A stretch of DNA of 64,000 nucleotides from an uncultured bacterium (lineage in GTDB: Bacteria; Acidobacteriota; Thermoanaerobaculia; Multivoradales; JAHZIX01): contig CBDUPA010000009.1 of NCBI GenBank assembly GCA_965368975.1, forward strand, positions 64,001 to 128,000. Direction: 5' to 3'. A model generated the notes under the pieces. It saw only the letters and a program-made list of their open reading frames with translations. It searched no databases and was not told the origin of the DNA. How positions within the stretch are numbered: the stretch's first letter is position 1; each line of letters begins with the position of its first letter. The position numbers and the translations under genes are program-made. Shown one piece after another: positions 1-64,000 of this stretch.

Positions 1-1750
1 CTTCGATCGCCGCCTTGGTCAGCTCGGACGAGAAGAGACGCCGCAGCAGGGGGCTGGTGAGCGCCTCTTCACTGCGGAAGCACGCAAGCAGCATCAGTGC
101 CGGCGGGTCCGGCGGTCGCAGCAGCTCATTGAGCAAAGACGCGCTATCCAGATCACCCCACTGTAGGTCGTCGATGTAGAGCACGACCGGATGGCGGTCG
201 GTGAGGCGCAGAAAGAGTTCGCGCAGCGCGGCGAAAGCGCGGCGACGCAACTCGCGGGAGTCGGGAATCTCCAGCACCCTGCGCTTGGCGTTGGCTATCG
301 CCTTGACGCGGCGTAGCACCGGGAACAGCCGCGCCAGTGCCAGTACGTTGTACGGCATCAGCACCTCGACTTCTTGTTCCGGCAGCTTGCGCAGATAGCG
401 GCTGAGCGAGTCGACCAGGCTGTCCAGCGCCTTGTAGGGCACGGACTCACGCTGATAGCAGCGACCGGTCAAGACCACCACCTGGTTCTCGTACTGGTGG
501 TAGACGTCGAGCAGGAAGCGGCGCACCAATGCGCTCTTTCCCATGCCCGACGACCCGTGGACAAAGACGGCCACCGTACGCCCCTTGCGCGCGGCGCGGA
601 AGCTGTCCATCAGCTGCTCCATCTGATCCTCTCGGCCAACGAACGGCGCGGAGGTGACCGAAGAACTGGTAGACCGCACCAACGAGGCTGTCGACTCCTC
701 GGAGCCCAGCCAGCGCAGGACGTCTTTGCCGGCGGGACGCTTTTCGGGATCGCGGTGCAAGAGCGCGCGACACAGCGTGTCGAGATCTTCCGGAATACTC
801 GGTAGCAGCTCACGTGGCGGCGGCGGATCGACGCGCTGCTTGTCGGTCAGGATGCGCATGATGCTGCCGGTAAAGGGAATCTGGCCGGTCAACGCTTCGT
901 AGAGCACCGCACCGACGCTGTACCAGTCCGACGCCTGCGAAATGTTCAACCCCGCGGCTTGCTCCGGTGACATGTAGGCGGGTGTGCCGACGATGTCCTC
1001 TTCGAGGCTCTCGTAGATCCGCTGCGCCATGATCTCGCGCACCAGGCCGAGATCGAGCAGAACGACGCGGCCCTCGTGCGTCGCGAGGACGTTCGAGGGC
1101 TTGATGTCGCAATGCAGCTTGCCGGTATCGTGGAGCGCCGTCAGGCCCTCCGCCAGTTGCCGCAGAGCCGTTCGCAGCATCGCCGGGTCGAACGGCAGGG
1201 CCCGGGGGAGAACAGGGGCGGAATCTCGGGCCGTACCCTCCGGGCTGGCAGCACGGGTCTTGGAACTCTCACCCTCGCTCGCAGCATCGGAGCCCCGTGG
1301 AGCAACCCCGACCGAGGTAGCGTCGCTGGTCGAGGCGGCGTCGTGGGCCAAAGTAAGGCCCTCATCTCGCAGCAGTCCCTGGTCGAGCAGGGTAGGTGCC
1401 TCGTCCGCCAACACGGAGACCAGTGGTTGGTCGTCACGCCGCCGGACCGCTTCGGTGAACGGCAGCCCCTTGACCAACTCCATGGTGAAGAACCAGCGGT
1501 CGCCGTCCGAGAGCAGCTCGTACAACTGCACCAAGTTGCGGTGGTTGACGTCACCCAGCGCGCGGAACTCTTTCTTGAAACGGTAGATCGCGGCCGGATC
1601 GACCTGATTCAGCGTCTTGAGCGCAACGATCGCCTTGCGCTCACGATCGTACGCCTCGTACACCGACCCCGAGGTACCGGAGCCGAGTTTGCGGCGCACG
1701 GAAAAGCGCTCCGTGCCCGCGAAGTCCTGCTGAAAGGGATTGTCGATCAA
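1..1750 (-). CDS. Ser/Thr protein kinase fused to AAA/STAND-type ATPase (3' end runs off the window)
   Basis: Not in the ORF track (runs off the edge). Manual translation from TTG at 1750: LGSGTSGSVY (Gly loop), VALKTL, HCDIKPSNV, DLGL, GTPAYMSPEQ, then FVGREDQ...HGSSGMGKSALV (Walker A) and YIDDLQWGD (Walker B). Confidence 0.9.
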   Translation of the reverse strand, partial: MIDNPFQQDFAGTERFSVRRKLGSGTSGSVYEAYDRERKAIVALKTLNQVDPAAIYRFKKEFRALGDVNHRNLVQLYELLSDGDRWFFTMELVKGLPFTEAVRRRDDQPLVSVLADEAPTLLDQGLLRDEGLTLAHDAASTSDATSVGVAPRGSDAASEGESSKTRAASPEGTARDSAPVLPRALPFDPAMLRTALRQLAEGLTALHDTGKLHCDIKPSNVLATHEGRVVLLDLGLVREIMAQRIYESLEEDIVGTPAYMSPEQAAGLNISQASDWYSVGAVLYEALTGQIPFTGSIMRILTDKQRVDPPPPRELLPSIPEDLDTLCRALLHRDPEKRPAGKDVLRWLGSEESTASLVRSTSSSVTSAPFVGREDQMEQLMDSFRAARKGRTVAVFVHGSSGMGKSALVRRFLLDVYHQYENQVVVLTGRCYQRESVPYKALDSLVDSLSRYLRKLPEQEVEVLMPYNVLALARLFPVLRRVKAIANAKRRVLEIPDSRELRRRAFAALRELFLRLTDRHPVVLYIDDLQWGDLDSASLLNELLRPPDPPALMLLACFRSEEALTSPLLRRLFSSELTKAAIE

Positions 1751-1927
1751 CGTTGTGCTCGGCGATCTTTGTTAGACAGCTTGCGCATTCAAGTTCCTCG
1801 TGCAGGCGCTGAGGCGAAAGCTGTTTTGAGCCTGAGGGTAATAACTTTAGATATCAGCTCCGTGCCCCAGTGTCCAGGTGGACGGGCCTACGATGGCCAT
1901 GGACACGTCTCTCGAAGAGTCGGTTCG

Positions 1928-3187
1928 TCAGACAGCGGTCTCTTCTGACCATAGACGTCCGATCTCCAGAACGACCTCCACCGCCTTGTGCAGCTCATAG
2001 TTCGACGTCCACTCCAGGCGTGAGTGAATGTTGTGGGAGCCGCAGAAGATGTTGGGCGTCGGCAAGCCGATGAAGCTGAGCCGCGAACCGTCCGTGCCAC
2101 CGCGCACGGGGGGCGAGACGACCTCCAGCCCTGCCTGCTCCATCGCCCGGCGAGCGACGTCTGTCACCACCGGGTGCTGGTCCAGCACCTCGCGCATGTT
2201 GCGGTAGGTCTCTTTGGCTTCCAGCTCGAAGCGGGATCCCGGCCAGGCTGCCACGGCTTCGGCCGCCAGCCGCTCCAACAGCTGGCGTTGCTCGCCCAGC
2301 TTGGCGCTGTCGAAATCGCGCAGCAGAATGCGCACCGTGACCTTCTCGACCCCACCCTCCACGACATTGGGATGAACGTAGCCCTCGTACCCATCAGTGG
2401 TTTCGGGGGACAGGGAGTCCTTGGGCAGACGACCGAGGAAGTCGGCGAACACGCGCAGCGCATTGACCATGCGCCCCTTGGCGTAGCCCGGATGGGTGTT
2501 GAAGCCATGGAAGGTGATGCGCACCGAGTCAGCGGAGAAGGTTTCCACTTCCAGCTCACCGGCAGCACCGCCATCGACCGTGTAGGCGTAGCGAGCACCA
2601 AAGGCCGGCACGTCGAAGAAATCCGTACCGCGGCCAACCTCTTCGTCAGGGGTGAACGCGAGGCGAACCTTGCCACGCGGTAGCTCCGGATGCGCCATCC
2701 AGTACTCGGCCGCCGCCACCATCACGGCAACACCCGCCTTGTCGTCGGCACCGAGCAGCGTCGAGCCCGAGGCAGTGATCACGTCGTGGCCAAGCACAGC
2801 CTCCAGGTCTGGATTGTCGGCCCGTGTCAACACGGCGTCGGGAGCATCCGGCAGCACCAGATCCTGCCCCTGGTAGTTCGTATGGACAATCGGAACGACA
2901 CCGGCACCGCTCATCTCCGGTGAGGTGTCGACGTGCGAGACGAAGCCGATCACTGGTGCACCTTCGACGGTCGCCGGCACTGTCGCGGTCAGGTACCCGT
3001 GCTCGTCGAGCAACACGTCCTGCAGTCCCAGCTGCCGTAACTCGGCTTCGAGCAGGCGCTGGAGATCCAGTTGTTTCGGGGTACTCGGATAGGTGTCGAC
3101 ACCGTCTTCACTCTGCGTGTCGTAGGTGACGTAGCGCAGAAAGCGTTCAACACAGGTCGTGGGGTACTTGGGCTGGAAACGTGACAT
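1928..3187 (-). CDS. pepT: Peptidase T (M20B tripeptidase)
   Basis: ERFLRYVTYDTQS, SHVDTSP, LLGADDKAG, FTPDEEVGRG, RGGTDG motifs; start placed at the ATG of MSRFQP. Confidence 0.95.
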   Translation of the reverse strand: MSRFQPKYPTTCVERFLRYVTYDTQSEDGVDTYPSTPKQLDLQRLLEAELRQLGLQDVLLDEHGYLTATVPATVEGAPVIGFVSHVDTSPEMSGAGVVPIVHTNYQGQDLVLPDAPDAVLTRADNPDLEAVLGHDVITASGSTLLGADDKAGVAVMVAAAEYWMAHPELPRGKVRLAFTPDEEVGRGTDFFDVPAFGARYAYTVDGGAAGELEVETFSADSVRITFHGFNTHPGYAKGRMVNALRVFADFLGRLPKDSLSPETTDGYEGYVHPNVVEGGVEKVTVRILLRDFDSAKLGEQRQLLERLAAEAVAAWPGSRFELEAKETYRNMREVLDQHPVVTDVARRAMEQAGLEVVSPPVRGGTDGSRLSFIGLPTPNIFCGSHNIHSRLEWTSNYELHKAVEVVLEIGRLWSEETAV

Positions 3188-3335
3188 CACCGGCAACGCT
3201 AGCACCCCCGGCACACCAGCGCCAACCCCACTGAGAGAACCAACTAGCTCGACCAGGCGCGAGCGCGAAGACGAAAAAGAGCGACGGGAGCACGGCCCCC
3301 GCCGCAAAGGGAGGAAACTGCCGAACTTTCGGTCT

Positions 3336-3722
3336 CTAGCGAGCGCTGTCCGTACTAGCTGTCGAGCCTGCGTCGGCGGCGTCAGCCCTCGCGGTCGCTT
3401 GCCCGGAGCGCACCTTCTCCGTCAGCGTCGTCTGCCCTTGCAGGGCGACATAGGGCTCGATCAACGCGAACGTCTTCTCGCCGATACCACGCACCAGCAT
3501 CAGGTCCTCCACGACCTGGAAGGGGCCGTTCTCGTCGCGGAACTCGACGATGCGGCTTGCGATGGACGGGCCGACTCGGGGCAGCAGTTGTAGCTGTGCG
3601 GGAGTCGCGGTGTTGACGTTCACCACCGCATCGGCAGCGAAAGCGGCCGGCGCGCCGAGGGCGGTGCCCAGCAGCAAGAGCATGGCGGTGAGAACACGCA
3701 TCGGATCAATGATTCGGGTCAT
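3336..3722 (-). CDS. comEA: ComEA-family helix-hairpin-helix DNA-binding protein with signal peptide
   Basis: VNVNTAT...LPRVGP...IVEFR..NGPF..VEDL..VRGIGEK; GAGGAG RBS before the ATG at 3722. Confidence 0.85.
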   Translation of the reverse strand: MTRIIDPMRVLTAMLLLLGTALGAPAAFAADAVVNVNTATPAQLQLLPRVGPSIASRIVEFRDENGPFQVVEDLMLVRGIGEKTFALIEPYVALQGQTTLTEKVRSGQATARADAADAGSTASTDSAR

Positions 3723-4142
3723 GGGAATCTCCTCATTCGTTCTTTGTTTCAAGGCGTTTGCTTCGAGTCTTGGCTTTGCTTGCTCCGAGCTCCGTGGTCG
3801 TCGTGGCTACCCTCCTGCTGTCACGCGGTCATTGAAGGTGTTTGGCTTCTGCGATGCGCCCTTCGGCGCGCTTGGCACATACACACTTCAAACCAGCTGC
3901 CAGACTTGGCAAGGAGATATAAACTCTTGTTTCAGAGTGGCTTACAGATATTCCGACGAACACACAGAGAGGCGCCGTGGTCCAGGAATTCTGCTCTGCA
4001 AGGAGCTGGAAGCCGTCGTACGAAGCCTTACGGCATGACAAGATTCTTAGACGGCAGGCAAAATCTTTTGACTGGTACCGACATCCGCGGCTAAGTGCCC
4101 AGCAAGCGCGAACTTAGAGCCCGAATTGAACGGGCAAAAAAC

Positions 4143-4337
4143 TGTGGAAAACGAACATCGGATGCGCACACCTGGAAACATAGATAAATAGCTATATCTG
4201 GCGCTTGACGCGGCCTAACCAACCACGCGGCAGTCACTTAGACCTCTCTTAGTAAGCCTGCACACCTCACAGACAAGAGCTCGAGAAGCCAGCAGCAGCG
4301 GAACCTTCCAGGGCGGTTATCCACAGGATTTCCCACA
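4143..4337. promoter_or_regulatory. DnaA-box cluster
   Basis: Perfect TTATCCACA at 4317-4325, tandem TTTCCCACA at 4329-4337 and reverse TGTGGAAAA at 4143-4151, flanking an AT-rich patch at ~4180-4198. Confidence 0.55.
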
Positions 4338-4610
4338 GGGCTGTGAGGCACAAACCCCTGATCACGCGAGGAGATCCTCGCCTTCTGGCGGGCCGCACCG
4401 TCGGCAAGCGAAACGGCAACCATCGCAACGACAGCCCAGGAGACGACCCGCGACCGGTGTGGAATCCGAACCCATGTAATCCACTGCTCTCCATGGACCT
4501 TCCGCGGTACGAAGGGGTACCATTCCCCTGGAAGCACGGGATCCGGTGGCGAGTTTCGCGGCTCCCGCCCGGACCACCTGACGAGAACCGTGACCAACCG
4601 AGCCTGCTGA

Positions 4611-6237
<1,627 letters not shown>

Positions 6238-6241
<4 letters not shown>

Positions 6242-7671
6242 CTCTTCGAAGCCTCTGGGGCTTCCTGAGATGCCTGCTTGGTCCGAATGCGATCCGCGCG
6301 GGCGACGCTCAGCTTGAGCAGCGGCGGTGTCATGAGAGTGGTCAGGATGACCATGATGACAACAGCGGAGAGGGTGGTCTGGTTGATCACCGGCTCGCCG
6401 CGCAGCATCAAGCTGGCACCGACACTGGCGAAGATCAGACCGACCTCACCGCGCGGCACCATTCCGATGGCAACCGACAGGCGGTCAATCCAGACATCGC
6501 CCCCGAACACTCCCAGGCCACAGATCATTTTGCCGACCACGGCCGTCACCGAGAGCGCGAGCGCAAAGCCCAGGACTTCGACCTGACCGAAGGTCGACAA
6601 GTCGACGCGCGTGCCCATGAGCACGAAGAAAACCGGCACCAGGAAGCTGTTGATCGGAAGCAGCAGATCCTCGAGCGTGCCATCGTGGTGTAGATCGTCC
6701 GGGTTGTCCACTGGATTGAGCTTGTCCTGAAACCGCACCGGATCCAGGATCAAACCGGCAGCAAAAGCGCCGACGATCGGGGCCAGGTCGAGCAGGCTGG
6801 CGAGGTAGGAGAGCAAGAAGCAGAAGCCGAGCGAGAAGGGCAGCAGGATGCCCTGCATGTTCAGCCGGGTAGCGATGCGAGCGAAGACATCGGGGACCTT
6901 GCCACCGATGATCACGGCACCCGCCAGGAAGGCGATGGCCTTGAAGACGATGAACACGATGCTCAGCGCATGGAGGCTCTCACCGGTGCTCGAAGCCAGG
7001 ATCATGCCCTGGACAATCGCCAGCACGACGAGACCGAGAATGTCATCGAGAACCGCGGCTCCCAGGATGATCCGCGCTTCCTGCGTGTCGACCTTGCGCA
7101 GATCGGCCAGGACACGGGCCGTGATGCCGACGCTGGTTGCGCACAGAGTGGCACCGATGAAGATGTGGACCATGCGGTCCAGGTCCGGCAAGAACAGAGC
7201 CGACAGGCCCCACCCGAGAAAGAAGGGCGCCACGACCCCCAGAACGGCGACGAACAGGCTCGAGCCGCCGACAGAGCGCATCTCGTCCAGATTCGAGTCG
7301 AGGCCGACCTCGAAGAGCAGCAGGATGACCCCGATCTCAGCCAGGATCAGGATGCCCTGATTGGTCATGAGGAAGTCGAGGCCGTGAAAGCCGAACAGCG
7401 CCAGGTTGCCTATCAGAACGCCGAACACCAGCTCACCGAGCACCGAAGGTTGGTGCAGCTTCTGGAAGAGGTAGCCTGCGACCTTGGCGCCGGCAAGCAT
7501 GATGACCAGCGCCAGCAAGACGGGCATGACGGGTCCAGCATGGCCCCCTTCGTGCTCCCCGCCAGGCGCAGCCGCATCGGTGGCCGCGAAGGCGGCGTCG
7601 CCCGAACCCTGCGACCAAGGCAGCACGAACAGGCACATCAAAATCGCGATCAAGAACCAAGCACGACGCAA
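6238..7671 (-). CDS. Cation:proton antiporter (CPA2/NapA-like)
   Basis: Many TM helices; LLFEVGLD, ATSVGITARVL, AAVLDD, VPVFF, GMVPRGEV; GGAGG RBS before TTG at 7671. Confidence 0.92.
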
Positions 7672-7788
7672 GTGGACACCTCCCTGGACAAACGGCAGCG
7701 GCGGCCCGCGAGGCGGCCGCGAAGGATCGTATCGTACCACCCAGTTCTGTCCCGTTCAGGGGAACTTCGGGCTCGCGGACCTGGAAGT

Positions 7789-7804
7789 CGGCACGGCTTT
7801 TGCT
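7789..7804 (+). promoter_or_regulatory. Sigma54 -24/-12 promoter of the two-component operon
   Basis: CGGCACGGCTTTTGCT, exact GG-N10-GC spacing, ~30 bp before the histidine kinase ATG (GGAGG RBS). Confidence 0.75.
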
Positions 7805-7832
7805 GGAATAAAGTCACCATGGAGGAACCATC

Positions 7833-9398
7833 ATGAGTCTTCGTCTTCGTCTCTTCTTGCTCATCGGCGGCCTGATCGCCATGTTGGCTGGGGCTCAGTG
7901 GTGGTGGATGCGCTCGCTGACCCAGGACCTCGGCACCCAGGCCGGCGAGGTGGCCTTCTTGGTCGGAGAGTCGGTGGTCTCAGCCTTCGTCGACGAGAAC
8001 CACCTGGGCTGGCAGACCGCCACCGTGACCAGCTCTGGCCACAGCACCGGCGGAGCAGCGGACTCTGACCAAGAACAACACGAACACCAGGTCTTCGATT
8101 TCCGCTTCGAAGACGGACAGAACACCGACAGCCCTCGGCAGCGGCGGCGGATTCAGCTGGTCACCGAGTCACGAACAGAGCACACGATCGAGCTGCGCGA
8201 GCTGGAGCCCAGTGGTACCCGGGTGACGCGGGAATGGACGGCGTCGGCTCCCCTCGACGCAGAGACAAGGGAAAGACTGCGCCATCAGCACTTCGAGGTG
8301 CGCAGCGACGTGCCGGTCAGCCAGGAAGTCGATCCAGAAGACCCCGGCCGTATCGTCTTGCGCCTGCTGGAGCAGGACGGCCAAGAGAGCGAGTTGCTGC
8401 TCGGCAATTCCCAACTTCTCCACCGGATTCCGATCCCCCGCTCGCCGCTGGTACAGCCGCTGGAGCGTTTCTCCGAGCGCTTCCTACTGGGTAGCGCCGG
8501 CATTCTCCTCCTGGGGCTGCTGCTTGCCGGCCTGCTGGCACACCGAGTGACGGCACCGCTGTACCGCTTGTCACGTGCAGCCCGCGAGGTGGGAGAGGGC
8601 GCCCTCGGAACCCAAGTCGCCGTGCACACCGGCGGCGAAGTGGGCGCGACCCTGACCGCCTTCAACCGCATGTCCCGGCACCTGCAGGACCTGGACGCGG
8701 ACGCTCGGCGGCTGCGCGCCCGCGAACACCTCGGCGAGCTCGGCGAGGTCGCCCGCGGCCTGGCACACAGTCTGCGCAATCCGCTCAACGCCCTGGGACT
8801 TTCCGTGGAAACCCTGACCGCGACCGACGAGGAAAGCGAGCGCTTGCAGCTGGCTGACGCCGCCCGCCGGCAGATCCGCCGCATGGACAGCGCCTTGCGG
8901 TCGTTCCTGGCCCTCGCCAGCGGCGGCGGCGGCGAGCCGGAACCTGTGTCGCTGACCGCGTTGCTGCAGGATGTCGCCCTGGAAGCCTTGCAAGACGCCA
9001 ACGGCGGCCGTGTACGAGTTGACCTCGAGCCCGGCCCCACGCTGCCGCCGCTACGCGCGGTGGCACCAGAACTGAGGGCCGTGCTGCAGGCGCTGGTGAT
9101 CAACGCCGTAGAGGCCAGTCCGGCGGGCGGCTCGGTGACGGTCAAGGCCTCGTCACCCGAGGCGGAGCACTGGCGCGTCGAGATCTTGGACCGTGGCCCC
9201 GGCTTGCCGGCAGCGGTCCGTGAGCGTCTGTTCACACCTCACACTTCGACCAAGCCCCACGGCTCGGGGATGGGACTCTACCTCGCCCAGCGTATCGCCA
9301 GCAATCGCTACGGCGGCGAGCTCCGCTTGCTGGAGCGGGAGGACGGAGGCACCCGCGCGATCCTGGATCTTGCACCCCGCTGCGGAGGCAATGCATGA
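7833..9398 (+). CDS. HAMP-domain sensor histidine kinase
   Basis: Two TM helices, HAMP, H-box GLAHSLRNPL, N-box INAVEA, DRGPG, GSGMGLY. Confidence 0.95.
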   Translation: MSLRLRLFLLIGGLIAMLAGAQWWWMRSLTQDLGTQAGEVAFLVGESVVSAFVDENHLGWQTATVTSSGHSTGGAADSDQEQHEHQVFDFRFEDGQNTDSPRQRRRIQLVTESRTEHTIELRELEPSGTRVTREWTASAPLDAETRERLRHQHFEVRSDVPVSQEVDPEDPGRIVLRLLEQDGQESELLLGNSQLLHRIPIPRSPLVQPLERFSERFLLGSAGILLLGLLLAGLLAHRVTAPLYRLSRAAREVGEGALGTQVAVHTGGEVGATLTAFNRMSRHLQDLDADARRLRAREHLGELGEVARGLAHSLRNPLNALGLSVETLTATDEESERLQLADAARRQIRRMDSALRSFLALASGGGGEPEPVSLTALLQDVALEALQDANGGRVRVDLEPGPTLPPLRAVAPELRAVLQALVINAVEASPAGGSVTVKASSPEAEHWRVEILDRGPGLPAAVRERLFTPHTSTKPHGSGMGLYLAQRIASNRYGGELRLLEREDGGTRAILDLAPRCGGNA

Positions 9399-10813
9399 AG
9401 GGCGAAGAGCAGCGGAGGCAGCGAGTGAGTGACATCCGCGTTCTGATCGTCGAGGACGAGCCGGATCAGCGGCGACTGCTGGCGGACATCTTGCGCTCGG
9501 AGGGCTACCTGGCGACCGAAGCCGAGGACTGTGCGAGCGCCCGGACTCAGCTGCAAGCCACGGCCGTCGACCTGGTGCTGAGCGACTGGAAGCTACCCGA
9601 TGGAGATGGTATGGAGCTACTGCTGGAAGTCCAGAGCCACTGGCCGCGCACCGCCTTTGTCATGATCACCGCCTACGGCACTATTTCCCGCGCCGTCGAA
9701 GCTGTGCGTCGAGGTGCCGATGACTTCCTGCCCAAGCCCTTCGAGCGACAAGCCTTGCTGCTCGCGCTCGAGCGCACGCTCAAGGCTCGCCGGCTGGAAG
9801 CCGAGAACCGGCGACTGAGCGAAGAGTTGCAGGAGCGCGACCGCCTGGTCGACCTCGTGGGCAGCGCCCCGAGCATGCAGCGGCTGTTCCGGCGCGTCGA
9901 GAAGATCGCTGGCACGCAAGCCACCGTGCTGCTGGCAGGGGAGAGCGGCACCGGCAAGGAACTGGCTGCGCGTGCCCTGCACGCATTGTCGTCGCGCGCC
10001 CGCGGTCCTTTCGTGGCCGTCAACTGCGCGGCCATCCCCGAGGGTCTGATGGAGGCCGAGTTCTTCGGTGCCGAGAAGGGTGCCTTCACCGGCGCCGACC
10101 GAGTGCGGGTGGGCAAGTTCGAGGCGGCCCACCTCGGAACCCTGTTTCTGGACGAGGTTGGCGAGCTACCACTGGAGATTCAGCCCAAGTTGCTGCGCGC
10201 CCTGCAGGAGGGCACCGTGACGCGGGTCGGCGGCAATCGCGAGCTGGCAGTGGACGTGCGGATCCTGGCCGCGACCAATCGCGACCTGGAAGCCGAGGTC
10301 GCCGCGAGTCGCTTCCGCGAGGATCTCTACTACCGCTTGAACGTGGTACCGATCCCCCTGCCACCGCTACGCGATCGTCGCGAGGACATCCCGCGACTGG
10401 TGGAGCACTTCGTGCAACGGGCAGCGCGCCGCCACGGCGTCCAACCGGCCAGGTTCCCTCCGGCTTTGCTACGCCGTCTGATCGACTACACCTGGCCGGG
10501 CAACGTACGCGAGCTGGCCAATGTCGTCGAGCGCCTGCTTCTCCTTGCCGACGACGACCTGGTACAGGCCGAAGACCTACCCCCGTCTTTCGACGGTCCC
10601 AACGGCGGCGGTAGTGCCGAGGACAGCGCCCAGAACGACGGTGGCTTCCGCCTACCTCCCGGAGGCTTGTCCTGGGAGGCGCTGGAATGTAGCTGTCTAC
10701 AGCAGGCCCTCGAACTAGCCGGCGGCAACCGCGCACGCGCAGCCCGCCTGCTGGACCTACCGTACAAGGCGTTCCTGTATCGACTCGAGAAGCACGGTCT
10801 GGCTGCGAGCTGA
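9395..10813 (+). CDS. Sigma54-dependent response regulator (NtrC family)
   Basis: Receiver (VEDE, SDWKLP), [30 protein letters not shown]-terminal Fis HTH. True start may be the GTG near 9425. Confidence 0.96.
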
Positions 10814-10827
10814 GGCAGGCTTCCCCT

Positions 10828-10860
10828 CCTCATTTCGGCAGCGGTCTTCCCATTTCGGGA
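10828..10860. promoter_or_regulatory. Putative enhancer (UAS) for the sigma54 activator
   Basis: CATTTCGG repeated at 10831 and 10851 (20-bp spacing); the second copy lies in the dyad TCCCATTTCGGGA; upstream of a sigma54 promoter. Confidence 0.5.
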
Positions 10861-10903
10861 TGTCTGTGACCTTCTCGACGCGGATTCTCCGGTCCTATGG
10901 GGC

Positions 10904-10919
10904 TGGCACGAGGGTTGCT
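10904..10919 (+). promoter_or_regulatory. Sigma54 -24/-12 promoter
   Basis: TGGCACGAGGGTTGCT matches TGGCAC-N5-TTGCW; upstream of the ORF at 10995. Confidence 0.85.
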
Positions 10920-10994
10920 GTACAGGAGCGATAGGTCGACATTGATCTTCCCGATCAACCCAAGGCCATCCTGATCAACCCAAGGAGAACTACG

Positions 10995-11987
10995 ATGAAG
11001 CAAATATCCTCCCTCCCTCTGCTGCTGACCGCACTGGCCCTGACGGCCGCTTTGGTGGCGGGCCCGGCAGGTCCCATGGCTGCTGACGAGGCGCACGAAG
11101 GACACCAGGTGAAGCTGAAGGTGATGGCCGGTGACGAACTCGTCACCGTCGACCTCAGTGACCTGGAGCTGGGGCAGAGCAAGCAGATCTCGACCGACTC
11201 CGGCAAGCTCATCACCGCCACACGCGATGACCAGGGCTACGAACTGGACATCGATGGCAAGACGATTCGCATTGGTGGTCACGGTCATGGCGGCGTGCAG
11301 GTGCACTCCGACGACGACCACCAGGTCGTGATCCACGAGCGGCAGGTACACCGTGAAATCCGCGAGATCCGCCTCGACGATGGCGACGTGATCAAGATCG
11401 AAGGCTCCCTGGACCTGGAGGTTGGCGAAACGCGGGAGCTGACCACTCAGAACAGCGCCCCTGCAACGCTGAGCCGTGACGACGAAGGCCTACTACTGAG
11501 TGTCGGCGGTGAAGAGATCCGCCTGCCCAATCACCACGCGATCGCGATGGCCGCCTTCAGCGGTGAGGGCGAGCACGTCATGGAGTGGCACACCGACGGC
11601 GGCTCTACGACGCACGGCTTCCGGCAGGTCATCGTGAACTGCGATGACGGCGACGAGGACTGCGCCGAGCGCATCAAGATCAAGCACTTCGACATCGACA
11701 ACCTGAGCGAGCTGGACCTGGAGAACATCGACCTGGAGAACTTCGACTTCGAAGGCTTTGAGGATCTCGACATCGACCTCGATGGTGACGTCAAGGTCTT
11801 CGTGGTGCGGGGCGACGACGTCCTACACACGGGTGACGGCGAGCACGGCACACGCGTGATGATTCTGCGCACAGACGGAGAGGAACTGCACCTCAGTGGC
11901 GACGGCGACAGCGAACACAAGGTGATAGTGATCGAACTGGACGAAGAGATCGAGATCCACACCGACGACGAGAACGAGCCCCGCTGA
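10995..11987 (+). CDS. Secreted His/Asp/Glu-rich hypothetical protein with internal duplication
   Basis: AAGGAG RBS, signal peptide ending PMA-ADE, two ~50-aa beta-rich repeats, CDDGDEDC loop. Confidence 0.85.
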   Translation: MKQISSLPLLLTALALTAALVAGPAGPMAADEAHEGHQVKLKVMAGDELVTVDLSDLELGQSKQISTDSGKLITATRDDQGYELDIDGKTIRIGGHGHGGVQVHSDDDHQVVIHERQVHREIREIRLDDGDVIKIEGSLDLEVGETRELTTQNSAPATLSRDDEGLLLSVGGEEIRLPNHHAIAMAAFSGEGEHVMEWHTDGGSTTHGFRQVIVNCDDGDEDCAERIKIKHFDIDNLSELDLENIDLENFDFEGFEDLDIDLDGDVKVFVVRGDDVLHTGDGEHGTRVMILRTDGEELHLSGDGDSEHKVIVIELDEEIEIHTDDENEPR

Positions 11988-12236
11988 CCGGCCAAGCAAG
12001 GCCCCGGGAGAGAAATTTCCGGGAATTTCCAGAAAGCTGTCCATCCAATCAGGGGTAGCGGCAACACCATAGTGGGCAGGGCTACAAACACTGCAGTTCG
12101 CGGCCCTGTTGCAAGGTCTTCCGCACTCCTAGAGAAACGGCGTGGCCGAGGTTGGTCGCCACGCCGTATTTTTTTGTCTTCAGCTTTCTGTCTTCAGCTT
12201 CTAGGCCTGTGCTACGATTTGCCCGCCGTGCAGCAC

Positions 12237-12734
12237 ATGGCCCCTCCATCGAGCTCCCACCCCGCCTCCGTCCCGAAACCGAGCCGCGACGTTTACGCCC
12301 TGTTGACGCTGATCAGCGCCGGCCTGATTTTGGTGCTCACCCTGCCCCCTGGCAGCGGTAACCAGAAGGGCCTGAGCCTGCAGCCCTTCGCCGAGACCGG
12401 ACGCTTCATCGGGCTGATCCTGAGGGCAGAAAACCCGCTGGACTTGCAGGTGCTGCGTCACCTGCTGTGGCACGTCGGTGGAAACCTCTTTGCCTTCCTC
12501 CCTTTCGGCTTTGGTGCTGCCGGCTGGATCCGCAGACGCCCCGGCACGGCGGCACGATGGGCGGCGGCGCGATGGGCCGTGCTGGCTGGCCTGGTGTTCA
12601 GTCTGAGCATCGAACTCGGGCAGCTGTTGATCCCCTACCGCGCCACCGACATCGACGACCTGATCTTCAACACCCTCGGCGCATTGTCGGGGGCTGCCGT
12701 CTACCTGCTGTGGACCGCACGCGAGTCGGCTTGA
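12237..12734 (+). CDS. VanZ-family membrane protein
   Basis: GNLFAFLPFG...SLSIELGQ...RATDIDDLIFNTLG; start uncertain. Confidence 0.85.
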   Translation: MAPPSSSHPASVPKPSRDVYALLTLISAGLILVLTLPPGSGNQKGLSLQPFAETGRFIGLILRAENPLDLQVLRHLLWHVGGNLFAFLPFGFGAAGWIRRRPGTAARWAAARWAVLAGLVFSLSIELGQLLIPYRATDIDDLIFNTLGALSGAAVYLLWTARESA

Positions 12735-12759
12735 TGGGTCCTCTGGCAGGCCACCTGGA

Positions 12760-13926
12760 TTGACGGGAAAGCTGACCGGCCGCGCCTTCCTGCCGGCACT
12801 CTTGCTGGCCCTGCTCAACGTGCTGGTGGCCCCTTTCATGGGCAGGGTCCGCGACTGGCTCAGTGAAAGTCTGGGCAGCGTCTTCGTCACAGGCCTGGCT
12901 GCCGTCCTCGTCCTGACACTGATCACCGCGTTGGCCATCGCTATCGCACGTATTCGCCACCATCGCGGGTGGCGCTATGCCGGTCTCGTCGTGGTGGTCG
13001 TGCTAGTGGCCGTACAGACATTCCTGCTCGGGCGCGATATCGACAACCCAGCGCTGGCCCTGAAGGTCAACATGGTCGAGAAGGTGCACCTCGTGCAATA
13101 CGGCCTGCTCGCGATCCTGCTCTATCGTCCCCTACGCACGCTCGGCAACCCGGCCATGGCCGGCTTTACGCTGCTCGGTGTAACGCTTGGCGGCATTGCC
13201 GAGGAGTGGATGCAGTGGCTGGTGCCGCTGCGCGTCGGCGAAGCGACGGACGTCGCGCTGAACGTCTATGCCGGCCTGCTCGGGCTTGTTTTTGGCCTTG
13301 CCTTGACGCCCCCGGAGTACTTCACCTGGACGGTGCCGCGGCGACAGTGTTCGTGGTTGCTGATCGGACTGGCGGCCGTGACCTTGGCCTTCGGTGGCTT
13401 CTTCCACTGTGCTCATCTCGGTTCGTGGGTCGAGGATCCCGAGATCGGGCGCTTCCGCTCATGGTATCCGCGCGAGGAACTCCTACGCCTGCGCGACGAA
13501 CGCGCCCAGCGTTGGCCGGACGCGCCGCCACAACTGAACACCATCGGCCGCGAAGACCACTACCTGAGCGCCGCCGGCTGGCACGTCAACCACCGCAACC
13601 ACAGCTTCCAGCTCGGCCACGCCTTTGTCGCCTGGCAGGAGAACCGCATCCTGGATACCTACTTCACCCCCTTCCTGGACCTGCCGCAACGCTCCGGTGA
13701 AGGTACTTACCGACTACCGGAGAGCCAGCTGGAGCAGCTGCGGCAAGCTTACGAAGAGATCGCCGAGCGGCAACCGCGACGCATGGGCCGCTATGTCAGC
13801 CCAGTGCTGGAGCAGCGCGTCGTCACGCGTCCGACGGCAGGGGAGTGGTGGGCCGGAATCGGCGGATTCATCGTAGTGCTGCTGGCAGGCGCCGCACGGC
13901 TCGGACGCGGTGCCCGGCCGCACTGA
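12760..13926 (+). CDS. Membrane protein with VanZ-like domain and C-terminal extracytoplasmic domain
   Basis: EKVHLVQYGLL...GIAEEWMQWLVPLRVGEATDVALN; several TM helices. Confidence 0.75.
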   Translation: MTGKLTGRAFLPALLLALLNVLVAPFMGRVRDWLSESLGSVFVTGLAAVLVLTLITALAIAIARIRHHRGWRYAGLVVVVVLVAVQTFLLGRDIDNPALALKVNMVEKVHLVQYGLLAILLYRPLRTLGNPAMAGFTLLGVTLGGIAEEWMQWLVPLRVGEATDVALNVYAGLLGLVFGLALTPPEYFTWTVPRRQCSWLLIGLAAVTLAFGGFFHCAHLGSWVEDPEIGRFRSWYPREELLRLRDERAQRWPDAPPQLNTIGREDHYLSAAGWHVNHRNHSFQLGHAFVAWQENRILDTYFTPFLDLPQRSGEGTYRLPESQLEQLRQAYEEIAERQPRRMGRYVSPVLEQRVVTRPTAGEWWAGIGGFIVVLLAGAARLGRGARPH

Positions 13927-14808
13927 TCACAGCTTGCTCATCGGCCCGTCCGAAGTCTGCCGGCTGACCGCCTTGACACTTGCTGGTTCGGGCAGGATCT
14001 GGCGCAGGTAGGGCTCGATGCCCCGGTTCTGGTCCCAGTCACGGGGATAGCCCAGGGACACCTCCTCGAAGCGGACGCCGTCGCGGTAGTGAGTGCCCTT
14101 CATGTGCAGGTGCCCGTAGACCACGGCGGTGACGGGATAGCGGGTGTGCCAGTCCTCCGTCTTGCGGGTACCGCACCAAATAGTGAAGCGCGGAATGCGG
14201 AACAGGCGCACCAGATCGCGGCGCAGCGGCCAGTGGTTGATCAGGATCAGCTTGTGACCACTGGCGGCAGCCTGTGCCAGACGCTGCTGGCTGTAGCGCA
14301 CGCGGTCGTCACACCACTGCGGACGGCCGGGAAAAGGGTCAGCGTGGAGCAGCACCTCGTCACTGCACAAGACACCCGAGTCCGCCGCCCAGGAGACCGC
14401 GTTCTCGATCGGGATGTCGTCGGGGGCGAAGCTGTAGTCGTAGAAGGTGAACAGCGGCACCACCAGGTGGCCTTCGGTGTCGTCGTTGCCCGGCCAGTAG
14501 GGGTATGGATCCTCGGGCGTCAAGACCCCGTAGCTGCGGCAGATCTGCACCAGGCGCCGGTACTTGGCCTCGCCGCGCAAGCCCTCGGGATCCGAGCTGA
14601 CAGTCCACAGGTCGTGATTGCCCGGCACCCACAGCACGCGCTGGAAGCGCGGCGTCAACACGGACAGCGCAAAGCGCAACTGCATCTCTGTCTCACCGAC
14701 ATCGCCGGCCAGAATCAGCCAATCCTTGGGATGGCGCGGAACGTTCTCCAGGGCCGCGCGATTGACGCGATTGGCCAGATGGAGATCGCTGATGGCGTAC
14801 AACTTCAT
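13927..14808 (-). CDS. Calcineurin-like metallophosphoesterase, PptH (Rv2795c)-like
   Basis: AISDLH, AGDV, PGNHDLW, NHWPL, WCGT..T.DWHTRY, YGHLH, DGVRFEEVSLGYPR. Confidence 0.9.
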   Translation of the reverse strand: MKLYAISDLHLANRVNRAALENVPRHPKDWLILAGDVGETEMQLRFALSVLTPRFQRVLWVPGNHDLWTVSSDPEGLRGEAKYRRLVQICRSYGVLTPEDPYPYWPGNDDTEGHLVVPLFTFYDYSFAPDDIPIENAVSWAADSGVLCSDEVLLHADPFPGRPQWCDDRVRYSQQRLAQAAASGHKLILINHWPLRRDLVRLFRIPRFTIWCGTRKTEDWHTRYPVTAVVYGHLHMKGTHYRDGVRFEEVSLGYPRDWDQNRGIEPYLRQILPEPASVKAVSRQTSDGPMSKL

Positions 14809-15839
14809 CAGTTGACGGTCTCGTCGTCATCCAGGCGACGCACCGACTGCGACGGTGTGGCGATCCCCAGCGGATCGGGAGCGAGAATCTCCGGCTCCAG
14901 CACCTTGGCTTGTTTCGTAGCTGGCTTCTTGGTAGCTGGCTTTTTGGTGGCTGGCTTCTTGGTCGCTGGCTTCTTGGTGGGTGGCTTCTTCACAGGAACC
15001 TTCTTCGAACCACCCTTCGCAGCACTCTTCTTCGCCGTGCTCTTCTTGCGCTTCGCCGTGGCTTTCTCTTGGGTCTTCTGTTGGGCCTCCTCTTGGGCCT
15101 CCAGGGCTTGCGCTTCCGCCGCGGCCTCTTCGGCCGCTTCCATCTCGGGCGTTGGCGACATCACCAGAGCGTGGCGCACGCGACCGCGCGAGAACTTGAA
15201 CTCGGTCAATGGATGCCGGATCGGCTCCAGCGTCATGTCTGGATGAAAGATCGCACCACCACCGGTAGGAATGCCAAAGCCGCGGATGTGCTCGCCGGCC
15301 TTGGGCATCAGCGACATCATGCGTGGCCATTCCGGGTCGTCGTGGACATCGATGAAGAAGGGCAAGATCTTGAGCAAGGTCGGGAGTTCAGGGCTCTTGG
15401 CGTTCTCTTCCGGCGGCCCGAAAAGACCGATCTGGACTGCACCCGCCGACACGCCCATGATCACCGCGCCCTCCTGGTGACGCTGCACGACCTTGGTGGC
15501 CAGACCATTCTCTTCCATCACCTTGTAGCCATGGTGCACGTCGCCACCAGCCAGGAGGATGATGTGGGCCCGCCCAACGTAGGCGGATTCTTCCTGCGTC
15601 GGCTCGGACGGAATCATCTTGGTGTTGGTGACGCCGATGCTCTCCATGGCGCCCCGGAACAGTTCGTAGAATTCGGGGCGATCCTGATTCGAAGCACCGA
15701 TATAGGCGGCACGCGGCTCTTCAACATCGTCGTCGAGAGCTTCGCGGATGCGGCGCAGAAACAGCTCGCCACTCTCGTCGCGCCAGAACAAGGGCTGGCT
15801 ATCGGCGAACAGGAACAACGGTTTCTGTGACTCTTCCAA
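14808..15839 (-). CDS. Peptidase S51/class I glutamine amidotransferase-like protein with Lys-rich tail
   Basis: AYIGASN, LLAGGD, nucleophile motif GVSAGA; C-terminal KKPAT repeats. Confidence 0.8.
   Translation of the reverse strand: MEESQKPLFLFADSQPLFWRDESGELFLRRIREALDDDVEEPRAAYIGASNQDRPEFYELFRGAMESIGVTNTKMIPSEPTQEESAYVGRAHIILLAGGDVHHGYKVMEENGLATKVVQRHQEGAVIMGVSAGAVQIGLFGPPEENAKSPELPTLLKILPFFIDVHDDPEWPRMMSLMPKAGEHIRGFGIPTGGGAIFHPDMTLEPIRHPLTEFKFSRGRVRHALVMSPTPEMEAAEEAAAEAQALEAQEEAQQKTQEKATAKRKKSTAKKSAAKGGSKKVPVKKPPTKKPATKKPATKKPATKKPATKQAKVLEPEILAPDPLGIATPSQSVRRLDDDETVN
14916..14990 (-). repeat. 5 x 15-bp coding tandem repeat (KKPPT/KKPAT)
   Basis: AAGAAGCCAGCNACC-like units seen directly. 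Confidence 0.9.
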
Positions 15840-15959
15840 GGGTAGGCTCCTCCGTTCAGATCCGAGAATGTCAGTTCATCTGGCCTTCAGACACCTCAAG
15901 AGGTGCGCCGAGAGGCTCGTCCTTGATATCATGAAGCCTTCGGGAGGAATTCGGAAGAC

Positions 15960-16520
15960 ATGGCAGAATCGGACAAAGCGGAACAGCTCAGAATTACCCT
16001 GCACCTGGAAGGCACGCAACTGGAGTTGCTCGAGGGGGATCTCACCACCCTCGAAGTCGACGCCATCGTCAATGCGGCCAACGAGGATCTGCAGCTCGGT
16101 AGCGGTGTCGCGGGCGCGATCCGCGATCGTGGCGGCCCTGCGATCCAGGAAGAATGCGACCGAATCGGCCACACGCCGGTCGGCACCGCGGTCATCACCG
16201 GCTCCGGCGATCTTCCGTGCAAGCAGGTCATCCATGCCGTAGGACCACGCTATGGCGAAGGCGACGAGGACCGTAAGCTGGCGTCTGCCGTTCGCTCGGC
16301 TCTGGCCGTGGCGGACCGCGACGGCCTGCGCTCCGTGGCCTTGCCGGCGATTTCGACCGGCGTCTTCGGCTTCCCGATTGATCGCTGCGCGCGCATCCTG
16401 CTGACCGAGGTGCACCGCTACCTACAGGGCGGCACCAAGCTAGAGCAGGTTGTCATCTGCCTGCGGGGCGAGGACAACTTCGGCATCTTCCGCCGCGAAC
16501 TGCGCCGCGGTTTCCGGTAA
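15960..16520 (+). CDS. Macro-domain protein (YmdB-like, ADP-ribose binding/hydrolase)
   Basis: GDLT..EVDAIVNAAN..L..GSGVAGAI, IHAVGP, PAISTGVFGFP. Confidence 0.93.
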   Translation: MAESDKAEQLRITLHLEGTQLELLEGDLTTLEVDAIVNAANEDLQLGSGVAGAIRDRGGPAIQEECDRIGHTPVGTAVITGSGDLPCKQVIHAVGPRYGEGDEDRKLASAVRSALAVADRDGLRSVALPAISTGVFGFPIDRCARILLTEVHRYLQGGTKLEQVVICLRGEDNFGIFRRELRRGFR

Positions 16521-16628
16521 CGCAGAACCAGAGGGCACCCACACTGGGGGCGACCCAAGCCAAGAGGTATCGAAGTCCGGTAGGAGCAGGTCAGGTGCCT
16601 ACCTTGGATGGGGGAGGTTCAATCCCCG

Positions 16629-17903
16629 TCATGCTCCGTACTTCTTCAGACGCCCCGCGTTCGCCAGCAGAACGCCCATCAGATAGCGCGCATCCATCGT
16701 GCCCAGGTGGCCCCGGGTGCAAGCCTCTTCGGTGAAGCACTGCGTGTCGTCGATGTAGGCGTTGGCGGCATGGAGCAGGAGCGGCACCGGATGCCAGCTG
16801 TGCGCACTCATCGGCGCCGGTGTCGAGTGGTCACCCGTGATCGCCAGCACGTCCGGCAGCAGCGACAGCAGGCGCGGAAGTTCGGCATCAACCTCTTCGA
16901 GTACCTCGACCTTGGCGGCCAGGTTGCCATCCTCGCCCGCTTGGTCGGTCTGCTTGACGTGCAGGAAGTAGAAGTCGAAGCCACCCTCTTCGCCTGCCGA
17001 GGCTGCTGGCGGCGGCGACCAGTGCTCGATGACAGTGTCGAGAATGTCGCCGATACGCTTGCCGCAGGGCACCACCTCCATACCGCACGCCGAGGCGACA
17101 CCGCGGTAGAGGGGGTAGCCAGCGAAAGCACCGGCGCGCAGCTTGTAGAGCTCGTCCCAGGGCGCCAGGTCCGGCATCGCGGAGAAGCCGCGCAGCAAGA
17201 CCTCGTTGGCCTGCTCTTCGTCGGAGATCGCCTGGCGCATCACAGCCAGCGCTTGCTCGACGTGTTCGGCGGTCTTCGTGGCTGCTGCCGGGTCCGCCGC
17301 GGCTTGTAGCGGGCGCGGTGGCAGCGCTGGCACACCCAACTTCTGCGGATCGGTGTCGGCCAGCTCGGGCGACAGACCCTTGCCATCCAGGATCAGTACA
17401 AAGCGATGCGCCTCGCCGGGCTCCACCTGCACTTCGAGGCCCTTGATCGGTGCCGCTTCCAGCGCCGTCTGCATCTTGGCGCAGATGCGCCGGCATTCTT
17501 CGGTGGGGGGTCGGCCGGCCCGGCGATCGAGCAGCTTGCCGTCGGCGTCACGCGTGGCGAAGTTGCCACGCACCGCGACCTGCCCGCGCTTCACCTGCAA
17601 ACCCAGTCCGAGCGCTTCCAGGACGCCGCGGCCGATGTCGACTTCCGGCCGCTGCGGATCGTAGCCGAACAGCGACAAGTGCCCCGGCCCGCTACCGGGC
17701 GTGACACCGGGCGCTACCGGCGTCAGACGGCCAAGCGCCGAGCGGGTGGCGAGGGCGTCGAGGTTGGGCGTGTGCGCCTTTTCGAGGGCGGTCTGAGGTT
17801 GGTCGACCGTGCGCAGGTCGCCGACACCATCGAGCACCAGCAACACGATCCGGGACGGCGCTTTCTGCGCCAGGCGGCGCAGCAACTCCAAGTGTGCGTC
17901 CAT
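16629..17903 (-). CDS. apgM: 2,3-bisphosphoglycerate-independent phosphoglycerate mutase (ApgM type)
   Basis: LVLDGVGD, TPNLD, PGSGPGHLSLFGYDP, HVKQTD.AGEDG, TGDHSTP, HSWHPVP. Confidence 0.9.
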   Translation of the reverse strand: MDAHLELLRRLAQKAPSRIVLLVLDGVGDLRTVDQPQTALEKAHTPNLDALATRSALGRLTPVAPGVTPGSGPGHLSLFGYDPQRPEVDIGRGVLEALGLGLQVKRGQVAVRGNFATRDADGKLLDRRAGRPPTEECRRICAKMQTALEAAPIKGLEVQVEPGEAHRFVLILDGKGLSPELADTDPQKLGVPALPPRPLQAAADPAAATKTAEHVEQALAVMRQAISDEEQANEVLLRGFSAMPDLAPWDELYKLRAGAFAGYPLYRGVASACGMEVVPCGKRIGDILDTVIEHWSPPPAASAGEEGGFDFYFLHVKQTDQAGEDGNLAAKVEVLEEVDAELPRLLSLLPDVLAITGDHSTPAPMSAHSWHPVPLLLHAANAYIDDTQCFTEEACTRGHLGTMDARYLMGVLLANAGRLKKYGA

Positions 17904-17994
17904 CGTCGTTCCTCCGCAAGCAGATTTCGTCGGTCCCCGGTCAGCGAGCGCGCCGCTCCGGGCCCGCGAGGCTTCCCTTCCAGGCTCCCAGGCT

Positions 17995-18420
17995 TCAGGC
18001 TACCAGATAAGCGCTGGCGCGGATCTGCAAGCGTGCCCGCGGCTCGAAGCCCGTGCCGACGAGTGCAAAGGCCGCCCGCTCGGCCAGCACGGGAAGCACG
18101 ATCCAGCCATCGAAGCTGTCGCCGCTGGCATACGGCGGCACCACCGGCTCGATCTCCGCGATCTTGATCCAGTGGTCGTCTTCAGGGTCGAAGGAGGCCC
18201 GCAGATCGACGTAGGCTCGGTCCAGGTCGATCGCCCGTTGCGAAGATGGGTGCCAGAGCGAGAAAACGAAGCGCACCTCGTCGTACTCGCTGGTCTTGAG
18301 CATTGCTTCGCCGTTCGCCGTCAGCTGATACATAAAACCACCGGCACTGTCGGTGGCGTAGATCTCCGCCGTCGGGTCGAAGAAAATCTGCCTCGGGGGC
18401 ACAGGGCGGGCGTTGGTCAT
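17995..18420 (-). CDS. Hypothetical protein
   Basis: GGAGG RBS, protein-like composition, co-oriented with neighbours. Confidence 0.7.
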   Translation of the reverse strand: MTNARPVPPRQIFFDPTAEIYATDSAGGFMYQLTANGEAMLKTSEYDEVRFVFSLWHPSSQRAIDLDRAYVDLRASFDPEDDHWIKIAEIEPVVPPYASGDSFDGWIVLPVLAERAAFALVGTGFEPRARLQIRASAYLVA

Positions 18421-18540
18421 CGATCCTCCGTGACGCGTGGCTCAAGATGGGTTCGGACTCATCGAGTGTCTCGACTCATTTGCGAAGCTTGTAGTGTATC
18501 ACCGTCGCCGCGATGACCTCCGTCGCGGGCACCGCACGCC

Positions 18541-20916
18541 TTACTCGATCAGCACTTGCTCTTCTGCCGACACGAACAGCACGTCACGCAGCAGCGGGAA
18601 ACGCTGCAGGAGTTCGGCCCCCTTGCGTTGCAGGCGTTTCTGCGTGAAGCCGAGGACCACGAGGTCCGCCGCACGCGACTGCTGCAGCACCAGCTCTTCG
18701 AAACCCTCCGGCGAGTCGGTGGGGAAGATGCGTAGGTTGCGCTCGCTGATCGGCAGGCGACCGTCCGACACCATGCCGCGCAGACGCGCCACCTGCATGT
18801 CCGCCTCCTGGCGCGGGAAGGCTGCGAATACACAGATCTGCGCGTGGTGCCAATCCGGATGCGCTAGCAGGATGTAGGCCAACAGGATCATCAGGTTGGC
18901 GTTGCGGTAGTCATGCCAGGTGAGCCAGATGTGAATGCTGGCCCTGTTACCGAAGAAGTACTCGCCATGGCGCAGCACCAGGCTGTTCATGTGCGTCACC
19001 GACGTCAAGTGGCTGCCGTCGAGGATCTCGTCGATGGCATCGGCATCGTCGTGAATCGAGAACTCGAACAGCACCGTGTTGTTCTCGACACCCGAGATGC
19101 CCGGCAGCTGCACGCTCTGCGCCAGCGCTGAACGCATCGACGGGCTGATGATCGTGTCGACGTAGACACTGCTGCGCCGGGCCTGGTTGACGCGAATCAG
19201 TTGCTCCAGAATCTCGCGGCTCTCGTTCACCGTCTGAGGGTCGAGTGGTCCCTTGATGAAGTGCAGGTACGTACCGAAGCCGTAGCGATGGCACAGCCAG
19301 GTGAAGAACTGCAGGGGCGCCGCACGCTCGAAACTATGGGAGTGAATGGCAATGGCACTGGGACGCCATTGCTCGCCGCGGTTACCCTGCCCACTGACCT
19401 GCAGCTTGACCTGAATGAAGCGGTTGGCCTGCGCCATGACGCCCTGGAAGATGACGCCCAGATCACCGCCGTCACCGCGCCCCTTGCGGATGCCGTGGTA
19501 GAGCAAAGCCATGACCGCGATCGCCAGCACGGCGAAGAGCGGGTCCATCTGGAACATCAACAGGAAGCAGAGCACCGCACCGAGCAGACTCAGGTACCAC
19601 TTGGAGCGAAAGCTGGGCCGGTAGCTCGGTCGTGCCGCGAAGTGCTCCAGCGCACTGATGGCGCACAAAGCACCATAGGTGACCATGAAGAACATCGAGA
19701 TGATGCGGGCCACGAAGTCGACGTTGCCGCCCGCGACGGTGATGATCGCCAGCACACCGGTGATCAAGGTGGCGTTGCGCGGTTCGTTGGCGGCTCCTAC
19801 CCCTCGAGCCAGCATGCCGTTCAAGCGCCGTGACGGCAAAATGCGGTCGTACGCCAGCGCCTGCAGGGTGCGCGGCGCCACGAGAATCGAGCCGATGGCC
19901 GACGACAGCGTCGCACACGCCAAGCCGATCGGGATGATTGGACCCCACAGCGCGATGCGGCTCATCACCAGCTGGTCGCCGGCCAGGATCTCGGGCGGCG
20001 CCGACAGGCTCAGCTTGAAGACGATAGCGACGTACATCAGCATGCCGAAAACGGTGGCGGACAGGATGCCGAGCGGGATCGAGCGGCGCGGATTGGCCAG
20101 ATCGCCGGACAAGCCGACGCCAGCAGTCATACCCGTGAAGGCAGGAAACACGATGGCGAAGACCAGGATGAAGGGATCGGCGTCGGGAACCCGGGCCGCC
20201 AGCTCCAGACTCGCAGCACCGCCGGCCTCACCCGCCATCTCACCGACCGGCGAACCGAGGAAGAAAAGCAACAGCGACACCCCGAGAATCGACGCCACGA
20301 CCCACAGCGCCTTGACACCAATGTCGGCACCGCGCGTCAGCATCAGGATCAGCAGCAGGAGCAGCGCCGGCATCGAGACGAACCGAGGATCGAAAGGTAT
20401 CCCCAGCAATTCCGAGATCCTGGGTGCCAGCGGCTGGAAGGCCTCGGCGAACGCGATGACGTAGAAGGCCACCGAGATGGCCTGCGACAGGTACAGCGAG
20501 ATGCCGATGGCACCACCGATGGTGGCGCCGAACGAGCGCGAGATGATGAAGTACTCACCGCCGCCTTCAACCCGCCGATTGGTCGCGATCTCGGCGATCG
20601 CCAGCGACGTCGGCACGGTGACCAGGTGGCCCAGAAGGATGATCGCCAGCGCACCTAGCAGCCCTGTGTGGCCGACCGCATAGCCGAAACGCAGGAAGAG
20701 CACCGCGCCGAGGATGGTACTGACACTGGCCAGAAACACTGGCGCCGTGCCCAGCGCGAGGCCCCGCGTCTCGCCTGCTGGTGCCCCAGGAATGGTCGGG
20801 ACGGACCCCGTATCGATGCTTGCATCGGCACCAATAGAACCCCCGAGCGACGGCTCGGTCGAGGGCGGAACTCCCGGCACGATTGGCGCCGGTGCTTGTG
20901 GCTGGCTCTCGGACAC
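18541..20916 (-). CDS. APC-superfamily transporter, SLC12 cation-chloride cotransporter-like
   Basis: STILGAVLFLRFGYAVG, GGGEYFIISRSFG, FPAFTGMTAG..LSGDL..P..SIP.G; large C-terminal cytoplasmic domain. Confidence 0.88.
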   Translation of the reverse strand: MSESQPQAPAPIVPGVPPSTEPSLGGSIGADASIDTGSVPTIPGAPAGETRGLALGTAPVFLASVSTILGAVLFLRFGYAVGHTGLLGALAIILLGHLVTVPTSLAIAEIATNRRVEGGGEYFIISRSFGATIGGAIGISLYLSQAISVAFYVIAFAEAFQPLAPRISELLGIPFDPRFVSMPALLLLLILMLTRGADIGVKALWVVASILGVSLLLFFLGSPVGEMAGEAGGAASLELAARVPDADPFILVFAIVFPAFTGMTAGVGLSGDLANPRRSIPLGILSATVFGMLMYVAIVFKLSLSAPPEILAGDQLVMSRIALWGPIIPIGLACATLSSAIGSILVAPRTLQALAYDRILPSRRLNGMLARGVGAANEPRNATLITGVLAIITVAGGNVDFVARIISMFFMVTYGALCAISALEHFAARPSYRPSFRSKWYLSLLGAVLCFLLMFQMDPLFAVLAIAVMALLYHGIRKGRGDGGDLGVIFQGVMAQANRFIQVKLQVSGQGNRGEQWRPSAIAIHSHSFERAAPLQFFTWLCHRYGFGTYLHFIKGPLDPQTVNESREILEQLIRVNQARRSSVYVDTIISPSMRSALAQSVQLPGISGVENNTVLFEFSIHDDADAIDEILDGSHLTSVTHMNSLVLRHGEYFFGNRASIHIWLTWHDYRNANLMILLAYILLAHPDWHHAQICVFAAFPRQEADMQVARLRGMVSDGRLPISERNLRIFPTDSPEGFEELVLQQSRAADLVVLGFTQKRLQRKGAELLQRFPLLRDVLFVSAEEQVLIE

Positions 20917-20956
20917 GTCGACTCCAATCCTTCCTGGGGCAGATTTCCGGGCAGGG

Positions 20957-21712
20957 CTAGGCGTTGCGCTGCAACCGATTGAGCGTGCGCCGACAGATTC
21001 CGCGCACGATGCGCACTTCGCGGCTGTTCATGCGGCTGCGCGCAGCGAGCTGACGCAGGTCGCGCAGCACACCGTCAAAGCTCTCGTCACGGGCGAAGCC
21101 AACCTGCGCTAGGGTATCGCGCGCATGATCGAGCATTCCTTCCAGCTCGGCAGCCGTCGCCGGTGGCTCCTCGTCGCCCAGGACGCGCGGGTCCGGGACA
21201 CGCTCCCCGCGCAGCAAACGATGCTGCGACAGCTCGTACGCCACGATCAGCACCGCCTGGCCGAGATTGAGCGTCGGCTGGCGAGCATCGCACGGAATAC
21301 GCACAAGCGGGTCACACAGCGCCAGTTCCTCGCGGGTCAGGCCGCTGGTTTCAGGACCAAATACCAGCGCCACCCGCGTATCGGCAGTCTCTTTCTCCAG
21401 GCAAGCTCCCAGTTCTCGTGCGGTCAGCAACTCGATGGTCGTGCGCTCGCGGCTCGACGTCGTTCCGACCACTCGTCGATAGGGCGCCAGCGCCTCCTCC
21501 AGGTTCGCGCAACGCCGCGCGGCGTCGAGAACTTGCCCGGCGTGCACAGCGAAGGCACGCGCGGTATCGCCCAAGGGTACCGCCGGCTCCACCAGCACGA
21601 GCTGGTCGAGTCCCATGTTGGCCATGGCGCGGGCCACCGCACCCACATTGCCTTGTTGCTGCGGCCGCACCAAGACGACGGCGGGACGAAGGGGATGAGT
21701 TACTTCAGTCAT
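20957..21712 (-). CDS. trmJ: TrmJ/LasT-family SPOUT RNA methyltransferase
   Basis: VLVRP..QGNVGAVARAMANMG, VFGPE.SGL, TLNLGQAV....YE. Confidence 0.85.
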   Translation of the reverse strand: MTEVTHPLRPAVVLVRPQQQGNVGAVARAMANMGLDQLVLVEPAVPLGDTARAFAVHAGQVLDAARRCANLEEALAPYRRVVGTTSSRERTTIELLTARELGACLEKETADTRVALVFGPETSGLTREELALCDPLVRIPCDARQPTLNLGQAVLIVAYELSQHRLLRGERVPDPRVLGDEEPPATAAELEGMLDHARDTLAQVGFARDESFDGVLRDLRQLAARSRMNSREVRIVRGICRRTLNRLQRNA

Positions 21713-21833
21713 TCAGTAAGCCTGGTCTGGACGGGCAGATTGTACAATGGATCCCAAGGAGGGGTTTCCGGGAGATCCGCCCTTAAACTCCCTGGCTGAC
21801 CCCACGAGCCTTCTGTTGACCGCGAGGAGCTGT

Positions 21834-22142
21834 ATGCCGAAATCCGTGATGCGTGCCCACCTGATCTTCACCGGCACCGGGCCGATCCTGGTTTTGTCGA
21901 CCTACCCCAAGCTGACCGACGAACGCCTGATCAACAAGCTGCGCTACAAGGGGATCGACAAGTTCATCGCCTACCGCGTTGACCTGGACGCCGTCGAAGC
22001 CCGCTACGGCAACGCCTACCACCACATCGCGGCAGATCTGCAGGGAACCGAGGACATCCGCGTGCTCGACTTCAACGGCCACCAGATCATGGCCAATTTC
22101 TCCCTCGACGCCCTCGGCGATCCGATCAAGTTCGGTGGCTGA
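21834..22142 (+). CDS. Small hypothetical protein
   Basis: GAGGAG RBS; LIFTGTGPI...KGIDKFIAY...RVLDFNGH resembles a widespread uncharacterised family (from recall). Confidence 0.75.
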   Translation: MPKSVMRAHLIFTGTGPILVLSTYPKLTDERLINKLRYKGIDKFIAYRVDLDAVEARYGNAYHHIAADLQGTEDIRVLDFNGHQIMANFSLDALGDPIKFGG

Positions 22143-22181
22143 GGGCCGCCGGCTCCGAGACCGCCAGCACCGGGAGGCACC

Positions 22182-23138
22182 ATGAGCGTCGAAGTCTCCG
22201 TCATCGTCCCCACTTACAATCGGCTGGAAGTACTGCCGGAGGTGCTGGAAGCCTTGCTCGCCCAGCGCGCGGCGCCGTCGTACGAGCTGATCGTAGTCAA
22301 TGACGGCTCGACGGACGGCACCCGTGTATGGCTCGACGGCTGGCTGCGCCAGGCACAGCTCCACGCTGCCGTCCCGTGTCGTGTCCTGCACCAGGAAAAC
22401 AGCGGCCCGGCGGCGGCGCGCAACGCTGGCGTCGAGGCAGCGCACGGGCACTGGGTGGCCTTCCTGGGTGACGATACCGTCCCCACGCCGGGATGGTTGG
22501 CGGGCCACCGACAGGCACACCGACAGCGCGGCGACCGGCCACACCTGGCAGTCATCGGCTACACCCGCTGGCACCCACGGATGCGGCTCAACCCCTTCCT
22601 GCACTACATCAATGAATACGGTCTGCAGTTCGGATATTCCCTGATCGACGACGCCGAGAACGTCCCGTTCAACTTCTTCTACACCTCCAACCTCTCCCTG
22701 GGCCGTGACCTGCTGCGCGCCGAACCCTTCGACCTGCGCTTTCCCTATGCCGCCTGGGAAGATATCGAGACCAGCTACCGCCTCAGCGGGCGTCATGGCA
22801 TGCGCCTGATCTACGAGCCCGGCGCCGTCGTGCTGCACGACCACCCGACCCGCATCGAGCGCTTTTGCGCCCGGCAGGAGAAGGCCGGCTATTCCGGGGT
22901 CGTTTTCTACGGTCTGCACCCTGAGCTGGGCTCCTTCGTCGGCGTCGGCCCAGACGGTCCACCACCGGTCCCGGATGGCCGCAAGGTACGCTGGCGTGAG
23001 AGACTGGTACGCGCTTTGCAACATGTTCCTGTGAAGCTACCCCGTCTTTGGGAAGACACGCTTCGAGTTCACTACATTCGAGGTCTTCAACGAGGGTGGG
23101 GTGACGAAGCTCACCTCAGGAAAGGAGAAGCATCATGA
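22182..23138 (+). CDS. Glycosyltransferase family 2
   Basis: SVIVPTYNR, VNDGSTD, GPAAARNAG, FLGDD, WEDIE. Confidence 0.93.
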   Translation: MSVEVSVIVPTYNRLEVLPEVLEALLAQRAAPSYELIVVNDGSTDGTRVWLDGWLRQAQLHAAVPCRVLHQENSGPAAARNAGVEAAHGHWVAFLGDDTVPTPGWLAGHRQAHRQRGDRPHLAVIGYTRWHPRMRLNPFLHYINEYGLQFGYSLIDDAENVPFNFFYTSNLSLGRDLLRAEPFDLRFPYAAWEDIETSYRLSGRHGMRLIYEPGAVVLHDHPTRIERFCARQEKAGYSGVVFYGLHPELGSFVGVGPDGPPPVPDGRKVRWRERLVRALQHVPVKLPRLWEDTLRVHYIRGLQRGWGDEAHLRKGEAS

Positions 23139-24934
23139 AATCCACAGCCTGTCGATCTGTGCCTCTCGTGGCTTTCGCGGCGGCGGTGTTGCTGCTCGGG
23201 CTGTGGCCCGCGCTGCCATCACAAGCCGACGGAATCGCCGCATCGACGCTGACCACCATCCACTCCAACTTCAACGGCAACTCGGCCGGAGTCGGCAACG
23301 ACCAGCAGGAGCGTGGCCAAGCCCGCTCGTCGAGTTCCTCCAGCTCGTCGAGTCGTGCCAGCTCCTCAAGCAGTAGCTCTGGCTCCTCCCGGGGTAGTGC
23401 CAGTAGCTCGAGTTCTTCGAGCTCCAGCAGCAGCTCCGGGTCGTCGCGTTCCAGCGCTAGCTCGTCGCGCAGTTCCTCTGGCAGCTCACGCGGCAGCAGC
23501 GCCCGCAGCTCGTCCTCGAGCAGTGGCTCGCGCAGCAGCCGTGGCAGCGCGACCCGCTCGTCCGGCACCCGCAGCTCGTCCAGCGACTCCGGCCGCAGCA
23601 GCCGTGGCACCGCGACGCGCTCGTCCGGTGACTCCGGCCGCAGCAGCCGCGGTACCGCGACGCGCACCACCTCGGGTGACTCCGGCAGTCGTACCGATCG
23701 AGGACGCACCTCCAGCGGACGTACCGACACCACCAGCGGTGACCGTGGCCGGGGCACCTCGACCCGCACCACGCGCAATTATCCCGGCTACGATCGCGGC
23801 GGACGTACCCGCACGGACACTCCGACCTACGGTGGTGGCGGCGGCACTGACTACCGCCCGCGCATCGATCGCGCCGACGAGGATCGCACCGACAACTACC
23901 GGGGTCGTCGGTCCAGTCGTCGCTACAGCTACGACCACTACGGCTACGACTACCCCCATCGCACCTACTACTGCCCCTACGACTTCTGGTACTGGAACTT
24001 CGGTATCGGTCCGGCGGGCTACTGGGCCTGGAGCTGGGGCTGGGACTACCCATTCTACGGCTGGGCCTGGGATGCCGGCTGGCCACGCTACCACTACGGC
24101 TACACCAGCCCGACCGTGTTCTGGAGCGCCAACATCGGATGGGGCGTCCACGCCAACGTCGCCTTCCCGATCTACACCCCGTACTACCGCTACCACGACG
24201 AGCGCTCTGACCTCGGTGGTATCGACCTCAACGTCAACCCGCAGGATGCCGGCGTCTACCTGAACGGCCAGTACATCGGCGTGGTCGACGAGTTCAACGG
24301 CTGGCCAGGCTACCTGTGGCTGGAAGAAGGCATTTACCACCTGGTGGTGTACAAAGAGGGATACGAGACAATTTCCCGTGAGTTCACCATCCAGCGTGGC
24401 GTGGTGCTGAACGTCCGCCAGCGCATGTCCATCGGTATCGCGACGCATCCGGACGAGGTCCCCGTACCGCCCCGCGTGCGCTACGAGATCGAAGCCCAGC
24501 GGCAAGCCGAGGAAGACCGCCTGGCCGAGCGTGACCGCAGCGAGGACGAGTGGCGTCAACGTGCCGCCGAGTATCTCGCTCGTCGTGACGCCGAGCAGTA
24601 CGAAGCGGACACCGGCAGCCGTCGCGGCAGCCTCGAAGGCGTCCTCGACGCTCGCGTCGCTCCCGCTCGCCTGAACATCGACGCCGTCCCCGCGGATGCG
24701 TCCGTCTACCTCGACGGCACCTTCCTCGGTACCGCCGCTGACTTGGCGAGCCGAGGTGGCGTGCTGGTCGATCCGGGTAACCACGTCTTGGAGCTGGTCC
24801 GTCCGGGCTACGACTCCAAGCAACGCTCCTTCACCGTCGAGGCCGGCGACCAGCTGCAGGTCAATCTGCAGCTGGAAAAGGCCGGCGAAGGGACCCGTGA
24901 AGAGGGCGTGGCTGTGTCGTCGCTGGCACCGTAG
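23135..24934 (+). CDS. Secreted PEGA-domain protein with Ser/Arg-rich and Tyr/Trp-rich regions
   Basis: Signal peptide; two PEGA-like domains (P.DAGVYLNG.Y.G...GY; PADASVYLDG...PGY); AAAGGAG RBS; ATGA overlap with the GT2. Confidence 0.85.
   Translation: MKSTACRSVPLVAFAAAVLLLGLWPALPSQADGIAASTLTTIHSNFNGNSAGVGNDQQERGQARSSSSSSSSSRASSSSSSSGSSRGSASSSSSSSSSSSSGSSRSSASSSRSSSGSSRGSSARSSSSSSGSRSSRGSATRSSGTRSSSSDSGRSSRGTATRSSGDSGRSSRGTATRTTSGDSGSRTDRGRTSSGRTDTTSGDRGRGTSTRTTRNYPGYDRGGRTRTDTPTYGGGGGTDYRPRIDRADEDRTDNYRGRRSSRRYSYDHYGYDYPHRTYYCPYDFWYWNFGIGPAGYWAWSWGWDYPFYGWAWDAGWPRYHYGYTSPTVFWSANIGWGVHANVAFPIYTPYYRYHDERSDLGGIDLNVNPQDAGVYLNGQYIGVVDEFNGWPGYLWLEEGIYHLVVYKEGYETISREFTIQRGVVLNVRQRMSIGIATHPDEVPVPPRVRYEIEAQRQAEEDRLAERDRSEDEWRQRAAEYLARRDAEQYEADTGSRRGSLEGVLDARVAPARLNIDAVPADASVYLDGTFLGTAADLASRGGVLVDPGNHVLELVRPGYDSKQRSFTVEAGDQLQVNLQLEKAGEGTREEGVAVSSLAP
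23318..23775 (+). repeat. Low-complexity Ser/Arg coding repeats (SSRG[ST]ATRSSG-like)
   Basis: Poly-Ser runs and repeated GACTCCGGCCGCAGCAGCCG units. Confidence 0.8.
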
Positions 24935-24953
24935 ACCCTTAACTCCCTATTTT

Positions 24954-24981
24954 CCCCCTCTCCCGCTCCGGGGAGAGGGGG
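24954..24981. repeat. Perfect 11-bp hairpin CCCCCTCTCCC-N6-GGGAGAGGGGG (REP-like or terminator)
   Basis: Directly visible just after the PEGA gene stop; no U-tract follows on the + strand. Confidence 0.6.
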
Positions 24982-25107
24982 GACTCCTCCTCCCATCCCC
25001 ATCGGATCTGGATCTCGGGCCGTGTGGCGCCCCTCATCTCCCTCGCGGGGATCCCGCCCACCTCCGCAAACCTGACAATTCCGCGACGCCATCGTAAGAT
25101 TGTCAGC

Positions 25108-26292
25108 ATGTGGATCCCAAGAATCCTAGCTCCTGAACTCCGCCGCCTCGCCAAGACCTTCCCCGTCCTCGTCCTCGTCGGCCCCCGCCAGGTCGGCAAG
25201 ACGACGCTTTTGGAACGCGTGTTCGACGACTACGCCTACCTCCCCCTCGACGTCGCTGGCCACGCCGAGATGGCGGAAACGCAGCCGGACGAGCTGCTGC
25301 GACGCTACCCGCCACCCGTGGTTCTAGACGAGATCCAGTACGCTCCGGCCTTCTTCCGCCACATCAAGACCGCCGTCGACGCCCGCCGAGGCGAGAACGG
25401 CATGTTCATCCTGACCGGCTCGCAGAACTACGCGCTGATGGAAGGTGTGTCCGACAGCCTGGCAGGACGCGCGGCGGTGATTCCGTTTCTGGGACTTTCA
25501 GGCAACGAATGGGGCGTCGTGGACGAGCTGCGGCAGCGCTATGACTGGCGCGAGTTCCTGTGGCGCGGAGGGTACCCGGCCTTGTGGGAGCACCTCGACG
25601 AAGCCGCCCCCCGCGACCGGTGGTACCAGGGGTACCTAACCACCTACTTGGAGCGCGACGTGCGCAACTTGCTCAACGTGGGCAGCTTGCGCGATTTCGA
25701 GCGATTCCTGCGCGCCTGCGCGGCACGCACGGCGCAGACGTTGAACCAGAGTGACCTGGCGCGGGATGTGGGTATCTCCGCTTCGACGGCGAGCGCATGG
25801 CTGAGTACGCTGCAAGCGTCAGGGCAGATCTTCTTGCTCGAGCCGTATCACCGCTCGCTGGGCAAACGCCTCGCCAAGTCCCCCAAGCTCTACTTCGCCG
25901 ATACCGGCCTGGCGGCCTTCCTGCTGGGCTTCGCTTCTGCCGACGCGCTGTTCCGCAGCCCGAGCGCGGGAGCAATGTGGGAGAACTACGTAATCAGCCA
26001 GTGGTTGCGCTGGCGGGACTGGACGGAGCCTTCGACATCACTCTGGTACTGGCGGGACCCGAATGCCGAGGTGGATTTACTGCTGGAGCGCAACGGCAAG
26101 CTGATCGCGGTGGAGTGCAAGCTGAAGCAGACCCCGGTGACGAAAGACCTGCGGGGTATCCGGCGGTTGCGGACGTTCTATGGCGCGGACGAGGTAGCCC
26201 GTGCGTACGTCGCGTGCACGACCGAGGTGCCATACGACGTGGATGACGGCGTGACGGCCATGCCCGGATGGCGAACCTGGGACCTAGACTGA
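25108..26292 (+). CDS. AAA_14 ATPase with DUF4143 domain
   Basis: GPRQVGKTT, LDEIQ, LTGSQ, SLAGR, GGYP, YLERDVR, KSPKLYFADTG, C-terminal EVD...ECK. Confidence 0.92.
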   Translation: MWIPRILAPELRRLAKTFPVLVLVGPRQVGKTTLLERVFDDYAYLPLDVAGHAEMAETQPDELLRRYPPPVVLDEIQYAPAFFRHIKTAVDARRGENGMFILTGSQNYALMEGVSDSLAGRAAVIPFLGLSGNEWGVVDELRQRYDWREFLWRGGYPALWEHLDEAAPRDRWYQGYLTTYLERDVRNLLNVGSLRDFERFLRACAARTAQTLNQSDLARDVGISASTASAWLSTLQASGQIFLLEPYHRSLGKRLAKSPKLYFADTGLAAFLLGFASADALFRSPSAGAMWENYVISQWLRWRDWTEPSTSLWYWRDPNAEVDLLLERNGKLIAVECKLKQTPVTKDLRGIRRLRTFYGADEVARAYVACTTEVPYDVDDGVTAMPGWRTWDLD

Positions 26293-27537
26293 GCGCCCAG
26301 CGTTCTCGGCTGCTTTCGGCAGAGCCTTGATCTCCAGGGCTTCTTGGAAGGCAGGCAGCGTGTCCCGCACCTCGATCGCGAGAGGATCCGTCGTCGAGCG
26401 CAGCCGGATCTCCAAGTTCTCGAGGAGCTTCTCGGCCTCCAGGATGTCTCCCTCCTCCAAGGCCACTGAGAACTGCTGCATCTCGCACAGCAGCCGGCTT
26501 GGCGCTTGTGTTGCCGGCAACCACTCGATGCGCAGAGCGGCCAGGCGTTCGAAGGCTCCTTCGTCCAGGATCTGCCGCAGTGAGCGCGCCTGGAGTGCTG
26601 CCAGGGCCTTTTGTCCCGCCGGGCGTTGCCCTGGGCTGAGTGCGGTGGCGTCCAGCACGCGCTCGACGAGTGCCGGTTCTTCCTCCGCGATCAGCTCGAC
26701 GTGGCGGCGTAGGAAGGGATGAGGAAAATGGCTGACCTCGTGATGTAGCACCGGGGTGAAGCGCAGCAACGGACCGCCAGGCCGGAAGCCGAACCGATCC
26801 CCGAGATAGAGGAAAAACTGCAGAGTCACCTCGACCAGGTAGATCGGCAGCCTCAGGCCTGCAGCGACACCAGCGCTGAAACCGACCAGCGCGGCGGTGG
26901 TGGGAACACCCGGTTCGTAGGCACCGAAGTACAGAAAGCCCAGGTAGAGCCCGATCACGAGGATCATGGGGCTGAGGATGACGCCGGCCTTGGAGGCTGA
27001 GCGACCGGCTCGCAAGCCTCGAGCAAGATCCGGGGCCATTCCGGCCGCGACTCCCAAGGCCAGCATGAAGCCGGTTTCCAAGAGAAAGCCGTTGGCGAGA
27101 CCAAGAGCAAGGCCGAAGGTCGAGGCCAGAATGGCTGCCTCAGGAACACTGATGTAGAGGGACCAGACCAGCATCAACGGGACCCCGATCAGAATCCCGA
27201 AGGCAACGTCTGCCAAGCCCACCGCTACACCTAACCCTGACAATGCAGCTGCCGTTCCCAGCGCCAGCGAAGGCGTAACGATGAGGACGGTGAAAGCCGT
27301 CCGGACCAGGAAGCCTGTCCAGGCGGACCAACCCGGCCGCAGTGATTCCCTACATCGCTGCAGGGCTCCGGCCAGCCCGAGCCGGGTGCGCAAGCGCCTC
27401 CAGACATCGCCGATCGAGTCACCTGGATCGATATCGAGGGCACGCAACCGGCGATGCAGTGCCACGGGTTGCATGAAGAACATCCAGGCGAAGTGAAGGA
27501 AACCTGGAAGCCGTACGCCAAGGGTTTGTCTACTCAC
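26284..27537 (-). CDS. Hypothetical multi-pass membrane protein
   Basis: 417-aa ORF with a G/A/V-rich TM block followed by a helical soluble region. Confidence 0.65.
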   Translation of the reverse strand: MSRQTLGVRLPGFLHFAWMFFMQPVALHRRLRALDIDPGDSIGDVWRRLRTRLGLAGALQRCRESLRPGWSAWTGFLVRTAFTVLIVTPSLALGTAAALSGLGVAVGLADVAFGILIGVPLMLVWSLYISVPEAAILASTFGLALGLANGFLLETGFMLALGVAAGMAPDLARGLRAGRSASKAGVILSPMILVIGLYLGFLYFGAYEPGVPTTAALVGFSAGVAAGLRLPIYLVEVTLQFFLYLGDRFGFRPGGPLLRFTPVLHHEVSHFPHPFLRRHVELIAEEEPALVERVLDATALSPGQRPAGQKALAALQARSLRQILDEGAFERLAALRIEWLPATQAPSRLLCEMQQFSVALEEGDILEAEKLLENLEIRLRSTTDPLAIEVRDTLPAFQEALEIKALPKAAENAGRSV

Positions 27538-27763
27538 GAGGGATCTCCGATTATTCCGAGGTGAACTATAGATGAGAAGCCGGCGATCCGGCCCGGAGAT
27601 AGGTAGACCTACGGCCCGCTGGATTCAAAGTTTGAGACCAGCACCGTGCCACCGCAAGGGTGCAGGCGGAAACATGCGGGACGACCATTTCGTTGCGGTC
27701 TTGGGACCCGACCTCCATACGGTAGACTTTCTCCTCACTACCCACCATCCCGCAGGAGGCCTC

Positions 27764-29698
27764 ATGATCCCCGTCAAGCCGCACATCGCCGCCAATGCCC
27801 ACATTGGTTCCCTGGAGCACTACCACGAGCTGTACCGGGAGTCGATCGAGCAGCCAGACGTCTTCTGGCGCCGGCAGGCGGAGCGCTTGACCTGGTTCCA
27901 GCCACCTTCCTCCGTCTCCGAAACCGACCTGCACGAAGCCGAGTTCTCCTGGTTCGCGGGTGGTCAGCTCAACGCCTCGACCAACTGTGTGGACCGGCAT
28001 GCGGACACGCATCCCGAGCGCACGGCGATCATCTGGGCCAAGGACGAGGCGGGGGAGTACGAGCGGATCAGCTACCGCGAGCTGAAGCGACAGGTGGCGC
28101 GGGTTGCCAATGTGCTGAAGGCCTGCGGGGTGCGCAAGGGCGACCGGGTGTGTATCTACCTGCCAATGATCCCGGAGCTGGCGTACACCATGCTGGCGTG
28201 CGCGCGCATCGGCGCGGTGCACTCCATCGTCTTCGCCGGCTTCTCGGCCGAGGCGCTACGCGATCGCATTCTGGACGCAGGCTGCCGGGTGGTGGTGACG
28301 GCGAACGAAGGGCTTCGCGGCGGTAAGCACATTCCGCTCAAGCACACCACGGACGACGCGGTGGCCGGATTGTCGATCGTGGAGACAGTGTTGGTGGCGC
28401 AGCGCACGGACAAGGACGTGCCGATGCAGGCGGGGCGGGACTTCTGGCTGCACGAGGAGATGGCGAGGCAGCGGCCGGTGTGCCCGGCGGCATGGATGGA
28501 CGCGGAGGACCCACTATTCATCCTCTACACCTCGGGCTCGACCGGCAAACCGAAGGGTGTGCTGCACACGACGGGCGGGTACCTGACGTACACCTCCCTG
28601 ACGCATGAGTACATCTTCGACCTGCAGCCCGGCGACATCTACTGTTGCGCCGCGGATATCGGCTGGATCACCGGCCACAGCTACATCATCTACGGACCGC
28701 TGGCCAACGGCGCCACGACGGTGATGTTCGAGTCGACGCCGGTGTATCCGGACGCCGGCCGCTACTGGCGCATGGTGGACGAGCTGGAGATCACCCAGTT
28801 CTATACCGCCCCGACAGCGATTCGCGCCATTGCGCGGCATGGCGACGAGTGGGTGACGAAGTACAGCCGCGAGTCGCTACGCATCTTGGGCACGGTCGGC
28901 GAGCCGATCAACCCGGAGGTGTGGAATTGGTACCACGACCTGGTGGGCGGTGGCCGCTGCGCGGTGGTGGACACCTGGTGGCAGACGGAGACCGGAGGCG
29001 TGTTGATCACGCCACTGCCGGGAGCGACAGCGACCAAGCCAGGCTCGGCAACGCTACCGTTCTTCGGGATCGAGCCGGTTCTGATGGACGACGACGGCAA
29101 CGAGGTCGAGGGAAACGACGTCTCCGGCAACCTGTGCCTGCAGCGCAGCTGGCCAGGGCAGGCCCGCACCATCTACGGCGACCACGACCGCTTTCTCGAG
29201 ACGTACTTCCGGCGCTTCCCAGGCCTCTACTTCACCGGTGACGGCTGTCGGCGCGACGAGGACGGCTACTACTGGATCACCGGCCGTGTCGACGACGTGC
29301 TCAACGTCTCGGGCCACCGGCTGGGCACGGCGGAGGTCGAGAGTGCGCTGGTGGCGCACGAGGTGGTGGCTGAGGCGGCGGTGGTGGGTTTCCCGCACGA
29401 GATCAAGGGCACGGGTATCTATGCCTACGTCCACCTGACCGAGGAGGCGGAAGAGTGGGACCCGGAAGAGCTGATCGGCGCGCTGAAGGACCAGGTCCGC
29501 CACGCCATCGGCCCGATCGCGACCCCGGATCGCATCCATGTCGCCGCGGGACTGCCGAAGACCCGTTCCGGCAAGATCATGCGCCGCATCCTGCGCAAGA
29601 TCGCAGCCGGTGAGTACACGGACCTGGGCGACATCTCGACGCTGGCAGATCCCGGCGTCGTCGAACAGCTAGTGGAAGAGCACCGCCAGCACGCATGA
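27764..29698 (+). CDS. acs: Acetyl-CoA synthetase
   Basis: [39 protein letters not shown]; AGGAGG RBS before the ATG at 27764. Confidence 0.98.
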
Positions 29699-29764
29699 TG
29701 CCCCGGCATGGGGATGCTCATCTTCCCTTCCGGCGCGGCAAAGCCCCACAGGCCCCCCAACGAA

Positions 29765-31222
29765 CTAGTTGACGAGTTCTTCGGGGATCTGGCGCGGCAA
29801 GTAGCGCAGACGCCGCAAGTAGTTCGTGATCCGCTCCACCAGCGGCTGGTCCACCTGACCACCGCTCGCCGACTGACGGAACAGCGTCAAGATCGCCGTG
29901 CCTTCGACGCCGATCTGTTCCGGGTCACAGTGCCCGGCCAGAGAACCAGCCAGCAGGCGCAACTCGCCGAGGCGCTTCTGCTGGGTGAAGACACGCGCCA
30001 AATCAAGGCTGACCAGGACGGCATCGAAATTCTCGCCGCGACGCAGGAAGGCGTTGCGCGTCTCTTGGTAGGTCCGTTCGGCCTCCGCCAGATCGTCGCT
30101 CTCGGCCAGCTTGCCCTCGGTCCAGCGCAGCTGGAGGAGTGCCCGGTCGTGCCCGAGTTCGGAGCAACGCTGGCGAGCTTCTTCCACCAGGGCAACCACG
30201 AGCTCGCTCTGGCTGCTGCTCTCGGCCTGGCCGCTCTCAGCCCTGCAGAGAGCCAGTCGGGTCAGGGCGCGGCAGTAGAGGTGGGCGTCGACGGCCGGGT
30301 CGAGCCGCTCCAGCGCCATTTCCAGCGGTCGCAGACCGCGCTCGGGACGACCGGCGCGATGCAGGGTGATCGCTTGATCGATCAGCGCCCGGCAGCGCAG
30401 CAGCGGCTCGTCGAGCTGGCGGTAGACGGTGACCACGCGGCGGTGCAGCATGAGAGCTTCGTCGAAGCGGCCTTCGTCACGGCGCAGCGCGGCGAGCTGT
30501 TCGAACACGTCGACCACGGACAGGTCGATGCCGGTGCCCTGGCGCTGCAACTCCTGCGCCTTGTCGAACGCCTCGCGCGAAGCCACCAAATTGCCGGCGG
30601 CACGGTGGGCGTTACCCAGGAAGGCCCAGGCGACGGCGCGTTCGTCGCACACTAGGCGGCGGCTGTAGATCTCGGGGCGCAGGTGGTCTCCCACCTCGAC
30701 CGCCAGTCGCGCCAGCTCGACGGCCTCATGGGCTCCGCGTCGCAGGCTGGCCACGCGGCTGGCCTCGCACAGCAAACGGCGCAGCGGTAGCGAGTGGTAG
30801 CGCGGATCGTTGGCCACGACCTGCTGGCACGTCTCGGTGTTGAATGTCATGAGCACGGCCAGGGCTCGCAGAGCGTCCGCCTTTTGGCGCTCGGAGCGCT
30901 GCCGCCAGCCCAGCAATTTTGCGCCGGCGGCACGAATTACGGAGCCGTACTCACTCGGAGCCCCGCTCGGCTGACCTGCCGGTACGGCATCCACTTCGCG
31001 TGCCAAACGCTGCAGCGTCCTGCGGACGGTCTCAGCACAGCGCGGACACGTCGGCACGTAACGAAACACCGGCGCTGCCGGAGCGTAGAGTTCGGCGCCG
31101 GGCTGTGCACCGCGGGGAATCAGCTGCAGCAGCTGACTCAGGACGTCTTCGGAGACGTGTTCATGAACCGAGGATGTCGGTTCCGTCTGGGCGAAGTGTG
31201 CATTTTCCACATTCTGCTCCAT
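29765..31222 (-). CDS. TPR-like helical hypothetical protein with N-terminal CxxC
   Basis: TCPRC near the N-terminus; TPR-like repeats (AWAFLGNAHRAAG..., LRRDEGRFDEAL). Confidence 0.7.
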   Translation of the reverse strand: MEQNVENAHFAQTEPTSSVHEHVSEDVLSQLLQLIPRGAQPGAELYAPAAPVFRYVPTCPRCAETVRRTLQRLAREVDAVPAGQPSGAPSEYGSVIRAAGAKLLGWRQRSERQKADALRALAVLMTFNTETCQQVVANDPRYHSLPLRRLLCEASRVASLRRGAHEAVELARLAVEVGDHLRPEIYSRRLVCDERAVAWAFLGNAHRAAGNLVASREAFDKAQELQRQGTGIDLSVVDVFEQLAALRRDEGRFDEALMLHRRVVTVYRQLDEPLLRCRALIDQAITLHRAGRPERGLRPLEMALERLDPAVDAHLYCRALTRLALCRAESGQAESSSQSELVVALVEEARQRCSELGHDRALLQLRWTEGKLAESDDLAEAERTYQETRNAFLRRGENFDAVLVSLDLARVFTQQKRLGELRLLAGSLAGHCDPEQIGVEGTAILTLFRQSASGGQVDQPLVERITNYLRRLRYLPRQIPEELVN

Positions 31223-31607
31223 GTTCGGCGGTTCTAACTCGGCACTCCGTAGCTCACCCTACCCTTAGCTATCGCTGCCTCTGTCAACCTCGAGATAACC
31301 CGTGCAACCTCCGCTTGTTGGTGCCTCGCCAAGGTGAGTACCGCAAGAGGGTTGGCGGCCGCCGGAGATAGGCTCCGGCGGACCGACCGTAGGGAATCCG
31401 AACACATCGAATGTCAAATCATGCCCAGACCAAAGGAGAAAATCGAAATCATGCTAGCTGCGGCACTCTGAAGGAGTTGTCGCAGTCTGCTTCTATGAAC
31501 AGTGGTGTGGCATGGCGGGAAAATGGGGACAACTTTTTTTCGCACTCGTGGACTGCGCCGTCGCGACAGGCGCGAACCGCCTGAGAATCGGGGCGTTTGC
31601 CCGCGAG

Positions 31608-32621
31608 TCAGAGCGCGCCGAGATCCGCGGCCGTGGGTAGAATGCCGAAGCCATCCGCGGACTGCACCGCCGTGACGATGGCCGCCGCCACGGCGTGCTC
31701 GGCCAGCACGCCGACCTGGTTGACGTGCGCCGGCTGGGTGCCCGACGACAAGACCGCGATCAGATCGCCGTCATAGAGCGTGAGCGCTGGCGCCAGGGCT
31801 CGGTGAAACCCACCGAAAGCCATGTGACAGACCTTGAGTAAACCAGGTTTCGGCAGCGCCGCGTCGGTGATCACTGCGGCCAGGGTGGTGTTGCCTTCCC
31901 ACACCGTCTGGTGCTCGGGCGGCAGGTTCGCCAAGACACGCTCGGCACCGGCCAGCTCGAGACTGTCGGGTGAGCGGCGGCAACCGGCGAGCAGGCGACC
32001 GCTGTCCGGATCACGCACGTCGCCGAAAGCGTTGAGGGCCACCGCCGCCGCCACTGTCGGCCCGCCGGGCACCTTGAGACTGGCGAAGCCGAAGCCGCCC
32101 TTCATTCCTTGTACCGGCCCCAGTGCCTTGCCGACGCTCGCACCCGTGCCGGCACCGACACTGCCAACCTCGACCTCGACGGCCTGGCCCTGTCTCTGCT
32201 GCGCCGCGTGCAGGGCAGCACGCATCATCTCGGGTGTCGGCGCGGCGTCGGCGGAACCGAAGGCAAGGTCGAAGAGGATAGCGGTGGGCACCAGGGGCAC
32301 GGGTCGGTAGCCGGTCTGGAAACCGTAGCCTTGCGCTGCCAGCTCGACCGCGACAGCACCCGCGGCGTCCAGTCCGAAGCCGCTACCGCCGGCAAGCACC
32401 AGGGCATGGGCCCGGCTGGCAACGTGCTCCACTGCGACCAGGGAGTCGAACTGGCGCGTCCCGGTGGCCGAGCCGCGCACTTCGGCCGCTGCCAGCGCAC
32501 CCTCGGGACACAGCAAGAGGGTGACGCCAGTCTTGCCGTCCGTATCCGAGGCGTGAGCAAGAGAGAAACCCGGCACGTCCAAGGATCGGGTCGGGACCGG
32601 AAGCGCGGGCCAGGCATGCAT
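31608..32621 (-). CDS. P1/S58 (DmpA-like) peptidase
   Basis: TGVT, VRGSATGTR, LAGGSGFGL, GSVGAGTG, KGGFG, NAFGDV, GNTT, DGD. Confidence 0.88.
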   Translation of the reverse strand: MHAWPALPVPTRSLDVPGFSLAHASDTDGKTGVTLLLCPEGALAAAEVRGSATGTRQFDSLVAVEHVASRAHALVLAGGSGFGLDAAGAVAVELAAQGYGFQTGYRPVPLVPTAILFDLAFGSADAAPTPEMMRAALHAAQQRQGQAVEVEVGSVGAGTGASVGKALGPVQGMKGGFGFASLKVPGGPTVAAAVALNAFGDVRDPDSGRLLAGCRRSPDSLELAGAERVLANLPPEHQTVWEGNTTLAAVITDAALPKPGLLKVCHMAFGGFHRALAPALTLYDGDLIAVLSSGTQPAHVNQVGVLAEHAVAAAIVTAVQSADGFGILPTAADLGAL

Positions 32622-32908
32622 GGCACGAAGATACCACCCGCCGCGCCGGCCCCCCCCTTGTGGTCGAGCACCGAATCCGGGACAATACTCGGGCTGATGA
32701 CTCGGGCGGGGGGTGCAATTCTCTGCACGGGCATGGTATATGTTGCTGCTGCGGCGCTCGACCCGTCGTCTTCGCAGGTACGGTTCCACGGGTTGCGCTG
32801 CAGAAAGTGTCGAGATCGGCGTTCTGCGGGCCGGCAAGCAAACTAGGTAGAAATTCCAAATCGGCGGCGTTAAGGCTGCGATTCCGCTTCGCTCCGGAAA
32901 GGACGAAC

Positions 32909-33400
32909 ATGTCAGAAGCAAATTTCGTTCTTTATGAGGAGGAGTTCCAGAGCCTGGAAGAGGCACTCCGGCGACTGCGCCAGGAGTCCAATGCCAAGGC
33001 GGTGTTCCTCATCGACAAGAACGGTCAGCAGATCGCTGCTGCGGGCGAAATCGAGCAGTTCGACACGACCTCGCTGGCATCGCTGACGGCTGGCAACGTG
33101 GCGGCCACGGACGGCCTCGCCAAGCTGATCGGCGAACGCGAGTTCTCGGTGCTGTTCCACGAAGGCCAACAGGACCACATTCACATCTCGATCGTCGCCA
33201 AGAAGGCGATCCTGGTGGTGATCTTCGACGACCGGTCCTCGCTGGGCCTGGTTCGCCTGCGAGTCAAGCGCGCCAGCGGTGACCTCGAGAAGATCTTCGA
33301 TGCCATGGCTCAGAAGATGCAAGCTGGCGGCACTTCCGCCGCTGCCAGTCCGTTCTCGGAGATCACGGACGACGATATCGACGCGCTGTTCAGTGAGTAA
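32909..33400 (+). CDS. mglB: MglB roadblock/LC7 protein (GAP)
   Basis: VFLIDKNGQ, DTTSLASLTAGNVAAT, SSLGLVRLR, C-terminal ITDDDIDALF as in Myxococcus MglB. Confidence 0.93.
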   Translation: MSEANFVLYEEEFQSLEEALRRLRQESNAKAVFLIDKNGQQIAAAGEIEQFDTTSLASLTAGNVAATDGLAKLIGEREFSVLFHEGQQDHIHISIVAKKAILVVIFDDRSSLGLVRLRVKRASGDLEKIFDAMAQKMQAGGTSAAASPFSEITDDDIDALFSE

Positions 33401-33522
33401 CAGCTCAGCATAGACCGGTGGGCAGCTCTGAAACTTTCGAGCCGGGCGTCGATCCCTGTGACGCGTAACCCGGGTAAAGCAGACGACAAGGCGCTCCGCC
33501 AAATACTGATTCGAGGTTAGGA

Positions 33523-34107
33523 ATGGCGTTCATCAACTACGCCAGCAAGGAAATCAACTGCAAGATCGTGTACTACGGTCCCGGTCTATGCGGTAAGACG
33601 ACCAACCTGCAGTTCATCTACAGCAAGACCTCGCCGGAAACCCGGGGCAAGATGATCTCGCTGGCCACCGAAACAGACCGCACTCTGTTCTTCGATTTCC
33701 TTCCTTTGGACCTGGGTACCATCCGCGGGTTCACCACCCGGTTTCACCTGTACACGGTGCCGGGGCAGGTCTACTACGATGCCAGCCGCAAGCTGATCCT
33801 CAAGGGGGTCGACGGAATCGTCTTCGTGGCTGATAGCCAGGAAGAGCGAATGGAGGCCAACATCGAGTCCATTCGCAACCTGGAAGAGAATCTGAAGGAG
33901 AATGGCTTCGAGCTGAAGACGATCCCGTACGCGCTGCAGTTCAACAAGCGTGATCTGCCCAATGCGATGCCGGTCGACGAGATGTACCGCATTCTCAACT
34001 ACAAGCGAGAACCCACTTTCGAAGGCATCGCGACGACGGGCAAGGGCGTTTTCGACACCCTGAAGTCGGTCGCAAAGCAAATCTTGGTGGAACTGCGCAA
34101 GCGGTGA
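33523..34107 (+). CDS. mglA: MglA small Ras-like GTPase
   Basis: [38 protein letters not shown]. Confidence 0.96.
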
Positions 34108-34339
34108 CGCCGGTGCGTGATGCGCTCCCGAGCGCACGCCCGCCGTCATTCCGCGGTCCCTCCACCGGGCTGCGACATGCTGGGCTGCCACAAGCTAGGC
34201 TGCGGCAGACCGGAACAAGACCCGCCGGGCGGTGACACCGCTCGATGCCCGACTCCAACCCACTCCACTCCGCGACATCACTCCACCGGAATCTCCGGTG
34301 GTCATCTCGCTAGAACCCACCATCAGCCAGGAAACTACG

Positions 34340-34963
34340 ATGGCAAGACGCTGGAATCAAGAAAATTTGGACGAACTGAAGGCGCGGTCCGCCGGTACTT
34401 CGGTGGAAGATCTCGCCAAGCAGTTCAAGAGCACGCCGGTCACGATCCGCAAGAAGCTCAAAGAGCTCGGCGTCGGCGACGACGAACCGGAACGGGGCGT
34501 GTACGAAGACCCGCTGGTCGACAGCTACGGCGAGGCCGTCAAGGCCATGTATAGCGGCAAGTGGCAGAAGGCTGCCGATCTGCTGCGGCAGGTGATCGAC
34601 GGCGTCGACATGGTGGAGGTCGCCGAGCGAGCCCGCCAGATGCTCAACGTCTGCGAGCATCACCTGGGCAGCGGCGCTGGCGACGACATCGATCCGTTCC
34701 TGCAGGCCGTGTACGCCAAGAACCGGGGCGACTTCGACACCGCTGCCGAGCTGTGCCAGGACAAGAAGAACCAAGAGGACGAGCGGTTCATCTACCTCAG
34801 CGCCTCCCTGCACGCCCTCCAGGCACGCCCGGAGGAAGCAGCCACGGAACTGACCAAGGCCATCGAGATGAACCCCAAGAATCGCGTCTATGCCTTCCAT
34901 GACCCGGACTTCGAAGCTCTCCGACAGGAGCAAGAGTACGCTGGCGTCTTCGGTCTCGAATAA
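34340..34963 (+). CDS. TPR-containing protein with short N-terminal HTH-like segment
   Basis: SVEDLAKQFKSTPVTIRKKL; TPR helices; C-terminal AFHDPDFEAL. Confidence 0.7.
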   Translation: MARRWNQENLDELKARSAGTSVEDLAKQFKSTPVTIRKKLKELGVGDDEPERGVYEDPLVDSYGEAVKAMYSGKWQKAADLLRQVIDGVDMVEVAERARQMLNVCEHHLGSGAGDDIDPFLQAVYAKNRGDFDTAAELCQDKKNQEDERFIYLSASLHALQARPEEAATELTKAIEMNPKNRVYAFHDPDFEALRQEQEYAGVFGLE

Positions 34964-35957
34964 GCGGCCATCTCTGGTCGCGATCGGCGGCGGTACGGGC
35001 TTGGCCGCGGTTCTGCGCGGTCTCAAGCATGAAGTCGGTGCCACCCTCGGCGAGCTGACCGCGGTGGTCACCGTGACCGATGACGGCGGCTCATCCGGCC
35101 GCCTGCGCCGCGACTTCGGCGTCCTGCCGCCGGGCGACATTCGCAACTGCATCGCCGCCCTGGCGGATGACGAGGATCTGCTGACGCGGCTCTTCCAGTA
35201 CCGCTTCGCTTCCGGTGAAGGGCTCTCGGGACACTCGTTCGGCAACCTCTTTCTGACCGCCCTCACCGGGATCACCGGCGACTTCTACCAGGCGATCTTG
35301 ACCGCCGAGGAGATCTTGTCGGTGCGCGGGCGCATCCTCCCCGCGACACTCACGGATGTGCGGTTGCGGGCCCGTGGCCAGTCGGGCCAGGTGTACGAGG
35401 GCGAATCGGCGATCGGGCACTCGGGCGAAGACCTCGCCCAGCTCGAGCTGGACCCGGCCGCTCCCGCCGCCTTTCCACAGGCCGCCCAGGCGCTCCGGGC
35501 AGCCGACCTGATCCTGCTGGGTCCTGGCTCGCTCTACACCTCGATCCTGCCCAATCTGCTGATCCCTGGTATCCGTCAGGCGATCTGCGACAGCCAGGCC
35601 CCCGTGGTCTTGCTGCTCAACCTGATGACGCAGCCCGGAGAAACCGACGGCATGGCCGCCCGGGACCACCTGATGGCGATCGAGTCGATTATCGGCAGCG
35701 GTCTCGTGGATGCGGTAGTCTTGCACGATGCACCCCTGCCGGCAACACGCCTGCGGTCGTACCAGGCCGTAGGATCGGAAGCTGTGGATGCGGCGCCAGG
35801 GGCGTTCGAGGGCTGCGGCGTACGTGTCATCCGCACCGACCTGCTGGCCGAGGGCGAGCTGATTCGCCATGACCCGAGCAAGCTCGCCGCTGTCGTGCTG
35901 AGCCTGCTGCGAACTCCACACCAGCTGCGACCCAAGCTGGCGGCCGTTCCGACCTGA
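34890..35957 (+). CDS. yvcK: YvcK/CofD-like UDP-GlcNAc-binding protein
   Basis: IGGGTGL, DDGGSSGRLR, PPGDIRN, GHSFGNL, GPGSLYTS, QPGET, RHD; true start probably nearer 34940. Confidence 0.93.
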   Translation: MPSMTRTSKLSDRSKSTLASSVSNKRPSLVAIGGGTGLAAVLRGLKHEVGATLGELTAVVTVTDDGGSSGRLRRDFGVLPPGDIRNCIAALADDEDLLTRLFQYRFASGEGLSGHSFGNLFLTALTGITGDFYQAILTAEEILSVRGRILPATLTDVRLRARGQSGQVYEGESAIGHSGEDLAQLELDPAAPAAFPQAAQALRAADLILLGPGSLYTSILPNLLIPGIRQAICDSQAPVVLLLNLMTQPGETDGMAARDHLMAIESIIGSGLVDAVVLHDAPLPATRLRSYQAVGSEAVDAAPGAFEGCGVRVIRTDLLAEGELIRHDPSKLAAVVLSLLRTPHQLRPKLAAVPT

Positions 35958-35977
35958 ACCCCCCTTCCCGGGAGATC

Positions 35978-37402
35978 GTGATGAGTTCATCCGCCCCCAC
36001 CGCCGTCATTCTGGCCGCTGGCCGGGGTACCCGTATGCGCTCGCAGCTGCCCAAGGTGCTGCACCCGGTGGCTGGCAAGCCGATGCTGGAGTGGGTTCTC
36101 GACACGGCCCGCCAGGCCGGCTGTGGACGGCTGCTGGTTGTGGTGCGCCCGGATTCCGACGAGATCCGTGAGCACTTCCGAGATGCCGCGGATATCGAGT
36201 GGGTGCTGCAGCCCGAGCCGAAGGGCACCGGCCACGCGGTGGCAGTGGCGGAGCCACACGTGGGACCTGGTACTGCAGCTGACTCGACGTTGCTGGTGTT
36301 GTCCGGCGACGTGCCGCTGGTGACCGTGCAAACCCTGCGCCGCTTGCTCGAGGCCGCCGAGGCCGGTTGGGGCTCGATGGCGGTCGCCGAGCTGGAGCAG
36401 CCGGGCTCGCTGGGCCGCGTGCTGAGCACCGGCGACGGCCAGCCTGGCCCGGAACACCTGAGCCGTATCGTCGAGGCTGCCGACGCTGCTCCCGAGGAAC
36501 TGGCGGTGCGGTGCATCAATGCCGGTCTGTACGCGCTGCCGGCCGGCGTCCTGTTCGAGCAACTGCGGCAGCTGGACACTGACAACGCTCAGGGAGAGCT
36601 GTACCTGACTGACGCGGTGACCGGTGCCGCCGCCGCCGGTCATCCGGTAGCGCTGGTCGACCTCGATGACCCCGCCGAAGCCTGGGGAGTCAACACGCGG
36701 GTCGAGCTGGCGCGCGTACACCAACGCCTGCTGCGGCGCCACACGGAGGCGTTGATGCTCAGCGGCGTCACCCTCCTGGATCCGGAGCGCACCACCATCG
36801 AGCCCTGCGTGCGCGTGGGCCGCGATACGGTGATTCACTCCGGCGTCACGCTACTCGGCGACACCGAGATCGGGCAAGGCTGCGAGCTGCACGCCGGAGT
36901 CTGGCTGCGCGACAGCCGGCTGGCCGACTGCGTCGAGGTGCTGCCGTACAGCGTGATCGAGGGCGCCGAGCTGGATGCGGGAGGCCGCGTCGGTCCATTC
37001 ACCCGCTTGCGCCCCGGTGCCGAGCTGGGGCCGGACGTGCGCATCGGCAACTTCGTGGAGGTGAAGAAGTCACGGCTGGCGCGCGGCGTCAAGGCAGGGC
37101 ACCTGGCCTACATCGGCGACGCCGAGATCGGCGAGGAGACCAACGTCGGTGCCGGTGTCGTGACTTGCAACTACGACGGCCGCTTCAAGCACAAGACGAC
37201 GATCGGGGCTGAAGCGTTCATCGGCAGCGACACCATGCTGGTCGCCCCCGTGAAGGTCGGTGACCGCGCCACTACCGCCGCCGGCTCGACGATCACCCAG
37301 GACGTGCCCGAGGAGCACTTGGGCGTCGGCCGCGGACGCCAGCGCAACGTACCGGGTTGGCGCCAGCGGCAAGAGAAGAAGTGGCGCGGCGAGGAAAGCT
37401 GA
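35978..37402 (+). CDS. glmU: Bifunctional UDP-GlcNAc pyrophosphorylase/glucosamine-1-P acetyltransferase
   Basis: LAAGRGTRM..PKVLH, GTGHA, NAQGELYLTD, GNFVEVK, HLAYIGDA, CNYDG. Confidence 0.97.
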   Translation: MMSSSAPTAVILAAGRGTRMRSQLPKVLHPVAGKPMLEWVLDTARQAGCGRLLVVVRPDSDEIREHFRDAADIEWVLQPEPKGTGHAVAVAEPHVGPGTAADSTLLVLSGDVPLVTVQTLRRLLEAAEAGWGSMAVAELEQPGSLGRVLSTGDGQPGPEHLSRIVEAADAAPEELAVRCINAGLYALPAGVLFEQLRQLDTDNAQGELYLTDAVTGAAAAGHPVALVDLDDPAEAWGVNTRVELARVHQRLLRRHTEALMLSGVTLLDPERTTIEPCVRVGRDTVIHSGVTLLGDTEIGQGCELHAGVWLRDSRLADCVEVLPYSVIEGAELDAGGRVGPFTRLRPGAELGPDVRIGNFVEVKKSRLARGVKAGHLAYIGDAEIGEETNVGAGVVTCNYDGRFKHKTTIGAEAFIGSDTMLVAPVKVGDRATTAAGSTITQDVPEEHLGVGRGRQRNVPGWRQRQEKKWRGEES

Positions 37403-37417
37403 GCCCCCTTCGAGACG

Positions 37418-39910
37418 TCAGCCCTTCATGTGGTTGAGATAGTCGTTCTCGACGCGCTGGCGTAGCTGGCGCAAACCGGCCCGGTCGAGTTCGCCTCGGC
37501 GCGCTTCGGCGAACAGCATTTGCCACAGCTGGGGGTTACCCTGGTCGGCTTCGCTGACCCGGTGCTCGCGGAATGCTTCGTGCTGGCCATCGCCGACCGC
37601 GAACCACGAGACGTCTGTGAAACCGCAGGTTTGCAGGACGTGGGCCAGGAGTTCGCGATTCCACAGGAAGCCACGGCCCTCGCCGTGGAAGGCGCGGTTG
37701 AGCCGTAGGGCGGCCTGGATGCGCCCATCCGCGTCACCTTCCAGGCGGTAGGGCGTGTGCCACTCCCAATCCAGGTTGGGCGTCGACAAGCGTAGCGCGC
37801 CCTCCTTACCAAGTGCAGCGTGACAGTGCTCCAGCAGGTCTACGGCCTGGTCCAGCGGCAGATGTTCGAGCGTGTCGTTTAGGTAGAGCGCGTCGGTCTT
37901 GGCGGGCTTCTGTGAACCGGCACCGTTGACCGGCTGTCCGTTACTTGGCACCACGTGGTCGAGGAACTCCTGGCGAATCTGAGCGCGCAGCCGCTCCAGG
38001 ACCTCGGGCTGCTTGGCGCCCTTGACCGCCTCGACGATCAGCACGTGCGGCAGGTCTGGACTGTCCGGGTAGGTCTCGTGCCGTTCCAGCTGACGGAACT
38101 CCACACGGTTGCTGTCGCCGTAAGCGTGCCAGGAGAGATCCTCGAAGCCGCAGGCAGTCAGGGCTCGCGCCAAGATTTCCTTGTTCCACAGGAAGCGGTG
38201 CTCCCACCCTCGAAAGGCGCGATTGAGCACGATGGCGCGGTTGGCGCGCTCGTGCTCCGGGCCCTCGAAAGTGTATTGGTTGAGCCACACCCAGTCCAGG
38301 TTGGGCGTCGACAGGCGAATCACGCCGCCGTCGACCAGGGTGTCGTGGCTGCGCTCGAGAAAGCTGAGCACGTCGTCGATGTGCAGATGCTCGAGGAAGT
38401 GCTCGGCGTAGATGCGCTCGGCGCCCCGGAACCGCAGTCCCTTGGTCACGTCGGCGACCACGTCGACCTGCGGCAGAGGCTGCATGTCGATGTTCACCCA
38501 GCCTTCGAGCCGCTTGTTGCCGCAACCGATGTGCAGCCACGGCCGGCGGAACGCTTCGGGAGCCAGGCGCAGGGCCCGGCGACGCAAGAGCTTGCGCCAC
38601 AGCGCACGGGCGCGCACTTGCACGCCATGGTAGAGACGGAACGCCAGCACCTCGGCAGCGCGCCGGATCTGGCGCGGTGCGCCGAACCAGCGCACTTCTT
38701 TGCCTCTCATCTCGTCCAGTGCCTCGTCGAGGTCATGGTAGAACTCCTCGTCGGCCCGAAAGTACATGTTCTTGAGCGCGCAGCGGTGGGACTCGATGCA
38801 CTGCGGCTCGAGCGCCGTGAAGCGGCCCGGACGCTGGAACACTCGGCCGCGCGTCAGCATCACTTCGCGATGCTCTTGGCGCAGGCGCGTGAACCCCTCG
38901 CCGTTCCACACCTCTTGCACCGAGCCCTCGCGGGCGTTGGCCAGCGGCTTGTACTCGGGATTCATCAGCATGCAGCAGGGGTACATCTCGCCGGTGCCGC
39001 GGATGGTCGCGGTATACCAGCCGAAGAAGCATTGACCGTTGCGCGCCTCGTCGAACGACTTTGCCGCAGGAAAGGCATGCTGCGACGGGATCGCCAGCGA
39101 CGCGCGCAGGCGCTCGGTCATGTCGTTCCATTCCGGCCACGGGAAGCACATCTGCAACAGCCCGGCTTCCTGGTCTTCGCGCAGCACCTGCTCCAGATAC
39201 GGGCGCACCAGCTGATGGTCATTGTGACCGAGCAGCGCCTTGCCTTCGAGCCGCTGTAGCGGAATCTCGAGCACTGCATTGAGCGCGATGCGGTCGACCC
39301 CCAGCTCGCGGCCCAGGCGGTACATCTCGGGTAACCGCCGGTAGTTGACCGGATCGAGCAGGAACTGCACAACCACCGTGGGCAGCGGTGCATCACCGCG
39401 CGCCGCCAGCAGGTGCCGCAGGTTGCTGAGCACGTCGTCGTAGGTACGGGCACGCACCCGCATCATGCGTTGGTAGTCCTCGGCGTCGACGGCGTTGAGC
39501 GACACGATCACTTCGCGCGCTCCGTCAGCCACCAGGCGATCCGCGATCTCGGGCTTGAGCAGGGCCCCGTTGGTGGTCAGGTTGTCGATCACCACGCCGT
39601 GCTCGGCGAGCGCCGCCTGCACGGCCGGGAAGTGCTTGTACATGAGCGGATCGCCGCCCCCGGACATGCGTACCGACTTGAGCCCACTGGCCGCCAGCTC
39701 ACCCAGGAGCCGCTCCACCTCTTCCAGCGGAATGGACTCCTTGGTGCGCACATCCATCTGGTTGCAGAAGTAGCACGCGACGTTGCAGCGGTCTGTGAGA
39801 TCCAACTCGGCATGCACCGGCCCGGACGTCGGTCCGCCCGTGCGGATCGCGTCGATCAGCTCTCGTTTGCGTTCTTGGTCTACCAGGCTCCAGCCGTGAC
39901 TTGCCGACAT
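37418..39910 (-). CDS. Radical SAM (SPASM/twitch) protein fused to two methyltransferase-like domains
   Basis: CNVACYFC, SGGGDP, TTNG, auxiliary Cys (CFFGW..YPCC..C....C); LHIGCG..WVNID..EHFLEH..RLSTPNL; second partial copy DTLEHL..RLSTPNL. Confidence 0.88.
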   Translation of the reverse strand: MSASHGWSLVDQERKRELIDAIRTGGPTSGPVHAELDLTDRCNVACYFCNQMDVRTKESIPLEEVERLLGELAASGLKSVRMSGGGDPLMYKHFPAVQAALAEHGVVIDNLTTNGALLKPEIADRLVADGAREVIVSLNAVDAEDYQRMMRVRARTYDDVLSNLRHLLAARGDAPLPTVVVQFLLDPVNYRRLPEMYRLGRELGVDRIALNAVLEIPLQRLEGKALLGHNDHQLVRPYLEQVLREDQEAGLLQMCFPWPEWNDMTERLRASLAIPSQHAFPAAKSFDEARNGQCFFGWYTATIRGTGEMYPCCMLMNPEYKPLANAREGSVQEVWNGEGFTRLRQEHREVMLTRGRVFQRPGRFTALEPQCIESHRCALKNMYFRADEEFYHDLDEALDEMRGKEVRWFGAPRQIRRAAEVLAFRLYHGVQVRARALWRKLLRRRALRLAPEAFRRPWLHIGCGNKRLEGWVNIDMQPLPQVDVVADVTKGLRFRGAERIYAEHFLEHLHIDDVLSFLERSHDTLVDGGVIRLSTPNLDWVWLNQYTFEGPEHERANRAIVLNRAFRGWEHRFLWNKEILARALTACGFEDLSWHAYGDSNRVEFRQLERHETYPDSPDLPHVLIVEAVKGAKQPEVLERLRAQIRQEFLDHVVPSNGQPVNGAGSQKPAKTDALYLNDTLEHLPLDQAVDLLEHCHAALGKEGALRLSTPNLDWEWHTPYRLEGDADGRIQAALRLNRAFHGEGRGFLWNRELLAHVLQTCGFTDVSWFAVGDGQHEAFREHRVSEADQGNPQLWQMLFAEARRGELDRAGLRQLRQRVENDYLNHMKG

Positions 39911-39988
39911 GCGAGGAGCCTATCATCGCGGCTCTAGTGCGGGAATTTTCACCGCGCTGTTTGCTGCTGTAAGGAAGCAGGAGGCATC

Positions 39989-41167
39989 ATGTCCGAGACT
40001 TCACCGTCCAAGAGAAGCGGGCGGCAGCGCGTCGCGCGCGCGTTGTCGTTCACAGCGTTGAGCATCTTGCTGCTCTTGCTGGCTTCGGCCGGCGTCGAAA
40101 GCTGGTTGCAGGCACGGGAAGACGAGCGCGTGCCGGCTCCGGGTGAGCGCGTTGATGTCGGCGGCTATCTCTTGCATTTGAACTGCCAGGGCCGAGGGTC
40201 GCCGACCGTGGTCTTGGAGAGCGGCCTCGGCATGTCGTCGACATCCTGGGCCTGGATCCAGCCACGGCTAGCAGAGCGGACGCGCGTGTGCAGCTACGAC
40301 CGTGCCGGCTACGGCTGGAGCGATGGCGGCCCGGCGGCACGCGGCGGCGATCGACTGGTCGAAGACCTGCACCGGGCGCTCGAAGCTGCCGGCGAGACGG
40401 GACCGCTCCTACTAGTAGGCCACTCACTGGGCGGCTTGCTGGTGCGCCTCTACCACGGCACCTATCCGGACGACGTGGTGGGCTTGGTGCTAATCGACCC
40501 CACACTGTCGCGCTTCCGTGAGCGCACCGTGGCGCCGGACGAGATCGAACCGCTGGGCTTCTGGCATGGCCCCTCACTACTCGCCCGCTTCGGCTACGAC
40601 CGCGTGCAGAGTCTGCCGGATTCCTGGCAGACGAGTCTGCCCGAGCACGCGAACACCGCCCTGCTTCTACGTACCCGGCGGCCTTCGTCGCGCCTGGCAG
40701 CAGCCAACGAGCAGCACTACTTGCGCGCCTACCAGTGGGCGCTCTGGCAGCAGGCGGACGAGGGACGCGACAGCCCCGGCACGACTCCCGTGACGCTGAT
40801 CAAGACGACAGTGGTGGCGGACACCAGCGGTTTCGACCCCGAGCAGGTAAAGGAGATCTTGGCTCTCTTCACAGCAGCTCTGGGAGAGATGGCAGCCGCC
40901 TCCAACACCGGCGAGTTTCTGCAACCGCCGGACACCGACCACCTGTCCATCCTGCTCGACGAGGAGGATGCGCAGTGGGTGATCACCGCAGTGGACAAGC
41001 TCCTGCGGTCACTGGCGGACTCCTCCGGAGTGGGTGCAGTGGAGACAGGTGCAGTGGAGACGGGTGCAGTGGAGACGGGTGCAGTGGAGACGAGCTCGGA
41101 GGCAGATACCTCCATGACAGACTCGACGGAAACAATGGAACCTGATTCCGGAGGAGGTATGTCTTGA
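39989..41167 (+). CDS. Membrane-anchored alpha/beta hydrolase
   Basis: GSPTVVLESG, YDRAGYGWS, GHSLGG, GLVLID. Confidence 0.9.
   Translation: MSETSPSKRSGRQRVARALSFTALSILLLLLASAGVESWLQAREDERVPAPGERVDVGGYLLHLNCQGRGSPTVVLESGLGMSSTSWAWIQPRLAERTRVCSYDRAGYGWSDGGPAARGGDRLVEDLHRALEAAGETGPLLLVGHSLGGLLVRLYHGTYPDDVVGLVLIDPTLSRFRERTVAPDEIEPLGFWHGPSLLARFGYDRVQSLPDSWQTSLPEHANTALLLRTRRPSSRLAAANEQHYLRAYQWALWQQADEGRDSPGTTPVTLIKTTVVADTSGFDPEQVKEILALFTAALGEMAAASNTGEFLQPPDTDHLSILLDEEDAQWVITAVDKLLRSLADSSGVGAVETGAVETGAVETGAVETSSEADTSMTDSTETMEPDSGGGMS
41033..41092 (+). repeat. 4 x 15-bp coding tandem repeat (GAVET)
   Basis: GGTGCAGTGGAGACR x4 seen directly. Confidence 0.95.
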
Positions 41168-42636
41168 CGGTGGATTTTCGACCCCTGTTGCTGTTGCTCT
41201 TGCTGACAATCCTTCCAGTTGGTGCCCACTGCGACGAGGTACCCGAACCCGCAGCCGACGATGCGCTGGGCGAGACGTCTTTGGATAGCGTGCGACTGCT
41301 ACCCCTGCCGGCAGGCCTGCTGGTGGGCGAGGCCCCGGTCGCTGCTGAGGTCAGCGGCGACCGTATCCGCAGTGTCGAGTTGAGGGTCGACGGCGTGGTC
41401 GCCGGACGCCTGGAAGCACCGGCCTTCAAGGGCATCCTCGACCTCGGTGGCACACCGCAACGGCACACCTTGACCGCCGTCGGTCTGGACGCCGACGATC
41501 GTCCGCTGGCCCAGGATCAGCGTGGCATCAACGACGGCTACCACTACTTCGGCGTGCGCTTGGTCGAACCCAATCCGCTACGAGAGTTCGCCAGCCGCGG
41601 AGCGCTCGACGTTCCGGTGGAGGTCCGGGTGGAGGCACCGATCGGCCAGCAGGTCGAGCGGGTCGAGCTGTTCCTCGACGACCAGCTAGTGCGCACACTG
41701 CGGGAGGCTCCTTTCGTCGACCTGCTGAGTGCAGGACCGGAGGTCAGCGTTCTGCGTGCCGTCGCCTACCTTGACGACGGGCGCAGCAGTGAAGCGCTGC
41801 GCCTGCTGCGCGTGCGCGGTGAGCTGGACGAGATCGATGTCCAGCTGGTGGAGATGTACGTCAGCGTCACACGTCGGCGCGAGCCGGTGGCGGGTCTCGA
41901 GCGTGACAACTTCCGCCTTCTCGAGGGCGACGAGCCGCAGCCGATCCAACGCATCGAGCACATCGACAACCTGCCGCTCAATGTCGTGGTGTTGATGGAC
42001 AACTCCGACTCGATGAGCGGCGTGATCGCGGACGCCACCAAAAGCGCGCTGGCGTTCATCGACTCCGTGTTCACCGAGCGCGATCGCGCCGCCTTCATCG
42101 CCTTCAACCACTACGCCCAGCTGGTGTCGCCGTTCACCAACGACTTGCAGCAAATGCGGCAGGCGGTGCGTCAGCTGAAGCCGGAAGGCGGCACCCGTCT
42201 CTACGAGGCTCTGATCCACGCCACCTACTACTTCGAGGGGCGCGAAGGCAAGCGTGCTTTGGTCCTGCTGTCGGACGGCCAGGATCAGGATAGCCACTTC
42301 GACTTCTACCAGATGGAAGAGTTCGCCCTGCGCTCGGGCGTCGCGGTCTACACCATTTCGCTAGAGAACCCAGCAATCAACAACACCCGGCGAGCCCATC
42401 ACCGTGCCCGCCTCAAGCGGCTCTCCGAGAATACCGGCGGCCGTACGTTCCTCGTGTCGCTCAGTCAGACGCTGGACGAGATCTACGAGCAGATCCAGCG
42501 CGAGCTGCGCAATCAGTACTTGTTGACCTTTCACGCACCGTCCGGAGAAGCGGGTTTCCGCGAGGTGGAAGTGGAAGTTGTGGGTGTGGATGGCCGAGTT
42601 CGCGTGCTGACACGCCAGGGCTACATCGCCCAGTAG
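41164..42636 (+). CDS. Secreted Ig-like + VWA domain protein (acidobacterial VWFA-related)
   Basis: Signal peptide, two Ig-like domains, MIDAS DNSDS, GGT, SDG, ends TRQGYI. Confidence 0.88.
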   Translation: MTVDFRPLLLLLLLTILPVGAHCDEVPEPAADDALGETSLDSVRLLPLPAGLLVGEAPVAAEVSGDRIRSVELRVDGVVAGRLEAPAFKGILDLGGTPQRHTLTAVGLDADDRPLAQDQRGINDGYHYFGVRLVEPNPLREFASRGALDVPVEVRVEAPIGQQVERVELFLDDQLVRTLREAPFVDLLSAGPEVSVLRAVAYLDDGRSSEALRLLRVRGELDEIDVQLVEMYVSVTRRREPVAGLERDNFRLLEGDEPQPIQRIEHIDNLPLNVVVLMDNSDSMSGVIADATKSALAFIDSVFTERDRAAFIAFNHYAQLVSPFTNDLQQMRQAVRQLKPEGGTRLYEALIHATYYFEGREGKRALVLLSDGQDQDSHFDFYQMEEFALRSGVAVYTISLENPAINNTRRAHHRARLKRLSENTGGRTFLVSLSQTLDEIYEQIQRELRNQYLLTFHAPSGEAGFREVEVEVVGVDGRVRVLTRQGYIAQ

Positions 42637-42708
42637 CTCCGCTGCTTCCGCTTCCCCGGTCGAGCCGGCCGCGTCCGAGCCCGGACGCATGTATTGGAGG
42701 AGATCCCC

Positions 42709-45288
42709 ATGAAGACTGCCACCTCCCTGCTGTTGTCTGCCTTGATCGTGGTCGCAGTACCGCTGCTGGCAGACAGGACGGAGCCGAACAGTGATGACCT
42801 CGAAGCCCGCTTCGCGGCGCCGCTGCGCGCCATCCACGAGGCCCAGCTGCAGGAGCTGCGGCCGCTGCTGACCGAGAGCGAAGCGGAGGCCCTTGCAGAG
42901 CTGACGGGCCACGCACGCAAGCAAGCCTTCATCGACGCTCTTTGGCGCCAGCTCGACCCCGAGAAGGCGACCCCGCGCAACGAGGCGCGCGAACGCTGGA
43001 ACCGCCAGGCACGGCACCTGCGCGGCATTTCGCTGCTACCCGGCACCGATCCCGTCTGGGTGCGTCGCTTGGCCGGCCCTCCGACGCTCATGGCCAACCT
43101 CTCCAGCCTGTGTGCTGCGCTGCGCCCGATCCGCATCTGGTTCTATGACCTGGGCGATGGGGAGTCGATGTACACGCTCTTCGTCGAGATTGGACAGGGC
43201 GTCGCGGAGCGCTCCCGTAACTTCGAGTTGTGGTGGCCCGAGCGAGGAGTCGCGCGGCTGGCGCGAGTCGGCTCGTCGTGGGCAAGCCTGACACCAGAAG
43301 CGTTGGTTCGGCGCGTGCTGCAAGGTGACGAGGCGTGCTCGATAGAGAATCACGGTGCAGAGCACCGCTTTTTCGACATGGCCGTTCTCAGTGCCGCCGA
43401 CTGGTCGCGAGTCTACGAGCTGAGTGGGTTTCCGCGGCCCGACGAGTCGGGCCAGCGCCTGCAAACGATTCTGGCCGCTGTCGAAGGGGTTCCCGTCTCG
43501 GCGCCCCTGGATGTAGGCATGGGCGAGCTGACCTGGGCCGCGGTTGGGCAGTACGACGGGCGCACTCTGGTCGAGGGGCGAGTGCAACTTCCCCTCGAGA
43601 CCGCCGGGATCGACGACCCTCGAGAGCTCGCCGTGGTGCAACTCGACCTCGAAGGCGAGATCTGGCACCGGTCGGAGGTCGTGGAGTCGTTCCGCTACGC
43701 CTTCCACTCGGCCCGGCTGAATTCAGACCAGCGATCGACCCAGCTGTTCTTCTTGCGCGCTCTCGAGCCCGGGAACTACCTGCTGAGTCTGCACGGGAGT
43801 CGCCGGGGCTCGGTATTCTTGCGCCGCTTCGTGGAACTCCAGGTGCCCGAGATCCAAGCTTCGGCCGCCACCGGGGCGGCACCGCCTGCAGGCGACGACG
43901 ACCTGGCGCGCTTGGTCGACGCACCCAGCGTCGCGATCTTCAACCAGTACACCAGCGTCCGCATTCAGCCGCCGGGGCAGACCCTGCTGTTCGGCGAGGT
44001 CGAGATCGCCATAGAGACCACGGGCGGTACCGTGGCGGCGGTGGAACTGCACCTCAATGGCTCTCTCGTGGCGCGTCTCGACGAGGCTCCGTTCCGCTCC
44101 ACGATCGACCTGGGGCGAGACCCTCGCCGTCATGCGCTGGAAGCGATCGCACTCGATGCCGCCGGCCAGCCGGTGGCGCGCGACGAGGTGGAGCTGAACA
44201 CGGGCTGGCACCACTTCGCGGTACGCCTGGTCGAACCGAACAGCCTGCGCCCCGCGGGTAGCCAGGTGCGTGCCCTGGTCGAGGTCGATGTCCCGAAGCT
44301 GGCTGCTCTGGACCGCGTCGAACTGTTCCTCAACGACGAACCGATCACCACCCTGTACCAGGCCCCCTTCGCGCACACGATGCAAGTCCATCCCGGGCAT
44401 CAGATGCTGCGGGCAGTGGCACATCTGCAGGACGGTCGTACAGCGGAAGACCTTCAGCTCCTGCAGGCACGGGGTGAGATCGACGAGATCGATGTGCAGA
44501 TGGTCGAGATGTACGTCGGCGTCACCGAAGGGAGGCACCTGGTCGAGGATCTCCAGCGGCAGGACTTCGTGATCCTGGAAGAGGGTGTCGCACAGCAGAT
44601 CGAGCGCTTCGAGTACATTGACAATCTGCCAGTCAACGTGGTGATCCTGATGGACTCCTCCGGCTCGATGCGCAGCAGCATGGCTGCGGCGATCGCCAGC
44701 ACCCTCGGCTTCATCGATGCCGTGCTCACCGAGCGCGACCGCGCCGCGATCGTCGAGTTCAACCACGCCACCGATTTGATCGCCCCCTTCACCAAGAATC
44801 TGGATCACTTGCGTCTGGCGGCGGCGAGCATGGGGGCTCACGGCGGTACGCGCCTGCACGACGCAGTCATCCTGTCGACGCACTACTTCGGCGGTCTGGA
44901 AGGCAAGCGAGCGTTGGTGGTGATCTCGGACGGTCTCGACCAGCACAGCTTCTTCACGGCCTCTCAGATGGTCGAGTACGGACTCCGCTCGGGTGTGGCC
45001 GTCTACACGATTTCGCTGCAATCCGGCAACGCCAACCCGACCCAGCGCCGCGTGCACCAGCGGCAACTACGAAGATTGTCCGAGGAGACAGGTGGCCGTC
45101 ATTTCGACGTGACGCTGTTCAGCGACCTGGACAAGATCTATGAGCAGATCCGGCGCGAACTGCGCTCCCAATACCTGCTCGCCTACCATGCTCCGGAGGG
45201 GGCGGAAGGCCTACGACGCGTGACGGTCGAGGTGAAGGGCCGGGATGGCCTGCGCGTCCGCACCCGACAGGGCTACATCGCCCGCTAG
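42709..45288 (+). CDS. Secreted GWxTD-like + Ig-like + VWA domain protein
   Basis: FIDALWRQLDP..TPRNE..GTD..AGPP..IWFY; MIDAS DSSGS; ends TRQGYI; GGAGGA RBS. Confidence 0.85.
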   Translation: MKTATSLLLSALIVVAVPLLADRTEPNSDDLEARFAAPLRAIHEAQLQELRPLLTESEAEALAELTGHARKQAFIDALWRQLDPEKATPRNEARERWNRQARHLRGISLLPGTDPVWVRRLAGPPTLMANLSSLCAALRPIRIWFYDLGDGESMYTLFVEIGQGVAERSRNFELWWPERGVARLARVGSSWASLTPEALVRRVLQGDEACSIENHGAEHRFFDMAVLSAADWSRVYELSGFPRPDESGQRLQTILAAVEGVPVSAPLDVGMGELTWAAVGQYDGRTLVEGRVQLPLETAGIDDPRELAVVQLDLEGEIWHRSEVVESFRYAFHSARLNSDQRSTQLFFLRALEPGNYLLSLHGSRRGSVFLRRFVELQVPEIQASAATGAAPPAGDDDLARLVDAPSVAIFNQYTSVRIQPPGQTLLFGEVEIAIETTGGTVAAVELHLNGSLVARLDEAPFRSTIDLGRDPRRHALEAIALDAAGQPVARDEVELNTGWHHFAVRLVEPNSLRPAGSQVRALVEVDVPKLAALDRVELFLNDEPITTLYQAPFAHTMQVHPGHQMLRAVAHLQDGRTAEDLQLLQARGEIDEIDVQMVEMYVGVTEGRHLVEDLQRQDFVILEEGVAQQIERFEYIDNLPVNVVILMDSSGSMRSSMAAAIASTLGFIDAVLTERDRAAIVEFNHATDLIAPFTKNLDHLRLAAASMGAHGGTRLHDAVILSTHYFGGLEGKRALVVISDGLDQHSFFTASQMVEYGLRSGVAVYTISLQSGNANPTQRRVHQRQLRRLSEETGGRHFDVTLFSDLDKIYEQIRRELRSQYLLAYHAPEGAEGLRRVTVEVKGRDGLRVRTRQGYIAR

Positions 45289-45356
45289 CACCAGGGAGTA
45301 TCGCCCGCTGGCGGTTGCCCACGGCGACCTGTGAGCTCCTCGGATATCCTTGGCGG

Positions 45357-46379
45357 GTGACCTCCACCACCTTGCCACCAAGGGGCCGCTGGGCGCCGTC
45401 GCCGACCGGCCTGCTGCACGTCGGCAGCGCCCGCACCGCCCTGGTCGCCTGGCTGAGTGTGCGCAGCCGCGGCGGCAGCTTCGTCTGGCGTGTCGAGGAT
45501 CTGGACCCACCACGCGAAGTGCCCGGCATGGCGCTGGCGGCGCGCGACGACCTGACGTGGCTCGGCCTGGACTGGGACGAAGGTCCGGATGTCGGCGGAG
45601 TGCATGCGCCGTACGAGCAGAGCCGCCGCACCGAGATCTATGATCGAGCCATCGCTTTCCTGGCAATGCACGACCGCCTGTTTCCGTGCCGGCTGTCACG
45701 CAAGGACTTGCAGCAGCTGGCCACGGCACCACACGGCAGCGAAGGACTGCCGCCGTACCCACCCGACGCCCGCCCGCGGCAACTGGCACCGGACTGGTTC
45801 GATTCCTGGCGCCGAGGCGAGAAGGCGGACGCAGCCCTGCGCTTCCGGGTGAGCAGTGGTCCCGTGAGCTTCGACGATCGCGTCGCCGGACGGGTCACCC
45901 AGCACGTCGACCGGGAGGTGGGTGACTTCGTGCTCAAGCGTCGCGACGGCTTGTTCGCGTACCAACTGGCTGTCGTGGTCGACGATCTGGCGATGGGCAT
46001 CACGGAGGTGGTCCGGGGCTCAGACCTTCTCGAGTCCACCGGGCGTCAACTCCAATTGATCGAGGCCCTGCGACCGCTCTACCCGGATGCGCCGGTGCCG
46101 ACCTACATGCACCTGCCATTGTTGCTCAACCCTGCCGGAGAGAAGCTCTCGAAGCGTGACGGCAGCGTGACGCTGGCCTCGTTGCGCGAGGCGGGCGTGG
46201 ATGCAACCCAGCTCGTGGGCTGGCTCGGTGCCTCGCTAGGTCTCCTCGAGCAACCTCGCACCGTCACGGCGCGGCAGCTCGTCGCACTCTTTGACGAGTC
46301 ACGCCTCGCCGAGAACGCTCGCGGGCAGGGAGATTCGCGTCTACCGGAAGATCTGGCTTCTTTTCTGCGTTCTCTGTGA
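45357..46379 (+). CDS. gluQ: Glutamyl-Q tRNA(Asp) synthetase
   Basis: RWAPSPTG.LHVGS, RVEDLDPPR, QS.R, YQLAVVVDD..GIT.VVRG.DLL, KLSKR; lacks the anticodon-binding domain. Confidence 0.9.
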   Translation: MTSTTLPPRGRWAPSPTGLLHVGSARTALVAWLSVRSRGGSFVWRVEDLDPPREVPGMALAARDDLTWLGLDWDEGPDVGGVHAPYEQSRRTEIYDRAIAFLAMHDRLFPCRLSRKDLQQLATAPHGSEGLPPYPPDARPRQLAPDWFDSWRRGEKADAALRFRVSSGPVSFDDRVAGRVTQHVDREVGDFVLKRRDGLFAYQLAVVVDDLAMGITEVVRGSDLLESTGRQLQLIEALRPLYPDAPVPTYMHLPLLLNPAGEKLSKRDGSVTLASLREAGVDATQLVGWLGASLGLLEQPRTVTARQLVALFDESRLAENARGQGDSRLPEDLASFLRSL

Positions 46380-46422
46380 CATCTACAGCCCAAGTCCGCT
46401 CGTTTTCAGAGGAGAACTCCCG

Positions 46423-49020
46423 ATGTCCGTCGATTCTCGTCGCCCTTTTTGCCACGCTTCGCGAACCTCTTCGCGGCTCTTGCCTGCATTCTTTCTGACC
46501 CTTGTCTCTTCCCTTGGTTTCCTACCGGCCTCGATGGCTCAACCCCAGCCAGACTCACAGCAACCAGCCCCTCCGCTGGCGGCCCCTCCGCTGCAGGAGT
46601 ACTACCAGAGTCTGCTGGACGAATTGGGGCCGCTGCTCAGCCAAGCCGAGACGCAAGCGTTCACCCAGCTGCAGGCTCCTCGGCAGCGCGAAGCCTTCCT
46701 GCGCGAGTTCTGGCGTCAGCGCGACCCACAGCCAGAGACGGAGCACAACGAACTGCAAGAGCGCTGGCAGCAGCAAGTGCAGGCGGCACGCCAGTACTAC
46801 CCACTGCTGCAGGGCGACCGTGCGCGATCCATGATGCTGGCCGGCGCGCCGACCCTGACGGCGGCCTTTCGCGGTTGCGGCGGCACGCGGCCACTGGAAA
46901 TCTGGTTCTACAGCGACAGTGCCAGCTCCTTCTATCTTGCCTTCGTCTCGACCGACGAGGGCAGCCACGAACTCTGGTGGCCGGGCCGAGGACTCGAGCT
47001 CCTGATCAGCGATCCGGATTGGATCAAGTACGATACCGAAAAACTCATCGAGCGCTTCAACCGCTCCTTGCGCGAGGGCTGCAGCGGGGAACAACGGGGC
47101 ACTCTGCGCTTCTTCGAGCAGACGGTGCAGAATGCACTGAGCTGGGACGACCTGCGCACGCGCACGCGCACGCCGGCTCCGGTCGACGCCTGGGTACCGA
47201 GTTTCCTGGCCAGGCTGCAAGCCCGCGCCGCCGCCGACAAGCAGTCCCTGCTGCCGGGCGCCGAGCTCGACTTGAGCGTAGGCGGCCGCCTCCAAGGCCA
47301 GACGGTACTGCAGGGCCGCGTCACGCTTCCGCTCTCCGACTTGGGTATCGAGGACACCACCGAATTGGCGACGCTCGAGCTCAGCCTCGAAGGTGAGCTA
47401 TTGTCCGCGGGCTCCCGCGTCGACAGCTTTCGCTACACCTTCCACTCCGCCGGCCGCGATGCCACCGGCAAAGCGGTGGAACTCACCTTCTTCCGCGCGG
47501 TGACCCCCGGGCCCTACCTGCTCCGGCTCGAGGCTCGTGGTTCACAGGGGCTCTTGTTGGACCGCTTCGTGGAAGTGGACGTCCCCGAGGGGCAGCACGC
47601 GGCCGGCGCGACCGACAACGAACGCTTGAACACCCTCTCCCGAGCGTCGGACATCGAGATATTTGACAGCTATCACAGCGTGCAGCTGATCCCGCCGGCC
47701 GACCTGTTGATCGTGGACGAGGTGGAGATCGCCACCCTGACCACGGGCGCGGGCGTCCAGTCGGTGGAACTCTGGCTCAACGACGAGCTGGCGGCACGCA
47801 TCGACAGACCTCCGTTCCGAGCCACCATCGATGTCGGACCGGAGCCTCAGCAACACCAGTTGGAGGCCGTGGCCCTCGGCGCGGACGGACAAGCCCTGGC
47901 ACGGGACCGGCTGCAGCTGAATGCCGGGCGTCACCACTTCGGCGTGCGGCTGCTGGAGCCCAACGGCCTGCAGCAGCCGGGCACCCAGGTGCGCGCGGTG
48001 GCCGAGGTCGAGATTCCGGAGGCGGCAGAGCTGGACCGCGTCGAGCTCTACCTGAACGAGACCCTGCTGGCGACGCTCTACCAGCCGCCATTCATCCAGC
48101 CCTTTTCCGTCCCCGAAGCCGAGTGGACCACGACCTTCGTGCGCGCCGTGGCTTACCTGAAGAACGGACGCTCAACCGAGGATCTGCAGCTCGTGCAGGC
48201 GCGCGGCGAGCTCGACCAGATCGACGTCCAGTTGGTCGAACTGTACGCCACGGTGACGCGCGGCGAGCGTCTGGTCATGGACCTGAAGCGCGACAAGTTC
48301 CAGATCCTGGAAGACGGCAAGCCACAGCGCATCGAGCGCTTCGAGCGCATGGACAACCTGCCGATCAATGTGGTGGTGTTGATGGACACCTCACAGTCGA
48401 TGCGAGCCGCGATCGCGCCGGCCACCGCCAGTGCCTTGGGCTTCATCGATTCCGTGCTCACCGAGCGCGACCAGGCCGCCTTCATCCGTTTCAACCACGT
48501 CAGCCAGCTGGTGACGCCGTTCACCAACAGCCTGGAGCGGTTGCGCCTGGGCGTCAGCGGCCTGCAGGCTTCGGGCGGTACCCGTCTTTACGACAGCCTG
48601 ATCCAGGCGATGTACTACTTCTCGGGCATCGAGGGGAAACGAGCCCTGGTGCTGCTCTCAGATGGCAACGACGAACACAGCCACTTCGGCTTCCGACAAG
48701 TGGTCGACTACGGCCTGCGTTCGGGTGTCGCCGTGTACGCCATCGCCCTGGAGAGCGGACTCGAAGACCCGCGCAGCACCAGGCAGCACCGCGACGAACT
48801 CGCCGAGCTGGCTTTGCTCACCGGTGGCCGCTTCTTCCGTGTGCGCAGTCTGATGCGCCTGGACGACGTCTACGAGCAGATCCAGCTGGAGCTGCGCTCG
48901 CAGTACCTGCTGACCTACTACTCGCCCGAGGGCTCACCCGGCTTCCGGCGAGTCGACCTCGAGGTCGAGGGTTCCAACCGACTGCAGGTGAAGACGCGGC
49001 AGGGCTACATCCGGCGCTGA
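46423..49020 (+). CDS. Secreted GWxTD-like + Ig-like + VWA domain protein
   Basis: FLREFWRQRDPQPET.HNE..GDRA..AGAP..EIWFY; MIDAS DTSQS; ends TRQGYI. Confidence 0.88.
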   Translation: MSVDSRRPFCHASRTSSRLLPAFFLTLVSSLGFLPASMAQPQPDSQQPAPPLAAPPLQEYYQSLLDELGPLLSQAETQAFTQLQAPRQREAFLREFWRQRDPQPETEHNELQERWQQQVQAARQYYPLLQGDRARSMMLAGAPTLTAAFRGCGGTRPLEIWFYSDSASSFYLAFVSTDEGSHELWWPGRGLELLISDPDWIKYDTEKLIERFNRSLREGCSGEQRGTLRFFEQTVQNALSWDDLRTRTRTPAPVDAWVPSFLARLQARAAADKQSLLPGAELDLSVGGRLQGQTVLQGRVTLPLSDLGIEDTTELATLELSLEGELLSAGSRVDSFRYTFHSAGRDATGKAVELTFFRAVTPGPYLLRLEARGSQGLLLDRFVEVDVPEGQHAAGATDNERLNTLSRASDIEIFDSYHSVQLIPPADLLIVDEVEIATLTTGAGVQSVELWLNDELAARIDRPPFRATIDVGPEPQQHQLEAVALGADGQALARDRLQLNAGRHHFGVRLLEPNGLQQPGTQVRAVAEVEIPEAAELDRVELYLNETLLATLYQPPFIQPFSVPEAEWTTTFVRAVAYLKNGRSTEDLQLVQARGELDQIDVQLVELYATVTRGERLVMDLKRDKFQILEDGKPQRIERFERMDNLPINVVVLMDTSQSMRAAIAPATASALGFIDSVLTERDQAAFIRFNHVSQLVTPFTNSLERLRLGVSGLQASGGTRLYDSLIQAMYYFSGIEGKRALVLLSDGNDEHSHFGFRQVVDYGLRSGVAVYAIALESGLEDPRSTRQHRDELAELALLTGGRFFRVRSLMRLDDVYEQIQLELRSQYLLTYYSPEGSPGFRRVDLEVEGSNRLQVKTRQGYIRR

Positions 49021-49043
49021 GCGTCAACTGAAGGAGGAAGGCC

Positions 49044-50540
49044 ATGACGAAGAAGCAAACCATGTCGAAGGGGCGAACCAGAACCGGCAGCACCGCGCTG
49101 ACCGCGCTGCTCACTCTCTTGCTGAGCAGCTCCACCAGCGCTGGCGAAGGCAGTACGGTAACGGACGTCGCGGCGGCAGAGGTAACGACTGCCGAACGCT
49201 ATCCGAGCATCCAGCTTATCGTCCCAACCCCCAAGCTGTTGATCGACAAGATCGACGTCGAAACCTTGGTCACGGGTTCCGACATCCGCACCGTCGAGTT
49301 GTGGCTGAACGGGCAGCTGGCCACCGAGATTCGGCGCCCCCCCTTCTTGGCGCGTATCGATGTGGGCCCCGAGCCACGCGAACACGAGCTTGGCGCCGTT
49401 GCTCGGGATGGCGAAGGGCGGATGGTAGCGCGGGACCGTGTACGGCTCAACGCTGGGCGGCATCTCTTCGACATCCGGCTGTTGTCTCCCACAGGCTTGC
49501 AGCCGGCCGGCGGTGAGATCTATGCCCATGCGCAGGTGAAGGTCCCCGAAGGCGCGGAGCTCGACCGCGTGGAGATCTTCCTCGGCGATCAGCTGCACTC
49601 GACACTGGAACAGCCCCCCTTCGTGCAGCCGATCGCGATTCCACCGGAGGACCCACAGGCGACCTACGTGCGCGCCGTCGCGCACTTGCAGGACGGGCGC
49701 TCCACCCACACGTTGCAGCTGGTGCAGGCACCCAGCGAGGGCGACGAGGTCGAGCGGCCGCTGGTGGAACTCTACGCGACGGTGACCCGCGGGCGTACCC
49801 TGGTCCCCAACCTGACGCGTGACAGCTTCAAGATCTTTGAGGAGGGTGAGCCGCAGCAGGTCGAAGGCTTCGAGTACGTCAACGATCTGCCGATCCACGT
49901 GGTGCTGCTGATGGACGCGTCCAGGTCCATGCACGAGGCGCTCCATTGGGCCAGCGCCAGTGCGTTGAGCTTCCTTGAGGCCATGCTCACCGAACTCGAC
50001 CGAGCCGCCGTCATTCGCTTCGACCACCAGATCCACCTGATGGCGCCGTTCACCAACGACATGCAACGCCTACAGTCGGACATCCGGAATCTGACTTCGG
50101 GCGGTGGTAGCCGGCTCTACGACGGCCTCATCCAAGCGATGTATTACTGCGCTGGCATCGAGGGCAAGCGAGCAGTAGTGGTGCTATCCGATGGTCCCGA
50201 CAGGAGCAGCCAGTTCGATTTCCAACAAGTCCTCGACTACAGCCTGCGCTCCGGTGTCGGTATCTACACCATCTCGATAGAGACCTCGACCACCAAGCCC
50301 CCCATGCGGCACATCAAGCAACTCCGGATCCTGGCCGAGCAGACCGGCGGCCACTTCTTCCGCATTCAAACACCGCTGCAGTTGACTGCGGCCTACGAGG
50401 AGATCCGGCAGGAGCTGCGCTCACAGTACCTGCTGACCTATTCCGCGCCCAAGGGCAAAGACGGCTTACGGCGCGTGCGCGTCGAGACTGACGGTCTGCA
50501 GCTGGAGGTCCAGACGCGGCAAGGGTACATCACCCAGTAG
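49044..50540 (+). CDS. Secreted Ig-like + VWA domain protein
   Basis: AGGAGG RBS, signal peptide, MIDAS DASRS, ends TRQGYI. Confidence 0.88.
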
Positions 50541-50579
50541 CTGACTGAATTCGGAGGAAATACTGACCGGGAGGAAGGA

Positions 50580-50664
50580 TGGTGCCGAAGGCCGGACTCG
50601 AACCGGCACGGGTTGCCCCACACGCCCCTCAAGCGTGCGCGTCTACCAATTCCGCCACTTCGGC
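50580..50664 (-). tRNA. tRNA-Leu(GAG)
   Basis: GCCGAAGTGGCGGAATTGGTAGACGCG-CACGC-TTGAGGG-GCGTG...GGTTCGAGTCC..CTTCGGCACCA; long variable arm; canonical position after secG. Confidence 0.97.
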
Positions 50665-50779
50665 TGATCGGTCAGTCTGTCAAAGGCGCCGCGCGGGAGA
50701 ACCGGCCCGAGAGGGCGAGGTTCCGGCGGCTCGGAAGAGCGCGATTATACACCATCCGAGCCGGGCGGCGGCGGGAGAG

Positions 50780-51235
50780 TCAGTTGCCCGAGGCGGGAGG
50801 GGCGTCGCCCTCGGAGGCGGCGGCGGCCGCATCGGCCGAACCGGCGTCGCCTGCCTCGGTCTCACCCGTGTTGTCGTCGATGGTGTCGGGACCGCTATCG
50901 GTCGCCTCGCCCTCGACACCTTCGCTCTCCGTAGCCTCGTCCGCGGCAGTCGCCGCATCTTCGGCCGCGGCTTCGGTCTCGACGTCGGTCATCACCGACG
51001 AGGCGCCGCGGCCACTTTCCATCATCGCGATGGCGATGGTGGTCACCATGAAGGCGACGAAGAAGCTGACGGTCAGCTTGTGAAGCAAGGAGGTGGCGCC
51101 CGTGGCACCGAAGGCGGTCTGGGTGCTACCACCACCGAACACCGAAAGGTCCGCGCCCTTACCACTCTGTAGCAACACGACTACGATGAGGAAGAGACAG
51201 ATCAGGGTGTGCACTGTGTACATCAGATAGATCAT
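50780..51235 (-). CDS. secG: Preprotein translocase SecG with long acidic tail
   Basis: LIVVVLLQSGKGADL..FGGG...FGA.G....L.KLT; tpiA-secG-tRNA-Leu synteny. Confidence 0.93.
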   Translation of the reverse strand: MIYLMYTVHTLICLFLIVVVLLQSGKGADLSVFGGGSTQTAFGATGATSLLHKLTVSFFVAFMVTTIAIAMMESGRGASSVMTDVETEAAAEDAATAADEATESEGVEGEATDSGPDTIDDNTGETEAGDAGSADAAAAASEGDAPPASGN

Positions 51236-51300
51236 CAGAACCCTCCGCGGGTCTGGGAGTTGGCGAAATCTTAGGAAGGCGCTTCAGGCCGGCCGCAACT

Positions 51301-52077
51301 TCAGGCTTGCGAGCGGCCGGAAGCCGTAATAATAGCCCAAAACGAGTCTGGGTCAAGGCTGGCTCCCCCTACGAGGAAGCCATCGACGTCACTTTCGGCG
51401 ATCAGCTCGTCGACGTTGGCCGGCTTGGCCGAGCCACCGTAGAGGAGGCGCGTGGCGGCCGCGGTGTCGGCGCCGAGCTGCGAGACGAGCTGTGAGCGCA
51501 GGAAGGCGTGGGCTTCCTGTGCCAGCTGCGGTGTCGCCGTCTTGCCGGTCCCGATCGCCCACACCGGCTCGTAGGCGATGGCGAAGGTGCGCGGGTCCCA
51601 GCTCGAACTCGCCGCCAGCACGGCGCGCAGCTGGCGCTCCAGCACTTCGAACGTGCGCTCGGCTTCCCGCTCTTCGAGCGTCTCACCGACGCAGATCATC
51701 GGCCTGAGGCCATGTTCCCGCGCCGCCAGCGCCTTGCGCGCCACGTGCGCATCGTCTTCGCCATGGTCGGCGCGCCGCTCACTGTGCCCGCACAGCACCC
51801 ACGAGCAACCGATGTCGGTCAGCTGCGGTCCGGAAGTGTCGCCGGTATGGGCGCCCTTGGCGGCGGTGTGCAGATCCTGGCCACCCCAGGAGGCAGTGGA
51901 CCCGGCCAAGCCCTCGGCGACCGTCGGCAGCAGGGTAAAGCCGGGAAAGAGGACCACGTCGGCCCCCGGGTCTCCCGCGGCCAGGTGCTCGCGCAGGCGT
52001 GCCGAGAAGGCTTTGGCATCGGCGCGCAGCAGGTTCATCTTCCAATTGGCGGCGGCGATTGGACGTCGGGTGGTCAT
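51301..52077 (-). CDS. tpiA: Triosephosphate isomerase
   Basis: ANWKMN, GHSERR, AYEPVWAIGTG, LYGGS, LVGGASL. Confidence 0.98.
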   Translation of the reverse strand: MTTRRPIAAANWKMNLLRADAKAFSARLREHLAAGDPGADVVLFPGFTLLPTVAEGLAGSTASWGGQDLHTAAKGAHTGDTSGPQLTDIGCSWVLCGHSERRADHGEDDAHVARKALAAREHGLRPMICVGETLEEREAERTFEVLERQLRAVLAASSSWDPRTFAIAYEPVWAIGTGKTATPQLAQEAHAFLRSQLVSQLGADTAAATRLLYGGSAKPANVDELIAESDVDGFLVGGASLDPDSFWAIITASGRSQA

Positions 52078-52094
52078 GTTTTCTCCTGCGGGGA

Positions 52095-52163
52095 GGACAG
52101 CCACATTGGGCCGCCCCTACCCGGAATCTGAATCTGGGTAGGGGCACCCCCGTGCGGGTGCCC
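52095..52163. repeat. Inverted pair of GTAG-type REP elements
   Basis: GTAGGGGCACCCCCGTGCGGGTGCCC (52138-52163, +) and GTAGGGGCGGCCCAATGTGGCTGTCC (52095-52120, -). Confidence 0.7.
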
Positions 52164-52192
52164 TGGGTGGTGGAGGCGGGAGTCCTGAACCT

Positions 52193-53440
52193 TCACTTCG
52201 CCAACGCCGTCACGCCCGGCAACTCTTTGCCGGCAAGGAATTCCAGCGACGCGCCGCCGCCGGTCGAGACGTGGTCCATGCGGTCGAGGACGCCAGCATG
52301 GGCGGCCGCGCCGACGGTGTCGCCACCACCAACCACCTTGAAGGCGGGGCTGTCGGCGACGCCGTGGGCCACCGCGACGGTACCCGCGTCGAAGGGCGGC
52401 TTCTCGAACACGCCCATCGGGCCGTTCCAGAAGATGGTACCGGCGCGGCCGAGGGCTTCAGCGAAGGCTTTGCAAGCTTCGGGACCAATATCCAGGGCCA
52501 TCGTTCCCGCTGGCACGGCATTGGCGGCCACGGTCTCGATGCGTTGCGGCTGGGCGAAGTCGTCGGCGATCACCAGGTCGCTGGGTAGCAAGACTTCGGT
52601 GTCGGCGGCGGCGGCACGCTCCAGGATCGACTTGGCGAGGTCGAGGCGATCGCGCTCGACCAGCGAACTGGCCAGGTCCAGGCCCTGAGCAGCCAGGAAC
52701 GTGTTGGCCATGCCGCCGCCGATCAGCAGCTGGTCGAGGCGCGGCAGAAGGTTGTCCAGGGTGTCGATCTTGCCTTCGATCTTGGCGCCGCCGAGGATGC
52801 CGGCGAAGGGGCGGGCAGGCTCATGGAGCAAGCGGCCAAGGGCTTCGATCTCGCGCACCAAGAGGCGGCCGGCGGCCTTGCGGGAGAGCCGCGCCGGCAC
52901 CCCGACGACCGAGGCGTGGGCGCGGTGGGCTGTGCCGAAAGCGTCGCACACGTAGGCGTCGGCGAGCGACGCCAGCTCGGCGCTGAAGGCATCGTCGTCG
53001 GCTTTCTCACCAGCATGGAAGCGTAGGTTCTCGAGCAGCACGACGCCGCCATCTTGTAGCTGGTCGACAGCCGCACGCGCCACCTCGCCGAGACAGTCTT
53101 CAGCAAAAGCGACGGGCGCGTCGAGCAGAGAGGCCAGCACCTTGACCATCGGCCGTAGGCTGTATCTCGGATTCGGCTCCCCCTTGGGCCGGCCACAGTG
53201 CGAAGCGAGAACCAGGCGAGCCCCGGCGGCGCGCAGCTCTTGCAGGGTGGGCAGGGCTTCGCGCAGGCGCGTGTCGTCGGTCACCTCGACCTCGCCGTCA
53301 GCTGCACCCGGAGTCTCGCCCAGCGGTGCATTGAAGTCCACGCGAACAAAGACCCGCTGGCCGCGCAGGCTGGGGAGGTCGAGATCGTCGAGGGTGAACA
53401 TACGGATCTGGGCCGACGCGCTGGACGGGTGTTGAGTCAT
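52193..53440 (-). CDS. pgk: Phosphoglycerate kinase
   Basis: RVDFNAP, SHCGRP, LLENLRF, FGTAHRAH, GGAK, WNGPMG, HVSTGGGASLE. Confidence 0.98.
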   Translation of the reverse strand: MTQHPSSASAQIRMFTLDDLDLPSLRGQRVFVRVDFNAPLGETPGAADGEVEVTDDTRLREALPTLQELRAAGARLVLASHCGRPKGEPNPRYSLRPMVKVLASLLDAPVAFAEDCLGEVARAAVDQLQDGGVVLLENLRFHAGEKADDDAFSAELASLADAYVCDAFGTAHRAHASVVGVPARLSRKAAGRLLVREIEALGRLLHEPARPFAGILGGAKIEGKIDTLDNLLPRLDQLLIGGGMANTFLAAQGLDLASSLVERDRLDLAKSILERAAAADTEVLLPSDLVIADDFAQPQRIETVAANAVPAGTMALDIGPEACKAFAEALGRAGTIFWNGPMGVFEKPPFDAGTVAVAHGVADSPAFKVVGGGDTVGAAAHAGVLDRMDHVSTGGGASLEFLAGKELPGVTALAK

Positions 53441-54537
53441 CGTTCGTCTCCGGGAGCGGCGAGGCGTAGCAACAGCTCGGCGAGGCGGTTGGCGTAGCCC
53501 CATTCGTTGTCGTACCAAGCGACGACGCGTAGCATGTGGCCGCCGTCGAGGCTCTGCAGCAGGGGTAGGTCGACCACCGCGGAGGCGGTCTCACCGAGGA
53601 AGTCCGTCGAGACGAGCTCTTCGTCTGTCACCCTCAGGATGCCGGCCAGCTCTTCAGCGGCGGCGCTTCGCAGCTGGTCCGCCGCTGCCTCGACGCTCGC
53701 CGGCCGCTCCAGTTCCAACACCAGGTCGAGCAGCGCCACGTCGGCCACTGGCACGCGTACGCCGAACCCGTCGAGACGGCCGGCCAGCTGCGGCAGCACC
53801 CAGCCCACCGCCTCGGCAGCCCGGCTGGCGACGGGGATCAGGTTGAGCGGGGCCGCCCGGCTCCGTCGAGGCTCACCTTGGCCCCCCTTGCCGTGTGCGC
53901 CGTCGAGCAGCATCTGGTTCGGCGTGTAGCCGTGCACGGTATTGACCATGCCGTGGCGGATGCCGAAAGCACGATGCAGCACCGCCACGATCGGCGCGAT
54001 GCAGTTGGTGGTGCAGGAACTGTTGCTGATCACGCGATGACGAGCGGGATCGAAGGACCCCTCGTTGATGCCCAGGCAGAGCACCGCGTCCACCGCCGGC
54101 AGGTCGGCTGCGTCCGGGTTCCACGCCAGCACGACTCGCTCGGCACCGTGCGCCTGTCGGGAGGGGGCCCGTCCGGAGCGAGCATCTCTCGAGCGGGCCG
54201 CGTCGTTCCGCAGGTGCCCACGGGCGGCAGCGACGGTCACGGCGCCTGTGGCTTCCACCACCAGCAGGTTGTCCTCCTCGGGCCACGGGATATCGACGGG
54301 CGAGGCGGCGGCAGACACCGGCACGCGCCGGCCATCGACCAGCAGGGCGTCAGGCTCGTGGCCGATTTCGCCAGGGAAGCGGCCGTGCACCGAGTCGCGG
54401 GCCAGCAGGCGTGCGAGCACCGGTGCCGGGACCAGGTCGTTGACCGCCACGCAGCGTAACCGCGGATGTTGCCGGGCGGCGCGCACCAGCGCCCGACCGA
54501 TACGGCCCAGGCCGTTGATTGCGTAGGGAATGGACAT
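53437..54537 (-). CDS. gap: Divergent type I glyceraldehyde-3-phosphate dehydrogenase (GAPDH/Epd-like)
   Basis: INGLGRIGR, DSVHG, SNSSCTTNC, RVP, WYDNEWGY; several canonical motifs altered. Confidence 0.85.
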   Translation of the reverse strand: MSIPYAINGLGRIGRALVRAARQHPRLRCVAVNDLVPAPVLARLLARDSVHGRFPGEIGHEPDALLVDGRRVPVSAAASPVDIPWPEEDNLLVVEATGAVTVAAARGHLRNDAARSRDARSGRAPSRQAHGAERVVLAWNPDAADLPAVDAVLCLGINEGSFDPARHRVISNSSCTTNCIAPIVAVLHRAFGIRHGMVNTVHGYTPNQMLLDGAHGKGGQGEPRRSRAAPLNLIPVASRAAEAVGWVLPQLAGRLDGFGVRVPVADVALLDLVLELERPASVEAAADQLRSAAAEELAGILRVTDEELVSTDFLGETASAVVDLPLLQSLDGGHMLRVVAWYDNEWGYANRLAELLLRLAAPGDER

Positions 54538-56972
54538 CAATCTGATTCGTCGGAGGTGCCACCGTCGGTGGACTCTGGATAGCCGCGACGGTCGGTGATC
54601 ACGATACGTAGCTCGCAAGCGTAGCGCTGGCCGTCGGCATCCGGCAGCCACGTCTGGTGTAGGTCAGGAAGCATTTCGGCCAGCCTCACGCGCGGGTGCG
54701 GCTGCGCATCCAGCGCGGCGCGGACGGCTCGTACGAGCAATTCTACGAACACCGGACAGCTGAAGTCGACGTAGATCGGCTTCAATTCCGTATCGACGCG
54801 CAAGAACACCCGCTCCGGCAGCTGCCGGCGCAGCCACCAAGCACGTGCTCCGGCAAAGCGGTCGGCCGGCGTGGCGGCCTGCACGAAGTCCATCTCCGCG
54901 CCGTCGAAACTCCAACGTCGACGGTTGACGACCAGGCGGTCGAGACTCACGCGCGGCCAGTAGTCGGCATCGCCGAGCAGGCGGCAGCTACTGACCACGC
55001 TGTGGGTCAGGACCTTGGCGACCGCCTCGGCGAGGTCGAAATCAACCTGCTCATCACTGTGCGAGCGCAGACGTAGACCACTATGGCCGTCCTCGGCACC
55101 CGCGGCTTGCACATCGACGACGATCAGATCGTCGGGCTCCACGCGTTGCTCGGGAGGAATCATCGAACGACGGTCGCGCGCGGCGACGATGAGGTCGTGA
55201 CTCGGGATGTGCAACGGGCCGAAGCGAGTGATCACGACGTCGGCATTGGAATCCTGGAGGTGGAAACGCGTCTCCCGGATCTCTGTGTCGAGAGCCTCGC
55301 GCAGGGCGTCGAGATCCGGGTGCAGGACGCTGGTGGCCCAGACGCTGAGCGAGTTGTGGGCAATGTGCATCTCGCCCAGCACGGCAAAGAAGTCGCCAGC
55401 CCGCAGCGCGTCCGGCCCTTCGGCCGCCAGCAGGACGTCCGGCGAGGTGTAGCGGGCCAAGCTCCAACCCGGCTCGGTGAGCGGAAAGGCCGCCTCGACC
55501 TTCGGCCGCAACTCGTCGACGCTGCGCTGCACTTCTTGCACCTGCTCCGCGCCGGGTTCGACCTCCAGCAGCGCCTGCCAGCGACGCTGAAACTCATCCA
55601 GGGCTTCTTGGGTGAAGGCACTCCGATTGTCCCCGACGAGGTGCCGCGACAGCAGTGGCCAGAAGTGCTGCACCGGGACTTCCGGACCGTGGGTGTGCGT
55701 CAGCTCCCGGTACAGAGGCTGGGCGACTTGCCGCAAAGCCGCGGCAACTTCCGCGCTCAGCCAGCGCACGGAATGCAGGAGGAGCGACATCGGCTCGGCA
55801 ATCGCGCGCCGCACCTCGGGACCGAATTCGAAGGTGCCCGCCCGCCGGCAGTCTTCGTAGGCCAGCGTGCGTGCGGCGTAGTCCTGGCCGGCGTGGCGCG
55901 TGGCAGCTGCTCCCGTGAGGCGCTGAAAGGTCGCGTTCAGTGAGCCGATGGCGGCTTCCAGCTGTTGCGGTTCACCGGCCGCCTGCACGACCCGCTGGCG
56001 CGCCGCCTCGACCTCGTCGATCGGAGCCAGTGCCGCGCGCCGCAGGTCGGCGTCGCCGATGCTCTCGACCTGGGAACGCAGCGCTTGCAGCGCATGCGGC
56101 CCGGACGGCAAGTAGAAGTCCCAAGCCAGGCAGCCTTCGCGCTGGAAGTGCTCCAGCTGAGCCATCACCTCGGCCGGCTCCCGATACGCACACTGCGAAT
56201 CCTCGGCCAGCTCGCGGCACAGCTGGTGTGCTGACCGGCTGCCGTCCGCGGCTTCGAGCACGGCGAGTTGATCGTCATCGACGACCAGCGCGGGACCCGT
56301 GAGACGGTTGAGACGGCCATCTTCATCCAGCCAGTGGAAGGGCAGGAGCTGCGGTGGCAACCAGGTACGAATGTCCTCCAGCTGCAACAGGATCTTGGCC
56401 AGCTCGACGACGCCCCAGCCTTCGAGGAAGACGTCGCGCGCCTCCACTAGCTCGCGCTGCGGCTCGAGGCGCACCACGGGGTCTTCACCGTCGCTCCATC
56501 GTGCCCAACCCATCGGGCCGAAGAAGCCGATCGTGTCGTTCTTGACCGTGTAGCGCTGCAGGTACTTGGCCACCAGCTGCTCGCGTCGACGGCGCTTCTT
56601 GGGGGCGCCCTGGTAGCGAGTTTCCGGCAGCTTGAGAACACCGTTGCGGTAGGCATCGTAGTTTTGCCACAGCACGGCTTCCCGGAAACGCGGATCGCGC
56701 GTCAGCTCGTTGAGAGCCTCGGCTTGCTGGTTGTAGGCCGCTTCGAACTGCTGCTCGTAGTCGCTCCGCGCCGCCGCGATCTCAGCCTCGTCACTCTCTC
56801 CCTCGTTGCCACCAGCCTCTGCCTTGGCAAGCCTTTCCGCAGCGGCGGCGCAGGCGGGAAAGACGATGCCCTGCAACAGTTCGACGGGGAAGCCGGTGGC
56901 GCGCAAGCCGATCCAGCGCCAGGCGGTCCAGGTGTCGTACCAGGAGACGTGGTGCGGAGGCATGTCGACCAT
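54537..56972 (-). CDS. Stand-alone LanB glutamylation-domain protein (PEARL-like), copy 4
   Basis: LRATGFP, FREAVLWQN, YLQRYTVKNDTIGFFGP, YEDC, SPD, GEMH, KPIYVDF, EMLP..WL.D..G.RYACELR; 811 aa, no elimination domain. Confidence 0.88.
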   Translation of the reverse strand: MVDMPPHHVSWYDTWTAWRWIGLRATGFPVELLQGIVFPACAAAAERLAKAEAGGNEGESDEAEIAAARSDYEQQFEAAYNQQAEALNELTRDPRFREAVLWQNYDAYRNGVLKLPETRYQGAPKKRRRREQLVAKYLQRYTVKNDTIGFFGPMGWARWSDGEDPVVRLEPQRELVEARDVFLEGWGVVELAKILLQLEDIRTWLPPQLLPFHWLDEDGRLNRLTGPALVVDDDQLAVLEAADGSRSAHQLCRELAEDSQCAYREPAEVMAQLEHFQREGCLAWDFYLPSGPHALQALRSQVESIGDADLRRAALAPIDEVEAARQRVVQAAGEPQQLEAAIGSLNATFQRLTGAAATRHAGQDYAARTLAYEDCRRAGTFEFGPEVRRAIAEPMSLLLHSVRWLSAEVAAALRQVAQPLYRELTHTHGPEVPVQHFWPLLSRHLVGDNRSAFTQEALDEFQRRWQALLEVEPGAEQVQEVQRSVDELRPKVEAAFPLTEPGWSLARYTSPDVLLAAEGPDALRAGDFFAVLGEMHIAHNSLSVWATSVLHPDLDALREALDTEIRETRFHLQDSNADVVITRFGPLHIPSHDLIVAARDRRSMIPPEQRVEPDDLIVVDVQAAGAEDGHSGLRLRSHSDEQVDFDLAEAVAKVLTHSVVSSCRLLGDADYWPRVSLDRLVVNRRRWSFDGAEMDFVQAATPADRFAGARAWWLRRQLPERVFLRVDTELKPIYVDFSCPVFVELLVRAVRAALDAQPHPRVRLAEMLPDLHQTWLPDADGQRYACELRIVITDRRGYPESTDGGTSDESD

Positions 56973-56978
56973 GGTCGT

Positions 56979-59564
56979 CTAGCCCTCGTTCTGGCCGGGA
57001 CTCAATCCGAGATGATCCACCAGCACCAGGCGCACCTCGCTGGTGTAGCGGTTGCCCTCGGCATCGGGCAGCCACAGCTGGTGCAGGTCGGGCATCATTT
57101 CGGACATGCGCACCCGCGGATCGCCGCCACTTTCGAGTGCCGCGCGGACCGACTTGGTAAACAACTCGACGTACACCGGGCTGTCGAAGTCGACGTAGGT
57201 CGGCTTCTTTTCGGTGGCGACGCGCAGGAAGACGCGCTGCGACACGCCTGCGCGACGCCACCAGCTGCGGGCGCCGGCAAAGCGCTCGGCGGGTGTCTCG
57301 GCGTGCACGAAGTCCATCTCGCGACCGTCGAAGACCCAGCTCTCGCGGTGGACCACCATGTTGTCGATCCACACCCGAGGCCAGTGATCGGCGGTCGGCA
57401 GCAGCCGACAGCGCGTGACCACGCCGTGAGTGAGAAAGGCCGACATGGCGGAGAGAAAATCGAGGTCGAAGCTCGGCTCGCCGAGAGAGCGCACGCGCAT
57501 ATTGCCGTAGAGGTCGCGCACCATGACGACGTCCTCGGGCTCTACGACCTGCTCGGGCCGGGATGCCGAGGCGCGCAACATGTTCCGCAGCACGTAGTCG
57601 TGCGTCGCCGTGTGCACCAAGCCGAAGCGGCTGAGCATATTGGTGACGTGCGGTTCGTCGAACCAGAGGCGCGGCTCCGGGAGGTCGTTCTCGAGCACTT
57701 CCACCAGGGCGTCGAGATCCGGGTGCTGCGCGCCGCTCGCCCACACCCCGGCCGAGGCGTAGGCGATGTGCAGCTCGCCGAGGACGGTGAAGAAGTCTCC
57801 GCGTTGCAGGGCTTCCGGGCTCTCGGCCGCCAGCATGACGTCGGGCGAGCTGTAGCGCGCCTGGGGCCAACCCAGGTTCTCGGTAGCGAAGACCTCGCGC
57901 ACCTTGGGCCACAGCTCTTCGCTGGTCCAGCGCACCTCGTCGAGGCTCTGACCGGGCTTCCCCGGCTGTAGCCCCAGTATGTCGCGCCAACGATCGGTGA
58001 AGTCGTCGAGGGCTTCGTTGGTATGGCCATTGAGACCGGCGTCGATCAGGTGCACCGCCAGCTGCGGCCAGAAGACCAGCAGCGGCACCTCGGGACCGTG
58101 GTGTATGCGCAAACGATTGTAGACGTGGTCGAGCTCCTGGCGCAGGTGGTCGGCGACCTGACTGGTGAGCCAGCGCACGCTGTGCAGAATCGGCGCCAAG
58201 GGCACGGCGAGCGTGTCGCGGATCTCGGGTCCAAGCTCGTAGGTACCGGCGCGCAGGCAGTCTTCGTAGACCAGCGTTCGCCCGGCGTAGAGCTCGCCAG
58301 CGGCACGGGTGGCGCCCATGCCGGTGAGCTTGCCGAAGGTCTCGCCCATCGCCGCCAGTGCGCTATCCAACCGCTCCGGGTCGCCTGCGGCCGCTTCCAC
58401 GCCGCGCCGGGATCCGTCCAGCTCTTCGAGCTTCTCCAAGCAGCGCTCGGCGAGCGGACGGTCTTCGAACTCTTCGACCTGGCGGCGCACGGCGTCCAGG
58501 GTGTGGGGGCCCGGCGGTAGGCGGAACTCCCAGGCAATGGCGCCTTCAATGCGGAAGTGGTGCAACTGTCCCATCACCTCTTCCGGACTGGAGTAGCCGC
58601 ACTCGGGGTCGGCTGCCAGATCCCTGGCCAGCTGCACCGCCGAGCGCTCACCGGTCGCGTGCTCGAGCAGGAAAATCTGGTCCCGGTCCACCGCCAAGGC
58701 GAGTCCCAGCGCGCGATGCAAGCTACAGCCGTCTTCGCCCAACCACTGCAACGGCAGGGTCTGCGGCTTGAGATGGTCCATCACGCCGGGCCAGCTCATC
58801 AGCACGTGCGCCAGCGCCATGACGGCCCAGCCCTCGAAGTAGACGCTGCGCCGCTCGAGCAACCCCGCCCCGGGTTCCAGGTGCGCGACGGTGTCCGCAT
58901 CTTCGTTCCAGTCGGCCCAGCCGACCGGGCCGAAGAAGCCGATGGTGTCGTTCTTGACCGTGTAGCGCTGGACGTACTTGGCCACCAGCTCCTCGCGGTG
59001 TCGTCGGGCGCTAGAGGAATGGGTGGGGTCGGAACCGGGCAGTTTACGCACGGCGGTGTGGTACCCGTGCCGGTTCTGCCACAAGACAGCTTCTTGGAAG
59101 CGCAGGTCGGCGGCGATGTCGTTGAGGGTCTGACTCTGCTCGATCGAGGTTTGCTGGTAGACGTCTTCGTAGGCAGCAGTAGCGGCGGCGACTTCTTCCC
59201 GTGCACTGGTCACCGCATCGAGCAGCGCCGGCTCCAACACCTCGGCTGCCTTGGCGTGGACCTTGCCCTTGTTGAGCCGATTCAGGGTCTTGAACAGGGC
59301 GTTGCGGCGCGAGCGGTTGGCGTCGTTGAATTGCAGTTCGTCGAGCGCGCGGCGGGCGGCATCGGCGGCGCTATCGAGCGCCTGCCGCAGAGTGTCCTCA
59401 GCTTCGGCGATACGGTCGGCGGCGGCGGCACAGTCGGGGAAGCAGAGCCGTTGCAACATTTCGACCGGAAAGCCGGTGCCACGCAAGACGGCCCAGCGCC
59501 AGGTCGTCCAATCACCGTAGAAGGGAACGTGGTGGCGGGGAACGATGTGAGACTCGGGAATCAT
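56979..59564 (-). CDS. Stand-alone LanB glutamylation-domain protein (PEARL-like), copy 3
   Basis: LRGTGFP, QRYTVKNDTIGFFGP, YEDC, SPD, GELH, KPTYVDF, EMMP...RYTSEVR; 861 aa. Confidence 0.88.
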   Translation of the reverse strand: MIPESHIVPRHHVPFYGDWTTWRWAVLRGTGFPVEMLQRLCFPDCAAAADRIAEAEDTLRQALDSAADAARRALDELQFNDANRSRRNALFKTLNRLNKGKVHAKAAEVLEPALLDAVTSAREEVAAATAAYEDVYQQTSIEQSQTLNDIAADLRFQEAVLWQNRHGYHTAVRKLPGSDPTHSSSARRHREELVAKYVQRYTVKNDTIGFFGPVGWADWNEDADTVAHLEPGAGLLERRSVYFEGWAVMALAHVLMSWPGVMDHLKPQTLPLQWLGEDGCSLHRALGLALAVDRDQIFLLEHATGERSAVQLARDLAADPECGYSSPEEVMGQLHHFRIEGAIAWEFRLPPGPHTLDAVRRQVEEFEDRPLAERCLEKLEELDGSRRGVEAAAGDPERLDSALAAMGETFGKLTGMGATRAAGELYAGRTLVYEDCLRAGTYELGPEIRDTLAVPLAPILHSVRWLTSQVADHLRQELDHVYNRLRIHHGPEVPLLVFWPQLAVHLIDAGLNGHTNEALDDFTDRWRDILGLQPGKPGQSLDEVRWTSEELWPKVREVFATENLGWPQARYSSPDVMLAAESPEALQRGDFFTVLGELHIAYASAGVWASGAQHPDLDALVEVLENDLPEPRLWFDEPHVTNMLSRFGLVHTATHDYVLRNMLRASASRPEQVVEPEDVVMVRDLYGNMRVRSLGEPSFDLDFLSAMSAFLTHGVVTRCRLLPTADHWPRVWIDNMVVHRESWVFDGREMDFVHAETPAERFAGARSWWRRAGVSQRVFLRVATEKKPTYVDFDSPVYVELFTKSVRAALESGGDPRVRMSEMMPDLHQLWLPDAEGNRYTSEVRLVLVDHLGLSPGQNEG

Positions 59565-62155
59565 GTTTCCTCTTCCTCCGCAGGGCCCGCGTGGTCCTGG
59601 CTGCCGATGTTGTCCAAGATAATGGTGCGCAGCTCACTGGTGTAGCGGTTGCCCTCGGCATCGGGCAGCCATGCTTGGTGCAGGTCGGGCAGCATTTCAG
59701 CCATGCGCACGCTCGGGTCGAGGCCGCTTTCGAGCACGGCGCGCACCGACTTGGCGAACAGTTCGACGTACACCGGGCTACCGAAGTCGACGTACGTCGG
59801 CTTCTGCTCGGTGGCCACGCGCAGGAAGACGCGCTCGGGCAGACCGTGGCGCCTCCACCAGGCGCGCGTGCCGGCGAAGCGGTCGGCCGGCGTCGAAGCG
59901 TGGACGAAGTCCATTTCGCGACCATCGAAGACCCAGCTCTGGCGGTTGACGACCATGCTGTCGATCCACACGCGCGGCCAGTGGTCGGACGCCGGCAGCA
60001 GCTTGCAGCGGGTGACCACGCCGTAGGTCAGGTGGAGGGCCATAGCGGCCAGGAAGTCGAGGTCGATCTTCGGTTCGCTCTTCGAGCGCAAGCGCATGAC
60101 GCCCTGCTCGTCGCGCACCATCACCACATCTTCGGGCTCCAGGCGCTGCTCGGGCGGCGTGGTCGACGCGCGTTGCAGGTTGCGCAGCACGTAATCCCGC
60201 TTGGGTAGAACGATCTGGCCGAAGCGGTTCAGCACAGTGCTGACGTGCGGCTCGTCGAACAGCACCCGCGACTCGCGCAGGTCGCTCTCCAGGACTTCCA
60301 CCAGGGCGTCGAGATCTGGGTGCTGGGCACCGAACAGCCATGCCGCCAAGGAGGGGAAGGTTATGTGCACCTCGCCGAGCACAGAGAAGAAGTCCCCCGC
60401 CCGCAGTGCCTCGACGCTGTCGGCGGCGATCATGACGTCCGGCGAGTTGTAGCGCGCCTGCTCCCAACCGGGGCGCTCGGACGATCCGTCTTTGGCGGAG
60501 AAGGCCGCGCGCACCTTGGGCCACAGCTCCTCGCTGGTCCAGCGCACTTCCTGGTCGACCTGCCCACGCTCCAGGCCGAGAATCTCGCGCCACTTCTCGG
60601 CGAAGCCATCCAGCGCCTCGTTGGTGAAGCTGTTGATGTTGGCGTCCATGATACTCACCGACATCGGCGGCCAGAACACGAGCAAGGGGATCTCGGGACC
60701 GTGGATCGGCGCCAGCTCGCGGTAGAGGATGTCGAGCACCTGACGCATGGCGGCGGCCACCTGGCTGGTGAGCCAGCGCACGCTGTAGAGAATCGGCGCC
60801 AACGGCTCGGCAATGCAGCGGCGGATCTCGGGACCAAGCTCGACCACGCCGTCGCGCTTGCAGTCCTCGTAAATCAGGGTGCGCGCCGCATAGAGCTGCC
60901 CCCCGCTGCGCGTCGGGTCGACCCCGGTGAGGCTGGCGAAGGTGCGATTCATGTCGTCGATCGCCTTCTCCAGCGCTTCGGTGTTGCCAGCCGCCTCGGC
61001 CACGGCCTTGCGCGCGCCATCGAGCGCGTTGATCTTGTCGTAGCAGGCATTGCGTACCTGCGAGTCGCCGAACTCGTCGACCTGCGCCCGCACGACCTGC
61101 AGCGTGTGGGGACCGGGCGGCAGGAAGAACTCCCAGGCGATCGCCCCCTCCTGCCGGAAGACGAGCAGCTGCTGCATGACCTGTTGCGGCTGGTCGTACC
61201 CACACTCGGGATCCGCCGCCAGATCCTGGCACAGCTGCTGGGCGGTGCGAGCGCCGTCCGCGGCTTCGAGCAGGCGGATCTGGTCGGCGTCGACCGCCAG
61301 CGTCAAGCCGAGAGCTCGGTACAGGCCCTCGCCATCTTCCCCCAACCACTGCAGCGGCAAGGTCTGCGGCTTGAGCCAGGGCAATACGCCGGGAATCGAC
61401 ATCAGCACCTGCGACAGCGCCAGGATCGGCCAGCCTTCAAAGTAGACGTTGCGATCGGCGAGCAGATCCGGACCGGGTTCGACGCGCACCGATGGTTGCT
61501 CCGTCTCGCTCCAGATCGCCCAGCCGACGGGCCCAAAGAAGCCGATGGTGTCATTCTTGACCGTGTAGCGCTGGATGTACTTGGCGACCAGCTCTTCTTT
61601 CTGCCGGCGGCTGCTCGACGTGTCCGACGGATCGGATCCGGGCAGCTTGAGCAGTGCTGTCTTGTAGGCGTTGTGGTTCTGCCACAGCACGGCTTCCTGG
61701 AAGCGCGGGTCAGCGGCGATCTCGTTGATCGCCTGCCCCTGCTCGGTGGACGCTTGCGCGTACGCCTGCGCGAAGGCGGCGGTGGCGTCCCGCTGCTCGG
61801 CCTGTGCCGTCCGCACGGCATCGAGCAGAGCAGGGTCCAGAACCTCTGGCGCCTTGGCGTGGACCTTGCCCTTTTTGAGCTTCTCGAGCGACTTCAGCAG
61901 CAGCTTGCGGCGCGGCTGAGTCGCCTCGCTGCGCTCCAGCTCGTCGAGGCCCCGGCGCGCGGCGTCGCAGCCGGCGTCCAGCGCTTCTTGCAGCGCCGTC
62001 TCGGCCCGAGTCAGGCGGTCGGCCGCCGCGGCGCAGGCAGGCATGGACAGCCGCCGCACCAGCCGCACGGGGAAGCCCGTGCCACGCAGGCCGATCCATT
62101 TCCAGGTCGTCCACTCGTCACAGAAGGGTACGTGGTACTTCGGAATACTCTTCAT
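59561..62155 (-). CDS. Stand-alone LanB glutamylation-domain protein (PEARL-like), copy 2
   Basis: GAGGAG RBS before the ATG at 62155 (MKSIPKY); same motif set with GEVH and RYTSELR; 864 aa. Confidence 0.88.
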   Translation of the reverse strand: MKSIPKYHVPFCDEWTTWKWIGLRGTGFPVRLVRRLSMPACAAAADRLTRAETALQEALDAGCDAARRGLDELERSEATQPRRKLLLKSLEKLKKGKVHAKAPEVLDPALLDAVRTAQAEQRDATAAFAQAYAQASTEQGQAINEIAADPRFQEAVLWQNHNAYKTALLKLPGSDPSDTSSSRRQKEELVAKYIQRYTVKNDTIGFFGPVGWAIWSETEQPSVRVEPGPDLLADRNVYFEGWPILALSQVLMSIPGVLPWLKPQTLPLQWLGEDGEGLYRALGLTLAVDADQIRLLEAADGARTAQQLCQDLAADPECGYDQPQQVMQQLLVFRQEGAIAWEFFLPPGPHTLQVVRAQVDEFGDSQVRNACYDKINALDGARKAVAEAAGNTEALEKAIDDMNRTFASLTGVDPTRSGGQLYAARTLIYEDCKRDGVVELGPEIRRCIAEPLAPILYSVRWLTSQVAAAMRQVLDILYRELAPIHGPEIPLLVFWPPMSVSIMDANINSFTNEALDGFAEKWREILGLERGQVDQEVRWTSEELWPKVRAAFSAKDGSSERPGWEQARYNSPDVMIAADSVEALRAGDFFSVLGEVHITFPSLAAWLFGAQHPDLDALVEVLESDLRESRVLFDEPHVSTVLNRFGQIVLPKRDYVLRNLQRASTTPPEQRLEPEDVVMVRDEQGVMRLRSKSEPKIDLDFLAAMALHLTYGVVTRCKLLPASDHWPRVWIDSMVVNRQSWVFDGREMDFVHASTPADRFAGTRAWWRRHGLPERVFLRVATEQKPTYVDFGSPVYVELFAKSVRAVLESGLDPSVRMAEMLPDLHQAWLPDAEGNRYTSELRTIILDNIGSQDHAGPAEEEET

Positions 62156-62213
62156 GCCCTGCTCCTCATAGCCGGAACGGAAGCGGTTCCGGAATCCTCG
62201 TTGCGGACGCGGG

Positions 62214-64000
62214 CTACCCCGAGGGTGGGGCTGCCTCGTCATAGCCGATGCGGTCCGTGAGGATGATCCGAAGCTCACTGGTATAGCGCTGACCGTCCGC
62301 GTCCGGCAACCACGTCTCGTGCAGATCCGGCGACATCTCCGCCATCTTGACCTTGGTATCTTCCCCCTTGAGCAAGGTGGCGCGGATCGCCTTGGTCATC
62401 AGCTCGACGTAAATGAGGCTCGAAAAGTCGACGTAGATCGGCTTCAGCTCGGTAGCTACACGGAAGAACACGCGCTGCGGCAGCCCGTGACGACGCCACC
62501 AGTCGCGCGCACCGGCAAAGCGCGCGGCGGGCGTCGCGGCGTGCACGAAGTCCATGTCACGACCCTCGAACACCCAACTTTCCCGGTGCGCGATCAGGTT
62601 GTCCAGCCACACGCGCGGCCAGTGATCAGCGGCTCCCAGGATGTTGCAGCGACTGACGATCCCGTAGGTCAGGAAATGGGCCAGTGCCTCGGTGATGTCG
62701 AGGTCCACGTCGTCGTCGACCAGGGAGCGCAGGCGGACGCCGGCGTCGGTCTTGACCACCACCAGATCTTCGGGCTCCAGACGCTGCTCGGCCGGGATGT
62801 CCGTGGATCGCCCGATCGAGGCCACCACGCGATCTCGCCGCGGGACGATGATCGGGCCGAAGCGGGTGATGTAGTCCGAAGCGGTCGGGCCCGTGATGTG
62901 GAACTTGCCCAGCTGCAGGTCGCTTTCCAGCAGCCCTTTCACCGCTTCGATGTCCGGATGTTGCGCGCCGAACAACCACACACTGAGCGAGTTGTAGGCA
63001 ATATGCAGCTCGCCGAGCACGGCGTGAAAGTCGCCGCGCGCCAAAGCTTCGGCACTCTCGGCGGCGAGCATCACGTCCGGAGAGAGGTAGCGGGCACCTT
63101 CCCAACCCGGAAGGTCGGCGGCAAAGGCCTCCTCGACGCGGGCGCGTAGGTCCGCTGAATTGCGCCGGATCTCCGTGACGGGATCGTTCGGCTGAAGCTC
63201 TAGAATCTCCTGCCAGCGGCGCTGATACTCGCTCACCACGTCCTTGGAAAAGGCGTTGACGTTGTCGTTACTGAGCTGCATCGACATCGGTGGCCAGAAG
63301 CTGGCCACGGGCACCTCGTCTCCATGGAAGAGCGAGAGTTCACGCAGCACCGGCTCGATGACCTGGCGCATGGCGTCGGCGACCTCGCGGGTGAGCCAGC
63401 GCAGACTGAAGAGAATCAACGACAGCGGCTCGGCGATGGTGTTGCGCACCTGCGGCCCCAGCTCGACGACCCCGGCGCGCAGACAGTCCTCGTAGGTCAA
63501 GGTGCGGGCGGCGTAGTCCTCGCCTGCACCCCGCGTCGGCGCCGTATCGGTCAGGCGAGTGAACGTCTTGGCGAGATCTTGGATCGCCGCTTCCAAGCGT
63601 GCCGGATCGCCCGCCGCTTCGGCAATGGCGCGGCGCCCTTGTTCGAACTCGTCGATCCGCGCCAGGCACCGGGCACGTAGCTCCGGGTCACCGAAGCTCT
63701 CGACCTGGTCGCGCACGGCGTCGAGAGTGAACGGCCCGGCCGGCAGCACGAAGTCCCAGCCCAGCGAACCTTCGCGGCGGAAGTGGTCGAGTTGTTCCCG
63801 GACCTCCTCCGGCGTGGTGTAGCCACATTCCGGGTCGGCAGCCAGATCCTGACACAGCTGCCAGGCGGTCCGTTCTCCGTCCAGGGCGTCGAGCAGCGCG
63901 ATCTGATCGTCGTCGACCAGCAATGCCGGCCCCATCGGGTGGATCAAGCGACCTTCGTCGTCGATCGTGTGCAGAGGCAGCAGCTGCGGCCGCAGCCAGG
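62214..64000 (-). CDS. Stand-alone LanB glutamylation-domain protein (PEARL-like), copy 1 (5' end beyond the window)
   Basis: YEDC, SPD, GELH, KPIYVDF, EMSP..WLPDADGQRYTSELR; frame open to the window edge. Confidence 0.85.
   Translation of the reverse strand, partial: WLRPQLLPLHTIDDEGRLIHPMGPALLVDDDQIALLDALDGERTAWQLCQDLAADPECGYTTPEEVREQLDHFRREGSLGWDFVLPAGPFTLDAVRDQVESFGDPELRARCLARIDEFEQGRRAIAEAAGDPARLEAAIQDLAKTFTRLTDTAPTRGAGEDYAARTLTYEDCLRAGVVELGPQVRNTIAEPLSLILFSLRWLTREVADAMRQVIEPVLRELSLFHGDEVPVASFWPPMSMQLSNDNVNAFSKDVVSEYQRRWQEILELQPNDPVTEIRRNSADLRARVEEAFAADLPGWEGARYLSPDVMLAAESAEALARGDFHAVLGELHIAYNSLSVWLFGAQHPDIEAVKGLLESDLQLGKFHITGPTASDYITRFGPIIVPRRDRVVASIGRSTDIPAEQRLEPEDLVVVKTDAGVRLRSLVDDDVDLDITEALAHFLTYGIVSRCNILGAADHWPRVWLDNLIAHRESWVFEGRDMDFVHAATPAARFAGARDWWRRHGLPQRVFFRVATELKPIYVDFSSLIYVELMTKAIRATLLKGEDTKVKMAEMSPDLHETWLPDADGQRYTSELRIILTDRIGYDEAAPPSG

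Follow-up and report, generated by a model that had tools for sequence, protein, structure and literature searches.

Four tandem genes for putative PEARL-type ligases adjoin gap in a probable acidobacterium

PEARLs form peptide bonds without the involvement of the ribosome or of an NRPS, and their use as tools for C-terminal labelling is under development. The RiPP-type PEARLs, such as TglB (3-thiaglutamate) and AmmB1-4 and BhaB (pyrroloiminoquinone), are proteins of ~800-870 aa that contain PF04738 only, and several paralogs may share one cluster. They carry an Asp, a Glu-x-His and a Glu-x-Arg motif, together with an N-terminal Arg, a Tyr-x-x-Arg motif and an RRE-like segment. With regard to the ATP site, TglB Asp542 and Arg803 and a conserved His are described as PEARL-specific and as missing from dehydratase-type LanBs, while TbtB Arg743, Phe783 and Glu851 are reported to be common to PEARLs and dehydratase-type LanBs. 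Not all of these enzymes act on a ribosomal peptide. SnaE, from the threopeptin pathway, is reported as an NRPS-associated PEARL-like ligase that works without a carrier peptide and targets a free carboxylate on a nonribosomal product, in dependence on a ureido-forming condensation domain with the motif EHHxxHDG (PMC11212132). Furthermore, SinB1 and SinB2 of the sinefungin pathway are described as PEARLs that act on a small molecule, the paralogs adding residues successively (bioRxiv 10.64898/2026.05.21.726688).

The four proteins discussed here, B1 to B4, resemble the RiPP-type PEARLs in size, in their single domain, in each of the residues and segments listed above and in the presence of several paralogs at one locus. 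Unlike the RiPP-type systems, the array comes without scaffold, tailoring or protease genes, appears to lie in a housekeeping operon and belongs to a distinct clade. The genes were found in a 64,000-nucleotide stretch of DNA from an uncultured bacterium, referred to as the window (Table 1). The initial annotation had proposed a probable acidobacterium as the host, in agreement with the nearest named relatives of its GluRS.

Table 1. Positions of the array genes and of the adjoining gap gene in the window
Gene	Product	Position	Strand	Length	Domain evidence and remarks
gap	type I GAPDH	53437..54537	(-)		Pfam Gp_dh_N/C; catalytic SCTTN present
B1	PEARL-like small LanB	54537..56972	(-)	811 aa	PF04738, 7.8e-21
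B2	PEARL-like small LanB	56979..59564	(-)	861 aa	PF04738, 2.8e-20
B3	PEARL-like small LanB	59561..62155	(-)	864 aa from ATG at 62155	PF04738, 3.8e-21
B4	PEARL-like small LanB	62214..64000, gene cut by the window edge	(-)		PF04738 at residues 162-806 of the complete protein, 5.9e-18

At least four tandem paralogs on the same strand had been annotated. The ORF calls agree with regard to arrangement and strand, and also with the spacing initially given: B2 and B1 are 6 bp apart, B3 and B2 overlap by an ATGA, and, with B3 read from its ATG, 58 bp separate B4 from it. The number can now be fixed at exactly four, the next upstream gene encoding an ADP-forming acyl-CoA synthetase (acd). The open frame of B3 reaches a GTG at 62278 (59561-62278, 905 aa), and its database entry has 864 aa, as from the ATG. 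The complete B4 gene continues for ~800 bp beyond the window edge, to what would be window position 64817, and encodes 867 aa from a GTG or 862 aa as the database entry. The four proteins share 50-64% amino-acid identity, and eight DNA repeat families run across the array with a spacing of 2.4-2.64 kb and an identity of 60-82%, the copy number being four in six families and three in the other two. The paralogy is far above chance. Within this frame B1 stands apart, as it lacks ~53 residues of an N-terminal helical hairpin present in B2-B4 and, in the alignment, has a 13-residue insertion. The array appears to have arisen by lineage-specific serial tandem duplication, the phylogeny of the clade being a quick tree.

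Pfam searches, of the kind suggested as a check, detected PF04738 in all four proteins, alone and with E-values from 3e-10 to 4e-21 and scores of 39-75 bits (cut-off 28), and PF14028 in none. The motifs listed in the initial annotation could all be read in the translations, i.e. RATGFP/RGTGFP, RYTVKNDTIGFFGP, YEDC, SPD, GE(M/L/V)H and KP(I/T)YVDF, as well as the last one, EMxPDLHxxWLPDAxGxRY(A/T)(C/S)ExR, beyond which each protein ends within 15-25 residues. The only paralog modelled, B2, gave an AF2 model with a pLDDT of 90.2 and a pTM of 0.88. In Foldseek this model matched the solved structures of TbtB, GodF, MibB, MadB and NisB (E 6e-25 to 4e-17, TM 0.52-0.63), the top match being TbtB (6ec7, E 6e-25, TM 0.63). 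A family profile likewise matched TbtB at 2.4e-10 and a PqqD/RRE-like segment at 0.0056, and a search of the ESM Atlas returned clusters annotated as 'lantibiotic dehydratase N-terminus' only. A single-sequence search of the PDB with whole B1 gave no matches at E<=1, which suggests that the clade is remote from all solved structures, and with the last 183 aa of B2 nothing but chance matches to SATB1 came up.

The best structural matches share the pocket residues of B1-B4. Unlike B1-B4, these five LanBs rely on a PF14028 elimination domain and are devoid of the ATP-site Asp, His and Arg. B2 carries D575, E597-x-H599 and E843-x-R845; the 22 residues from its Asp to its Glu equal the distance from 542 to 564 in TglB, and R28, Y197/R200 and R429 parallel R34, Y205/R208 and R429 of BhaB by position, a correspondence drawn from published numbering, position and spacing, and from the genome's own LanBs, rather than from direct alignment. 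Across 151 sequences of the clade these residues are nearly invariant (D575 in 151, E597 in 149, H599 in 149, E843 in 148 and R845 in 149). The genome's own LanBs, encoded on two other contigs (C12 and C13), were compared by hhalign, with a probability of 98.1 for the split LanB and 98.8 for the full-length one. R740 and E843 are kept in both; at F779 a Tyr is found in the split LanB only, the full-length LanB having Ser. Both proteins show the dehydratase-type substitutions at the ATP site, D575 being replaced by Val or Met, E597/H599 by Ala/Phe or gaps, and R845 by Asn or by a Leu that follows a gap.

The fold, together with PEARL-specific residues that the genome's own dehydratases lack, makes the assignment of B1-B4 to the PEARL-type enzymes well supported. 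The earlier reading of the proteins as PEARL-like enzymes without elimination thus stands as far as their PF04738-only architecture and their PEARL-type rather than dehydratase-type site are concerned, and is partly supported with regard to the pathway. The same fold as in TbtB and NisB and the shared aminoacyl-adenosine pocket (R740, F779, E843) are also what would be expected of Glu-tRNA glutamylases resembling split LanBs, which would modify Ser/Thr either without elimination or with the help of an unlinked PF14028 protein. Two PF14028 genes do exist in the genome, its only two matches, on C12 and C13, but each has its own PF04738 partner, adjacent or fused, and the Asp, His and Arg missing from dehydratase-type LanBs are kept in the clade, so that a glutamylase role seems highly unlikely.

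The PEARL-type enzymes appear to be functional, since, out of 78 residues invariant across 31 other clade members, B1, B2, B3 and B4 keep 78, 75, 76 and 77, respectively. Moreover, a close relative represented in the metagenomes of two studies has the array in the same place. Contigs from four runs of these studies tile positions 51000-64000 at ~87-96% identity and bridge pgk-gap-B1-B2 as well as B3-B4 and the upstream sequence; the array is therefore real and maintained. Identity in this related population is 94-96% for B2 and B3 and 87.6% for the flanking gap and pgk genes. A separate metagenome scan found no match closer than 39% identity, and for P0004, P0006, P0007, P0015, P0018, P0020, P0121, P0122 and P0063 (sister clade) none was found at >=60% identity in the examined loci. 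The absence of partner genes and the deletion and insertion in B1 could be taken as signs that the four genes are redundant copies decaying after the loss of a gene cluster. All four frames are intact, though, the invariant residues are kept, the array is conserved in the related population and the shorter form of B1 also occurs in some other members of the clade (780-810 aa, matching in one stretch), all of which renders decay barely credible.

Downstream, the TGA stop of B1 shares one base with the ATG of gap (TGATG), and gap is followed by pgk, tpiA, secG and then genes for VWA proteins. Upstream, the initial annotation had proposed a search for pathway genes beyond position 64000. The genes found there are acd, one for a YegS-type kinase, ruvB and gltX. 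The array thus lies between a ruvB-yegS-acd block and gap-pgk-tpiA-secG, in one unbroken run of genes on the same strand (gltX-ruvB-yegS-acd-B4..B1-gap-pgk-tpiA-secG), in which no gap exceeds 88 bp. Within the operon the intergenic gaps are <=66 bp, with no small ORF called there. From this spacing, the array would be built into the gap operon. A scan for promoters and terminators gave site counts no higher than in shuffled sequence.

Conservation of the ruvB-yegS-acd block extends to relatives without the array. A role for acd as the fifth member of the unit, considered in view of five same-family genomes without this gene, was rejected, because acd is found in 40 of 61 genomes from the order, and ruvB, yegS and acd keep their arrangement where the array is missing. 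What lies downstream of acd in five relatives has nothing in common with the array region, so the junction is lineage-specific. With regard to an insertion signature, neither a tRNA gene nor flanking repeats beyond the paralogy were seen, and the GC content is like that of the rest of the window. The genome holds three GAPDH genes. The one at the array has its closest counterpart in the operonic gap of a relative (G002), with 49.6% identity versus 35-38% to the other two of the genome; given this relationship and the retained SCTTN, its interpretation as a specialised or resistance copy was discarded.

This setting bears on a physiological role, in which the enzymes, co-expressed with glycolysis genes, would tail protein C-termini or a central or primary metabolite in a tRNA-dependent and ribosome-independent manner. 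Such tailing has a parallel in RimK, an ATP-grasp enzyme that tails ribosomal protein S6. PEARLs are furthermore reported to be able to label proteins with a short C-terminal tag (PMC11962472). The overlap of B1 with gap, the uninterrupted run from gltX to secG, the promoter and terminator counts and the higher identity of B2 and B3 than of gap and pgk in the related population all agree with this role. If true, it would amount to a ribosome-independent, tRNA-dependent system for the tailing of proteins or metabolites in Acidobacteria. Nonetheless, operon membership is deduced from spacing only, and the clade occurs in 5 of 41 related genomes, including this one, for the most part in one copy and in a biosynthetic setting, a patchy spread that is unlike a core function. 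A physiological role is accordingly regarded as quite improbable.

With regard to partner genes, the initial annotation had noted the lack of a LanC or elimination gene, and this extends to the whole 264-kb contig (C9), on which PF14028, LanC (PF05147) and YcaO (PF02624) are all absent. A nearby PF14028 gene with YcaO or LanC and a Ser/Thr-rich precursor had been named as evidence that would speak against the PEARL reading, and no such domains are found on the contig. The further idea of a self-contained pearlin-type pathway found no support, as there is no scaffold, tailoring, protease or NRPS gene nearby. The hallmarks of a pearlin gene cluster, namely a co-encoded scaffold, tailoring enzymes and a releasing protease, are all missing at the array, with no scaffold, tailoring or protease gene within ~15 kb on either side. 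The intergenic gaps of the array leave no room for a scaffold peptide, and a genome-wide six-frame search for a PLALA-like terminus yielded 13 ORFs, none of them credible. Of the genome's 119 matches to condensation domains, not one is on the contig of the array.

The wider relationships of the proteins give some indication of what they might act on. B1-B4 fall into a large clade of ~860-aa proteins, with 1052 cluster representatives at E<=1e-30, in which we identified no characterised member. NRPS genes lie within 10 kb of clade members at 52 of 79 genome loci and at 26 of 50 metagenome loci; where >=5 kb is available on each side, the figure is 30 of 41 loci. Some members are even fused to NRPS modules, in the arrangements C-A-T-C-A-T-TE-PEARL (P0230) and C-PEARL (P0256). 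This adjacency and these fusions recall SnaE. In contrast to SnaE, none of the 45 condensation motifs beside clade members at the 79 loci is EHHxxHDG, the motif is likewise absent among the 241 HHxxxDG matches of the genome, and the array itself is not NRPS-adjacent. The ureido chain reversal, the only published NRPS mechanism, therefore does not fit. Similarly, the B12-radical SAM enzymes that adjoin some clade members are reminiscent of SinB1 and SinB2, while the flanks of the array contain neither nucleoside nor radical-SAM genes. Members also occur in phosphonate clusters, and at two Sorangium loci two of them are paired with an MbnB/TglH-family enzyme in a pearlin-like cluster; since such clusters hold members too, the clade does not dictate a single substrate class.

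The Sorangium loci are in line with a classical pearlin pathway, in which B1-B4 would extend a ribosomal scaffold encoded elsewhere, with unlinked tailoring and a protease that releases the metabolite. The PEARL-type active site and the retained RRE-like segment fit this too, as do the multi-PEARL clusters described as usual in ammosamide- and bha-type pathways and the genome's single MbnB/TglH homolog, which is encoded near RiPP precursors on another contig (C27). TglB and BhaB can reportedly do without the RRE, so that its retention here implies no leader peptide. As the clade is mainly NRPS-linked, a ribosomal scaffold is not the default expectation, and neither the ~15 kb on either side of the array, the gaps of <=66 bp nor the spurious-looking PLALA-like ORFs provide one. 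A classical pearlin pathway is thus unlikely, if less so than the other alternatives.

On balance, we lean towards B1-B4 being four active PEARL-type carboxylate-aminoacyl ligases whose substrate is encoded elsewhere and is likely to be a nonribosomal or small-metabolite carboxylate. A substrate from elsewhere is suggested by the lack of scaffold and tailoring genes and by the position of the array between housekeeping blocks and its translational coupling to gap. As to its nature, a free carboxylate, on a nonribosomal peptide or a small metabolite, appears most likely, rather than a ribosomal scaffold, because clade members are NRPS-adjacent or NRPS-fused and the genome is rich in condensation-domain matches. 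This is the weakest step of the argument, which links the array to NRPSs by analogy with its relatives, the NRPS genes of the genome all lying on other contigs.

The clade-wide picture may outweigh the window itself. The NRPS-TE-PEARL fusions and the NRPS adjacency without ureido domains, along with the members in phosphonate and TglH-type clusters, would make tRNA-dependent carboxylate extension on nonribosomal products far commoner than the single published case had suggested. Furthermore, an orphan array tied to gap is of a kind that cluster-based genome mining would miss.

Going by the conserved residues and the fold, each enzyme would use ATP to phosphorylate the free carboxylate of its substrate, and the amine of an aminoacyl-tRNA would then attack the acyl phosphate, adding one amino acid through an amide bond. 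The greatest divergence among B1-B4 is concentrated in one loop segment (B2 residues 629-668), and for this reason the paralogs may be expected either to differ in the residue that they add or to extend one growing chain one after another. Diverged and apparently active, the four would constitute a natural panel for the study of amino-acid and substrate choice.

The array B1–B4 is a real feature, made of a known kind of enzyme in an unusual genomic setting. The four genes are consecutive ORFs on one strand of the window, which corresponds to positions 64001-128000 of contig C9 in a 7.1-Mb genome assembled in 59 contigs. The initial annotation had counted at least four paralogs; the array consists of exactly four, its upstream neighbour being a gene for an ADP-forming acyl-CoA synthetase (acd) that lies 66 bp from B4. 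The spacings between the genes were correctly read as 6 bp, an ATGA overlap and 58 bp, and the sequence motifs described initially can all be found in the four translations. Pairwise protein identity among B1–B4 is 50-64%, with the most divergent stretch at residues 629-668 of B2 (mean pairwise identity of 31%). At the DNA level, eight repeat families with 60-82% identity run across the array at distances of 2.4-2.64 kb, six of them with four copies and two with three.

Location of the array and of the other loci discussed (G000, source genome; G001 and G004, related genomes; C, contig; L, fetched locus)
Feature	Location	Strand	Length	Remarks
B1	window 54537-56972	minus	811 aa	ORF
B2	window 56979-59564	minus	861 aa	ORF
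B3	window 59561-62155 from ATG; frame open to 62278	minus	864 aa	ORF
B4	window 62214 to edge; whole gene reaches equivalent of 64817	minus	867 aa from GTG	ORF
VWA-domain paralogs (three)	window 42694-50540	plus	864, 909, 498 aa	
Class-Ic synthetase-like gene	window 45315-46379			between first two VWA genes
SIR2-like/NACHT-STAND protein	C9:135376-138885 (L013 from 18377)	plus	1169 aa	just past gltX
Two further GAPDH-family genes	G000:C2:270029-271530			tandem
Split LanB	G000:C12:117344-120874			separate elimination protein (adjacent PF14028 gene)
Full-length LanB	G000:C13:45177-51790			two LanC genes; conventional class I lanthipeptide-type locus
RiPP loci (L176)	G000:C27:26000-44000			
Phosphonate-type cluster (L024)	G001:C1:63000-82999			
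Phosphonate-type cluster (L025)	G004:C679			
Sorangium clusters (L084, L106)	about 2600-18700 in each			

PEARLs have already been published that act on ribosomal scaffolds (TglB, AmmB and BhaB) and on an NRPS product (SnaE; PMC11212132), and a 2026 preprint presents SinB1/2, which act on a small molecule (bioRxiv 10.64898/2026.05.21.726688). In the searched literature, neither the B1–B4 clade nor an orphan array of this kind was found described; the one match for lantibiotic dehydratases with NRPSs in Acidobacteria was an unrelated genome survey, and no PEARL paper was among the matches listed for PEARLs and phosphonates. Relatives of B2 number more than 1000, with about 860 aa and 35-39% identity, and are found chiefly in Pyrinomonadaceae and Blastocatellia MAGs, with some in Streptomyces and Herpetosiphonaceae; their database names, if any, are 'lantibiotic dehydratase' or 'hypothetical'. 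An exhaustive search with B1 yielded 2490 cluster representatives at E<=1e-3, of which 1052 passed E<=1e-30. As a single sequence B1 had no match in the PDB; a family profile of 35 sequences matched the split LanB TbtB at 2.4e-10 and, at profile positions 283-355, PqqD (RRE fold) at 0.0056. The AlphaFold2 model of B2 (pLDDT 90.2, pTM 0.88) resembles TbtB, GodF, MibB, MadB and NisB (E 6e-25 to 4e-17, TM 0.52-0.63), followed by faint, non-significant matches to ATP-grasp-type ligases.

[quoted passage not shown] The lack of an elimination domain was borne out, since Pfam gives PF04738 alone and never PF14028. Arg743, Phe783 and Glu851 of TbtB are common to LanBs and PEARLs, while the PEARL-specific ATP-site residues are Asp542 and Arg803 of TglB (Asp558 and Arg815 of BhaB) and a conserved His, in place of which split LanBs have Tyr and Leu; Arg10 of TglB (Arg34 of BhaB) and Tyr205, Arg208 and Arg429 of BhaB are also important (PMC11962472, PMC11117183). 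In B2 numbering, the clade has R28, Y197, R200, R429, D575, E597, H599, R740, F779, E843 and R845 as invariant or nearly invariant residues. In an alignment of 151 sequences, namely B1–B4 and 147 representatives, with two NRPS fusions left out for their length, D575 is present in 151, E597, H599 and R845 in 149 each and E843 in 148. Equating these residues with TglB and BhaB numbering by position rather than by alignment, D575 and E597 are 22 residues apart, as are 542 and 564 in TglB, and an E-x-R close to the C-terminus corresponds to TglB 801-803.

As an internal control, the clade profile was aligned with the split and the full-length LanB of the same genome (probabilities of 98.1 and 98.8, respectively). 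Both comparators retain R740 and E843, and at F779 they carry Tyr (split) or Ser (full-length). At D575 they have Val or Met, at E597/H599 Ala/Phe or gaps, and at R845 a gap then Leu, or Asn. Judging from these sequences, this is the pattern expected if B1–B4 are ATP-using PEARLs and both comparators dehydratases. Moreover, 78 residues do not vary among 31 other clade members; each of B1–B4 retains 75-78 of these, and thus none of the four looks dead.

With regard to its surroundings, the array is preceded on the same strand by acd (725 aa), a DAGK/YegS-type kinase gene, ruvB, gltX and a gene for a DUF1232 protein, and followed by gap, pgk, tpiA and secG, after which three VWA-domain paralogs lie on the opposite strand. 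Among nine related loci fetched, ruvB, yegS and acd have the same order in six, and acd is adjoined by ruvB or yegS in eight; acd was found in 40 of 61 genomes of the order. The gap-pgk-tpiA-secG order is kept in one relative (G002), and in five relatives the 10 kb downstream of acd held nothing from the array region. The array therefore sits at a lineage-specific junction of two housekeeping blocks. No tRNA gene, flanking repeat or compositional break was found around it, and a simple promoter and terminator scan gave counts at the level of shuffled sequence. The stop of B1 overlaps the start of gap (TGATG), a tight coupling that leaves room for a physiological role of the array.

Several other genes were observed in passing. 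The short gene between the VWA genes has a PF00749 match and is possibly GluQRS-like, the SIR2-like and NACHT/STAND NTPase architecture looks like that of an anti-phage defence protein, and in one of the two further GAPDH-family genes a pattern check did not recognise the CTTN catalytic motif.

The proposal of a pearlin-type pathway at the array is not well supported: no neighbouring gene hints at any scaffold, precursor or product. The lack of LanC and of a stand-alone elimination gene, initially described for the window, extends to the whole of contig C9, which gave no match to PF14028, LanC or YcaO, nor to a condensation domain. Elsewhere, clade members frequently lie near NRPS genes: tblastn with two C-A-T proteins against the fetched flanks detected these at 52 of 79 genome loci, at 30 of the 41 that are flanked by 5 kb or more on either side, and at 26 of 50 metagenome loci (ORF-based count for genome loci, 47/79). 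Other frequent neighbours at the 79 loci encode MacB-type permeases (21), ABC exporters (16), type II thioesterases (9) and an ornithine-cyclodeaminase/PALP pair (12 and 8). There are also natural NRPS fusions, P0230 (3170 aa; C-A-T-C-A-T-TE-PEARL) and P0256 (1307 aa; C-PEARL); the TE-PEARL order of the former suggests that the C-terminus of a released peptide may be extended. The ureido-forming motif of the SnaA/SnaE system, EHHxxHDG (PMC11212132), was seen in none of the 45 HHxxxDG motifs at clade loci.

Two loci from genomes in the family of the source organism (L024 and L025) each hold a single homolog in a phosphonate-type cluster. There the PEARL-like gene is accompanied by genes for an FrhB-like Fe-S flavoprotein and a B12-radical SAM enzyme, for a MacB/FtsX permease, and for a PEP mutase and a split TPP decarboxylase, which hints at tRNA-dependent phosphonopeptide assembly. 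Additionally, two Sorangium chromosomes each carry two tandem members in a pearlin-like cluster that lacks NRPS genes; it also encodes an MbnB/TglH/ChrH-family enzyme, a B12-radical SAM protein of 749 aa, a small PDZ protein and HlyD/M50 export proteins, as well as a methyltransferase and a cupin. Taken with the NRPS loci, these contexts indicate that the clade serves several substrate classes, mostly nonribosomal.

For B1–B4, the favoured substrate is a nonribosomal peptide or else a small-molecule carboxylate, produced by genes at another place in the genome. This genome has 119 condensation-domain matches, all on contigs other than C9, and no PEP mutase. A ribosomal scaffold peptide encoded elsewhere in the genome is a possible alternative; the one MbnB/TglH homolog, on contig C27, is close to RiPP precursors. 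On a nonribosomal or small-molecule carboxylate, the four enzymes would each append a different residue or work one after another. The organism is unusually NRPS-rich, with open frames of up to about 14,800 aa. The RiPP loci on C27 are unrelated to the array: a 76-aa Nif11-like precursor with a Cys-rich core at its end lies beside a fused YcaO and an S8 protease, a second small ORF ending in NWQC precedes genes for an Asn-synthase-like, a radical SAM and an FAD enzyme, and the MbnB/TglH homolog with a 211-aa partner is placed between the two.

In a quick maximum-likelihood tree, B1–B4 and the metagenome protein P0004 form one clade (SH-aLRT 100), with P0006 as its sister; within it, P0004 is sister to B1 (100), B2 groups with B3 (100) and B4 joins these two (93). 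The wider clade was detected at E<=1e-20 in five of 41 related genomes, the source included, the other four having one or two copies, and at E<=1e-50 in five of 401 genomes sampled from the phylum, with two candidates scored per genome, which caps the copy numbers in that sample. The clade is single-copy at 67 of the 79 genome loci, with two copies at 11, three at one and four at none. Window positions 51000-64000 are tiled by contigs of four metagenome runs from two studies (labelled sludge and soil), of which one of 4271 bp spans pgk-gap-B1 and the start of B2 and another of 8.5 kb covers B3 through B4 and further. Since these contigs bridge the array and its flanks, a close relative has the same array in the same place. 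Their identity to the window is about 87.6% in gap/pgk and in B1, about 90% in B4 and 94-96% in B2 and B3, an uneven divergence along the operon for which gene conversion, recent exchange or stronger constraint could account.
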